From the IMG/VR virus record IMGVR_UViG_3300045806_000066, positions 1 through 62,339 of that record: a DNA stretch of 62,339 bases; one strand, written 5' to 3'. Positions 1-62,339 of this stretch are shown here, in pieces (the stretch's first letter is position 1; the number at the start of each line of letters is the position of its first letter). The stretch comes from a virus (Duplodnaviria > Caudoviricetes). Under the pieces are notes generated by a model that saw only the letters and a list, made by a program, of their open reading frames with translations, did not search any database and was not told the origin of the DNA. Both the position numbers and the translations under genes were made by a program.

Positions 1-127
1 GTAACTCCGCTATCGGGCTGGCTCGCTTCAATCGGTTGCGCCTTGGAGAAGTCCAGAGTTACCGTGCCGTCAGCCATTATTGCGCCAGTCCAAGATTGCT
101 TTTGCCGTCGCTCCAGTAAAGTTTCCC
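1..127. repeat. Terminal direct repeat, left copy (circular-assembly overlap)
   Basis: Identical to 62213-62339. The 127-bp length equals a common assembler k-mer, and gene order is continuous across the junction. Confidence 0.95.
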
Positions 128-1636
128 GTCACTCCCCGGCACCTTCATCGTTGCTCCCGCAGGAGGCTTGGAAGCCGCCGCCGGTTGCTGCCTCGGTTGC
201 GTTGCTGCGGCCCTAGGTGCGGATGGTGCAGCGGCTGCAGACTGCGCCGCCTTGCCGTACACGCCGTACTGTGTGGCCTCAGCGTCCTTCGCCTGCTGCA
301 GTTCCGCGTTCTTGGCTGTGCGGCGGTTCTCCAAGTCATTAAGTGACGCGGTGATCTGGTCCTGATCTTCCTTGTCGAGATCGTTCCATGCGGCCTTGTT
401 CTTGGTCACATCGGGGACCGCGCCGCGCCTCACGATCTGGTTGCGCTCCTGCTGGAACGGTTGCTGCATTTTCTGAAAATCGCTATTCCACTTGCTTTCA
501 AACGCCTGCGGGTCTTTGACGTGCGCTGGCCCGGCTCCGATACGCAGAGCTTCGCCGAGTTGCTCCGGCGTCAAGCTGTCCGGGTCAAGGTTATGAGCGG
601 CGGCGTAGGATGTCACTTTCGCCAAGGGAACTCCCTTGAGTCCGGTGTTTGATCCCGGCGTGGTGCGATCATCCTTGTTGGCGCGGGCGAGTGCCGCGGT
701 AATCAGTGCATCAGTCTTGCGGGCATTGGTCGTCGCATTGCGATCGGCAATCTCTGCCCGGTTCCGGTTGTACTGCTCAACGTCGTCCTCATGCTGCTGG
801 CGAGTATCGGCAGTCTTGGCCGCATTGGCCTCCGTCTCCGCATTCTTCTTGGCGGTGAAGATATCGCCGAACACCTTGGCGTTCGCCGTGGTGTCGGTGC
901 CGAGGTTCCGGCCCGCATCGTACTGATCCTTGGCGTCGGCTGTGATGTTCTTCAACTGCTGGTCGTCGCTGGCCACCGTAGCGCCCTGCCTTGCCACGTC
1001 GCGGCCGTATTGTGCGGTCGGGTCGCCGTAGCCCGGCACGCCTTCATTGCGGGGATCGATTCCACCCAACACGGCGCCACGGAAACCGCCCCGCATGAGA
1101 CCTTCCACTCCACCCAGCACGCCTCGCAGGACTTGCCGTCCGGTCGATGGCTTATAGCTTGCGCCGGTGGTCGGACTGGTTCCATGAGGGTCGATGTACC
1201 CGGCGTCCTTCTGACGTTGGGCCTCGATAGCCTTCCGCTGATCGGTGAGCGCATTCCACTGATCCTGATTCGCGTCGGTGCGCTGCTCTGCCTTGAGCGC
1301 GAGTCTGCGGGTGTTGTCGAGGTCCGGGTCTGATGCTGGCTGGCCGTTGGAGACATTCGCGCCCGCCGTGCCAGGCGAGGCGGTACCTCTTGCTATCGAG
1401 CCCCAATCGGTAGGCTGTGATGGTGCTGACGCAGCACTCGCCATCGGTATCTGATCCGGCTGGAGCATATTGGCCTTGAGTGTGGAAGGTTGCGCGACAC
1501 CCGCCCCATACTGACGATTCTGCAGGTACTTCATCACCGCATCGGGATCTTTGATTGCATCCTTAGGGTCGATACCGCTCGCGCGTAAGGGGCTCGAATC
1601 GTCGATCAGACTGGAAACATCGTAGTCGTTTGCCAT
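77..1636 (-). CDS. Putative internal virion/DNA ejection protein
   Basis: A/Q/D/G-rich and helical-looking, with a Gly-rich hydrophobic patch (GVLGGVEGLMRGGFRGAVLGG). It lies between the tail genes and the giant protein. ATG at 1636 has GGGAG upstream, and its TAA overlaps the giant gene's ATG across the junction. Confidence 0.6.
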   Translation of the reverse strand: MANDYDVSSLIDDSSPLRASGIDPKDAIKDPDAVMKYLQNRQYGAGVAQPSTLKANMLQPDQIPMASAASAPSQPTDWGSIARGTASPGTAGANVSNGQPASDPDLDNTRRLALKAEQRTDANQDQWNALTDQRKAIEAQRQKDAGYIDPHGTSPTTGASYKPSTGRQVLRGVLGGVEGLMRGGFRGAVLGGIDPRNEGVPGYGDPTAQYGRDVARQGATVASDDQQLKNITADAKDQYDAGRNLGTDTTANAKVFGDIFTAKKNAETEANAAKTADTRQQHEDDVEQYNRNRAEIADRNATTNARKTDALITAALARANKDDRTTPGSNTGLKGVPLAKVTSYAAAHNLDPDSLTPEQLGEALRIGAGPAHVKDPQAFESKWNSDFQKMQQPFQQERNQIVRRGAVPDVTKNKAAWNDLDKEDQDQITASLNDLENRRTAKNAELQQAKDAEATQYGVYGKAAQSAAAAPSAPRAAATQPRQQPAAASKPPAGATMKVPGSDGKLYWSDGKSNLGLAQ

Positions 1637-1646
1637 GAGTTCTCCC

Positions 1647-2225
1647 TTACTGATTTCCAGCGTAAGCGGCACCGATATCCGTGCCCGCCTTCATACCACC
1701 CGCCATCAGGCTTTCCCAGAAGGACGGAGTTTGACCGGCCTTCTGCATCACGTCGAGCGCCCCGTTAGCTCCGGCGATGGACTGGCCATACAGTCCGGCC
1801 TCCAGTTCTGCGGGTTTGGCGCTGGCGTTCAGAACCTGATCGTTATAGGCGGCCTGGTCGGCGGTGCGGGCCGCATCGGCTTGTGCTTCCTGTCCGGATA
1901 GGTTGCGCTCGTTGGACTCGGAAATCGCTTCCGCCGTGGCGTTGGCGCTGCCCATGTTTTGCCCAGTTCGCAGCGCCTGGTCCTGCAGCGCGGCCTTCTC
2001 GGAACTCGCACCAGCGTCCGAGGTGTTGGCGAGAACCTGAGTCTGATCCTTGGCGAACTGGCCGCCGGGAGCATAGGGATTTTCGGACGCGAACTGGCCG
2101 AGCTGGGACTCGTAATTGCCAATATCTGTCTGCGCATCCTTGTAGGAGGTCTGCGCGTTGTTATAGTAGCCCTGGTTCTGGCTGGAGGCCGTATTGAACG
2201 TTTGTCCTTCTTGTCCGCGGCTCAT
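1647..2225 (-). CDS. Putative small ejection (pilot) protein
   Basis: Q/A/N/G-rich 192 aa with a Gly/Ala-rich C-terminus, at the position typical of podoviral ejection proteins. Confidence 0.55.
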   Translation of the reverse strand: MSRGQEGQTFNTASSQNQGYYNNAQTSYKDAQTDIGNYESQLGQFASENPYAPGGQFAKDQTQVLANTSDAGASSEKAALQDQALRTGQNMGSANATAEAISESNERNLSGQEAQADAARTADQAAYNDQVLNASAKPAELEAGLYGQSIAGANGALDVMQKAGQTPSFWESLMAGGMKAGTDIGAAYAGNQ

Positions 2226-2647
2226 AATTGCTCCTTGGATAAATCCTTGAAAAAGTTGGAAAACCTGCCGTCCTCGCAGCTAAACCCGGCGCGCTTCAAG
2301 CGTCGGCCGATGGGCTTGGAAACGATAGTTGGAACCTTGCAATTGATTCCGGTAACGCCCTGCTGGCGGAGAAGGTACAAGATGAAATCGGAGTCCTTGA
2401 ATATCGCGCCTTCGGGATCGCGCCCGCACATCATAAGTTCGACGGTGGTGCGCTCAAACCAAACGCACTGTGTGATTTTTAAATCACACACGACGACCAG
2501 CGCCAGAGCAATGTTCGGCGCGAATCCACCGCCTCTGGCGAACAGTGGGGGGATGGGGTAACTCGTCCCGTCGCGCTCGTTCTGCGTGCGGTGGCACTCC
2601 ACGATAGCGGGCCAGTCGCTCGGTCGGGCAAGTCGTACCTCACTCAC
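2222..2647 (-). CDS. Virion-module protein, possible GNAT-like fold (T7 gp13-like position)
   Basis: N-terminal VRLARPSDWPAI and C-terminal LKRAGF resemble GNAT motifs. It sits between the nozzle and ejection genes and overlaps both neighbours by 4 nt. Confidence 0.45.
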   Translation of the reverse strand: MSEVRLARPSDWPAIVECHRTQNERDGTSYPIPPLFARGGGFAPNIALALVVVCDLKITQCVWFERTTVELMMCGRDPEGAIFKDSDFILYLLRQQGVTGINCKVPTIVSKPIGRRLKRAGFSCEDGRFSNFFKDLSKEQL

Positions 2648-2802
2648 TTCGTTGTCTTCTGCAATGCTGCGATTTGCGCCTGGAGTGCCGCAATCTGGAT
2701 AACATGCGTAGCGGCTTGGTTGGTCAGCAGGATGAGAGTGTTATGCAGGTCGCCGGCACCTTTGGACGCTGCGGCAATCTGCGATTTCGTTGGGAGTGCC
2801 AT
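2644..2802 (-). CDS. Small 52-aa coiled-coil protein (not in ORF track)
   Basis: MALPTKSQIAAASKGAGDLHNTLILLTNQAATHVIQIAALQAQIAALQKTTK, with GGAG upstream and a GTGA overlap with the next gene. Confidence 0.65.
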   Translation of the reverse strand: MALPTKSQIAAASKGAGDLHNTLILLTNQAATHVIQIAALQAQIAALQKTTK

Positions 2803-2814
2803 GTTGACTCCAAG

Positions 2815-2834
2815 AAAAACCGCCCGTAGGCGGT
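2815..2834 (-). terminator. Intrinsic terminator
   Basis: ACCGCC-TACG-GGCGGT-TTTT on the minus strand. Confidence 0.6.
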
Positions 2835-2857
2835 CGGTGGTAGTGGTGCGATGAACT

Positions 2858-2941
2858 CTATGCAGCGGGGAAGTTCAGTCTAGCGAACTCGCCATGAAGC
2901 CTTATGACAGTTGCGTCATAAGCTCTCGCGGCTTCTATTGC
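2858..2941 (-). pseudogene. Remnant of the C-terminal AP2 domain of an HNH-AP2 homing endonuclease
   Basis: Translates to AIEAARAYDATVIRLHGEFARLNFPAA*, matching the AP2 end motif EAARAYD...GEFARLNFP. There is no nearby in-frame start. Confidence 0.8.
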
Positions 2942-2963
2942 GCCTGACGTTTCCCATATTCTA

Positions 2964-5900
2964 CTACCCTTCCAGTGCTCCTCTGCCAGAAAAGATTGGA
3001 CGGATGAACACGCACATATATTTTATGTCTGACCATATGTCTGGTTGACAACCATTTGTAAGGCGAACCCTCCATCTTTCATTCGTCTTCGGCGGCGTCA
3101 TGCGCGAGATTCCGATGGACTGATCGGGCTTGAGGTCTACCGGGCGCACCTTCAATTCCTTCGAGCTTCCCGATTCGTCCCAATCGTTCGCCATGTCGCG
3201 CCCGCCGAGAAACGATACCTGCAGCGGTCCGTTCCCGCGAGCGTTCAGGTTGAAACCGTGGATCTGGCATACCGACAGCATCCGGCCCTGGGAGGTCGTC
3301 TCGTACTGGTCGTCAATCCCTGCTCCGTTGTCGTTGTAGACGCCCGGAGTTACCGCATGTAGCCCGCCATCTGGCCCGCTCGATCCATAGATGAATTGCG
3401 AGACCTGCGCGCGTACCGGACCCTGATCGGTGCCCACGGCTCCCTCGTTCGGAATAGGAACGTCGGGGATGATGCGCTCAATGCGACCGGCCACGAAGGC
3501 GGCGATATCGTTGAATGAAAACTTACGGCAAGCCTCAATCGTGATCTCCTTGCTGGAGTAGCGCGAGAACATCAGAGGATTTTGCCAGCCCTCCTCGTAG
3601 TTGATGACGATCTCGCAATTCGGCACCGTACTCCCGCCAACCGGCACGCCGACGTGGACTTCTTTCTCCTCGTCGTCGATCGACACCCAGATAGTCTGCG
3701 CTGCGAGCCAGTTGATTGTGTTCCAGAACTTCGGAATTTCCTTGATGATAAGTTCCGGCTCGGTCTCGGTGTACATGTAGATTCCAGAGCGGTGAACGAA
3801 GATCATAAAGCTCTTGCAGACATCGGCAGCGCGAGGTCCGCATGGGCCTACACCGTGCCAACGTTCCACCACGTCCCACGAAGCAGGGTCGCCCGCGTTC
3901 GGGGTAATGACGAAGCCGCTCCTCTCCCGCAGCGCGAAGATGGTTTCTTTGTACTCCCTCACCGCAAATGTGCGCTGTCCGTCGCCTGCCCCAATCGGCA
4001 GCGGACTGGTGTCGCCGTAGTAACTCTCGCCATCAGCGGCGAGTGAAATCACGCAGCCCGTTTCGTATCCCGGCACCCCACACTGGAATACCCTTTGCGT
4101 GGTTGCGGAAAAATACGCACTTACGCATGGGTTTGGCTCGATCACTCGAAGCCGGTCGGTAATGTCGAGTCCCTGTGAGCCGATGAGATAGTCGTCCGTA
4201 AAGTTGAATTGCGCCGAGGTCGTGGTGTTGTCGTTGAGTACCGTCGAGGTCATCAAGATACCGTCGGACAACTGATTCTGTGCGATGACGTAGAACGGGC
4301 CTGCAGGCGTTCCCCCGGAGACAGTGATACCGACATACCGCTTGACCGTGTTCGATGGCCCGGTGGGAATCAGCGTCGCAACCAATACCGATTGCGTTAA
4401 GTACGTGATGCGGACGTAAACATCGAGGCCAGCCGGAAAATCGCCAGATACCGATTCTCGTGCCAAGGTGGGGCCAGTCGTCGGTGCAGCTACCACTCCC
4501 GCGGTGGAGGCAGCGGGAGGCGTGACACCAAGAGCTTCGCCGATGATGGTCATGGTCCCCGGTGTCACGGTGCCGTCGGTAGCGGTCACACATTGCACCG
4601 TGCCAACCAGAGCAAAGGCCGTGGGGAGCGGGGCCGGTGCGCCATGCGCCACACTTGCCTCGTAGACATTTGCGCCAGTAATCAGCGAGCCTTTATAGGT
4701 GACGGAAACCGAAACCGCATCGCCGAGGACCGTATTGGATATCACCGAGGCTGGGCCAGGCAAGGTCTCGTTGTTCGGGACCGTGCATGGCGAGTCGGCG
4801 ATGGCGTTGCGCACAATGCCGGAAATGGTGCCGATGTCGTTGACGAATGCCGTTGCCATATAGCGGACGCCGGAAGCGATGTTGCCCTGCATCTGCGCCG
4901 TGTTCACGGTTGGAGGTGGTACTCCAGTTGCCGATGCGTCGATGCCTGGGGTGTCGGTGTCCTGATAGGTGCCCACCAGTTTGTAAGCTGTGCTCGCTGG
5001 TGCCGCCGATCCGTGGGCCACGTCCGCCTCGTAAAGATTGACGCCAGTGAGCGCGATGCCGTTGGGAACGGAGATGGCGGCCTGGATCGCATCGCCCGCA
5101 GCGGTATTGCTGAATGTCGACGCTGCGCCCACGGTGGTCTCGCCATTCGGGTTGACGTAGGTCTCAAGAACGTACACGTCTCGCCCAGCGGGGAAAGCAC
5201 CGCCGCCTGGGAGCCGCGTGAGTACCGGGCCAACGGTCGGCGGCGATAGCAGGCCGGGGAGAGTTGAGGCAAACTGCGTGGTCGATTCGGCCCAAATTAC
5301 CGTGCCGTCGTTTACTGTTTCTGTAACAGACTGAGTGAGATAGGTGACGAGAACGTACACGTCGTAGGCTGCCGGGATGGTGCCGCCGAGCGGAATTCGA
5401 GTCAGCGTGGGAGCTGTGACGGGCGTCGGCGTCGCGCCGGCGGTACTGGCCGTTGGCGGCGGGTTTCCGATGGCATCCGTGGTGATGAGAAAAGTGTTGC
5501 CGGAGGCATAGATCGAGCCGAGGAGGTTGAACGCCGTGGTCGCCGGGGCCGCCGAGCCATGCGTGACTGCCGCGGCGTAGATGCGGGCGCCGCTGACCAG
5601 AGGATTCGCCCAAGTTGCCGCCACCACGATCGCATCGTCGAGCACGGTGTTGATGATCGAGGCGGCCGGGCCGGGCAGCGTCTCGCGGATTTGCGTCGGC
5701 CATTGCGGCTGCACAGCGCCGGTAATTCCGCCCTGGATGCACTGGTAGGTGTGGCCGGTCTGCTTTGCGATGGTCGTGCCGGTGGTCTGTCCGGGAAGAA
5801 TCTGCACGTAGGATGGTGTTACCACCTCGCCAGCCACGTAATTGTGATTTGCCAGCCATCCTGCGCCCACCGGTTTGAACCCGTAGGGATTCAGCGCCAG

Positions 5901-6350
5901 CGTCTTCAGGTTCAAGGTTGCCATCGCGGACGTAGGCGCGGTGAGGTCGGAGAAGGCGAGGAATCCGCAATTGAATCCCTGCGCGCCGATCATGTGCGAG
6001 GCAGACGGTAGAGTTACCAGCGTGCCGGCGATCGCAACCGCATCGCCGGAGCCAACCGGGGATTCCCGCTGGAGATTACCCTCAAGGTCGAAGAAGACCG
6101 GAATCTGGGTGTAGAGCTCGCCCGCAGCTTCGGGCGTGTATATCGCGCCGAGCAGTCCTGTGATGGGAGCTTTGGCGAGTCCCTGGATGGCGAGCTGGAT
6201 ACCGTAGCGCGTCTTGACGCTGGTCAGCGAGAACTTCTTGTTGCGGCATACGGCGGCCACGCCGATCGGCAGATTGTCCGGGCTGTCCTGATCGACCTGT
6301 CCGCAGAATCGGTTGAACTCGACCGGGGTCGCGCCTGAGAAGTTTGCCAT
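2964..6350 (-). CDS. Tail nozzle/tubular protein B-like protein with inserted repeat domains
   Basis: 1128 aa, beta-rich, propeller-like C-half (GVGPCGPRAA, FVHRSGIYMY), downstream of the adaptor. It has three internal ~110-aa repeats. Confidence 0.7.
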   Translation of the reverse strand: MANFSGATPVEFNRFCGQVDQDSPDNLPIGVAAVCRNKKFSLTSVKTRYGIQLAIQGLAKAPITGLLGAIYTPEAAGELYTQIPVFFDLEGNLQRESPVGSGDAVAIAGTLVTLPSASHMIGAQGFNCGFLAFSDLTAPTSAMATLNLKTLALNPYGFKPVGAGWLANHNYVAGEVVTPSYVQILPGQTTGTTIAKQTGHTYQCIQGGITGAVQPQWPTQIRETLPGPAASIINTVLDDAIVVAATWANPLVSGARIYAAAVTHGSAAPATTAFNLLGSIYASGNTFLITTDAIGNPPPTASTAGATPTPVTAPTLTRIPLGGTIPAAYDVYVLVTYLTQSVTETVNDGTVIWAESTTQFASTLPGLLSPPTVGPVLTRLPGGGAFPAGRDVYVLETYVNPNGETTVGAASTFSNTAAGDAIQAAISVPNGIALTGVNLYEADVAHGSAAPASTAYKLVGTYQDTDTPGIDASATGVPPPTVNTAQMQGNIASGVRYMATAFVNDIGTISGIVRNAIADSPCTVPNNETLPGPASVISNTVLGDAVSVSVTYKGSLITGANVYEASVAHGAPAPLPTAFALVGTVQCVTATDGTVTPGTMTIIGEALGVTPPAASTAGVVAAPTTGPTLARESVSGDFPAGLDVYVRITYLTQSVLVATLIPTGPSNTVKRYVGITVSGGTPAGPFYVIAQNQLSDGILMTSTVLNDNTTTSAQFNFTDDYLIGSQGLDITDRLRVIEPNPCVSAYFSATTQRVFQCGVPGYETGCVISLAADGESYYGDTSPLPIGAGDGQRTFAVREYKETIFALRERSGFVITPNAGDPASWDVVERWHGVGPCGPRAADVCKSFMIFVHRSGIYMYTETEPELIIKEIPKFWNTINWLAAQTIWVSIDDEEKEVHVGVPVGGSTVPNCEIVINYEEGWQNPLMFSRYSSKEITIEACRKFSFNDIAAFVAGRIERIIPDVPIPNEGAVGTDQGPVRAQVSQFIYGSSGPDGGLHAVTPGVYNDNGAGIDDQYETTSQGRMLSVCQIHGFNLNARGNGPLQVSFLGGRDMANDWDESGSSKELKVRPVDLKPDQSIGISRMTPPKTNERWRVRLTNGCQPDIWSDIKYMCVFIRPIFSGRGALEG

Positions 6351-6363
6351 GTTACTCCAAAGG

Positions 6364-6386
6364 AAAAGGCCGCCGGTTGGCGACCT
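6364..6386 (-). terminator. Terminator-like hairpin, near copy of 12898-12922
   Basis: AGGTCGCC-AACC-GGCGGCCT-TTT on the minus strand. Confidence 0.55.
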
Positions 6387-6429
6387 GTGATCGTGCTGAA
6401 ATTGAAGGGCCCACCCGAAGGTGAGCCCT

Positions 6430-6507
6430 CTATGGGATCGGGACTCGAACCCGAACGACCTGTGATCCGGCCTCTTGGCCTGCGTCTACCAATTCCGCCA
6501 TCCCATA
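6430..6507 (-). ncRNA. tRNA-like RNA (Leu-type D arm, long variable arm) with a truncated anticodon arm
   Basis: TATGGGA-TG-GCG GAATTGGTAGA CGC-A-GGCC AAGA GGCC-G-GATC ACA GGTC-GT-TCGGG TTCGAGT CCCGA-TCCCATA-G. Perfect 7-bp acceptor and 5-bp T stems; no encoded CCA. Confidence 0.8.
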
Positions 6508-6553
6508 CTTGCGGGCAGGCCATGCGAAAACCTGCCCGCAACTGCTTTGTATC

Positions 6554-6925
6554 CTACGCCCCTTTGGGCGCAATCATCTTCAAAGTTACGGTGCCGCCGG
6601 AGATCGCCGCCGGGTACGCGCCGCTGCCCAGTTCCACGCCTTCCGAGGTCCAGAACTTGAGCGCAAAGCCGGAGAGCGTAGCCGCCTGAATCAGATCAGC
6701 CGTGTAGCCGCCGATGGATGCCTGCTCGACGCTGGGCGGGACCTGGGGAACTTGACCGGGGAGCGACGGGGAGAGCGCGTTCGGGTCTTTGATGTTGGAA
6801 GCAACCAGCGAGCAGGGATCGCCGCCGATGCCGGTGGTGTAGTTTCCCGACATGGTTGCGGCAATGTAGGTTTCCAGCGAGTTGACCGCGTTGACTTGGC
6901 GAAGGACTTTCAGGGCGACGGACAT
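6554..6925 (-). CDS. Small beta-rich virion protein (decoration or tail accessory)
   Basis: 123 aa from MSVALKV, with AGGAG upstream, in the structural operon. Confidence 0.55.
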   Translation of the reverse strand: MSVALKVLRQVNAVNSLETYIAATMSGNYTTGIGGDPCSLVASNIKDPNALSPSLPGQVPQVPPSVEQASIGGYTADLIQAATLSGFALKFWTSEGVELGSGAYPAAISGGTVTLKMIAPKGA

Positions 6926-6942
6926 AGCATTTCTCCTTGAGA

Positions 6943-7620
6943 TTACCGCCGGCCGTTGAGTCTGCCTGCGCGGAAAGTGGTGGATTGCTGTTCGCGGACG
7001 AGTTGATCGGCCACGCGGTTGAGAGCACTGGTTTCGAGCGCCCCGTAGGATTGTACCCATTCCGGATTGCCGCGCTCGACGGCCGCCAGCGCCGCGGCAC
7101 CGAAGGCGAGGACGTGGCCCATATCGGGATGCACCAGAATCCAGTCATCGTCTTTCAGTAGCGGGGGAGGATTGAACTCGCCTTTCACCTGCAGGTCGAT
7201 GGCGATTCCGAACGGCGTGATGAAGACCACGTTTGACCGCCATTCAAATGACGCCTGAGAGCATCCCAAGCCATTCGGCTGGATCGGCAGGAGGTCAGGC
7301 AAGTCCTCCACGCGCGCAATCGTCTGGTACTGGTTCTCGGGTGCCCCGGCTGGTTTCCATTTCAACCGGAGCGGATTGGTGAGGCCCAGCAAGGGACCGG
7401 CAGCGGTTCTCTGCTGGGCTGTCAGGTCGGTTGTGCCAATGGGGAGATTCGGGAGAGTAATCACCTTCGTCTCGAACGGGCTGCACGTTCCCTTGAGCGT
7501 GGAAATCTCAGCTTCGTAGGCCTGGTTTATGAACGGCAGCAGGAAAGCGTTTGTGAGACTGTCCTGGTCGGGATCGGACAGCAGCCCGGCAATTCTCCCC
7601 TTCAACTCATTGACGTTCAT
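6943..7620 (-). CDS. Head-tail adaptor (tail tubular protein A-like)
   Basis: N-terminal helix pattern (ELKGRIAGLLSDP...FINQAY) and C-terminal P..GHVLAFGA, directly upstream of the nozzle gene. Confidence 0.65.
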   Translation of the reverse strand: MNVNELKGRIAGLLSDPDQDSLTNAFLLPFINQAYEAEISTLKGTCSPFETKVITLPNLPIGTTDLTAQQRTAAGPLLGLTNPLRLKWKPAGAPENQYQTIARVEDLPDLLPIQPNGLGCSQASFEWRSNVVFITPFGIAIDLQVKGEFNPPPLLKDDDWILVHPDMGHVLAFGAAALAAVERGNPEWVQSYGALETSALNRVADQLVREQQSTTFRAGRLNGRR

Positions 7621-7623
7621 GGA

Positions 7624-8565
7624 TTACTCCGCCGCGGCCTTGTCGCGGATGGCCTTGATGCGCTTGACTTCTTTCCAGCCTGCGGCGTTGAGGAGCTGGA
7701 ACGACACATCGTTGTAGGAGACATCGCCTTCTTGGTACGCGCGAACCGGGTCGGTTACCTTGTTGCAGTTCCCGCACATGTAGGCGTTTGCCACGAGCGG
7801 CTTCCGGCACTTCTTGCAGAGGGTGTCTGGGGCGGGCGAGTGGTTCAGCCAGGGCAGCGACTCGATCATCGCCCAGCCCTGCGCAATGGCGAAGTTCGCG
7901 TACCGGCGGTGCTCGCTGGTGATGTTCTTCACCTGGGCCGGGTCGGACTGGTAGGAATGAGCCTGCTGGATCTTCGCCATGCAGTGCGAGCGCATCGACT
8001 CGTTGGCCTCGTCCCAGAGTTGAGCCAAGCGGTACGGCTTGGTCGCAACCAAACTGGTACCGTCTTCCAGAATCTCCAGATAGGGGGCGCGGACCTCAAA
8101 CTTCTTATCCGCCATCCGGTCGAGCAGGTCGATGGTTCCCTCGAAGACCATCACGCCGCCCATGACGCCGCCGCTCATGTCCTGGGTGGTCTCCATGTAC
8201 GTCTTGCGGAACTCCATCGCCTGCTGGACCGGCAGGACGGAAATCAGGTCGTAGTCGGCAATCAGGTCGGTGCCGTTGTTCGCCGAGATCATGCCCTTGA
8301 ACGGGAAGGCGAAGCGGGGCTCCGTGAGGGTCACAAAGCTGTACTTCTCGCCTTCTTTGCGGGCGGGGACCGTGGCGACGACCAGCGAACCAGCCTCGAC
8401 GATCAGCGGGAACGGGTTGAAATTGACGATGGTAGCGGGCTGCAGGCGGCCTTCCGCCTTGAGCGTCTTCTCCGCGGCGCGGCGTTTCATCTGCAGCTTT
8501 TGCATTCCGGCGCCGATGGCTTGGCCCTGGGGACCGATGGGACGTTGCTGAGTTGCGGTGGACAT
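7624..8565 (-). CDS. Hypothetical protein with a C-terminal Zn ribbon
   Basis: 313 aa, CKKC-x10-CGNC, GGAG RBS. Confidence 0.7.
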   Translation of the reverse strand: MSTATQQRPIGPQGQAIGAGMQKLQMKRRAAEKTLKAEGRLQPATIVNFNPFPLIVEAGSLVVATVPARKEGEKYSFVTLTEPRFAFPFKGMISANNGTDLIADYDLISVLPVQQAMEFRKTYMETTQDMSGGVMGGVMVFEGTIDLLDRMADKKFEVRAPYLEILEDGTSLVATKPYRLAQLWDEANESMRSHCMAKIQQAHSYQSDPAQVKNITSEHRRYANFAIAQGWAMIESLPWLNHSPAPDTLCKKCRKPLVANAYMCGNCNKVTDPVRAYQEGDVSYNDVSFQLLNAAGWKEVKRIKAIRDKAAAE

Positions 8566-8582
8566 AGTGTTTTCTCCAATGG

Positions 8583-8603
8583 AAAAAGCTCCCGAAGAGA
8601 GCC
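8583..8603 (-). terminator. Intrinsic terminator with UUCG loop
   Basis: GGCTCTC-TTCG-GGAGCT-TTTT on the minus strand. Confidence 0.6.
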
Positions 8604-8633
8604 GTTGTGAGTGTTTCTACGTGGAAAGAATCT

Positions 8634-9332
8634 CTAGGAGTCGCCGCCGACGCTGACGTGCGAACGGATGCCGCACTGCTGCATCACCCGCTGGCGATAC
8701 CTGGAAGCCGATAGCGAGGTCGAGCGCATCATTGGCAGCACGATGTGCCGCATGGCGTACTCGCGCTCCTCGGTGAAGTGCTCCATCTCGCGGTCCTCGA
8801 TCGCTTTCTGCTCGTTGAGGAAGTTCTGCATCGCCGCTTCCGGCTTCACCCCGTCGCGCTTGTTCATGTTCCACTCGTACCGCTCGATCAACTCGCGGAG
8901 GTACTTGACCGGCGGCATCTGCTTCCATGGACCGCGCATCATCCAGTAGCCACCCTCGGACGGATACGGTCCCATGACGGCGAGCCCGGTCTTCTGGTCC
9001 TTGTTCGCCTCCCACTCGTCGCGCCCGCCAAACTCGGATGCCGGAAACCACTGCTCCAGAATCCAGCCCTTGACCGGGTACAGCGGAACTTCGCGGATGC
9101 CGGTCACCGTCTTGGTCACCGTCGGCGGCCGTGGAATCTCGTTGCCGCTGGCATCCACCAGCAGAGCATTATCGTTCTCGTCCACGTCGGTCCACGTTCC
9201 GCCCCGAATGACGGTGTGGCGCTCGGCCTGGATCAGCCGCCAGTTGGGCAGGCCATAGGGATTCTTGCCACCATACCGCAGGAGCTCCGAAGTCACCGCG
9301 GATGGGGTGTAGAGTAAAGCTGAATCTGTCAT
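8634..9332 (-). CDS. Hypothetical phage protein
   Basis: Trp-rich ORF (GGKNPYGLPNWRL, GPYPSEGGY). Probable start MTDSA has GAGG upstream. Confidence 0.7.
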   Translation of the reverse strand: MTDSALLYTPSAVTSELLRYGGKNPYGLPNWRLIQAERHTVIRGGTWTDVDENDNALLVDASGNEIPRPPTVTKTVTGIREVPLYPVKGWILEQWFPASEFGGRDEWEANKDQKTGLAVMGPYPSEGGYWMMRGPWKQMPPVKYLRELIERYEWNMNKRDGVKPEAAMQNFLNEQKAIEDREMEHFTEEREYAMRHIVLPMMRSTSLSASRYRQRVMQQCGIRSHVSVGGDS

Positions 9333-9360
9333 AGTAGAATTTTCCTCAAAGGAGAAAAGG

Positions 9361-9754
9361 ATGAGCAATTTAACGGATCATGCCGAACGTGAACTTCGGG
9401 CAGCAGGTCTATTTGATGAAGATTCCGATTACGGTGGAATGCTTCGGGGAAGCGGTGTTGGAACTTGTGAAGGTCTTTGCCGCTCAAGGGCACAGCGGCT
9501 TTTCTGCTGGCATGACACTTCATCTGTTCCAGAAAGTTGCTAGTTTCAAATTGCTCGGGCCGCTGCCAAATCCTACCCTGACCGGCGAGTACATTGACCA
9601 CACCGATATCTCTGGCGGTCATCCGACATGGCAATCTACGCGCCTCAATTCAGTCTTTAGCATGGACAATGGCAAAACGTGGTATGACCTCGATAAGAAG
9701 ATCCCGTGGTGGAAACGCATCTTCGGCGTAAAGCTATCGTACTTAACGTTCTAG
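9361..9754 (+). pseudogene. Frameshifted conserved phage hypothetical gene, opposite strand to the operon
   Basis: MSNLTDHAERELRAAGLFDEDSDYGGML continues in the +1 frame as GEAVLELVKVFAAQGHSGFSA. There is one extra base at about 9444, and a strong AAGGAG RBS. Confidence 0.75.
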
Positions 9755-9802
9755 GAATCTGCGCGGGCCAGCCCAAAGGCCAGCCCGCCACAGGGTTGAT
9801 GG

Positions 9803-11101
9803 TTAATTGGCGAGCGATCCAGGGATATTCAATCCAAAGATTACACCCGAGGCCCAGGAGTTCCGAGAGCCATAGTTGACCGCATCGTAAAAATACGCAT
9901 CGTTTTGCGTGGTGTGGAAGTTGCCGGAGATGCGCGGCCAGTACATGCCGTTGAGCGGACCGGGAAGCATCTGCGGCCCCTTGTGGAAGCGGCACCGCAC
10001 CAGAACCTTCTGGTCGATGAAGTACACCTTGTCGATCGCGGCCACGGAGTCCAGAACGCACTCGAAGCCGGCAATGTTCTTCGGGCTGTTGGGCGAGGGT
10101 ACGCCGTCGAAGCTCGAAGCCTTGCCGTTGCTCAGGGTGTTCATCTGGATAGCGAAGCCGTTGGCTTCCCATGCATACCACTGCGCGGGATGGGTGTACC
10201 AGAAGTTCTTGGCCGCCTCGGACGTGAAGGTTTCCACGCCGCGCGCCTGCTGCATACGCACCAAGAACGATTGCACGGAGCCCAGGGTCAGCGGGGCGCC
10301 GTTGGCGTTGAATGCCGGGCTCTGGGTATAGCTCAGGGCGCGGTTCATGCCGTACAGTTCGCCGGTCGCCGAGGGATTGATGATGTACTGCAGTCCCTGG
10401 AAGAACAGCGGAGTGCCGGCGGCCACGCCGTTGACGAAGATACCGTCGCCCGCCACGGTTCCGGCCGGGACTGCATCGAGGGTGATGGTGTCGGTCGCGC
10501 CCGCGGACACGGAGAGCTTGTCCTGGACGAAGGCCGAGCCGCGCAGGTTGTAGTTCGTGTCCATGACCTGAATGGTGTCGTGCGCGTCGATCAGCCGGGC
10601 GCCAAAGGAGCTGGTCGCCAGGGTAACCGGGTTCGCGCCGCCGCCCGCGTAGGCCGCATTGACCGTTGCGATCTGGCCGGTGTTGGAGCCCTGCAGAAGC
10701 ATGTTGCGCTTCTTCGCCATCTTCTTCTGCATGTCGTTGATGGCGCGGTCCACCGGGTTGACGATGGAAACGCTTGCGCCGGATTCGCCGATGCGCTTGG
10801 CGAGGTCGGTGAAGCTGGTTCCCACGATCAGTTCGACGGGGGTCATGCGGCCCTGGTCGTAGCTGGCTCCCAGGCCGGCCGAGTACGCGCCGCCGTCGGA
10901 GTTGAAGGCGCCGAACGAGCCGCCCATTTCCGTCTGCAGTGGCATACGGTAGGTGAGGAGCGAGGACTCGTCTTCCTTGCCCATCTGCGAAAACCGCTTG
11001 TCGAGGCCGGTTTCCACGTTTTCCAGAAGGTCAATCTCGCGGTTGATGGTTTCGAGCATCAGCGATTCGTTCTGCGCTGCACTTCCAAAATTAACTGGCA
11101 T
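9803..11101 (-). CDS. Major capsid protein (HK97 fold inferred)
   Basis: 432 aa after portal and scaffold, strong codon bias, GLQYII and ELYGMNR motifs, GAGG RBS, followed by a GC hairpin. Confidence 0.85.
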   Translation of the reverse strand: MPVNFGSAAQNESLMLETINREIDLLENVETGLDKRFSQMGKEDESSLLTYRMPLQTEMGGSFGAFNSDGGAYSAGLGASYDQGRMTPVELIVGTSFTDLAKRIGESGASVSIVNPVDRAINDMQKKMAKKRNMLLQGSNTGQIATVNAAYAGGGANPVTLATSSFGARLIDAHDTIQVMDTNYNLRGSAFVQDKLSVSAGATDTITLDAVPAGTVAGDGIFVNGVAAGTPLFFQGLQYIINPSATGELYGMNRALSYTQSPAFNANGAPLTLGSVQSFLVRMQQARGVETFTSEAAKNFWYTHPAQWYAWEANGFAIQMNTLSNGKASSFDGVPSPNSPKNIAGFECVLDSVAAIDKVYFIDQKVLVRCRFHKGPQMLPGPLNGMYWPRISGNFHTTQNDAYFYDAVNYGSRNSWASGVIFGLNIPGSLAN

Positions 11102-11279
11102 GGTGAAAATTCCTCGGTCCCATCGGGGACCAGTTGCGAATCTCCTGTTGTCTCACCCGCTCAAGCGGGCGGCCTATAGTTGCTACGTGTGGTGATCGCT
11201 CGATCTGCCTGCACACCTTGTCCTAACGCTGGCCGGGGTCAGCGATTACCCGGCTGGGAGTGTGGAGTTGTCGAGACAA

Positions 11280-12878
11280 TTACCGCTGGCGAAGCTGACG
11301 TGCGCGTGTCATTACCCGCAGGTTCTTTTCTGCGGTGTCGAGAAATTCACCTTTGGCCGCCAGTTCGGCGTCCACCAGACGGCGGGCCTCGGTGACGGAG
11401 GTCTCCAGCGTCCAGCTCGTCGGCGTCGGCGAAGATCCGTTGGCGCGCGGTTCCGTGGAGACGTTGGCGGTGTCGGGCTTCTTGTTCTGCACTTCGAGGT
11501 CGGCTTTCAGTTTGGCGCTGACCGTGCGCAGTTCGCCCTTAATGAGCTTGGGCAGCATGGCCTGGTACAGTTTGTCCTCGTAGTCCACGCGACGCTTGAG
11601 GTTCTCCGGCGTCGGCGGGAGCTGTTCGAGGGACACGCGATCCCGCAGAATCTTGGCGTCCTTGCCGGTGATCTCCTTAAACTGAGTGACCACGCGCGTC
11701 ACAAATTGCGGCGCCGTCTTGCCGTCCGGGGAGTCCAGCAGGTACGACGGGATATGAACGCCAGCCTCGCGCAGAGGTTTCAGCGTGGAATCGAATACGC
11801 CTTTGATGCGCCCCCCGATTTCCTTGTTGAACGCCTGGTAGTGCGCGGCCTTCGCGGCGGCTTGCTCTTGGGCGCTCTGTCCGGTCTGTTTGCCGTTCAA
11901 TGCTTCCTCGCGCGCCTTGAGGTCGGCTTCTCGCTTTTCGATCTGCGCGCGGACTTCGGGCGGCAGGGCGCTCAGGTCTGGTCCGGTCTGGATCTCTCCG
12001 GTGTCCTGCTTCAAGAACTCGTAGGCCAGCTTGCGGTTCTCATCAGCTTCGCGGGCTTCCGGGGTGGCGTACTGGTTGGCGGCCAGGCGTTCGGCAATCT
12101 CGGCCATGGCACCATCGAACAGCCGGCCCTTGAATGTGTCGGCGAAGGCGTAATAGTCGGCCGCCAGCTTCGGGACACCGTTTTCGAGCACTGGCTTGCC
12201 GTCTGCGTCCACGATCTTGAACTGATCGACGAACGACTCGAACGCACCATTCATGTCCGCCGGCGTCTGCGCGGTCTCGAACTTGGTGCGCAGCGCAACG
12301 TACTCGTTGGCAGTTTTGGCGGCAAAGCGTCCGGAGTCGGCGTCTGGGAAGATGTCGGCAAACTCTTTCAGCTCGGCATTCTCGCGCGCCATTTTGAACA
12401 GCGCGCCCTTGGCCTTGGGATCGGCGGCCAGCGCGTCCTGCAGTGCCTTGTTGGTGCCCAGCATCTCGCTCAGGGCTTGCGGGGTGATGGAAGTATGCTC
12501 TTCGAGGGGATCGCCTCCAGCTTCAAAGTCAGGCGCGGCAGCATCGGCCTTGGCCGGTTCCTCGACCTTGGCGGGATCAGCTACGGCATCTCCGGGCGCG
12601 GCAACGGCGTCTGCAGGCTTGGCCGCCTCTTCACCATCGGGATGCTCGGCTGCGTACTTGGCCTTGGCGGCGCGATACTCGGCGAACTGGTCGCCAGTGA
12701 AGTTCTTGGGGTCGGGCGGCTGGCTGACGCTGGTCGAAGGGGCAGCGGCAGGCGTGGCAGCAGGGGCCGAAGGTGCAGCTGCGGGGACTGCCGGGGTGCT
12801 GACGGGTGCTGGCGCGGCAGCGGGCGCGGCTACGGGTGGCGCGGCGGCGGCGCTGGGGACTACAGAATTTGTGCTCAT
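11280..12878 (-). CDS. Capsid scaffolding protein (putative)
   Basis: Ala/Pro-rich N-terminus and a charged helical body, immediately upstream of the major capsid gene. Confidence 0.65.
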   Translation of the reverse strand: MSTNSVVPSAAAAPPVAAPAAAPAPVSTPAVPAAAPSAPAATPAAAPSTSVSQPPDPKNFTGDQFAEYRAAKAKYAAEHPDGEEAAKPADAVAAPGDAVADPAKVEEPAKADAAAPDFEAGGDPLEEHTSITPQALSEMLGTNKALQDALAADPKAKGALFKMARENAELKEFADIFPDADSGRFAAKTANEYVALRTKFETAQTPADMNGAFESFVDQFKIVDADGKPVLENGVPKLAADYYAFADTFKGRLFDGAMAEIAERLAANQYATPEAREADENRKLAYEFLKQDTGEIQTGPDLSALPPEVRAQIEKREADLKAREEALNGKQTGQSAQEQAAAKAAHYQAFNKEIGGRIKGVFDSTLKPLREAGVHIPSYLLDSPDGKTAPQFVTRVVTQFKEITGKDAKILRDRVSLEQLPPTPENLKRRVDYEDKLYQAMLPKLIKGELRTVSAKLKADLEVQNKKPDTANVSTEPRANGSSPTPTSWTLETSVTEARRLVDAELAAKGEFLDTAEKNLRVMTRARQLRQR

Positions 12879-12897
12879 GGTTTCCTTTGGGCAATAG

Positions 12898-12922
12898 AAA
12901 AGGCCGCCGGTTAAGGCGACCT
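12898..12922 (-). terminator. Terminator-like hairpin
   Basis: AGGTCGCC-TTAACC-GGCGGCCT-TTT on the minus strand. Confidence 0.55.
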
Positions 12923-12948
12923 TCCGAAGTTATAAATCTGGCGCTGGG

Positions 12949-13500
12949 TTACTGGACGGTCGGCTTCTCGGTGGCTTCAGCCTCGGGCTCCGCTGCGGCC
13001 GCCGTGGCTTCCTTGGCCTTCTGCTCGTCGGCTTTCATGTTCTCGATGAAAGATTCTTCGGCTTCTTTTAAGCCGGGAATTTCCGCATAATCCTTGGCAG
13101 TCGGTGCAGGTCCGGTGCCGGTTACCGAATTGCCGTCGGCGTACTGCTTGGTCTCGTGGATGGCCTGGTTCTCGTTGGTTTTTGTTCCCGGAAGCGCCAC
13201 ACCTGGATCGGCATCCATATTGAACTGTGCCATCTCTTCTGGAGTGGCTTTCCGTATGACCTCTATCACAACATCGGTACGCCAGCCCCGATTCGCTCCC
13301 TTTTCCATCGGCTTCACGTCGAAGTCCACCAGCGTAGCCTTGGCGACGTTGCCTGCGGTCAGCATCTGCCCCGCAATGTCCTTGTTGGGGTAGCAGACGG
13401 TCAGGTGCTCGACGCCTTCAATCTCGCGGGCTCCGAGCACGATCGCGTTCATCTCTTCGCCGTTACGGATGTAGCGGCAGGTATCTCCAAATTTATGCAT
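12949..13500 (-). CDS. Hypothetical protein
   Basis: 183 aa, GGAGG RBS, between portal and scaffold. Confidence 0.7.
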   Translation of the reverse strand: MHKFGDTCRYIRNGEEMNAIVLGAREIEGVEHLTVCYPNKDIAGQMLTAGNVAKATLVDFDVKPMEKGANRGWRTDVVIEVIRKATPEEMAQFNMDADPGVALPGTKTNENQAIHETKQYADGNSVTGTGPAPTAKDYAEIPGLKEAEESFIENMKADEQKAKEATAAAAEPEAEATEKPTVQ

Positions 13501-13515
13501 TTTGTTCCTCCGAAG

Positions 13516-16080
13516 TTATTTTCCCGCCGTGGCGGTCTTTACGGCTGCGTCCATGATGATCTTACCAGCAGACACGTTTGCCGTTCCCGCCCCTTTCGGG
13601 AGGGGTGGCATGGTCGAGATTAGGGTGAGAGCCTGTGCGGCTTCTGCGGCATCCTGCAATATCTTCGCCTGAGCCTGCTGCATCGCCGGATCTGCAGGCG
13701 GCGCTCCTGCTTGCTGCACCTTCATCTTGCGGCCAGCGTCCTTGGCAGCCTTCTCCATCTCGTCCTGCTCGAGTTGGTCGTAATAGAGTCCGAGATTCGT
13801 CCAGCCAGCGGGATTACTCGCGGCCAGATCGCAATTTTCCTGCGCGAACAGGTTGACGGTATCCTTGGCGACCACATAGTTCGTGAACCGCGATGGCACC
13901 ACGGGCGGCATCATGCCGGCCACGCCGGGCTGACCAGTCTGCGGATCGACGCCCATCTGCGGGATGCCGGGTTCCTTGAGCAGCCGTGCAATGTCCTGCA
14001 AGGTGGCCGACCGCTGCGCGCCGCCGGGCATGACTGCGCCCTGTACGCCCAGGACGGTGATCGCCATCTCCTGGTTGATCGGCACCTGCATGAACTCGGC
14101 GTAGAGCTGGTTCTCGCCCATCTTGTCGATCATGTTTTGCCAGAACTCGCGCACGGCTTCCGGCGATTGCGGCAGTCCCTGATCAATATCCGGGTAGACG
14201 CGAATCCGGCCCGTCATGTCCTCCATGCGAACGTAGTTGTTGCGGAACTCGCTTCCGTTCTCCTGAATCACGCTCCACATATCGCCCGCGAGTTTCATGT
14301 TGGCCTGTAGGCACTCGATAGCGTTCTGACTGGCGGCGGCGTGCTCCTCCTTCAGATTCTCCCAGTAGATGCCGAGCTTGGCGTTGGCCTGGTCGAGTTG
14401 CTGCTTCTGGCCTCCGGCCGTTTCGACACCCTTGGTCGTGCCAGTGCCGAACACTTCCGGGGTGATGCCGCAGATGCTCTGGGCAAACTGCATTAGGCTC
14501 GGAAGGTACTGATAAATGGCCGGGTCGAGCGGCGACTGGTGCTGGTAGATCGCGCTCTGCAGCGGCATATCGCCCTGCTCACTCTTGCTCGGCACCGTGT
14601 TCCAGACGCCAGGCAGCATCCGCTTGCCGCTCAGTTCTCGCATATCGAGGCGGCGGCCATCTACCAGCACCATGCCCGCGGCGTTGCGCTGCATGTGGTC
14701 GTCGATGATGTTGCTCGCATCGTTGAATCGAATATTAAACGGCACCACGTTATCGGCGATGGCCGGCGGGTACATGCCTACGCCCTCGTGCAGCAGGCAG
14801 CAGGACCATTCCTTCGTCAGTACCGCGGCCTTGATCTGCAGAACGGCGGGGCCGACCATCGAAACCTTGAACCCCTCGGGGTAGGCTTTCAAAAGGCGCG
14901 CGAGGAGCGAATTCGGGTCTTTCGGGTCGCCCTGGAGACGGTAGTAGGCGAACGGTTGCGCCCAGCCTTCCGAGTAGGTCGGGTTCTGCGAGGCGATATC
15001 GGTGGTCGTGTTGCCAACCTTGGAGCTCACCATCGTCCGGACCAGCCGCTCATAGCTGGCATTGCGGTTGGTCGAGGACTCGGCGCCCTCGGTAATCTTG
15101 GCGATCTCCGTGGGGAACGTCATGCGCAGCGCGCCCACGTCCACTTCCATCTCTTTGACGAGGATGGGTGTATCGGCCAGGGTCTGGGCCTTCGGGTCGC
15201 AATCGACCTGCATAGGACCGTAGACGCTCCACTTCGGCATCCCAAGGGGCTGTTTCGCGGTCACGGGCACAGATTGAATGTCGGTGCCGCCCTCGTAGTA
15301 GTCCTCGGAGCCGAACTGCGCACCGCATTTGCCACATGCGGGGCTATCAAGGTCGGCATCCGTGGTCGAGGTATCGGCTCCGCACTCCGAGCAGTGGAAG
15401 TGGTCTGGAATCTGAATTTCTTGGTCTTCCAGCGTGGTGACGTTCTTGAATCCGGCCCAGTTGCCGTCGATTACGAAGCGGGTGTGCTTGAAATAGACGC
15501 CGTAGAGGTACAGCAACAGGTCTTCGTGGCGCACCATCGAGCGGATACGGTTCAGGCGCTCAATAATTCCGATGGCTTCCTGCGAAGCCTTGGCCGTGGT
15601 CGTGTCGGCGAGGTTCTCGGCGTTCTCGGGCCGTACCAGCGTCGGCGGAACTCCGCGCGAGAGTGCCGCAACGAAGCCAGTGCCGAACATCTGCGTGATG
15701 TTGTTGATGAACTTTTCCAGGTCAACGTCATCGGCGCCGTCATCGCTCGGGTTCTGCCGATACCATGCCAGCGCGTCCACGTAGGTATTCGAGCCCGCAT
15801 CCCAGCCTAGAATCTGGATGCCCTTGTACATCTGGACATTCTTGAGCCAGTTGGGAAAACGTAGCATCCGGTCCTGCGCCCAGCCTGCTCGGTAGGTGGT
15901 AAACAGGTTGACGATCTGCGCCTTATCGTCGTCGCTCCATCCGGCATCGGCCGCCTGCTGCTCCGCTGGCACCGTCTGAGGATGATCGAGTGAACTGTCG
16001 AGCGTAGAGTCATCCATCGCAGGAGCCGAAGACACTGGCTGGTTCGGCATGGCCGGGGTTGGAATCGTGGGGCTAGACAT
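13516..16080 (-). CDS. Portal protein (P22-like) with a Zn-ribbon insertion
   Basis: 854 aa at the expected position, with portal-like segments (FINNITQ..., QSICGITPEVFG...ETAGG) and an insert CSEC-x14-CGKC. Confidence 0.85.
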   Translation of the reverse strand: MSSPTIPTPAMPNQPVSSAPAMDDSTLDSSLDHPQTVPAEQQAADAGWSDDDKAQIVNLFTTYRAGWAQDRMLRFPNWLKNVQMYKGIQILGWDAGSNTYVDALAWYRQNPSDDGADDVDLEKFINNITQMFGTGFVAALSRGVPPTLVRPENAENLADTTTAKASQEAIGIIERLNRIRSMVRHEDLLLYLYGVYFKHTRFVIDGNWAGFKNVTTLEDQEIQIPDHFHCSECGADTSTTDADLDSPACGKCGAQFGSEDYYEGGTDIQSVPVTAKQPLGMPKWSVYGPMQVDCDPKAQTLADTPILVKEMEVDVGALRMTFPTEIAKITEGAESSTNRNASYERLVRTMVSSKVGNTTTDIASQNPTYSEGWAQPFAYYRLQGDPKDPNSLLARLLKAYPEGFKVSMVGPAVLQIKAAVLTKEWSCCLLHEGVGMYPPAIADNVVPFNIRFNDASNIIDDHMQRNAAGMVLVDGRRLDMRELSGKRMLPGVWNTVPSKSEQGDMPLQSAIYQHQSPLDPAIYQYLPSLMQFAQSICGITPEVFGTGTTKGVETAGGQKQQLDQANAKLGIYWENLKEEHAAASQNAIECLQANMKLAGDMWSVIQENGSEFRNNYVRMEDMTGRIRVYPDIDQGLPQSPEAVREFWQNMIDKMGENQLYAEFMQVPINQEMAITVLGVQGAVMPGGAQRSATLQDIARLLKEPGIPQMGVDPQTGQPGVAGMMPPVVPSRFTNYVVAKDTVNLFAQENCDLAASNPAGWTNLGLYYDQLEQDEMEKAAKDAGRKMKVQQAGAPPADPAMQQAQAKILQDAAEAAQALTLISTMPPLPKGAGTANVSAGKIIMDAAVKTATAGK

Positions 16081-16390
16081 TGTTGGCTTCTCTCATTTCG
16101 GGCGGAGGCGCGATCTGGCCGGATACTTGGACGGCGCGCGCTCGTTTTGCCATATCGGCAGTACACAGCGCGGCAATGTCGCTGGGGGTACGGCGGGACT
16201 TCATGGGCGGCTGTGCGGATGGTTTGGATGTGTCAACCATCTCTGCGGCGGTCAACGGCTTAACGCGCAGCGGCTGTGCGCCATGCGAGGTCAAGAGACG
16301 GTCGAGAAGGAGCGCGTTGGCGTTCTTCAGCTCCTCGACGCGCGCCGCCATGTCGTCATATCTTCCGCGGGACACCCAAGGGAAGCGCAT
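16073..16390 (-). CDS. Hypothetical protein
   Basis: 105 aa, overlaps the portal start. Confidence 0.6.
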   Translation of the reverse strand: MRFPWVSRGRYDDMAARVEELKNANALLLDRLLTSHGAQPLRVKPLTAAEMVDTSKPSAQPPMKSRRTPSDIAALCTADMAKRARAVQVSGQIAPPPEMREANNV

Positions 16391-16392
16391 CG

Positions 16393-16779
16393 CTATGCGA
16401 TCTCCGTCACAATGACCGCACTTGCAGCGCCGGACGATACGACCTTACAAAGCGGAAGCGCAGCAACGGCGCCGACACCGACCTGCACGCTCGGACCATT
16501 CGCGATGACATTGCCCTGCCCGGCATGAAAACTCGTATCGTCGTCGGGCGGGACCGCAATCGTGGCGTTGACCAGCAGGGGAACCGCTGGGCCAGCCGGG
16601 TTTCCACTGTTGAGCGGCGTCTGATCGGTTACCGACAACAATCCCCCCGGTACGTTCGCCGTTCCGTTGGCGAGGACGGTGGACTCGGTGATGGTATAGC
16701 GGCGAGTAGGCCAGGTTGCGAGGATTGTAAGTCCGCCTGCTCCGGCCGGTACATTCAGAATTCGAGTTCTTGAGGCCAT
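16393..16779 (-). CDS. Small beta-rich structural protein
   Basis: 128 aa, rich in G/A/V/T, GGGAG RBS. Confidence 0.6.
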   Translation of the reverse strand: MASRTRILNVPAGAGGLTILATWPTRRYTITESTVLANGTANVPGGLLSVTDQTPLNSGNPAGPAVPLLVNATIAVPPDDDTSFHAGQGNVIANGPSVQVGVGAVAALPLCKVVSSGAASAVIVTEIA

Positions 16780-16791
16780 ATTTCTCCCAAC

Positions 16792-16811
16792 AAAAAACCC
16801 TCCTGAGAGGG
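16792..16811 (-). terminator. Intrinsic terminator
   Basis: GCCCTC-TCAG-GAGGGT-TTTTT on the minus strand, closing the signal-peptide cluster. Confidence 0.7.
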
Positions 16812-16839
16812 CGGAATATCTTTCCGATATGTTTACGAC

Positions 16840-18603
16840 TTAGTTCACAATTGCGATCAATCCTGTTGGCGGCAAGGGTGCGCCGCTTGGTGTCACGTAC
16901 TGATAGGCTCCCGCGTCCCACCGGGAGGTGCGCGCTACGCTGTTTTTGTCGCTGCACAGCCCAGCGGTCAGGCCGCTGCACAGTCCGTTCAGGTTGGCCC
17001 CCAGGTTATAGGCGCTGCTTCCGGTGGTCTGTATCTGGTATGCGCCGCTCAGCGCCGGGTCAACCGTGCTCGACGCCGCATCATAGCCGTACGTTCCCGT
17101 CCACGTCGAGTAGTTATAGAACGCCGTTCCGTCTCCGCTAGCCATCTGCGGGGAACTCGCCCACACGTTGTTATTCACTCCTGAGGTGGATACGTCCGAT
17201 AGCAGCGTGCCGTAGTCGTGCAGGCCGTACTTGACGCCCTCGATGATGTTGTTCTGAATCTTGGGCTGGCAGGCACCCGAGGTAATCGCCCCGGTGCCGA
17301 GAGTGATGGCCGAGTCATTGGATTTCCCGATGATCGTATTGTTATAGATGGTCGAGCAGGAGTTGCCCGTACCCACCCAGAACACTCCCGGCAGCGGACT
17401 GCCGGTATTCACCAGCAGGTTGTTGTACATGTCGCAAGTGGCGTTTTGTGCGCAGTAAAGGAAAGCCGTGGGCGAGCCGACGCCTAGATCGCCGTAGATG
17501 TAATTGTTGTACATTGAGACGGTGACGGTTGGGCTGCTGGCACCGAAGTTGAAGACGACGATCCCGTCCTGGTGCAGCGTGCCCGTTGGGAATTGCCAGT
17601 TCGTCCAGTTGGTGATCGTATTATTGAAGAACTGTGCCCCGGAAATGGTATCGTTAGAGCTCCCACCCGCGGCAATCCCCCAGTCGATATCGCTGATGTT
17701 GTTGTAGCTGACAGCGATGGCCGAGGCGTCCTGATTGGTGTCGGCGGAGAACAAGACGCCGGTCTTGCACTGCGAGACCGTGTTACCTGTCACCACCGAA
17801 CCCGTCGCGGCCCCGAAGAATGCAATGCAGGCGGTGTTCGCTCCATTGATGTCGGTCGCCCCGCTGCTCGATCCGGCGTTGATGTAGATGTTCTTGATCG
17901 TCAGGTTTTCTACCGTACAGTGGGTACAGTTGTCGCCTTCGACACCATAACTCTGTTGCTCGGTGGAGAGCCCGCTGCCGTTGCCTGAGTTCTGGATGGT
18001 GCCCACGCCCACGCCTAGCCCGTCCACGACGATGTAGCTCAACCCGCTTCCGAGATAGATCGCTCCATGCGTGCCGCTGGCGTATGGACTGGTGATCGTG
18101 AAACCCTCCGTGCAGGCCCGCAGGGTGATCGGGTTGCCGCTAGTTCCGGACTGCGCGAAGGACAGCAGGGAAGCGCCAGCCGCGAGACTGAATGACCCGC
18201 CGATGTAGGTGGTGTCTCCGGGCGCAAATGTGGTCGAGTTGAATGTTGCCGGAGTGATGGCCGTCACGCCTGAGCCATTGCAGGTCTGCGCTCCCGCAGC
18301 GGGGAAAACGTAGCGGTTCGCCGCCAGCACGGGCGCGGTGAGCAAAACAAACAGCAGCAGCGCGGGCAGGGTCATGGCGGCGGCTAGATTGTCGTAGCTG
18401 CGGCGCAGTTTGCGGTGGGAGTTTTTCTCGTGCAGGCAACTTTGCATGATTTCTTCCTGCTCCTTGGGTGTTAGCTGTTGCAACGCCTTTTCGCAGTCCA
18501 GAATCGCGATGATGCCACTCTCCCCCACCCACACCTTCCCAGTGCTGCGGGCTTTCAGATAGCAGTAGCGCATCATCTTCGGCCAAACATCGTAGCGAGT
18601 CAC
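16840..18603 (-). CDS. Right-handed parallel beta-helix protein (pectin-lyase-like/depolymerase) with an internal signal peptide
   Basis: Repeating NNxI turns, HQDGI, and a C-terminal WDAGAYQY...PLPPTGL. MTLPALLLFVLLTAPVLA begins at 18375. GTG at 18603 overlaps the upstream stop. Confidence 0.8.
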   Translation of the reverse strand: MTRYDVWPKMMRYCYLKARSTGKVWVGESGIIAILDCEKALQQLTPKEQEEIMQSCLHEKNSHRKLRRSYDNLAAAMTLPALLLFVLLTAPVLAANRYVFPAAGAQTCNGSGVTAITPATFNSTTFAPGDTTYIGGSFSLAAGASLLSFAQSGTSGNPITLRACTEGFTITSPYASGTHGAIYLGSGLSYIVVDGLGVGVGTIQNSGNGSGLSTEQQSYGVEGDNCTHCTVENLTIKNIYINAGSSSGATDINGANTACIAFFGAATGSVVTGNTVSQCKTGVLFSADTNQDASAIAVSYNNISDIDWGIAAGGSSNDTISGAQFFNNTITNWTNWQFPTGTLHQDGIVVFNFGASSPTVTVSMYNNYIYGDLGVGSPTAFLYCAQNATCDMYNNLLVNTGSPLPGVFWVGTGNSCSTIYNNTIIGKSNDSAITLGTGAITSGACQPKIQNNIIEGVKYGLHDYGTLLSDVSTSGVNNNVWASSPQMASGDGTAFYNYSTWTGTYGYDAASSTVDPALSGAYQIQTTGSSAYNLGANLNGLCSGLTAGLCSDKNSVARTSRWDAGAYQYVTPSGAPLPPTGLIAIVN

Positions 18604-28519: not shown

Positions 28520-28789
28520 CGTGCTCGCTCGTAGGGGATGATTACAAACTTGGCAGCGCCGCTGTTGGACTGAGCCGCGGGCAGGGCCTTGGCTGGACAA
28601 CGGTGGGACATCCAAGCGGAGATGAGGCGAGGTTGCGCACACATCTCCGCACATGACCTAGGGGAGGATGATTAATCACACTAATTGGCGAAAGGAATAA
28701 TAGCTATAAGCTAAAGACCTTATCGAGAGACAAACAATCTTGCTTGTGCGATCACGGTTGATACCTTTTCATTGCGTGTATCATTTTCA

Positions 28790-28817
28790 TTGACAATGCT
28801 TTCAGGCATGATACAGT
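28790..28817 (+). promoter_or_regulatory. Sigma70-type promoter
   Basis: TTGACA-16 nt-TACAGT with an extended TG, in an AT-rich divergent gap upstream of GGAGG and the ATG at 28851. Confidence 0.65.
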
Positions 28818-28850
28818 AGCCGTGCCTGTACTTCCGGGCTGGAGGATGAG

Positions 28851-29054
28851 ATGAACGATTACAAACGGGCAGCCTACAAAAAGCTTAACCTCAAGCGCAA
28901 TGTTTTAGCTCCTGAGCCTGAAGCTATCGTTACCTTCCCGGCATATGATCCTTGCCGCGCCGTGCGGGTTGTTGCTGTAGTCGCGTGGCCCGCCACTGTC
29001 TCTATGCGCAACGTGACTCTATATCACGTTATCCGAGAAGGAGATACATTGTGA
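28851..29054 (+). CDS. Hypothetical protein
   Basis: GGAGG RBS; first of a run of overlapping small genes. Confidence 0.55.
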   Translation: MNDYKRAAYKKLNLKRNVLAPEPEAIVTFPAYDPCRAVRVVAVVAWPATVSMRNVTLYHVIREGDTL

Positions 29055-29362
29055 CGAAATCTTTTGATCCAGCTAAGAGCGGTTGCCCACTTCCGCCGCG
29101 CGATCAGTGCAATGCAGCCGACGCAAATACTTGTTGCGGGGGAGGATCGGACGAACCGTGTCACTGCACCACCTGTCACCCAACAGTTATCGCACTCCCG
29201 TATGCCGAAGAGTGGTTCGACGATAATGTTGAAATCGGATCATTCGCAGATACCTTGGGGTTTGGGCGAGCAGTGAGGGATGCAACTATCCGCGTGCTTG
29301 ATGGATACCGTAAAACTGTCAAAAAAGAGATTGCCCGTAGCGAACACGAGAGGAACACATGA
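29051..29362 (+). CDS. Cys-rich hypothetical protein
   Basis: AAGGAG RBS; GTGA and ATGA overlaps. Confidence 0.55.
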   Translation: MTKSFDPAKSGCPLPPRDQCNAADANTCCGGGSDEPCHCTTCHPTVIALPYAEEWFDDNVEIGSFADTLGFGRAVRDATIRVLDGYRKTVKKEIARSEHERNT

Positions 29363-29554
29363 CTCACCAGAACGTACCAATCGCGAAAGTTGAAGCGGAA
29401 GAAACGACCGGCGCGCCTATCCTCTGCCGACTCTGCACCGCCGGGCCAGAAGTATGCGCCCACGGAACGTGCCGGGTGATGCAGGAGCGGGCCGCCGAGC
29501 GCAAGCTGTCCAACGCATAACCGCTGGCCGGGGCGCATCCGGCACGAGGAACCA

Positions 29555-29749
29555 ATGACGCCGAAATCGACCACTATGACCACACTGGAGGCGAGCAAGA
29601 TACTCGGCTCCGATCCCACATACATCTCCCTGCTTCTCCGCACAGAGAAGCTCGCGGGCAACAAGGACGTTGACGGCAACTGGCAGATCGACACCGCCAG
29701 CGTCACCGCCTACGCCGCCAAGCGCGCTGCCAGAAATGGGCAAAAGTGA
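29555..29749 (+). CDS. Excisionase/MerR-like HTH DNA-binding protein
   Basis: MTTLEASKILG....ISLLLRTEKL.G.K...GNWQI...V..Y. Confidence 0.75.
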   Translation: MTPKSTTMTTLEASKILGSDPTYISLLLRTEKLAGNKDVDGNWQIDTASVTAYAAKRAARNGQK

Positions 29750-30036
29750 ACGACCATCGCCGTTTAGCCGACGAGGTGGACGACCGTCGCATCGCCGAAT
29801 ACTTCGCCTGGTTCGATGAGCGCGACCGCCAGCAGCACGTCGAGTTCCCCAAACCGATGTTTACCCTCGTGGTGCCACTGAAAGGACTCTATGCCGAATC
29901 CGAAGCTCATTGAACTCTACCCCTCGCGCTCGCTGGACAGGGGGAACTCGAACGCCGTCTCTACTGCACTTCTCGCCGCGGGAGCCAGTTTCATCATCGT
30001 AAGCATCGGATTCGCACTCTACAAGCAGGTTGCCGG

Positions 30037-30771
30037 ATGAGAACGCCCACGATCTTCTACCACTTTTCCGGCGCTGCTCTCCGTGATGGTTCACCGCTTC
30101 CGAAGATTGGCGAGTGGCTCGAACTGCCAGCGAACATCAAAATCAAGGCCTGCCCAAGCAAGACCGACATCCGTAACGGATTCGGCGGCCTGCACGCATC
30201 TCCAGATGCTTACGACGCCCTGCAATATGCGCCGGGATCACTGCTTCACCGCGTCGAGTTGGATGGCGAGGTTGTATCCCACGGCTCGCCCATCGACAAG
30301 TTCGCAGCTCGCCGCCGCAAGATCGTTGCGACCATCGACGCCAAGGATTTGCTTTGGGAGCACGCCCGCAAGTGCGCCCTATCCGTGATCCATCTTTGGG
30401 ATGCTCCCGAGGTCGTCAGGCAATACCTCGCCACAGGAGATAACTCATTAAGGGACGCTGCCAGGGCCGCTGCCAGGGACGCTGCCGATGCCGCTGCCTG
30501 GGCCGCTGCCGATGCCGCTGCCTGGGACGCTGCCTGGGCCGCTGCCGATGCCGCTGCCGATGCCGCTGCCTGGGCCGCTGCCGATGCCGCTGCCTGGGCC
30601 GCTGCCAGGGCCGCTGCCAGGGACGCTGCCGATGCCGCTGCCGATGCCGCTGCCGATGCCGCTGCCTGGGCCGCTGCCGATGCCGCTGCCTGGGCCGCTG
30701 CCATGGCCGCTCAACGGAAGACGCTCAACAACCTCGTGGATGTGGCGTTCGCAAAGCAGGTTACCGGATGA
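30037..30771 (+). CDS. Phage protein with AAW/AAR/DAA tandem repeats
   Basis: GLHAS...ALQYAPG N-terminal domain, LWDAPEVVRQYLATGD, then an Ala-rich repeat. Confidence 0.8.
   Translation: MRTPTIFYHFSGAALRDGSPLPKIGEWLELPANIKIKACPSKTDIRNGFGGLHASPDAYDALQYAPGSLLHRVELDGEVVSHGSPIDKFAARRRKIVATIDAKDLLWEHARKCALSVIHLWDAPEVVRQYLATGDNSLRDAARAAARDAADAAAWAAADAAAWDAAWAAADAAADAAAWAAADAAAWAAARAAARDAADAAADAAADAAAWAAADAAAWAAAMAAQRKTLNNLVDVAFAKQVTG
30451..30710 (+). repeat. Coding 12-bp tandem repeat G(C/A)CGCTGCC+(TGG/AGG/GAT), about 21 units
   Basis: Directly visible in the sequence. Confidence 0.9.
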
Positions 30772-30966
30772 TCGCCGCCGCGCGCAATCTCGCCTGTATC
30801 ACCGCCGCCGCCTCGTCCTGTTTCCTGCTTGTGCACCTGCTGCCGGACATTCCTACGCTGGAGCGGTGGGGATGCGCTCTGCTCGACTGGTTGGAATCGC
30901 TGCCATGTATGGGGGAGAGGTAACCGCAGTTAACCGAAAGGGTGTCAATTAGCCGCTAAATAGTTC

Positions 30967-30995
30967 TTGACAAAGTACAGCGAGTTATCTACTAT
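30967..30995 (+). promoter_or_regulatory. Sigma70-type promoter
   Basis: TTGACA-17 nt-TACTAT. Confidence 0.7.
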
Positions 30996-31033
30996 AGTGA
31001 CAGTCAGCCGCTACCAGCGGCACGGAGAATAAA

Positions 31034-31270
31034 ATGACCTACTTCACGATTCGCAGCCGTAAACTCAATCAAGTGTTCACTTTCAACGCCGATTTTCGCA
31101 GCGGTCGCCCGCATGACTCGAAATACGTCCGACTCGAAGAAGATGGAAAAACGGGCACGTTGGCTCCGCAGATTTGCTACGGCGGCGGGTTTACGGGCAA
31201 CACTGTATCCTCTACTCCTGCGACGTTTGAGCGCGACTGCCGGACGTGGTATCGGCAGTATATGAAATAG
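31034..31270 (+). CDS. Hypothetical passenger protein
   Basis: GGAG RBS, 78 aa, downstream of the promoter. Confidence 0.7.
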   Translation: MTYFTIRSRKLNQVFTFNADFRSGRPHDSKYVRLEEDGKTGTLAPQICYGGGFTGNTVSSTPATFERDCRTWYRQYMK

Positions 31271-31357
31271 CCTCTGCTGCGCGGTATCCGCTGTGCGCAG
31301 TGCGTCCGGCGTGGTAGCCGGGGAGGGTACGGAACCCCTCATCTTTTCGGAGCCAAT

Positions 31358-31879
31358 ATGAGCAAGAGCACGATTAGCCTTATTACTCTTTTTCAGATGT
31401 TTCCCGATGCCGAATCCGCCCGCCTGTACCTCGAATCGCGGCTCTGGGAAAACGGCGTTATCTGCCCACAGTGCAAAGCTACTGAGCGGGTTGGGAAACA
31501 ACCCAAGGTTGGGTTCTATCGCTGCAATGCCTGCACCCTAGATTTTACGATTCGGACTGGTACCATTTTCGAGCGGTCGCACATCCCGCTGCACAAGTGG
31601 CTTTATGCGATGTATCTGCTCGTCACTGCTCGCAAGGGGATTTCCTCTCTGCAACTTGGCAAGGAAATTGGGGTAACTCAGAAATCCGCATGGTTCATGC
31701 TTCAACGCCTCCGCGAAGCGTGCTCCGCGCCCGATAGTATCGACAAACTGCGCGGGATCGTGGAACTTGACGAGTGTTTCATTGGCGGAAAAGAAGCCAA
31801 TAAACACGAGTCCAAAAAGCTCAAGGCTGGCCGTGGATCGGTTGGCAAACACATTACTTACAAGGAGTTGACCGCATGA
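31358..31879 (+). pseudogene. IS1595-family transposase lacking most of the DDE core
   Basis: Zn ribbon CPQC/CNAC, RTGTIFERSHIPLHKW, KGISSLQL, SAWFMLQRLRE and VELDECFIGG, then an abrupt jump from GRGSVGK to the C-terminal ITYKELTA. Confidence 0.88.
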
Positions 31880-32127
31880 AAAAGAGACAGCTAACTTGTC
31901 GAGACCACGGAGGTAGGGGAATTGACGCGATGAACTGTCCTGAGTGCGCAAAGGAGTTAGACGAGGAACTTGCGGCCTCCGATCAACCCTCCGTTCCTCC
32001 TGAACTAGATCGCATTGCAGACGTGGTGTTGGCCTATAAGCCGAAGCCGAAAACCAAGGCTGCCAAGCGTCGTGTTCGCCGCGATAAACGCGAGGCAAAA
32101 TCTCAGAAAAGCGAGTCATCTATATAA
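31876..32127 (+). CDS. Small basic passenger protein
   Basis: ATGA overlap with the transposase; PPELDRIADVVLAYKPKPK. Confidence 0.6.
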   Translation: MKKRQLTCRDHGGRGIDAMNCPECAKELDEELAASDQPSVPPELDRIADVVLAYKPKPKTKAAKRRVRRDKREAKSQKSESSI

Positions 32128-32155
32128 CTCCCAAACTGAAAGAGGAGGCAATGCC

Positions 32156-32626
32156 GTGAACCTATCCGAACGAGAACTCGCAACAACCTTGGCCGCGCTC
32201 CGCGTGTTTCAGCGGATCATCACCAGCGCGGGCATAACCATCTCACCCGGCGCGCTGTTCGATATGGAGCAGTTCACCGACGTTGAACCGCTCGTGCCGT
32301 CCGCAATCGACGACCTGTGCGAGCGGCTGGTCTGCGAAGGGGGTGTTGGCAAATATGGACATCACCCGGACGCGATGATTGATGTCGAAGTGGAGCTAGA
32401 TCGCTTACAGGGGTTGCTCCGTGAGGCGCACGGTGGACTTATCCGGGCACTCGATTACCGCGCTGTCACCCCTGAAGGTTTATCCATCAAAGCGGACATC
32501 CGAAACGCCCTCGAACGCACTGGGTGTGCGCCTGAAAAGTGGGGTTGTGTCGGCGTCGGTTCGCAGCCGCGCTCCGAACTGTTCGAGCAACTCGCGGGCC
32601 TCGTGCGGCCACCGGAGGGACTGTGA
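32156..32626 (+). CDS. Hypothetical protein
   Basis: GAGGAGG RBS before GTG. Confidence 0.6.
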   Translation: MNLSERELATTLAALRVFQRIITSAGITISPGALFDMEQFTDVEPLVPSAIDDLCERLVCEGGVGKYGHHPDAMIDVEVELDRLQGLLREAHGGLIRALDYRAVTPEGLSIKADIRNALERTGCAPEKWGCVGVGSQPRSELFEQLAGLVRPPEGL

Positions 32627-33003
32627 CCGACCAAACGAGAACATCGCCCGATTCGATGGCCGTCATTGCCGACGACCTGGAGCCACAGGTCGAGATGTGG
32701 GACGATCCTGGTCTTGCGCGTTGTGGTGCAGGTTCGGCCCTTCCATCATCGAAGTTCATCTCCTGCGTGGATGGCTCCGTGACCGTCGAACTGACGGCTG
32801 CGAACCTAATCTACGCCATTCAAGAGGAGTTTTGGGGTGCGCTGGAGACGGACACCACGCCGAAGATTCGCGTCGAGACGTGGGCCGCGAAGAAACTGGA
32901 GCTCGTGGACGGCAAGATTCACCTGACGCTGGTTGTCGATGAGTTCGAGGCTGACGACGTGTGCGACGAACCCGATCCGGACAGGGGGCGCGACGATGAA
33001 TAA
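32623..33003 (+). CDS. Acidic hypothetical protein
   Basis: GGAGG RBS and GTGA overlap. Confidence 0.55.
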   Translation: MTDQTRTSPDSMAVIADDLEPQVEMWDDPGLARCGAGSALPSSKFISCVDGSVTVELTAANLIYAIQEEFWGALETDTTPKIRVETWAAKKLELVDGKIHLTLVVDEFEADDVCDEPDPDRGRDDE

Positions 33004-33154
33004 GATCCTGACGTTCTTCTTCCGTTGCCGCCACGAGCACCGCACATTCCCGCAGACGCGGGACGGCAAAACCACCTGCTGCTGCTTGGACTGCGGCAAG
33101 GAATACATCTATGACTGGCGGGAAATGCGGCTAGTCGAGGACAAGGCCGCGTGA
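32996..33154 (+). CDS. Small Cys/His protein
   Basis: FRCRHEHRTFPQT...CLDCGKEYIYDWREMR. Confidence 0.7.
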   Translation: MNKILTFFFRCRHEHRTFPQTRDGKTTCCCLDCGKEYIYDWREMRLVEDKAA

Positions 33155-33513
33155 GATTTCCATCTGAACTCGAACAGTGGCGCATCCGTAGCGGTGAGTA
33201 TGCATCTCGCACCGGCAACGACTTCGGCGCGTTCATCGTGCCCGGGCCTTGCGGGCGCGATCTCCGCATCATCGCTTCGCCGGGTTACGCCGACGAGAAT
33301 ATTCCGTGGGAGCATGTCTCGGTGTCACTCCCAAACCGTTGCCCGAACTGGCCGGAAATGTGCTTTGTCAAAGGCTTGTTCTGGGACGATGAGGATACGG
33401 TGATGCAACTTCATCCGCCGAAATCGCAGTACGTTAACACTCACAACTTCTGCCTACACCTGTGGCGTCCGGTCAAGGCCCAGATCCCGATGCCGCCGCT
33501 TGTTGCAGTTTGA
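33151..33513 (+). CDS. Conserved phage hypothetical protein
   Basis: WEHVSVS...RCPNWPEMCFVKGLFW...QLHPPKSQYVNTH..CLHLW, a motif set recalled from many phages. Confidence 0.8.
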   Translation: MRFPSELEQWRIRSGEYASRTGNDFGAFIVPGPCGRDLRIIASPGYADENIPWEHVSVSLPNRCPNWPEMCFVKGLFWDDEDTVMQLHPPKSQYVNTHNFCLHLWRPVKAQIPMPPLVAV

Positions 33514-33772
33514 CCATTCAAGGCCGCATAGACGGCGCTGTGCCCAGCTCCTGAACACCTTGGCTTCCTTCGGGGAGCCAGATTTTTGCGCAGAAAGAAG
33601 GCTCCCATTTCTGAGAGCCTTCCCCTTGCTGCGTCGTATGCGGGGCTTTCGGAACTCGTCTCGCGCCTTCGTCTGATCTTCCAGCTTGCCAATCAGGTTC
33701 GCCAATCAGATTGGAACCCGCCACACCGCTCCAGCGTTTGACTCCTCCAGCCCCTTCTGTGGGGTATCTCGT

Positions 33773-34171
33773 TTACGCTGCTTTCTGCCCCATGGCCTTG
33801 TACTGCGACTGGGCCTGGGCGAGCGTGAATATCGGGTTCGCCTGCCGGATGGCGTTGATCTGAGCCCAACGGTTCTTCGCGGCAATCTTGAGTTTGTTCG
33901 ACGCCTTGCGCTTCGGCTTTTGCGCAACGGCCTGCGTCTGCGTACCGGCGGCCGGCAGTGCGGCAGGCTTGGCGGTGCGGCTGGCGCGACGCTTGCCGGT
34001 GCGGGCCGGAACCGATGCCATGCCGTCGTTGATCGTCAGCGTCATCAGCCCGACGCCGGAGCCGAACAGAGTTTGCGATTCGTTGTACAGACGGATGCGG
34101 CGCTCGATGTCTTGCCTCATCGAAGCGAAGCCGAGATGCGTGGATGCCTGTGCGGTCTTAACCATTTTCAT
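33773..34171 (-). CDS. Basic histone-like/nucleoid-binding protein (putative)
   Basis: K/R/A-rich, KLKIAAKNRWA, AAGGGAG RBS. Confidence 0.55.
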   Translation of the reverse strand: MKMVKTAQASTHLGFASMRQDIERRIRLYNESQTLFGSGVGLMTLTINDGMASVPARTGKRRASRTAKPAALPAAGTQTQAVAQKPKRKASNKLKIAAKNRWAQINAIRQANPIFTLAQAQSQYKAMGQKAA

Positions 34172-34208
34172 TCTCCCTTGGTACTTCGCTGAGAATAATA
34201 GCACAGAG

Positions 34209-35030
34209 TTATTCGCATAGGTTGTAGACGCTCATGCAGCTACGGGCCGGGAACATGGGCAACTGATCTTCATCCACGCTCTCGATGTAGCGGAAAATAT
34301 CATTGGCCCAAGGGAAAGTCGCCCCGCTCGCCTCATCTTTCCCCGTGTGGAATCGCGCAGGGCAATCGTCGGGGCTCCAAAAGGATCTGCCAACTTTTGA
34401 TTCCAAGTCAAGAATCCGCTTCTTGAGAAAGTTCCATGCATCGGGATAGCTGCGGATCGCCCGAAGTTCCCGCATGTTTACCATGATGCACGGAAAGCAC
34501 CCGACACGACCGCACCCCATGAGGTAGAGCGGGTTCGGTGCCACTCCATGCTTCTTGGCAATCTCAAAGCACTGCTCCGCCGTCCAGCGCAGTAATGGCC
34601 GTTCGATCCAGTACCCGCCCCCATCGTCAACCCACTGCCGTTCATTCATTTTGGCTCGGCTGGCGGATTCATCGGCGCGGATTCCTTGATAACTGCGGAT
34701 GTCGCCATCGTCGAGTGATTCAAAGTAGCGATGGAGCGGGAAACTCTTCAACTCCTGAGTGCAGAACCGAGCGCGAGCGGAAGGGACACGTTTACGCTTG
34801 ACGCTCATGTCCTCAAAACCTTCGTACTTGTCGCTGGTCACCGTCACCAACGAGCCACAGAGGATGGAATGATTGATTTCCTCGATGTAGGCGTAAGTGA
34901 TCGGGTGCTCCCATTTTGTATCGCAAAAAACTGGAGTCCAGTCCACACCAGGCACGCCGATGTTCTCCCTCATCCAGAGCATGAGAGCTGTTGAATCCTT
35001 GCCGCCCGAAAAACAACCGATGTGTTTCAT
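34209..35030 (-). CDS. PAPS reductase-family (PP-loop) protein
   Basis: FSGGKDS, FCDTKWE, RFCTQELK, GIRADES..R and RVGCFPC. Confidence 0.9.
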   Translation of the reverse strand: MKHIGCFSGGKDSTALMLWMRENIGVPGVDWTPVFCDTKWEHPITYAYIEEINHSILCGSLVTVTSDKYEGFEDMSVKRKRVPSARARFCTQELKSFPLHRYFESLDDGDIRSYQGIRADESASRAKMNERQWVDDGGGYWIERPLLRWTAEQCFEIAKKHGVAPNPLYLMGCGRVGCFPCIMVNMRELRAIRSYPDAWNFLKKRILDLESKVGRSFWSPDDCPARFHTGKDEASGATFPWANDIFRYIESVDEDQLPMFPARSCMSVYNLCE

Positions 35031-35437
35031 TCCGGCACCGCCGCTCTCACCGCGATCTCTGTCCTCGGATTCAACCAGTCGCGCCGTACCCGCATGATCC
35101 AATCGCTCACCGCCGCATCGCTGTGGATCACGCCAGCCTCTTTCAGCCCATCCCCGACGCACTTCCAGAGGTTGTCACCGTCGCCCTTTTGCCCCTTGCC
35201 GAAGTAGACCGTCACCTCAAGCTCATAGTGCAACTTGCCGAGTTGCGTGGTCGTCAAACCAGCGCACATAGACTGGCGACGAGCGAACATAGCCACGGCC
35301 GCCTTGTACGCTTTGGCCTCATCAGAGACGAACGTTACCCCGCGCCTGGTCCGCGTCTTGTAGTGATTGACGCTGGGCGGCGTGAGTGGAATCACAAAGC
35401 ACACCTCTTGCACCGCTGCCGCCGTGCCCGCGTTCAT
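35027..35437 (-). CDS. rusA: RusA-like Holliday junction resolvase
   Basis: PPSVNHY...DGDNLWKCVGDGL..AGVIHSD..V. Confidence 0.85.
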   Translation of the reverse strand: MNAGTAAAVQEVCFVIPLTPPSVNHYKTRTRRGVTFVSDEAKAYKAAVAMFARRQSMCAGLTTTQLGKLHYELEVTVYFGKGQKGDGDNLWKCVGDGLKEAGVIHSDAAVSDWIMRVRRDWLNPRTEIAVRAAVPE

Positions 35438-36467
35438 GCCGTCACCTTGCGCTCTGCAATCAACTCCACCGCGAGCCGGTAGGTGCAGTCAGAATCGTGT
35501 TCCTCGGCCTTGGAGCCACAACCGTTGCACCACAGGCAATATCCGCAATCGTCTATCGGTGACGGAGCAGCCGCCATCTTCTCCACGATAGCCAGCGCGC
35601 GCATAGCCTGCCCGAGATTAAGCGTCTCTGCCGGTATAAGAATCGGCTGCGGGAGGTGGCAGGCTATCGCGTCCTCGGCCAGCTTTTTAAACGTGTCACG
35701 CTCGAACTGGACTTGCTTCGTCAGTAGGTCGGCAAACTCCGACAACATCTCATCCCTCGGGTTCATAACGATTGCTGGTCCTTTGACTATCAGCCACTCT
35801 CGGGCGATATCAATCGTCTTCTTCGGCTCGATTCTGAACATATCCCTCATGCGGCCCTCCGAACTTTGCATATGCAATATCCGCAAGACCGCATCAGGCT
35901 TACCCATTCCTTGATTGATGCCCCACCAGCCGGAAGAACGTCGTACCAGTGATGATCCTGTGGATGCCAGAACCAGAATTTCGCGTTCGGATTTTGAATA
36001 CCCGCCCTCATGCGGCCGCCTTGGATAGTTCCGCGGCTACCCGGCAATACTCGTGATAGAACGCATCCGGCATCTCCCGCGGCAGCGCATCGTACAGCTC
36101 CGGGTCGGCAGCCTGGAGCGACTCGTTGATGAAGCACCACGCCACGGCGACCAGTACCGCGTGTCCGTACACCTTGAACGACTCGTGGGCCGCCCGCCTG
36201 CCGGCTTCCTGCGCCGCACACTCAAACTGCTTTGGCATCACTTTGCGCATTGCTCTCCCGCTCACGGACCTACCTCCATTTCTCCCGCCTCGCAAGCGGC
36301 GATGATCGGCAGAACCTCGGCACTCCCGCAGTTCAAATGCCGCGGCTTCCCATCCGGCTTCCCGGTCCATCGCTCGGCCCGGCGGATTCTCTCCGAGCAC
36401 CGAACGCAAACCCGACGCTTGGGCTTGCGCTGGATGCCGAAGAAGGCGAGGATGCGGCGCCAAATGA

Positions 36468-37115
36468 TCACTGGATCTGTCCCGCAGGTGCATTCGTCTT
36501 CCGCCCGAACGTCTTCCGCACCCCTTGCGCGCGCGGGTCTTCGTCCTTGGCTACGGCGTCAGCTACGGCCTCGTCGATGGCCTGCGCTGCTTCGGCGTCT
36601 TCCAGCTTGGGGGCCTCAAGCGGCTGGGGCAACTCGGTTTCCTCGGTTTCGTCCTCAGAGGCTCCCTGAGCGTCCGCTGTGGGCTCAGTGGAGGATTCCA
36701 TCGTTCCAGAGGCTTCCGGCTGCACAGCGTTCGACGGTGCCCCGGCTGCGCTGGCTTCCGGCGCTGGGTCAGGGAAGAGATTGGCCTGCATCTCGTCGCG
36801 AGTCATCTGCTCGGTCTTCACAAACTCGCCTGTGTCCATCCGGTAGATCGACTTGAATCCCACGCTCGGCTCGTGGAGGCTGACCGTGCAGTCGATCATC
36901 CGGTTCTCGCCCTTGCGCTTGACCTGCCCGGCCAGGGTGGACTTCTCGAAGTCGATGCGGTCGAGTTCCTCTTTGAACGCCTTGGCCGTCGTCGCCTTAC
37001 GGTCCTCAACCTCGGTGTACTTCGTGGTGGCGTCGCTGAGTTCCTGGGCCTTCGCCTCAAACTCGTCAACGGTGTACGTAGTGAACAGGCACAGCTTGAT
37101 TTCTGTTGCTCGCAT
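36468..37115 (-). CDS. Hypothetical protein with an acidic C-terminus
   Basis: AAGGAG RBS and RMDTGEFV motif. Confidence 0.7.
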   Translation of the reverse strand: MRATEIKLCLFTTYTVDEFEAKAQELSDATTKYTEVEDRKATTAKAFKEELDRIDFEKSTLAGQVKRKGENRMIDCTVSLHEPSVGFKSIYRMDTGEFVKTEQMTRDEMQANLFPDPAPEASAAGAPSNAVQPEASGTMESSTEPTADAQGASEDETEETELPQPLEAPKLEDAEAAQAIDEAVADAVAKDEDPRAQGVRKTFGRKTNAPAGQIQ

Positions 37116-37136
37116 GATGATCTCCTTGACTGCCGG

Positions 37137-37973
37137 TTAGAGTTGCGTGGAATTGCCTTTGACCTTCTCCAGTTCGGCGCCAATATTTAACGCTATCTGC
37201 TCCGCCGTCTCTTTCAACCTAGCGAGCGAATCGAGTTGGCGAGTCGCCGCGCCATTCATCACCAAGCGAACAGCATCGCCGATCTTCTCGCCGTTCCATT
37301 TGTTGATATTCACGCCGCTTGCTTTCTCAAACTCCGCTACGGCCGTGGCGAGTTCCTTGGATCTCTCCAGTGAATACTTGTGCTCATTCTCGGCATTTTT
37401 CTTTCCATCCATCATGCCTTGCTGATATCCAGCATCACGCGCAACGGTAAGTTGAGCCTCTCCCGTAATCTGCGCTTGGGCGCTGCGCAGTACGGCGGCG
37501 GTGAATGAGCGATCCAGTGGCTTTAGAAACTCGTTGGTCTTCGCGGGCACCTTGCACCGTAGTCCGCCGCGTTTTGCTGGCACATACAGCCCCCACGTTG
37601 CCGGGAGTTCTCCGGGTTGCACGATGTTCTCGTCCCCGACAGCGAGAAACCAGCGGTCGCAATACTGTGCGATTACGTCGGCCTTCTCTGGGTGCTCAAG
37701 TTCGCGTTTCCAATCCGACCGTGAGACTTTAACCTCGAAGCCAATAACCTCCAAGCCACGCGACGGCCAGAGCGACATCACGAGTACATCGGCGTGACGA
37801 TTGCATTTGAATCCGGTTGAGTTGCCAACTTCCGTAAAAAAAGCGTACACGGCTTTGTCACCATAATGGACACGCAGAGCCTCTACCACTTCAGAGGACT
37901 TTTGTATCCTCGGGCGGTCTTTTCCGGTAACAACCTCGTCCTCAAGTTCTATCGACATTTGATCGTTACTCAT
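37137..37973 (-). CDS. MmcB-like PD-(D/E)XK nuclease
   Basis: ADVLVMSLWPSRG....FEVKVSRSDWKREL..PEK...LPATWGL. Confidence 0.8.
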   Translation of the reverse strand: MSNDQMSIELEDEVVTGKDRPRIQKSSEVVEALRVHYGDKAVYAFFTEVGNSTGFKCNRHADVLVMSLWPSRGLEVIGFEVKVSRSDWKRELEHPEKADVIAQYCDRWFLAVGDENIVQPGELPATWGLYVPAKRGGLRCKVPAKTNEFLKPLDRSFTAAVLRSAQAQITGEAQLTVARDAGYQQGMMDGKKNAENEHKYSLERSKELATAVAEFEKASGVNINKWNGEKIGDAVRLVMNGAATRQLDSLARLKETAEQIALNIGAELEKVKGNSTQL

Positions 37974-38127
37974 CTCGCCCTCATCCATTCCGCCCGGAGT
38001 TCGGCCAGCGCCAGTTGCGCGTCCTGCAGAATCGTGTCAACGTCGGCGTCCGGAGCCTGACAGCGCGCGGTTATTTCGTCCATGATGGCGATGATTCGAC
38101 GGCGTAACTCTTTGTTGTCCATCTCGG

Positions 38128-39486
38128 TTACCCCCTTGGCCGGTAATCCGGCACGTACTCTAACCGCTTCTTATCGAACATGGCCGCTATCGGGCCCTTC
38201 TCTCCTGCGCGCATTTTCATCACGAGGATGTTGTCATTCCCGGTAAAAGCTCCGTCCGATCCTTCCTCTCGGTGTAGCCCGAGAGCCACATTCGCCGCCG
38301 CTTCCACGTCGCCGGATTCCTTGAAACTAATCATGGTCGGCATCTTGTTGATGTCGCCACCTTGAGGCCGTGCGAAATGGTGCAGGACGATCATCGCCAC
38401 AGGCTCCTCGTCGGCAAACCTGCGCAACGTCTCTATGGCGAAGTTCATGCGGTGCCGTTCATCTCCACCTGGACAACAGAACGAAAATGCCTTCAGGTGA
38501 TCGACCACGATCAAGTGCTCCCGCTCGTCTGCCATAAGTTGCCGTTTGTGCCGCTCCACCATCAGTCGCATCTTTGAGTAGAGTTTGGCCGGGGTGAGTC
38601 CTTTCGGCTTGTGAATCTGCATCGGCCATTGCGAGATAAGTGCTCCAGCCTCTTCGATGGCTAGCTTATCCTCTGGTGTGCGGTAACGCGGATCTCTGAG
38701 TTTCATCGGATGGACGCCCGACACGCTCGCCAAGTTGCGGCGCATCAGTTCGCTCTTACCCATCTCCAGCGAGAAGAAATCTACACGGTCGCCGCGCTTC
38801 GCGTTCTCGCGGCATATCTGCATCGCATAGGCTGTCTTACCACGCTCAGGCATGGCGCCGATGACCATGATCTCGTGTCGCCTGAGTCCCATAATCGAAC
38901 TGTCAAGGTCTGGAATACAGAGGGTGAGCCCAAGTAACTCGCGCTTTGATTCCGCCTCGACGTTCATCTCGTGCAGAGTAGTCATCACGTCATCGGCGAT
39001 GGTTGTTTCCTTCTCGGCGGTCTGAGCTTCGACGGCAACCGCATCCTGAATGATCTTGGAAATCAACTCGTCGCCAGTGATACTGGATTCCATCCCGGCC
39101 AGTTGCGCACGCTCGGCGAGACGAATCGCCGCTCGTACTTTGGCGCGGTCCTTCACAATCGCCATGTAATGTTTTGGCGGGTAGATCGTATTCAGCCGGT
39201 CGGCCATATCCCAGAGGTAGGCCGCCCCGCCGGAAGCCTCCAGAGTCTTATGCCGCGACATCCATTCCATCACCGTCGCCTGGTCGATCTTCTGCCCCGC
39301 CGCAATCACGTCGGCCATCGCGCAGAAGATGCGCGCGTTGCGGCCGTCGTCAAAATCCTCAGCGGTGAGCACTGCCGATATCTGACCCCATACCTCTCCA
39401 TCAAGCAACACCTTCCCGAGAAGCGAACGTTCAGCCTCGTGAGCTGCCGGCATCGTCGCGCTGAATGCTTCGGCGTGGGCGCTCAT
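38128..39486 (-). CDS. dnaB: Replicative helicase, DnaB family
   Basis: EAERSLLG N-terminal domain, Walker A GAMPERGKT, FSLEM, IVVDHL, ESGDVE and KMRAGE. Confidence 0.93.
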   Translation of the reverse strand: MSAHAEAFSATMPAAHEAERSLLGKVLLDGEVWGQISAVLTAEDFDDGRNARIFCAMADVIAAGQKIDQATVMEWMSRHKTLEASGGAAYLWDMADRLNTIYPPKHYMAIVKDRAKVRAAIRLAERAQLAGMESSITGDELISKIIQDAVAVEAQTAEKETTIADDVMTTLHEMNVEAESKRELLGLTLCIPDLDSSIMGLRRHEIMVIGAMPERGKTAYAMQICRENAKRGDRVDFFSLEMGKSELMRRNLASVSGVHPMKLRDPRYRTPEDKLAIEEAGALISQWPMQIHKPKGLTPAKLYSKMRLMVERHKRQLMADEREHLIVVDHLKAFSFCCPGGDERHRMNFAIETLRRFADEEPVAMIVLHHFARPQGGDINKMPTMISFKESGDVEAAANVALGLHREEGSDGAFTGNDNILVMKMRAGEKGPIAAMFDKKRLEYVPDYRPRG

Positions 39487-40373
39487 GCTTCACCCCGGAG
39501 TATGCGGCGGGTCACTTCGCCTGGGTTCTCTGCGCGCGGTGTGGTTTTACCGTTGGCTCCGCAGGTTTTCAGGTACCCGCCCGATTCCAGCCAGCCCTTT
39601 TTACCCTGCTTAAATGATCCGCCATTGAGCGGAGTTGACTCGTAGGCTTGCCACCGTCTCACGATCTCTTCGGCCGCTGTCGTCGCCGAGATCTTCTCGG
39701 CACCCACCAGTTTCTCGACGCACTCGGTCGCCAGCACCCACATTCGCTGGCCAGAGAGTCCGAGTTCTTCCTGCACTTTACGGCTGGCTTCGGCGGGGTT
39801 GAAATCTCCAATCAGGAGGTTCCCTTCTCTTTCCTGATTCCTGATTCCTGATTCCTGATTAGGCGAAGGCTTTACGGAAGGCTTTACGGAAGGCTTTACG
39901 GAAGGCTTTACGGAAGGCTTTACGGAAGGCTTTACGGAATTAAGGCGAAAAGCGTCCGCAAAGTGTTGACCTAACTGCATAAGGAACTCTTCGATATAGG
40001 ATATCGCTCGGTCTTTTAATTCACATGGAGGAATGAATTGAAGTTCAGTCACCCATGCTCTAACTACATTCGGAGATGCTGGTGGGTTGTGTCGTAAAGC
40101 GTTCGGAAGCCATAACACACAGGCTTTCCAGTCGGCTTCAACCATGCCTTTTCCGAAGGCTTCGCCAAAGGCTTTATCGAAGGCTTCCTGTGTCCACCCG
40201 AGAGATTCGGCAAGTGATCCTCGGCCGACGCGGCATAGTCCAGGGATGACGGATGTATGTGGACCGGTGAGCAGATAGAGCCAAAGTCCTTGACCGCTTG
40301 GTGGCATCGGCGAGAGCGCCACAAACTTGTCGTCTGTCCATGTTCCAACTTCAACCTTACGGTAGCGGCTCAT
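39483..40373 (-). CDS. Phage replication initiator (O-like)
   Basis: YRKV...WTDDKF..LS...LWLYLLT.PH N-terminus, internal iterons, coupled to dnaB. Confidence 0.8.
   Translation of the reverse strand: MSRYRKVEVGTWTDDKFVALSPMPPSGQGLWLYLLTGPHTSVIPGLCRVGRGSLAESLGWTQEAFDKAFGEAFGKGMVEADWKACVLWLPNALRHNPPASPNVVRAWVTELQFIPPCELKDRAISYIEEFLMQLGQHFADAFRLNSVKPSVKPSVKPSVKPSVKPSVKPSPNQESGIRNQEREGNLLIGDFNPAEASRKVQEELGLSGQRMWVLATECVEKLVGAEKISATTAAEEIVRRWQAYESTPLNGGSFKQGKKGWLESGGYLKTCGANGKTTPRAENPGEVTRRILRGEA
39831..39939. repeat. Probable replication origin: 4x TTCCTGA plus 6x GAAGGCTTTACG
   Basis: 7-mers at 39831-39858 and perfect 12-mers at 39865-39936, inside the initiator gene. Confidence 0.8.
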
Positions 40374-40684
40374 TCCCATCCTTTCGCAAGTAAGGCAGGA
40401 GAGGGATGCTTGCGAACACCCCTCCCCACTTATCATCGTCTGCGGGATCAGCGCAGAAGCCCGGCGTCGGCCTGGCGACTCGACACCTCCACCATACTAC
40501 CCGACCCGCGCCCGGTCAACGGTCATTCGTCGCCTGTACCAGCGCGCTCAGCGCCGCCCCAGCCTGCGCCGCCTTGATGTGCCAGGAGTGGTGCAAGTCC
40601 ATCCCGGTACCGCACACCAGCGCCCCGCAGGTCGCGCACTGGTACAGCGGATCGGACATTCGGATCGGTGGATTAGGAAACCGC

Positions 40685-40909
40685 TCACTTACCGGCATTG
40701 GACACCCCCAACAGTTTCATCTTCCGCGCCAACGAGTTCCGGTGGATGTCCAGGTACACCGCCGTCTGGCTGATGTTCCCGCCATTCACGCGCAAGGCGG
40801 CCTCGATGTACTTCCGTTCGACCAGATTCAGCGCGTCGGCAAACGGAACTTTGACCAGAAGCGCGAACTCGACGTACTCGACCGCCTTTTGCGACAGAAA
40901 AGCACTCAT
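40685..40909 (-). CDS. Fis-type HTH protein
   Basis: VERKYIEAALRVNGGNISQTAVYLDIHRNSLARKMK. Confidence 0.85.
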   Translation of the reverse strand: MSAFLSQKAVEYVEFALLVKVPFADALNLVERKYIEAALRVNGGNISQTAVYLDIHRNSLARKMKLLGVSNAGK

Positions 40910-41119
40910 GCCGCCGTCTCCTTAATCTTCTCGTATACGGCATCCTTCGCCTGCCGGTAGCCAATCAGGTGCTTGATCTGCACCAATTGCTCGCCCGCCT
41001 CCAGCCGCTTGTAGATGTCTCCAGCAACCTCGCGCCGATGGGCCGCCAGCAGCGCCAGAAGGTATTCGCGGGTCACTGAGTAGTCGCGGCAAGTTCCGAG
41101 GTGGTGCGTCAGGAATTCC

Positions 41120-41518
41120 TTATCGGTTTGCATCGGCGTCTCCGTCCAGCGCGGCAAGGATGGCATTGATTTCTTTGCGGTCATATCCAGCCTCGTCCAA
41201 CTTCTCCCGCCGGGGATCGACTGGCGCGGGGAGCAGGGCGGCGTTGCGGCGCTCGATGAACGCCCGTATCAAGCGGTGGGCATATTCGCGTCTTCCACTA
41301 ATAGACGGAATATCGAGCAACCTAAACAGTGATTCTACTTCCTCTTCGGTTGGCATCTCCCACTTGGCTTGCAGGTAGGGAGCAATTGCAATCACGTCGC
41401 CACACAGGCGTGTACGTTCAGTTGCAGACAATTCACCGTACTGCTTGCGGTGCGGAAGTCTACGCGCTCCTGTCTTAATCGCTGCCTCGATCTGCTCTTT
41501 GCTGAGTTCAATCATCAT
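41120..41518 (-). CDS. Hypothetical protein
   Basis: AAGGA RBS and ATGA overlap. Confidence 0.55.
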   Translation of the reverse strand: MMIELSKEQIEAAIKTGARRLPHRKQYGELSATERTRLCGDVIAIAPYLQAKWEMPTEEEVESLFRLLDIPSISGRREYAHRLIRAFIERRNAALLPAPVDPRREKLDEAGYDRKEINAILAALDGDADANR

Positions 41519-41787
41519 GCTTCCTTTCGTCCGTAAAGTTCTTGCCATTCGGCCAACCGCTGCTGTCCGTTCTTCTCGGACTTTGCTGCGTTGGCCTTCG
41601 CTTTGAGCCCGCGCTGTGCTCGTACCTCGTCACACCAAACTTTATAGGGAAAGTAACGCCGCTCACCGAACGGGTAAGCCGCGAACAGTGCAGCGCGGAT
41701 CTGCTTCTCCGTTGCACCCGTGTCCCGGCAATCCTGCAGTACCTTCGCAATGATCGGCCGCGCCGTGTCCCGCCATGAGTGAGGCAT
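41515..41787 (-). CDS. Conserved phage hypothetical protein
   Basis: WRD.ARPII...AYPFGER..FPYKVWCDEVR; GGAG RBS. Confidence 0.7.
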   Translation of the reverse strand: MPHSWRDTARPIIAKVLQDCRDTGATEKQIRAALFAAYPFGERRYFPYKVWCDEVRAQRGLKAKANAAKSEKNGQQRLAEWQELYGRKEA

Positions 41788-41789
41788 TG

Positions 41790-42188
41790 TTACTCCAGAA
41801 TCCAATTCCACAAACCAAGGTGCCCGGTGACCGATGGGCGGTCTTTGACCACTTCGACAAACTCCAGAAACCACGCGAAGCGGCCATCGGAGTAGTCCCC
41901 AAACGCGAGCTCTTGTGCAGTTAGTTTCCCTCGCACATCTTCCGTTCTACGACAACCCATGAGTTTCACAATGCACAACACTTGGCCCCGCGGGTACTCG
42001 TAGTCAGGGCCGAGCAACACGCTCACAGGAGGCTCTTGGCTAAATTCCTTGGCGTAACCGGGGAAACCTTTGGCCGCATGGATAGCAAGTGGCCCCGTAT
42101 ATCGCGTAGCCCATGACCGCGTTTCGATACGCTTCGCTTTCAACTCCACCAAAGTTGCCCACGGCTGCGTTAGTGTGAGTGCTTTCAT
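41790..42188 (-). CDS. ASCH-domain protein
   Basis: MKALTLTQPWATLV...KRIETRSWATRYTGPLAIHA...GHLGLWNW. Confidence 0.9.
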   Translation of the reverse strand: MKALTLTQPWATLVELKAKRIETRSWATRYTGPLAIHAAKGFPGYAKEFSQEPPVSVLLGPDYEYPRGQVLCIVKLMGCRRTEDVRGKLTAQELAFGDYSDGRFAWFLEFVEVVKDRPSVTGHLGLWNWILE

Positions 42189-42255
42189 GTTGAATTCCTC
42201 CCCGGTTAAATCGGGGGAGCCGTCCAAGCCTCCCCCATCTGCGCACACTGGCCGC

Positions 42256-43371
42256 CTATGCTGACGGTTCAGAGTCTAGATTGTCTGCCCACGCTCCCGA
42301 CTCCACGCACGCGATTACCTTGTCGTAGTCGGCCACGGTGATATCGTTCGACGATTCGTAGCCAAAGTGAGCCAGAGTGCGGTGCTTGTCGTCGTCGGTC
42401 ATGTTCTGCTTCCCGCAGAAAGTATGCCAGCGGGTGACCTGTTCCTTAGTGATCTTGGCACCCTTCACCTTGTTGAGTACGGTCTCGGCGCGCGTCCCTC
42501 CTGCGGCCGCCTGCTTCTCTTCCGGCTTCTTGGTATCCTCGGCCGGTTTCCGCTCATCCATGATCTCGCGCCAGGTCGTCTCGCCATCCTTGAGCGCCGC
42601 GTACAGTGCGCGCAGGTCGAGCAGTTCCTTGGGTTCGAGGATTTCGATATCGTGTTTCAGATAGTCCTTGATCTGTGCGACGGTGACGCCCATCGCTCCG
42701 AAGGCGTCGAGAATCTTCCGCTTGGCCGCGTCCGGGTCTTCTGCGTCCTTCCGCTTCTGCGTGGCGATGATCTCATCCATCGCCTCATCCACCAGATCGC
42801 CGGGAACCAGCCGCAGCCCGAGGGTGCGGACGGCCTTCGAGATGAGCGCATTTTGTTTGTTGAGAATGTCATCATCGGTGCCTTCGAGGAGGTAGACCGG
42901 CTTCCCGTAGGAGTTGAGGCGCTGACGGAGAACCACGTCGCCATCCTTATAGCTGCTGCGCTCGATGGTCTTCTGAATGGTAACGTCTTGCGAATACGGC
43001 ACGTTGCTCTCAATGTCGGTAACCGAGACCCGGACGATGCGGCGCTCGCGGTCATCAAATACCGTGATCGTTTCCACGGCGACGTTGGTCATGCAACGAA
43101 TCGCGGCCTCCGCAAACCGAATGCTCGGACCTTCGATGCCCTTACCCACCGGCTTCCGGTAGCGGGCGACTTCCGCGAAATGCGGACGCTTGCACTCCTT
43201 CATCAACTTCTCACGCACCACATCGAGGTCGCGGGGATGCTGCAGCGCCACGATGTAGCGCGCTTCAATGAGCGCCTTTGCTTGCGCGGCGAGAACCATG
43301 CTGCTGGTTTCCGTCTGCTGCACGATGGCGGTGGACTGCGGTTTCAGAATTGCTGTCTCGGACGTTGACAT
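42256..43371 (-). CDS. Putative single-strand annealing/recombination protein
   Basis: PRD...IEGPSIRFAEA...SKAVR motifs; directly downstream of the exonuclease. Confidence 0.6.
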   Translation of the reverse strand: MSTSETAILKPQSTAIVQQTETSSMVLAAQAKALIEARYIVALQHPRDLDVVREKLMKECKRPHFAEVARYRKPVGKGIEGPSIRFAEAAIRCMTNVAVETITVFDDRERRIVRVSVTDIESNVPYSQDVTIQKTIERSSYKDGDVVLRQRLNSYGKPVYLLEGTDDDILNKQNALISKAVRTLGLRLVPGDLVDEAMDEIIATQKRKDAEDPDAAKRKILDAFGAMGVTVAQIKDYLKHDIEILEPKELLDLRALYAALKDGETTWREIMDERKPAEDTKKPEEKQAAAGGTRAETVLNKVKGAKITKEQVTRWHTFCGKQNMTDDDKHRTLAHFGYESSNDITVADYDKVIACVESGAWADNLDSEPSA

Positions 43372-43373
43372 TG

Positions 43374-44396
43374 CTATCTCTCCTTGGCAAACCACGCCCG
43401 GCAATATGCGGAGCGTTCGGTCGGCTTGGAACAGGTTTCAATGATGCGTTGAATTACCTCATTGGCATCCTGTGCGCGCCCCTTGACGAAGGCGGACAGT
43501 TCGGCAAACGCCGTTTTGTAGTCGGTAGTGACGGAAGGCGTTGAGCGGACAATTCCAATCTTGCCGAGTTCGGTCTTGCTTCCGTCGGAATCGCCAAGTA
43601 GCGCGAACAGGTGATTCTTTTCCATCTGCTCAGCCGCTTCCGCTTCCTTCTTGCGAGCCTGCGCCATCTTCAACAGGAGCGCGTGCTCGCTGATATCCGG
43701 CGTACAGGGCACCAGGTTGCCGTTGCCGATGGAGAACTTGCGGGCCAGGTATCTGCCGTAGGCTTCGCTCTCGTCGATCGGTGGCGGCACCTGAGTGAGA
43801 ACGTGGTCGTTCCAGAAGGCACGGCCAGCCTCAATGAGTGCCTTCACCAGCCCGTCATCGCGCTCCACGCGGTAGGACTGGAGCGAGTTACCGGCGAACA
43901 GGACGGCGATATTCCACGCCTTGTATCCGGTCACGGCCATGTACCACATGACCTGAATCAAATACTGCTCAGGAACTTGGTCAGTGCCAGGCGTTCCCCA
44001 CTCGTCCGACTTGCGGCCGGAACACTTACACTCCCACCCGCAAAGAAACTGCGGCATCAGCCCGTCCGGGGTGCCTAGCATCCAAGGTTCCTCGCCGATG
44101 ACGATGGTCTGATCCTTCCACGGCTTCGAGCGCGGAAACAGAGCGGCAATATCCTTGGGCGCCGTCACGTCCACATCGAAGCGAATGGCGTACCGCTCGC
44201 GGATCAGCGGCTCAAGCGCCGAACCCCAAAATAGCAACTCCTTGTCCAATTCAGGAAATCCTCCCGGGTTGATCTTGCCCTCGTAGATCTCGATTGGCCG
44301 CTTCCAGGGTGACAGGCCGACGATGGCCGCAAGGTCTGTACCACCTAGACCATCGGCCCGCGCGGTCATAAACGATTCTTGCTCTTCGTTAATCAT
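43374..44396 (-). CDS. YqaJ/lambda-exonuclease-family recombination nuclease
   Basis: R..GLGGTD.AAIVGLSPWK, WG..LEP, TPDG, ECK and Y.IQV.WYM.VTG. Confidence 0.92.
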   Translation of the reverse strand: MINEEQESFMTARADGLGGTDLAAIVGLSPWKRPIEIYEGKINPGGFPELDKELLFWGSALEPLIRERYAIRFDVDVTAPKDIAALFPRSKPWKDQTIVIGEEPWMLGTPDGLMPQFLCGWECKCSGRKSDEWGTPGTDQVPEQYLIQVMWYMAVTGYKAWNIAVLFAGNSLQSYRVERDDGLVKALIEAGRAFWNDHVLTQVPPPIDESEAYGRYLARKFSIGNGNLVPCTPDISEHALLLKMAQARKKEAEAAEQMEKNHLFALLGDSDGSKTELGKIGIVRSTPSVTTDYKTAFAELSAFVKGRAQDANEVIQRIIETCSKPTERSAYCRAWFAKER

Positions 44397-44407
44397 GACG
44401 CTTCCTT

Positions 44408-45577
44408 TCAGTACGTTACGGTTACGTGCGGCACTTCGCCGGCTGCGATCATATCGACGATCTTCTTCGCCGTGTCATCATCGAACCCGGCGGCCATGAT
44501 CGCGGTAATCATCTGGTTGTGAACGCGGGCGCGAATCCTGCGATTGGCTTCCCGCTTCTCGTTTAATATCCGTTCTGCTTCCGCCGCGGCCGCAACGCGC
44601 TCCCGCTCACGCTGCACGGCCGCTGCCTTCTCCTGCTCAGCCCGCTTCTCGGCGGCGATGCGATCCTGTTCGGCCTTCTCGATAGCGGCCAGCCGGTCAC
44701 GTTCGGCCTTGGCAACCGCCTCCAGGCGTTCACCTTCCGCGCGAATAGCCCGTTGTTCGGCTTCAATCTTGTCCTTGATAGCCTTTTCTTTGGCGGCCCT
44801 CTCCACCTCCTCACGCCGCTTAGCTTCGCTCTCCAGCCGCACGCGCTCAGCTACTGCATCGCGCTCGGCTTTCTCTTCGGCCGCGATACGCTTCCGTTCG
44901 GCAACCGCTTCCGCCTCCTCCCGCGCCAGCCGCGCAATGTTCGCCTCGTGCTCCTTCTGCGCGCGCTCGGCTGCTTCCTTACGGTGCCGTTCCAGTTCGG
45001 CCCGGTCGGCGTCGGCCTGCTGAGCGGCGGCCAACATCGGACGCAACTTTTGCAAGGATTCGGACTTAGCGAGAGCGGCGCGGCGGGTGAATTCCTCCAT
45101 GTCGCTCACGTCGTAGGCTTCAAGTTCCTCGATCTTGGCCGCGATAGATGCCGTCGGTAGCCCTTGGCAGTTCCCGGCGAGCGTCAGGTACTCAATGCGG
45201 ACTTCCAGAGCGGCGACACGATCCTTCTCCGCCTGCTCCCACTCGGTCAGCGGCGCGCGTACCTCTTTCTGCAAAGCCTCCAGTTCGTCCCAGATACGAG
45301 AACCTTCCTTGTCGATGACGGCCAGCCGCTTCTTCTCATCGGATACCAGTGCCTTGCGCTGGCTGTCGATGAACGTGCGGGACCGGGCAAGCTGGTACGC
45401 CAGCGATGCCAGTTCCTTGCGGTCGTCGGACTTGCTGATATCGAGCGATGCGGCGCGAGCACGGGACTCGGCTTTGATGCGGTCCAGCATCGGGTCAATC
45501 GCGCCCGGCTGAAACAGTTGGACAGCGGTCAACTTCTCGATGGTTACCAGTGCGGTATCCTGCGGTGTCGTGCTCAC
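44408..45577 (-). CDS. Coiled-coil phage protein
   Basis: E/A/R/K-rich; ASLAYQLARSRT.ID and C-terminal IAAGEVPHVTVTY. Confidence 0.75.
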   Translation of the reverse strand: MSTTPQDTALVTIEKLTAVQLFQPGAIDPMLDRIKAESRARAASLDISKSDDRKELASLAYQLARSRTFIDSQRKALVSDEKKRLAVIDKEGSRIWDELEALQKEVRAPLTEWEQAEKDRVAALEVRIEYLTLAGNCQGLPTASIAAKIEELEAYDVSDMEEFTRRAALAKSESLQKLRPMLAAAQQADADRAELERHRKEAAERAQKEHEANIARLAREEAEAVAERKRIAAEEKAERDAVAERVRLESEAKRREEVERAAKEKAIKDKIEAEQRAIRAEGERLEAVAKAERDRLAAIEKAEQDRIAAEKRAEQEKAAAVQRERERVAAAAEAERILNEKREANRRIRARVHNQMITAIMAAGFDDDTAKKIVDMIAAGEVPHVTVTY

Positions 45578-45756
45578 AGCGTCACCCCTTCCTTTTCCGC
45601 GAGTTCCTTGAGAGCCGCCCTTATCGTATCGCTCTCGTTTAGTTCGTACCCGTTATCATCCTTGAGTTGACGACGTAGCTGGCAGAGTACCTTGTACTCC
45701 GCTGGCGTTATCCGTGCGCTCACCACTTCCATCTTCTTGGCAGGTCGTTTATTCAT
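45574..45756 (-). CDS. Ribbon-helix-helix-like regulator
   Basis: VVSARITPAEY..L...ESDTIRAAL; first gene after the AT-rich gap. Confidence 0.6.
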   Translation of the reverse strand: MNKRPAKKMEVVSARITPAEYKVLCQLRRQLKDDNGYELNESDTIRAALKELAEKEGVTL

Positions 45757-45836
45757 AGCAAAAGCATCGTAGCATGATTGTTGTTTACAATTTCACTTTA
45801 TTTGTAAATAAATTTACAGAATGAGAGTATGATGAT
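45757..45836. promoter_or_regulatory. AT-rich divergent promoter/operator region
   Basis: TTTACA, TGTAAA and TTTACA boxes; TATGAT rightward and TGcTACGAT leftward. Confidence 0.55.
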
Positions 45837-45878
45837 TTGGAAAGTTGTAGCGCCCTACAGGGCCGGGAGGAGAGGGAT

Positions 45879-46409
45879 ATGATCGACATAAAATTCGACG
45901 AAAGTGAAAAATGTCAGTGCGATACGTGCCGCAAAAGAAGGTCCGCACCAGCCCAGCCCGCACCGCAACACGACTGCCGCGCTCGTTACGTTTGCGCGGA
46001 TTGCGGCAAGCCAGTAGACGATCCCAGCCACACAGCCGGGGCCGGGGTGCAGAACTTGTTCAAAGAGCCCGCACCGTATATTCTCCCAACGTCGTCGTCG
46101 GTTGTATTTGAGCTTGCCGACGATTACGCCGCCCACGTCATCGCCGACCTGCGTTCTGAAAACGAGCGGCTCAAGGCGAGATTATCTCGGTTCGACGGAT
46201 CGAGTTTTCTTGATGTGTTGGAGCGGGCTGATCTGGCCGAGGCGGAGCGTGACCGGCTGCGCGCATCTATTCTGTGGGCACTGGGGTACACGCCTGAAAC
46301 CGGAGAACCTTTCCGGTTACGTGAAGATGGCGAAGGAGCGTACTGGTGGAGATCAGAATTGAGAGAGCGTTCGGGAATCACCCCACCAGCCACCAAGGAT
46401 AAGCCATGA
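45879..46409 (+). CDS. Hypothetical protein
   Basis: GAGG RBS, CxxC motifs and a C-terminal GAYWWRSELR. Confidence 0.6.
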   Translation: MIDIKFDESEKCQCDTCRKRRSAPAQPAPQHDCRARYVCADCGKPVDDPSHTAGAGVQNLFKEPAPYILPTSSSVVFELADDYAAHVIADLRSENERLKARLSRFDGSSFLDVLERADLAEAERDRLRASILWALGYTPETGEPFRLREDGEGAYWWRSELRERSGITPPATKDKP

Positions 46410-46621
46410 GTTTAGAGCAGAGAGCGCGGATTGAAGTGATGCAGGAGATAGCCAGAGAGATTAGCTCCATGAGAGATCGGGCGACCGTGCCATTCCGGTT
46501 TGGCTTTTGTTATGACCGCAAAACCGCATTATTCGATGCCGCGAAATTCGTGTACGACAAGGCTTTTACAGAGTTACATGCTGCTGACGAGCCAGCCATT
46601 GACGACAAGGAGAAGCTATGA
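46406..46621 (+). CDS. Hypothetical protein
   Basis: ATGA overlaps at both ends. Confidence 0.5.
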   Translation: MSLEQRARIEVMQEIAREISSMRDRATVPFRFGFCYDRKTALFDAAKFVYDKAFTELHAADEPAIDDKEKL

Positions 46622-46793
46622 TGCAGTTCTACGTATGCTACACGCTCAAGCGCGGCATCATCGACCCGCCAGAACCGCTCGATGAGGACAACAACCGCAA
46701 GGTTCTATTGGCGCAATACCGGAACGAGTACCCCGAGAAGCAAGAGCGCACGGTTTGGGAGTAATGAGGTATTATGCTACCGGGGACTAGCCC

Positions 46794-47150
46794 ATGTTCG
46801 GCAACAACTCTAAGAAGCTGCTGGCCGCGATAAAGTCGCTCCAGATAACCGCCAACGCAATACTTGCCAACCAGGAGAAGATGATGTCTTCCGAACAGAA
46901 CCTGCAGGATGCTCTTGACCAGCTCACCGCTTCCGTCGCCACGTCCACCACAATTCAGGCGAAGATTCTGACCGACTTGCAGGCCGAGATTGCGCTGCTT
47001 TCGGCACAGACCGGCCCGGTAACCCAATCGCAACTCGACGCACTGACCAACCAGGCACAGGCCGCGCTCGCCAGCGTGAACGCGCTCAATGCCTCCATGA
47101 CCGGCGAGGATGCCACACTCCAGCCTCCCGCCCCGACGCCCGCAGCATAA
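46794..47150 (+). CDS. Coiled-coil hypothetical protein
   Basis: Heptad-like A/Q/L pattern, followed by a terminator. Confidence 0.65.
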   Translation: MFGNNSKKLLAAIKSLQITANAILANQEKMMSSEQNLQDALDQLTASVATSTTIQAKILTDLQAEIALLSAQTGPVTQSQLDALTNQAQAALASVNALNASMTGEDATLQPPAPTPAA

Positions 47151-47164
47151 CTCTCGCCACAAAC

Positions 47165-47207
47165 AAAAAGAGCGCCCACCCCCGCGAAGGGATGGGCGTT
47201 TCTGTTT
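47165..47207. terminator. Bidirectional terminator between convergent genes
   Basis: AAAA-GAGCGCCCA...TGGGCGTTT-CTGTTT. Confidence 0.65.
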
Positions 47208-47234
47208 CTACGGGTTGGTGCTGCCGAATCGGTA

Positions 47235-47747
47235 CTACGCGCCAGCGATGGCGGCCTGTGCCTTCTCCTCGGTGGTCTGCTCGGCAACCGGGACAGCCGG
47301 GGCCACCGCGGCAGGAGCGGCGACTGGAATAGCCGGGACAGCGGGAGCCTTCTTCACGATGGAATCGAAAAGGTCCGCAAAGCCGCTGGTGATCGCCTGA
47401 ATTGCCGAATCCCATTTGCTCACGTTCGCAACGGCGGCAGTGCCGAGAAATCCGCTGTTCTTGATGAGAGCTTCCACACCGGGAGCGGCGGTAGCGAGTT
47501 TGTCGGCTCCGGAACCGGTACCATTGGTGGCGGCGCTGATGAGTGCGCCAGCTCCCACAATCACGTTGCCGATCTTCTGGATGGCAACGTTGACCTCGGG
47601 GTATCCGGCGGCAGTCGCGGCAATGCCGGCAACTTCGGCGATCTGGGGTTCGATCTTGGCGGCTCCCTCGATCAGCAAGGCGGCATCGTGTTCTGCGGCT
47701 TTCAGAAACGAGAGTACTTCGGTTTCAGCGGTTGCAAATACGGACAT
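47235..47747 (-). CDS. Ala-rich protein at the end of the lysis module
   Basis: Start MSVFATA with AAGGA RBS; GSGADKL motif. Confidence 0.65.
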   Translation of the reverse strand: MSVFATAETEVLSFLKAAEHDAALLIEGAAKIEPQIAEVAGIAATAAGYPEVNVAIQKIGNVIVGAGALISAATNGTGSGADKLATAAPGVEALIKNSGFLGTAAVANVSKWDSAIQAITSGFADLFDSIVKKAPAVPAIPVAAPAAVAPAVPVAEQTTEEKAQAAIAGA

Positions 47748-47818
47748 GGGGATTCCTTTGGCGCCGAAGCGCGGGTTGTGGACAACTAATTGTTGGCGGT
47801 TGACTTTTGGTTGGGAAA

Positions 47819-47995
47819 CTAAGACTTTGCGGGAACCTGAAACGCCACGCACGCAGCCGTAAAGCTGGATTGTGAGATCGTTTGAGCCCACGCGCTGCCA
47901 TAACGCACGGAAAGCGCGCCGAACACCACGGCGAGCACAGAGAAGGCGATGGGGCCAATGAGCCCCTTAATTTGGTCCATGATGATTTCCTCCAT
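47819..47995 (-). CDS. Small membrane protein, holin candidate (not in ORF track)
   Basis: MEEIIMDQIKGLIGPIAFSVLAVVFGALSVRYG...; TAATG overlap with the upstream stop. Confidence 0.5.
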   Translation of the reverse strand: MEEIIMDQIKGLIGPIAFSVLAVVFGALSVRYGSAWAQTISQSSFTAACVAFQVPAKS

Positions 47996-60300: not shown

Positions 60301-62289
60301 CGCCTCGGCGGTATCGCCGCGCTGTTCGGCCGCCTTCTGGTCAGTGTAGAGTCCCTCGGTGCTCTCAATCTTGGCAATGTCCTCTTTGGTGCCAACCTGC
60401 GTCTCCGCAATCCGGTTGGCGTCACCTTCCTGCCCGATGGGACTCTTGAGCTGGGTCACGTCCACGCCGGGCGCTTCGATCTTGCTCTCCACGGTGCCGG
60501 GGAACTGCACTTTGATGTTCTCGGCTACCTGCTTGGCCTGCTCGGGAGTCTCCGCCGACGCGCGCGCCCCCAGCACATCCTGCGGGGTCTCGCCATTGCG
60601 CGTCTCCTTGGACTTCATGCTAGCGGGAGTTTTGACACGCGAGCCTTCGAGTTCTCCGCCCGCCGCTTGCGCCGCCTGGGTGACAGCCTGCTCGAACTCC
60701 GGCTTCTGTTCCTTGGCCGACTCGCGCAGGTCCGCGTGGTCGGTGCTGCCCTGGATGGGCTCGACGGTTGCGGCGGCATCGGATGGCGGCATCTCGTGAC
60801 CGCTGTACGTCCGCACCGTAGGATCATTGAGCAATCCGGCTGACTTCGCTTCTGGCGTGCGCGGGATCTCAACACCGATCTTCGTGCCGCCAATCTTCAC
60901 GCCTCCACGGTAAGCTTCTGGCGTGCGAGCGACAGCACCTTGCACTTTGTTATCAAACGCCGATGCTCCGAAACCGATTACATCGCCCGTCTTTGGGTCG
61001 CGTAGAGAGACCAATTTCCCGCCGACGAACGCCGGAATCCAGAAAGCCGCCGAACGGATATTGTCTTCCGTCTCCTTGCTCGCACCAGCGGCATGGGCCA
61101 AGTGTCCGGCTGCTTCACTCGAAACAGCGCCCGCCCCGAAACCTTTGGCGAGTCCTACGGGGTTCTCCACCGCGTCAATGCCGATGAACGGCTGAGCGAT
61201 GTCGCCCACGCCAGCCAGTGCCTTGGCTACGCCAGCACCACGGCTGCCACCTTCGCCGGTAATGGCCTGTGCGGTGCCCGAGGCAGTAGTGCCAACGCCG
61301 GGGAATACAGCGTTCCCCACCGCTTCTCCTGGGTTCTCCAGTGCGTACTTTTTCCATGCGTCGGCTTGGCGCGATATTTCTTCATAGCTCAGATGGGAGG
61401 TAAGCCGCCCTTCCTTCTCGCCTTCACCAGTGATTACCTGATCGAGCATCCGGGTATCTGGCTCAACCTGCACGTTCGGCTGCGCTGGTCCGGCCAAGCG
61501 TACCGGCTGGGCTGCTGGCGGCGGACGCACACCATCACTTCCCAGCGGGCCGGGCTCGTATTGAGTGGCTGCCCGATAGTTTGCCAGTTCGGCATTGTAG
61601 GCTTGCGAGGCGGCCCGGCTAGGAGCACTGGCGGCCAGCTTGGAGTACCCGGCGTGAACCGTTTGCGCGAGCTGGTTGCGGTGGTCAACCTGAGCATTGA
61701 ACGCATCGAGAGCCGATTGGTTCGTAGAGTCGAGCGTCTTCCGCTGCGCATCGAGGTCAGCGTCAATCTTCGCGATGGAATCACCCAGCGCCTTGAGTCC
61801 TACGGCTTGCTGGTTCTGCTGCTGGATGGCGGCATTTTGCTGCTGCACTGCCGGGGCCAGCTTTGCGAGCTTCTGGTCTGCGATCTGCGCGCGCTGTGGG
61901 GCCAATGTCAGGTTCGACATGGACTGCTGCTGTTCGGCGTGGGTCGGCTGACGGAACGGGGTAAGAGCATCCTCTTTGCCGGATTGCGTCACACTCTGCT
62001 GAAATGCCTGCTCACCCTGAGACAGCGGCTTGGGTGGGGCTGACATAAGCGGCGCGAGCGGGGTGCTCGCCTGTTTCGGAGCAAGCTGTGGCATCGTGGC
62101 GCGGTCAATTTGCGCGGACGCATCGCTCTTGGACATAACTGCGGGTTGCGGTGCGGCTGGCTGTGGCGCTGGGGGAACTTGCGCGAGTGGCTGTGCCTTG
62201 CTGAAATCGAGCGTAACTCCGCTATCGGGCTGGCTCGCTTCAATCGGTTGCGCCTTGGAGAAGTCCAGAGTTACCGTGCCGTCAGCCAT
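51310..62289 (-). CDS. Giant DarB-like polyvalent internal virion protein (RelA/SpoT-like, 2H phosphoesterase, HAD, N6-adenine MTase, strawberry-notch helicase)
   Basis: RVK..S..K..R..DVLGAR; HVT and HAT; DLDGT; EPSAGNG and NPPF; GDGTGVGKGR, DESH, SATA, NPLDELI and GRFNRSNQ. Confidence 0.88.
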   Translation of the reverse strand: MADGTVTLDFSKAQPIEASQPDSGVTLDFSKAQPLAQVPPAPQPAAPQPAVMSKSDASAQIDRATMPQLAPKQASTPLAPLMSAPPKPLSQGEQAFQQSVTQSGKEDALTPFRQPTHAEQQQSMSNLTLAPQRAQIADQKLAKLAPAVQQQNAAIQQQNQQAVGLKALGDSIAKIDADLDAQRKTLDSTNQSALDAFNAQVDHRNQLAQTVHAGYSKLAASAPSRAASQAYNAELANYRAATQYEPGPLGSDGVRPPPAAQPVRLAGPAQPNVQVEPDTRMLDQVITGEGEKEGRLTSHLSYEEISRQADAWKKYALENPGEAVGNAVFPGVGTTASGTAQAITGEGGSRGAGVAKALAGVGDIAQPFIGIDAVENPVGLAKGFGAGAVSSEAAGHLAHAAGASKETEDNIRSAAFWIPAFVGGKLVSLRDPKTGDVIGFGASAFDNKVQGAVARTPEAYRGGVKIGGTKIGVEIPRTPEAKSAGLLNDPTVRTYSGHEMPPSDAAATVEPIQGSTDHADLRESAKEQKPEFEQAVTQAAQAAGGELEGSRVKTPASMKSKETRNGETPQDVLGARASAETPEQAKQVAENIKVQFPGTVESKIEAPGVDVTQLKSPIGQEGDANRIAETQVGTKEDIAKIESTEGLYTDQKAAEQRGDTAEAARIKQQIADEHAKGNGSTAELLTVSTPAPKAETSTKYKHGNTQAAIPHESEAGQALAMARARISKEDLMPTEFGGDQTTGLEEDPHVTVRYGIKGDDTAKLMAFIESQAPFEATLGKTASFPATEHSDGAAPIIAPVNAPELHRINAEIEKHGDFAPSSFPEYKPHATVAYVDPAKASRYTGMSVTDGKKFTVSSISITDRNGNETPVQLKGAPETAGSKLRAAVDKAKNPQVAGAGSEGPAAAVSSAPAGIPQPVPPQAGSQPLAKGDTAMLDGKPVQVEYPGAPARNGGKAAPARVILPDGKKKLVADPAKLTKVEPQKVDIAAEAADAEAPAGKKSIAVDLDGTLANYEGFKGKTVIGEPVPAMVEKVKQALAAGNKVTIFTARVADDPTGETKQAIEQWSQKHLGQVLPVTAVKSPHFKEFWDDRAKQVGENTGDFVADDTKPETPGSKLRAAGEKAKALKNGDLVTYDSKDGFSSGIGRVRNLFDGTGSVSIEKVTGRGEGIGQIVMAKRESLKPYTYPPERAPEAPKPTKAALVPTRGGIEVHPIQEKESPKLSGDLIIKNLRGETVKRIPDEPVTKSEQEPVRALINAIYDKLEAGESLGNVTELNKLGEQYLGGSRTSGDWTPKDLFDAMEASVNKYLLKHGDELMKMDGIEGLAKLRELMPRLTSQGVRTEEQIKNQQFSTPPTESYVAAKVANLTPSDVVLEPSAGNGGLAVWPKAIGAEVHVNEIAPRRQQMLEAAGFDKPTAHDGELINALLDHSIKPTVILMNPPFSASTTKSYEAKNSNVYGYNHVDQALQRLAPGGRLVAILGGGQANEPEGGASLHGGQSGAWFAKVAQQYNVRANIRVNGKEYQKYGTSFATRIIVIDKDGPTPSFSGSTISKNVDTLEEAYNALKPVEESRPANVTNETRPGRSGSSGIRQGSTGSSVAANSDAGSTGVRGVPGRSAGVDGEVPAVARPAGNRPDVAAPRPANGAQQLPVPQQESEAPANNERAAAGSVGGSPENADGKRQVAVRGLDLEQVATREAGRDQEDESAYATYKPTLKGAEHPGSIVETKSMATVPMPPLTYKPSLPESVVGKASDNYAGAKLSAVQLEAVSIAGMQNDIILPSGARASALIGDGTGVGKGRIGAGILLDNWNKGRKRLLWVTKSKDLIADAGRDLEGIGAKQLAKSLRDLGKIPSGAPIEHEGVMFTTWSLLRSADKKGNTRAMQLDKWLRGEDGGDGGYMLMDESHALKNAVVSKGQQASQVGETVKKFLDNMPGLRTVSLSATAATDVMNLGYLDRLGLWGPGTPFPGGFTQFAAEISHGGMSAMEMIARELKAQGKYVSRTLTFKGVEYREIQHVITPEQKQVYAAAAAAWRSIYESVEKTIATTTNGGGMQKGRAMSAFFSTQQRFFNLLLTSIKIPTAVAEAEKALAGWTDEDGTKHEPMSVGITLINTNEAAQNREKDRVAAEDRGEEREEPDYDFGPGKMLKDMVAEHYPVQQYKDDIDSNGKPIKVPVFVKDKNGNDTSQPVLNPTAVAAREALLEKLDQLKMPSNPLDELIEQLGGPSKVAELTGRKQRYDPATNRLVNRGGNGVSQDKVNQSEMANFQSGKKRVAILSSAADTGISLHSDKGAKNQQRRLCLTLQVGWSADKAMQMNGRFNRSNQVNAPEYGLLKTDLGGESRFISSIAKRMESLEALSKGQTKTNTGTEAMSKVNFETEQGKAAANSFYQQLLRGTAIPETKGADGEPISGYDVLKELRVLKTDKDGNTTVPLADRTNVTRLLNRLLALDPDLQQPVYNYFYNIFDAVVKQAIADGTLDTGVKKIPGDSFAVKEFRTLASDPTTGAKTFYYPVDAQVRTERRPAESAEKEFNKAKAKSEHPRVLRNDKGQLVMTADAHAIVHADGHTEEAVWATRPEAGTWTKRPASDFYRWTPVDKAVQQALTDAANKLERAQSDEKYKTEQLAEAQENEKNGTYNYRSPAEIQPRVDQAKADVKAAKAALTAANAAARKSHPFDLIRDEWQKQYEAAPTHTTTAHHLIGGAVMRYWNAIREASGARMEVYSTVDEKTGQRVVGIDIPTSKIKGLLDRISGGSSTIDARQILEDVLKNGSQYELEGGVKVSRGRVAGTNVVKFVTANPAVQNDLKSKGVLYERGVQPIYYLPTDTSFGGDQVKAHDILEKILKQYPAKVDTGSADQTAPDRSGESGFARGSLLTSPVTVPIELAIRAAKAVKAGNNAYDEMMDGFIQKAGLGRAHHQVEAVDPQAAADLREIDAAPQAYRFEGEAIGKKITAGMTREQERGLVLMADEASRENLEANHPEEFEQFSNDPLIQKALEAYEPIQDEMREDRRAHGDAIIEESFLHRVYPKDIEGIGSPDGKRKAPKGSGGDDTVTTQKLNNKGRIASAEYFYEHGLHEFGPSFVPGYVSTKLKLVEDKAAAHVMAKATLVSPGDEHPDSIVYDGKVFYSPEAARQIREAVKAGTAPDDLPGTIREYGEFQNTSPEKRAAAAESTRDRLAKAVIAAHERASGTKLTEDDMDALLGMAHARPAQEPIYLAPKEVTDAFNGGYKHVIRPWVKAAGELMEPITGMVRGQLISMGFGASHIKNILRRVMLHRPMGQLDPRAYADAWNVLFDKELKRRGISGVDDPAFKALLRHNGISVQGIENFKTLIESNTDANVVERTWNLIKAAAKEQADYTTKTFPQRLRQAMNSRDDQGQIRSLPFRAAMTASTAIGSGVQAIGLQGLKFIGHHNIFKPGGPDNSARLWMYGMIRTEHPEATDDMIANQVNEELGRYARGSWTDMQHDMAPFMTFPGWGYSSVAYALKHPLKATICAALLTLLANKVIHALGKNKRKDSTDLQHVHIGNSSVTDNLFRERLANAEMGTALRFGASKLLGHSNKKAWEDAQIGIPSDAGAFVGEANPLISTPVEMWANKDMQDGKRIFGKGKSGEGVGTYAGRKLFPIVSSTVGTSSPTNKQPAWAALLRNLGTSVSKQKH
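57219..57566 (-). CDS. Nested out-of-frame 115-aa helical protein inside the giant gene
   Basis: GAGG 7 nt before ATG; globular-looking sequence exactly where the host frame is a low-complexity linker. Confidence 0.65.
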   Translation of the reverse strand: MSPTKLDQDAAVALGFGKVPPEVAWRQIQTQVAQAFEEYPDEAQALMEKYQPSLDQQEIDLTLQRLDPQTGLNNFQYLNKKVKLQQIMKEPPLEVLEEVLKMLTVSDKWQSEVST

Positions 62290-62339
62290 TATTGCGCCAG
62301 TCCAAGATTGCTTTTGCCGTCGCTCCAGTAAAGTTTCCC
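62213..62339. repeat. Terminal direct repeat, right copy
   Basis: Identical to 1-127. Confidence 0.95.

What the first reader, a model, noticed from the sequence alone, without database searches (positions are those of the whole stretch)
6405..6507. tRNA-Leu-like RNA whose anticodon arm is reduced to a 4-bp stem with a 4-nt loop
The acceptor, D, variable and T arms are intact and fully paired, but the anticodon arm is GGCC-AAGA-GGCC. The CAAGA may be a relic of a CAA loop. The discriminator is G, there is no CCA, and an 11-bp cUUCGg hairpin follows immediately. Perfect stems argue against simple decay. It cannot decode canonically. Possible roles are a nuclease-resistant tRNA mimic or decoy against anticodon nucleases, a synthetase ligand (LeuRS and SerRS largely ignore the anticodon), or an RNase P/Z processing site in the late mRNA just before the nozzle gene.
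Basis: partly seen in the sequence, partly recalled or inferred. Interest (0 to 1): 0.75.

Follow-up and report, generated by a model that had tools for sequence, protein, structure and literature searches.

The report
Anticodon-less tRNA-Leu relic in phage
One strain of a soil phage carries a leucine-tRNA look-alike that lacks a working anticodon loop; it is most likely a recently disabled accessory tRNA gene lying in a spot between two virion genes where sister strains carry other inserts.

Summary
A tRNA-Leu covariance model built without it hits the window only there (59 bits, E about 4e-13). All 23 cloverleaf pairs are standard or G-U. The anticodon arm is GGCC-AAGA-GGCC.

It is not an assembly error. 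Contigs of two other DNA runs and one RNA-library run carry the arm unchanged.

It is not conserved:
- It is absent from the closest relative (75% identity in the downstream protein).
- No credible match was found in 119 further relatives' loci.
- In two metagenome contigs with 93-97% identical flanks, window 6430-6545 is replaced by an unrelated 320-nt segment. That segment holds a different defective tRNA look-alike.
- In five prophage relatives, the gap before the same gene holds Acido-Lenti-1 RNA motifs.

The short arm can be explained by one contiguous 5-nt deletion from a normal Leu(NAA) arm. The perfect stems are therefore not evidence of selection. U1-A72, G73 and the missing CCA also depart from working Leu tRNAs.

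Best reading (0.55): a recently disabled accessory tRNA gene, probably still cut by RNase P. A processing or decoy role is not excluded and could not be tested here. Interest is modest.

The parts
6554..6925 (-). Upstream gene, 123 aa plus stop (TAG at 6556-6554), no known family. The 168-aa ORF of the mechanical list starts too early.
   Evidence: BLASTP to the L002 homologue: 67% identity, starting at M46 of the 168-aa ORF. No Pfam or PHROG family. No credible PDB match.
6430..6545 (-). Strain-variable cassette: the leader hairpin plus the tRNA look-alike. It is replaced by an unrelated 320-nt segment in contigs L066 and L067 and in run X8.
   Evidence: blastn of L066/L067 to the window breaks at 6429 and 6546; alignment A3. 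X8 contigs match up to 6429 and from 6550, then run on unlike. The two cassettes show no similarity (local score 16 against shuffle mean 16.8).
6509..6541 (-). Leader hairpin just 5' of the tRNA look-alike: 11 perfect pairs, 13 with two G-U pairs, and no U run behind it.
   Evidence: Inverted repeat I1; MFE fold.
6430..6507 (-). tRNA-Leu look-alike, 78 nt. Acceptor, D, variable and T arms are intact; U1-A72; discriminator G at 6430; no CCA.
   Evidence: ARAGORN. Leu model R1: 59 bits, E about 4e-13, the only hit in the window. 23 of 23 pairs standard or G-U. D arm identical to an annotated E. coli tRNA-Leu over 21 nt. Best long phage matches are annotated tRNA-Leu genes.
6469..6480 (-). Shortened anticodon arm GGCC-AAGA-GGCC: 4 bp and a 4-nt loop, 5 nt shorter than a normal arm.
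   Evidence: Sequence. R1 alignment shows 4+1 deleted model positions. Unchanged in contigs of X4, X5 and X12.
6406..6429 (-). Hairpin T1: 10 bp with a UUCG loop. It is conserved in the sister strain, where a U run follows it. It starts at the first base after the discriminator.
   Evidence: Sequence and fold. Identical in L066/L067 apart from the tail.
6456..6467 (-). First copy of a 12-nt direct repeat (GATCACAGGTCG on the minus strand). It forms the variable arm.
   Evidence: the repeat finder D2. These are the only two exact copies in the genome. A repeat this long occurred in 32 of 5000 Markov-simulated regions.
6381..6392 (-). Second copy of the 12-nt direct repeat. It lies in the conserved flank, overlaps the 5' strand of terminator T2, and is also present in L066/L067.
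6357..6386 (-). Terminator-like hairpin T2 (8 pairs, loop AACC, then UUUCCUUUGG). It runs into the GGAG ribosome-binding site of the next gene.
   Evidence: The only terminator-like site found in 5900-7200.
2964..6350 (-). Downstream gene, 1128 aa: a large virion protein in the nozzle position, after an SU10-type adaptor gene at 6943-7620.
   Evidence: PF24175 on the 225-aa neighbour. phrog_3287 'virion structural protein', E 3.6e-4. 103 homologues. No PDB sequence match.

Best explanation
The element is a non-decoding derivative of a type-II tRNA-Leu gene (anticodon NAA type). It is carried as strain-specific cargo in a variable intergenic slot at the end of the head/adaptor gene block, just before two terminator-like hairpins and the nozzle-position gene.

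The most likely history is as follows. An accessory phage tRNA-Leu gene was acquired in this slot. It was then disabled by loss of five consecutive nucleotides: the 5' member of the last anticodon-stem pair plus loop positions 32-35. The four outer stem pairs remained and closed a 4-nt loop.

The RNA cannot read codons. With G73 instead of A73 and no CCA it is unlikely to be charged as Leu.

Its acceptor/T-arm stack and its D/T-loop elbow are intact. If the late transcript runs through it, host RNase P should still cut at its 5' end. That cut would leave the leader hairpin on the upstream mRNA. This would be a by-product, not necessarily a selected function.

Shown: homology to tRNA-Leu, the lesion, its presence in several samples, the lack of conservation, and the variable slot. 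Inferred: the deletion history, RNase P cleavage, and the lack of charging.
For: (1) Leu-tRNA homology. Model R1, built without the element, scores 59 bits and gives the only hit in the window. The D arm matches annotated tRNA-Leu genes.

(2) The arm is 5 nt short. The retained letters fit one contiguous deletion from a 5-bp/7-nt NAA-type arm (sequence; inference).

(3) Other departures from the 10 reference Leu tRNAs. These have A at the discriminator in 10 of 10 and G1 in 9 of 10. The element has G73, U1-A72 and no CCA.

(4) No conservation.
- It is absent from the closest relative, L002, at 75% protein identity.
- ARAGORN finds 0 of 59 viral and 0 of 60 genome loci with any tRNA within 2.5 kb of the homologous gene.
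- R1 finds no credible hit in 121 loci. The best hit, at 21.5 bits, lies inside a 388-aa ORF.
- Exact-pattern scans for the arm or the variable/T part found no tRNA: 0 in IMG/VR, 0 in JGI metagenomes, and 0 of 26 genome hits were tRNA.

(5) The slot is variable.
- L066, L067 and X8 have flanks 93-97% identical, but an unrelated 320-nt cassette in place of the element.
- That cassette holds another defective tRNA look-alike: Rfam tRNA 40.2 bits, a 5-nt T loop and no GG in the D loop.
- 21 of 92 relatives have a gap over 150 nt before this gene.
- 5 of the 17 long-gap loci scanned hold Acido-Lenti-1 motifs in that gap.

(6) Relatives carry single tRNA genes sporadically and elsewhere. 5 of 45 viral records have one, 8-32 kb from this gene. 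This fits tRNAs being gained and lost as accessory genes.

(7) A rough codon count shows no special need. UUR makes up 12.5% of Leu codons in 20 phage ORFs against 22% in 14 host ORFs.
Against: - Apart from the anticodon arm, every stem and every conserved tertiary position (U8, A14, G18G19, the UUCGA T loop) is intact. This fits a very recent lesion but also fits selection on the fold.
- The sister strain carries a second, unrelated, also non-canonical tRNA look-alike at the same place. Two aberrant tRNA shapes in one slot could mean that a tRNA shape is what is wanted there.
- No ancestor or relative with an intact loop was found, so the deletion history is inferred and not observed.
- The model's own alignment places two gaps (4+1), not one.
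- The strains that hold the element are nearly identical, so neither decay nor covariation can be measured.
- The 12-nt direct repeat shared by the variable arm and the conserved flank (32 of 5000 simulations) is not explained by this reading.
Confidence: 0.55

Rival explanations
1. It is a selected processing and stability module, a form of 'tRNA punctuation'. The tRNA shape is kept so that RNase P, and a 3' endonuclease at the T1 hairpin, cut the late polycistronic RNA here. The cut would separate the abundant head/adaptor mRNA, which would then end in the leader hairpin, from the nozzle-gene mRNA. The anticodon is irrelevant to such a role and so was free to shrink.
For: - The acceptor/T-arm stack and the elbow are intact.
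- The position is mRNA, then hairpin, then tRNA shape, then hairpins. This layout matches E. coli secG-leuU, where RNase P separates the mRNA from tRNA-Leu2 (PMC2241853; abstract and section headings seen).
- The sister strain has another tRNA shape in the same slot, also with an intact 7-bp acceptor and 5-bp T stem.
- In an RNA library, one contig runs from inside the downstream gene through the element to 6555, and the next contig starts at 6567 with about twice the depth. This is weak evidence: contigs only, one run, and DNA carry-over is not excluded.
Against: - The closest relative and all other relatives examined lack any tRNA shape here, so the operon works without one.
- The median gap before the gene is about 35 nt.
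- The sister strain's look-alike has a damaged elbow (5-nt T loop, no G18G19), which RNase P normally uses. The two elements therefore do not share one preserved feature set.
- A hairpin directly after the discriminator may hinder RNase P. In PMC2241853 (abstract), terminators inhibit RNase P processing until they are removed.
Confidence: 0.2
2. It is a tRNA-shaped decoy or ligand. An abundant late RNA would bind a host tRNA-directed defence nuclease or toxin, or a synthetase or modification enzyme. It could not be cut or used because the anticodon loop is missing. The variable slot would then be a small anti-defence RNA locus whose content differs between strains.
For: - The slot is strain-variable and holds two different non-canonical tRNA look-alikes. 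Accessory, fast-changing loci are typical of counter-defence genes (general knowledge).
- It lies at the end of a block of highly expressed late genes (major head gene at 9803-11101).
- Phage tRNAs that counter tRNA-cleaving defences are documented (PMC11464382, seen in a search listing only).
Against: - There is no conservation, no covariation and no second copy anywhere searched.
- The known counter-defence tRNAs are working tRNAs with altered loops, not loop-less ones.
- The phage has no tRNA-repair or CCA-adding gene (RtcB and PolyA_pol families absent).
- A decoy must be abundant, and abundance is not shown.
- G73 and U1-A72 make LeuRS binding doubtful (E. coli identity rules, recalled).
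Confidence: 0.1
3. It is an integration-site relic. The tRNA-like sequence would be an attP or an att scar from site-specific recombination in a tRNA-Leu anticodon loop.
For: - Relatives of this phage occur as prophages inside Mb-size Acidobacteriaceae contigs.
- One host genome (locus L134) has its tRNA-Leu(CAA) gene interrupted right after the anticodon loop, next to integrase-like sequence.
- One relative holds a partial tRNA at model positions 8-63.
Against: - The phage has no tyrosine integrase or serine recombinase family match, and its genome has direct terminal repeats.
- Both halves of the tRNA are present.
- Host tRNA-Leu shares only the generic D arm: 92% over 25 nt in 5 of 5 genomes, with the rest different. 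An att site would be identical to the host over its core.
Confidence: 0.03
4. It is a chance cloverleaf or an assembly artefact.
For: ARAGORN also makes a false call in this window: 36838-36906, inside a minus-strand ORF and without Rfam support.
Against: R1 scores 59 bits, E about 4e-13, and this is the only hit in the window. Identical sequence is found in contigs of three further runs.
Confidence: 0.01

Closest known systems
Phage-borne accessory tRNA genes and tRNA pseudogenes, e.g. tRNA-Leu(UAA) of Pseudomonas phage LUZ100 and tRNA-Leu(CAA) of Mycobacterium phage Phabba
   Same: Type-II Leu cloverleaf. 73-77% identity over about 80-88% of the element, and alignable arm by arm. Sporadic, strain-specific presence in a phage genome.
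   Different: The anticodon arm is 5 nt shorter. It has U1-A72 and G73, and no CCA. It lies inside a late structural operon and not in a tRNA or early region. It scores below every Rfam tRNA threshold.
E. coli secG-leuU co-transcript (Mohanty and Kushner 2007, PMC2241853; abstract and section headings seen)
   Same: A protein-coding mRNA is followed by a tRNA-Leu unit and then a Rho-independent terminator. In that system RNase P separates the mRNA from the tRNA, and the terminator must first be removed.
   Different: leuU is a working tRNA with CCA, and its terminator lies after an A/U-rich spacer. Here the tRNA shape is non-decoding, the hairpin starts at the first base after the discriminator, and a further gene follows. 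No processing has been shown here.
tRNA-like processing signals with reduced anticodon arms: mascRNA at the MALAT1 3' end, the tRNA-like units of murine gammaherpesvirus 68, and mitochondrial tRNA punctuation
   Same: A tRNA-shaped RNA that is not used for decoding. It has an intact acceptor/T domain, sits within a longer transcript, and is followed by hairpins.
   Different: Those are eukaryotic or organellar systems with demonstrated RNase P/Z cleavage and conservation. Here neither cleavage nor conservation is shown.
Counter-defence phage tRNAs, e.g. the T5 tRNA that neutralises PARIS (PMC11464382; search listing only)
   Same: A phage-encoded tRNA-type RNA in an accessory locus.
   Different: Those are functional tRNAs that replace cleaved host tRNAs. 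This RNA has no anticodon loop and cannot replace anything.
   Same: tRNA-derived genes with intact acceptor and T arms and truncated anticodon loops.
   Different: That note reports many paired substitutions, meaning the fold is kept by selection. Here no variation exists to test this. The host, the context and the tRNA type also differ.

Membership tests
Functional bacterial/phage tRNA-Leu (Rfam RF00005, type II) | Cloverleaf with 7-bp acceptor, D arm with G18G19, long variable arm, and 5-bp T stem with a 7-nt UUCRANY loop | tested here: met
   23 of 23 pairs are standard or G-U. Full-length alignment to Leu model R1, 59 bits.
Functional bacterial/phage tRNA-Leu (Rfam RF00005, type II) | 5-bp anticodon stem and 7-nt loop with U33 and an anticodon | tested here: not met
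   The arm is GGCC-AAGA-GGCC, with five model positions deleted. ARAGORN's 'Pro(agg)' call needs a stem with two mismatches (and the sequence).
Functional bacterial/phage tRNA-Leu (Rfam RF00005, type II) | Reaches the curated Rfam score | tested here: not met
   No match at gathering score. RF00005 gives none at E<=10. The best clan member is tRNA-Sec at 19.5 bits against a threshold of 47.
Functional bacterial/phage tRNA-Leu (Rfam RF00005, type II) | Discriminator A73 (major LeuRS identity element in E. coli; recalled) and a 3' CCA, encoded or added | tested here: not met
   The element has G at position 73 and no CCA. 10 of 10 reference Leu tRNAs have A73, and 7 of the 10 aligned stretches include CCA. 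CCA addition after transcription is not testable here.
Functional bacterial/phage tRNA-Leu (Rfam RF00005, type II) | Aminoacylation and use in translation | not testable with these tools
   Needs a charging assay.
tRNA-like RNase P/Z processing signal | Intact acceptor/T-arm stack and T-loop/D-loop elbow | tested here: met
   Sequence and pairing.
tRNA-like RNase P/Z processing signal | Lies within a longer transcript | tested here: inconclusive
   An RNA-library contig spans 6158-6555. These are contigs only, from one run, and DNA carry-over is not excluded.
tRNA-like RNase P/Z processing signal | Cleavage at the mature 5' and 3' ends | not testable with these tools
   Needs raw read ends or an in vitro RNase P assay.
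tRNA-like RNase P/Z processing signal | Conserved at the same place in related genomes | tested here: not met
   Absent from L002 and from the other relatives' loci. Replaced in L066/L067.
attP or tRNA fragment of an integrating element | A recombinase in the genome, and identity to a host tRNA over the core | tested here: not met
   PF00589 and PF00239 are absent. Host tRNA-Leu shares only 25 nt of the D arm at 92%.
Counter-defence phage tRNA | A working tRNA whose loop resists a host nuclease | tested here: not met
   There is no 7-nt loop.

The most novel reading that the evidence does not exclude
The gap before the nozzle-position gene is a strain-variable locus for non-coding RNA. Phages of Acidobacteriaceae would keep interchangeable tRNA-shaped RNAs there that no longer decode. 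Examples are a Leu shape without an anticodon loop in this strain and an Arg-like shape with a collapsed elbow in the sister strain. Such RNAs would be made in large amounts from the end of the late head operon. They would act as punctuation for RNase P or as uncleavable decoys for host tRNA-directed defences.
Probability: 0.15. Interest if true: 0.7.

Novelty: new variant of a known kind. Interest (0 to 1): 0.35.

Why it matters
If it is only a disabled tRNA gene, it is a clean natural example of three things. It shows how phage accessory tRNAs die, by one small deletion. It shows that they sit in swap-prone slots. It also shows that gene finders mislabel them: ARAGORN calls it tRNA-Pro and Rfam misses it.

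If the tRNA shape is kept for its own sake, it would be a bacterial-virus counterpart of tRNA punctuation or of tRNA-like decoys. It would also give a testable handle on how late-operon mRNAs are cut and balanced in an uncultivated group of soil phages.

The slot itself may be of wider use for studying mobile non-coding elements in Acidobacteria phages. It holds two different tRNA look-alikes in sister strains and Acido-Lenti-1 inverted pairs in prophage relatives.

Tried and rejected
**Searches for homologues**
- blastn of the 203-nt intergenic region against 50,697 phage records: no match.
- Exact-pattern scans from the element:
  - IMG/VR: 0 hits.
  - JGI metagenomes: 0 hits.
  - GTDB genomes: 0 hits. 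A further scan gave 26 hits, and 0 of the 26 were tRNA; all lie in coding-like sequence without a D arm.
- Flank patterns in IMG/VR: 0 hits.
- The search for related loci with the adaptor protein: 5 pattern hits, none confirmed.

**Structure and detection checks**
- Relaxed ARAGORN does not find the L066 look-alike, so ARAGORN blanks alone are not proof. RF00005 and model R1 were therefore added.
- The R1 hit in L053 (21.5 bits) was rejected because it lies inside a 388-aa ORF.
- The second ARAGORN 'tRNA-Pro(cgg)' at 36838-36906 was rejected. It lies inside a minus-strand ORF and has no Rfam support.
- Promoter scan of 5900-7200: 0 sigma-70-like sites, against 0.2 expected. This says little about Acidobacteria or phage promoters.

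**Comparisons of the two cassettes**
- The window cassette against the L066 cassette shows no similarity beyond chance.
- The L066 cassette against 5 host genomes and the phage collection gave only short weak matches.

**Sequencing-run evidence**
- Only contigs were laid. They cannot show RNA ends, strand or level.
- Uncovered parts in X8 (6430-6549) count only because the same contigs run on into unlike sequence, and because L066/L067 show what is there.

**Other**
- PDB sequence searches for the downstream and upstream proteins gave nothing usable. 'Nozzle' therefore stays a positional label.
- Earlier notes of this scan hold nothing for this genome or this sequence.
- Literature searches found no paper describing a phage tRNA look-alike with a 4-nt anticodon loop. 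These were four keyword searches of open-access text and do not prove that none exists. Supplementary files were not consulted.
Full report
**What is there**

The window is a complete 62,339-bp virus record with direct terminal repeats. The finding lies on the minus strand, in the 203-nt gap between two late genes.

The upstream gene is a 123-aa ORF (6925-6554). Its true start was fixed by 67% identity to the homologue in the closest relative. Further upstream lie:
- an SU10-type adaptor gene, 6943-7620 (PF24175, 33.4 bits against a cut-off of 27);
- a weak major-head-protein match, 9803-11101 (phrog_14242).

The downstream gene is a 1128-aa virion protein (6350-2964). I call it 'nozzle-position' only. 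It has a weak PHROG structural match and no PDB sequence match.

Read on the minus strand, the gap holds in order:
- the stop codon;
- a leader hairpin, 6541-6509;
- the 78-nt tRNA look-alike, 6507-6430;
- a cUUCGg hairpin T1, 6429-6406, starting at the first base after the discriminator;
- a terminator-like hairpin T2 with a U-rich tail, 6386-6357;
- GGAG and the ATG.

**Is it more than chance**

ARAGORN reports the element but forces it into 'tRNA-Pro(agg)'. Rfam does not report it at gathering score. RF00005 gives nothing at E<=10. The best clan member is tRNA-Sec at 19.5 bits.

I therefore built a tRNA-Leu covariance model from 10 other Leu tRNAs: 7 from phage records and 3 from Acidobacteriaceae genomes. 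The element itself was left out. The model hits the window only at 6507-6427, with 59 bits and E about 4e-13 from a shortened calibration.

Further support:
- All 23 proposed cloverleaf pairs are standard or G-U. The cloverleaf lies 1.4 kcal/mol above the MFE.
- The D arm is identical over 21 nt to an annotated E. coli tRNA-Leu.
- The longest phage matches are annotated tRNA-Leu genes, in LUZ100 and Phabba.

The anticodon arm is GGCC-AAGA-GGCC, five model positions short.

It is not an assembly error. Contigs from two further DNA runs and from one RNA library carry the arm unchanged:
- X4: 0 differences over 6299-6850.
- X12: 1 difference, at 6553, over 6460-6679.
- X5 (RNA library): 0 differences over 6158-6555.

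**Who carries it**

The downstream protein has 103 homologues. Of 60 loci in GTDB genomes, 57 have titles naming Acidobacteriota, and 54 of those name Acidobacteriaceae. Many lie in Mb-size contigs. The hosts are therefore very probably Acidobacteriaceae, and some relatives are prophages.

The element itself was found in no relative:
- The closest one (L002, 75% protein identity) has a 100-nt gap with only a terminator-like hairpin and no tRNA.
- ARAGORN finds a tRNA in 0 of 59 viral loci and 0 of 60 genome loci within 2.5 kb of the gene.
- The Leu model finds no credible hit in 121 loci. Its best hit, at 21.5 bits, lies inside a 388-aa ORF.
- RF00005 over 45 whole viral records finds a tRNA above cut-off in 5 (Met, Arg, Trp, Thr and one partial). 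All lie 8-32 kb away from this gene.
- Exact-pattern scans for the arm, or for the variable/T part, gave no tRNA in IMG/VR, JGI metagenomes or GTDB genomes.
- Host tRNA-Leu genes share only the generic D arm: 92% over 25 nt in 5 of 5 genomes (sequences). The element is therefore not a recent copy of a host gene.

**The slot is variable**

Laying contigs showed a strain in run X8 that is 95-99% alike. It matches up to 6429 and again from 6550, and in between its contigs run on into unlike sequence.

Two JGI metagenome contigs, L066 and L067, found with a flank pattern, show what is there. Their flanks are 93-97% identical to the window. Window 6430-6545 is replaced by 320 nt of unrelated sequence. 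The local alignment score between the two cassettes is 16, against a shuffle mean of 16.8.

That cassette holds another tRNA look-alike, at L066:1834-1903, which scores 40.2 bits on Rfam tRNA. Its features are:
- a 7-bp acceptor stem;
- a normal anticodon arm, with loop AUGCGAU;
- a D loop without GG;
- a T loop of only 5 nt.

ARAGORN misses it even when relaxed.

So the right-hand boundary of the variable segment falls exactly after the discriminator of the window's element. T1, T2 and the ribosome-binding site are common to both strains.

More widely, the gap before this gene has a median of about 35 nt in 92 relatives but exceeds 150 nt in 21 of them. In 5 of the 17 long-gap loci scanned, the gap holds Acido-Lenti-1 RNA motifs (RF01687, 49-55 bits). 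In three of those loci the motifs form an inverted pair. In L100 they are the ends of long inverted repeats. This junction is a place where extra non-coding DNA is repeatedly inserted.

**How the short arm can have arisen**

The last five letters of the arm (AGGCC) are what the 3' strand of a 5-bp stem would be if its 5' strand had been GGCC plus U. The three letters before them (AAG) fit loop positions 36-38 of an NAA-anticodon Leu tRNA with A37. All five NAA-type reference tRNAs have A37.

One contiguous loss of five nucleotides, position 31 plus loop positions 32-35, therefore turns a normal arm into exactly the observed hairpin. This is an inference from the sequence. Either way the ancestor was an NAA-type Leu tRNA.

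It follows that 'perfect stems' are expected after a single recent event. They do not argue for selection.

Three further features depart from the reference Leu tRNAs: U1-A72 (G1 in 9 of 10 references), G73 (A in 10 of 10) and no CCA. A73 is the main LeuRS identity element in E. coli (recalled, not tested here). Charging as Leu is therefore doubtful.

A rough codon count gives no sign that the phage needs such a tRNA. UUR makes up 12.5% of Leu codons in 20 phage ORFs against 22% in 14 host ORFs, from crude ORF sets.

**Most likely mechanism**

The best reading (0.55) is a strain-specific accessory tRNA-Leu gene that was disabled by a small deletion and has not yet decayed further.

RNase P needs only the acceptor/T-arm stack and the elbow (established knowledge), and both are intact. 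A late transcript that runs through the element would therefore probably still be cut at U6507. That would leave the leader hairpin at the 3' end of the upstream mRNA.

The layout of mRNA, tRNA-Leu and terminator is that of E. coli secG-leuU. There, RNase P separates the two parts and the terminator must first be removed (PMC2241853; abstract and headings seen).

The only expression evidence is weak. In one RNA library a contig runs from inside the downstream gene through T2, T1, the element and the leader hairpin to 6555. The next contig starts at 6567 with about twice the depth, 15.8 against 8.4. Contigs cannot show ends or strand, and DNA carry-over is not excluded.

**Rivals**

- Selected processing module (0.2). 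This is favoured by the second tRNA shape in the sister strain. It is weakened by the absence of any tRNA shape in all other relatives, and by the fact that the two look-alikes keep opposite halves of the tRNA intact: the elbow here, the anticodon arm there.
- Decoy or ligand (0.1). This fits a fast-changing accessory slot, but it has no direct support. The phage has no RtcB or CCA-adding family gene.
- att relic (0.03). This is contradicted by the lack of any integrase or resolvase family match and by the lack of identity to host tRNA-Leu.
- Chance or artefact. Excluded.

**Unexplained**

A 12-nt direct repeat (GATCACAGGTCG on the minus strand) forms the variable arm (6467-6456). It recurs 75 nt downstream in the conserved flank (6392-6381), where it overlaps T2. 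These are the only two exact copies in the genome. A repeat this long arose in 32 of 5000 simulated regions. The second copy is also present in the strain that lacks the element, so the repeat is not a simple insertion duplication.

**Verdict**

The identity 'tRNA-Leu look-alike that cannot decode' is confirmed. The argument for function from perfect stems is not.

The element is a singleton in a swap-prone slot and is most simply a freshly disabled accessory tRNA gene. What keeps it from being fully ordinary is the slot, which holds two unrelated aberrant tRNA shapes in sister strains and mobile RNA motifs in relatives. Interest 0.35; a new variant of a known kind.

Nothing comparable could be measured here.

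Noticed in passing
L066:1834-1903 (also in L067); sister-strain contigs: A second aberrant tRNA look-alike in the same slot. It scores 40.2 bits on Rfam tRNA and has a 7-bp acceptor, a normal anticodon arm (loop AUGCGAU, GCG = Arg), a D loop without GG and a 5-nt T loop. ARAGORN misses it. It sits in a 320-nt cassette with no similarity to the window's cassette.
   Followed up: partly
L076, L078, L083, L085, L100, about 1970-2480 (the gap before the nozzle-position gene): Eight matches to Acido-Lenti-1 RNA (RF01687, 49-55 bits) in five Acidobacteriaceae prophage relatives. In three loci they form an inverted pair 150-180 nt apart. In L100 they are the ends of long inverted repeats, like a small mobile element inserted in the same slot.
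   Followed up: partly
window 6456-6467 and 6381-6392: An exact 12-nt direct repeat shared by the variable arm of the element and the conserved flank at terminator T2. These are the only two copies in the genome. A repeat this long arose in 32 of 5000 simulations. Its meaning is unknown.
   Followed up: partly
window 51310-62289 (-): A giant 3659-aa ORF with Strawberry-notch-type helicase domains (AAA_34 at 290 bits, Helicase_C_4 at 249 bits) and a 2H phosphoesterase / 2'-5' RNA ligase superfamily domain at residues 746-867 (39.5 bits).
   Followed up: no
window 36838-36906 (+): ARAGORN's second call, 'tRNA-Pro(cgg)', lies inside a minus-strand ORF (36468-37115) and has no Rfam support. It is probably a false positive.
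   Followed up: yes
L134:1498-1545 (an Acidobacteriaceae genome): The host tRNA-Leu(CAA) gene is intact in 4 of the 5 genomes examined. In this one it breaks off just after the anticodon loop and is followed by sequence that encodes integrase-like text. This looks like an element integrated in the anticodon-loop region.
   Followed up: no
L132:1500-1555 (- strand; relative G037, a record with direct terminal repeats): A partial tRNA match (RF00005, 35.8 bits, model positions 8-63, CAU-type loop, 3' end with CCA) that is not called by ARAGORN. It may be an att-site fragment.
   Followed up: no
window about 30450-30625: A dense cluster of short direct repeats with units of 12-24 nt (GCTGCC...), seen while counting local repeats.
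   Followed up: no
window 34209-35162 (-): An ORF with a PAPS reductase domain (PF01507, 74.8 bits) in the replication-gene region, near a DnaB-type helicase (38128-39486) and a YqaJ-type recombinase (43374-44396).
   Followed up: no
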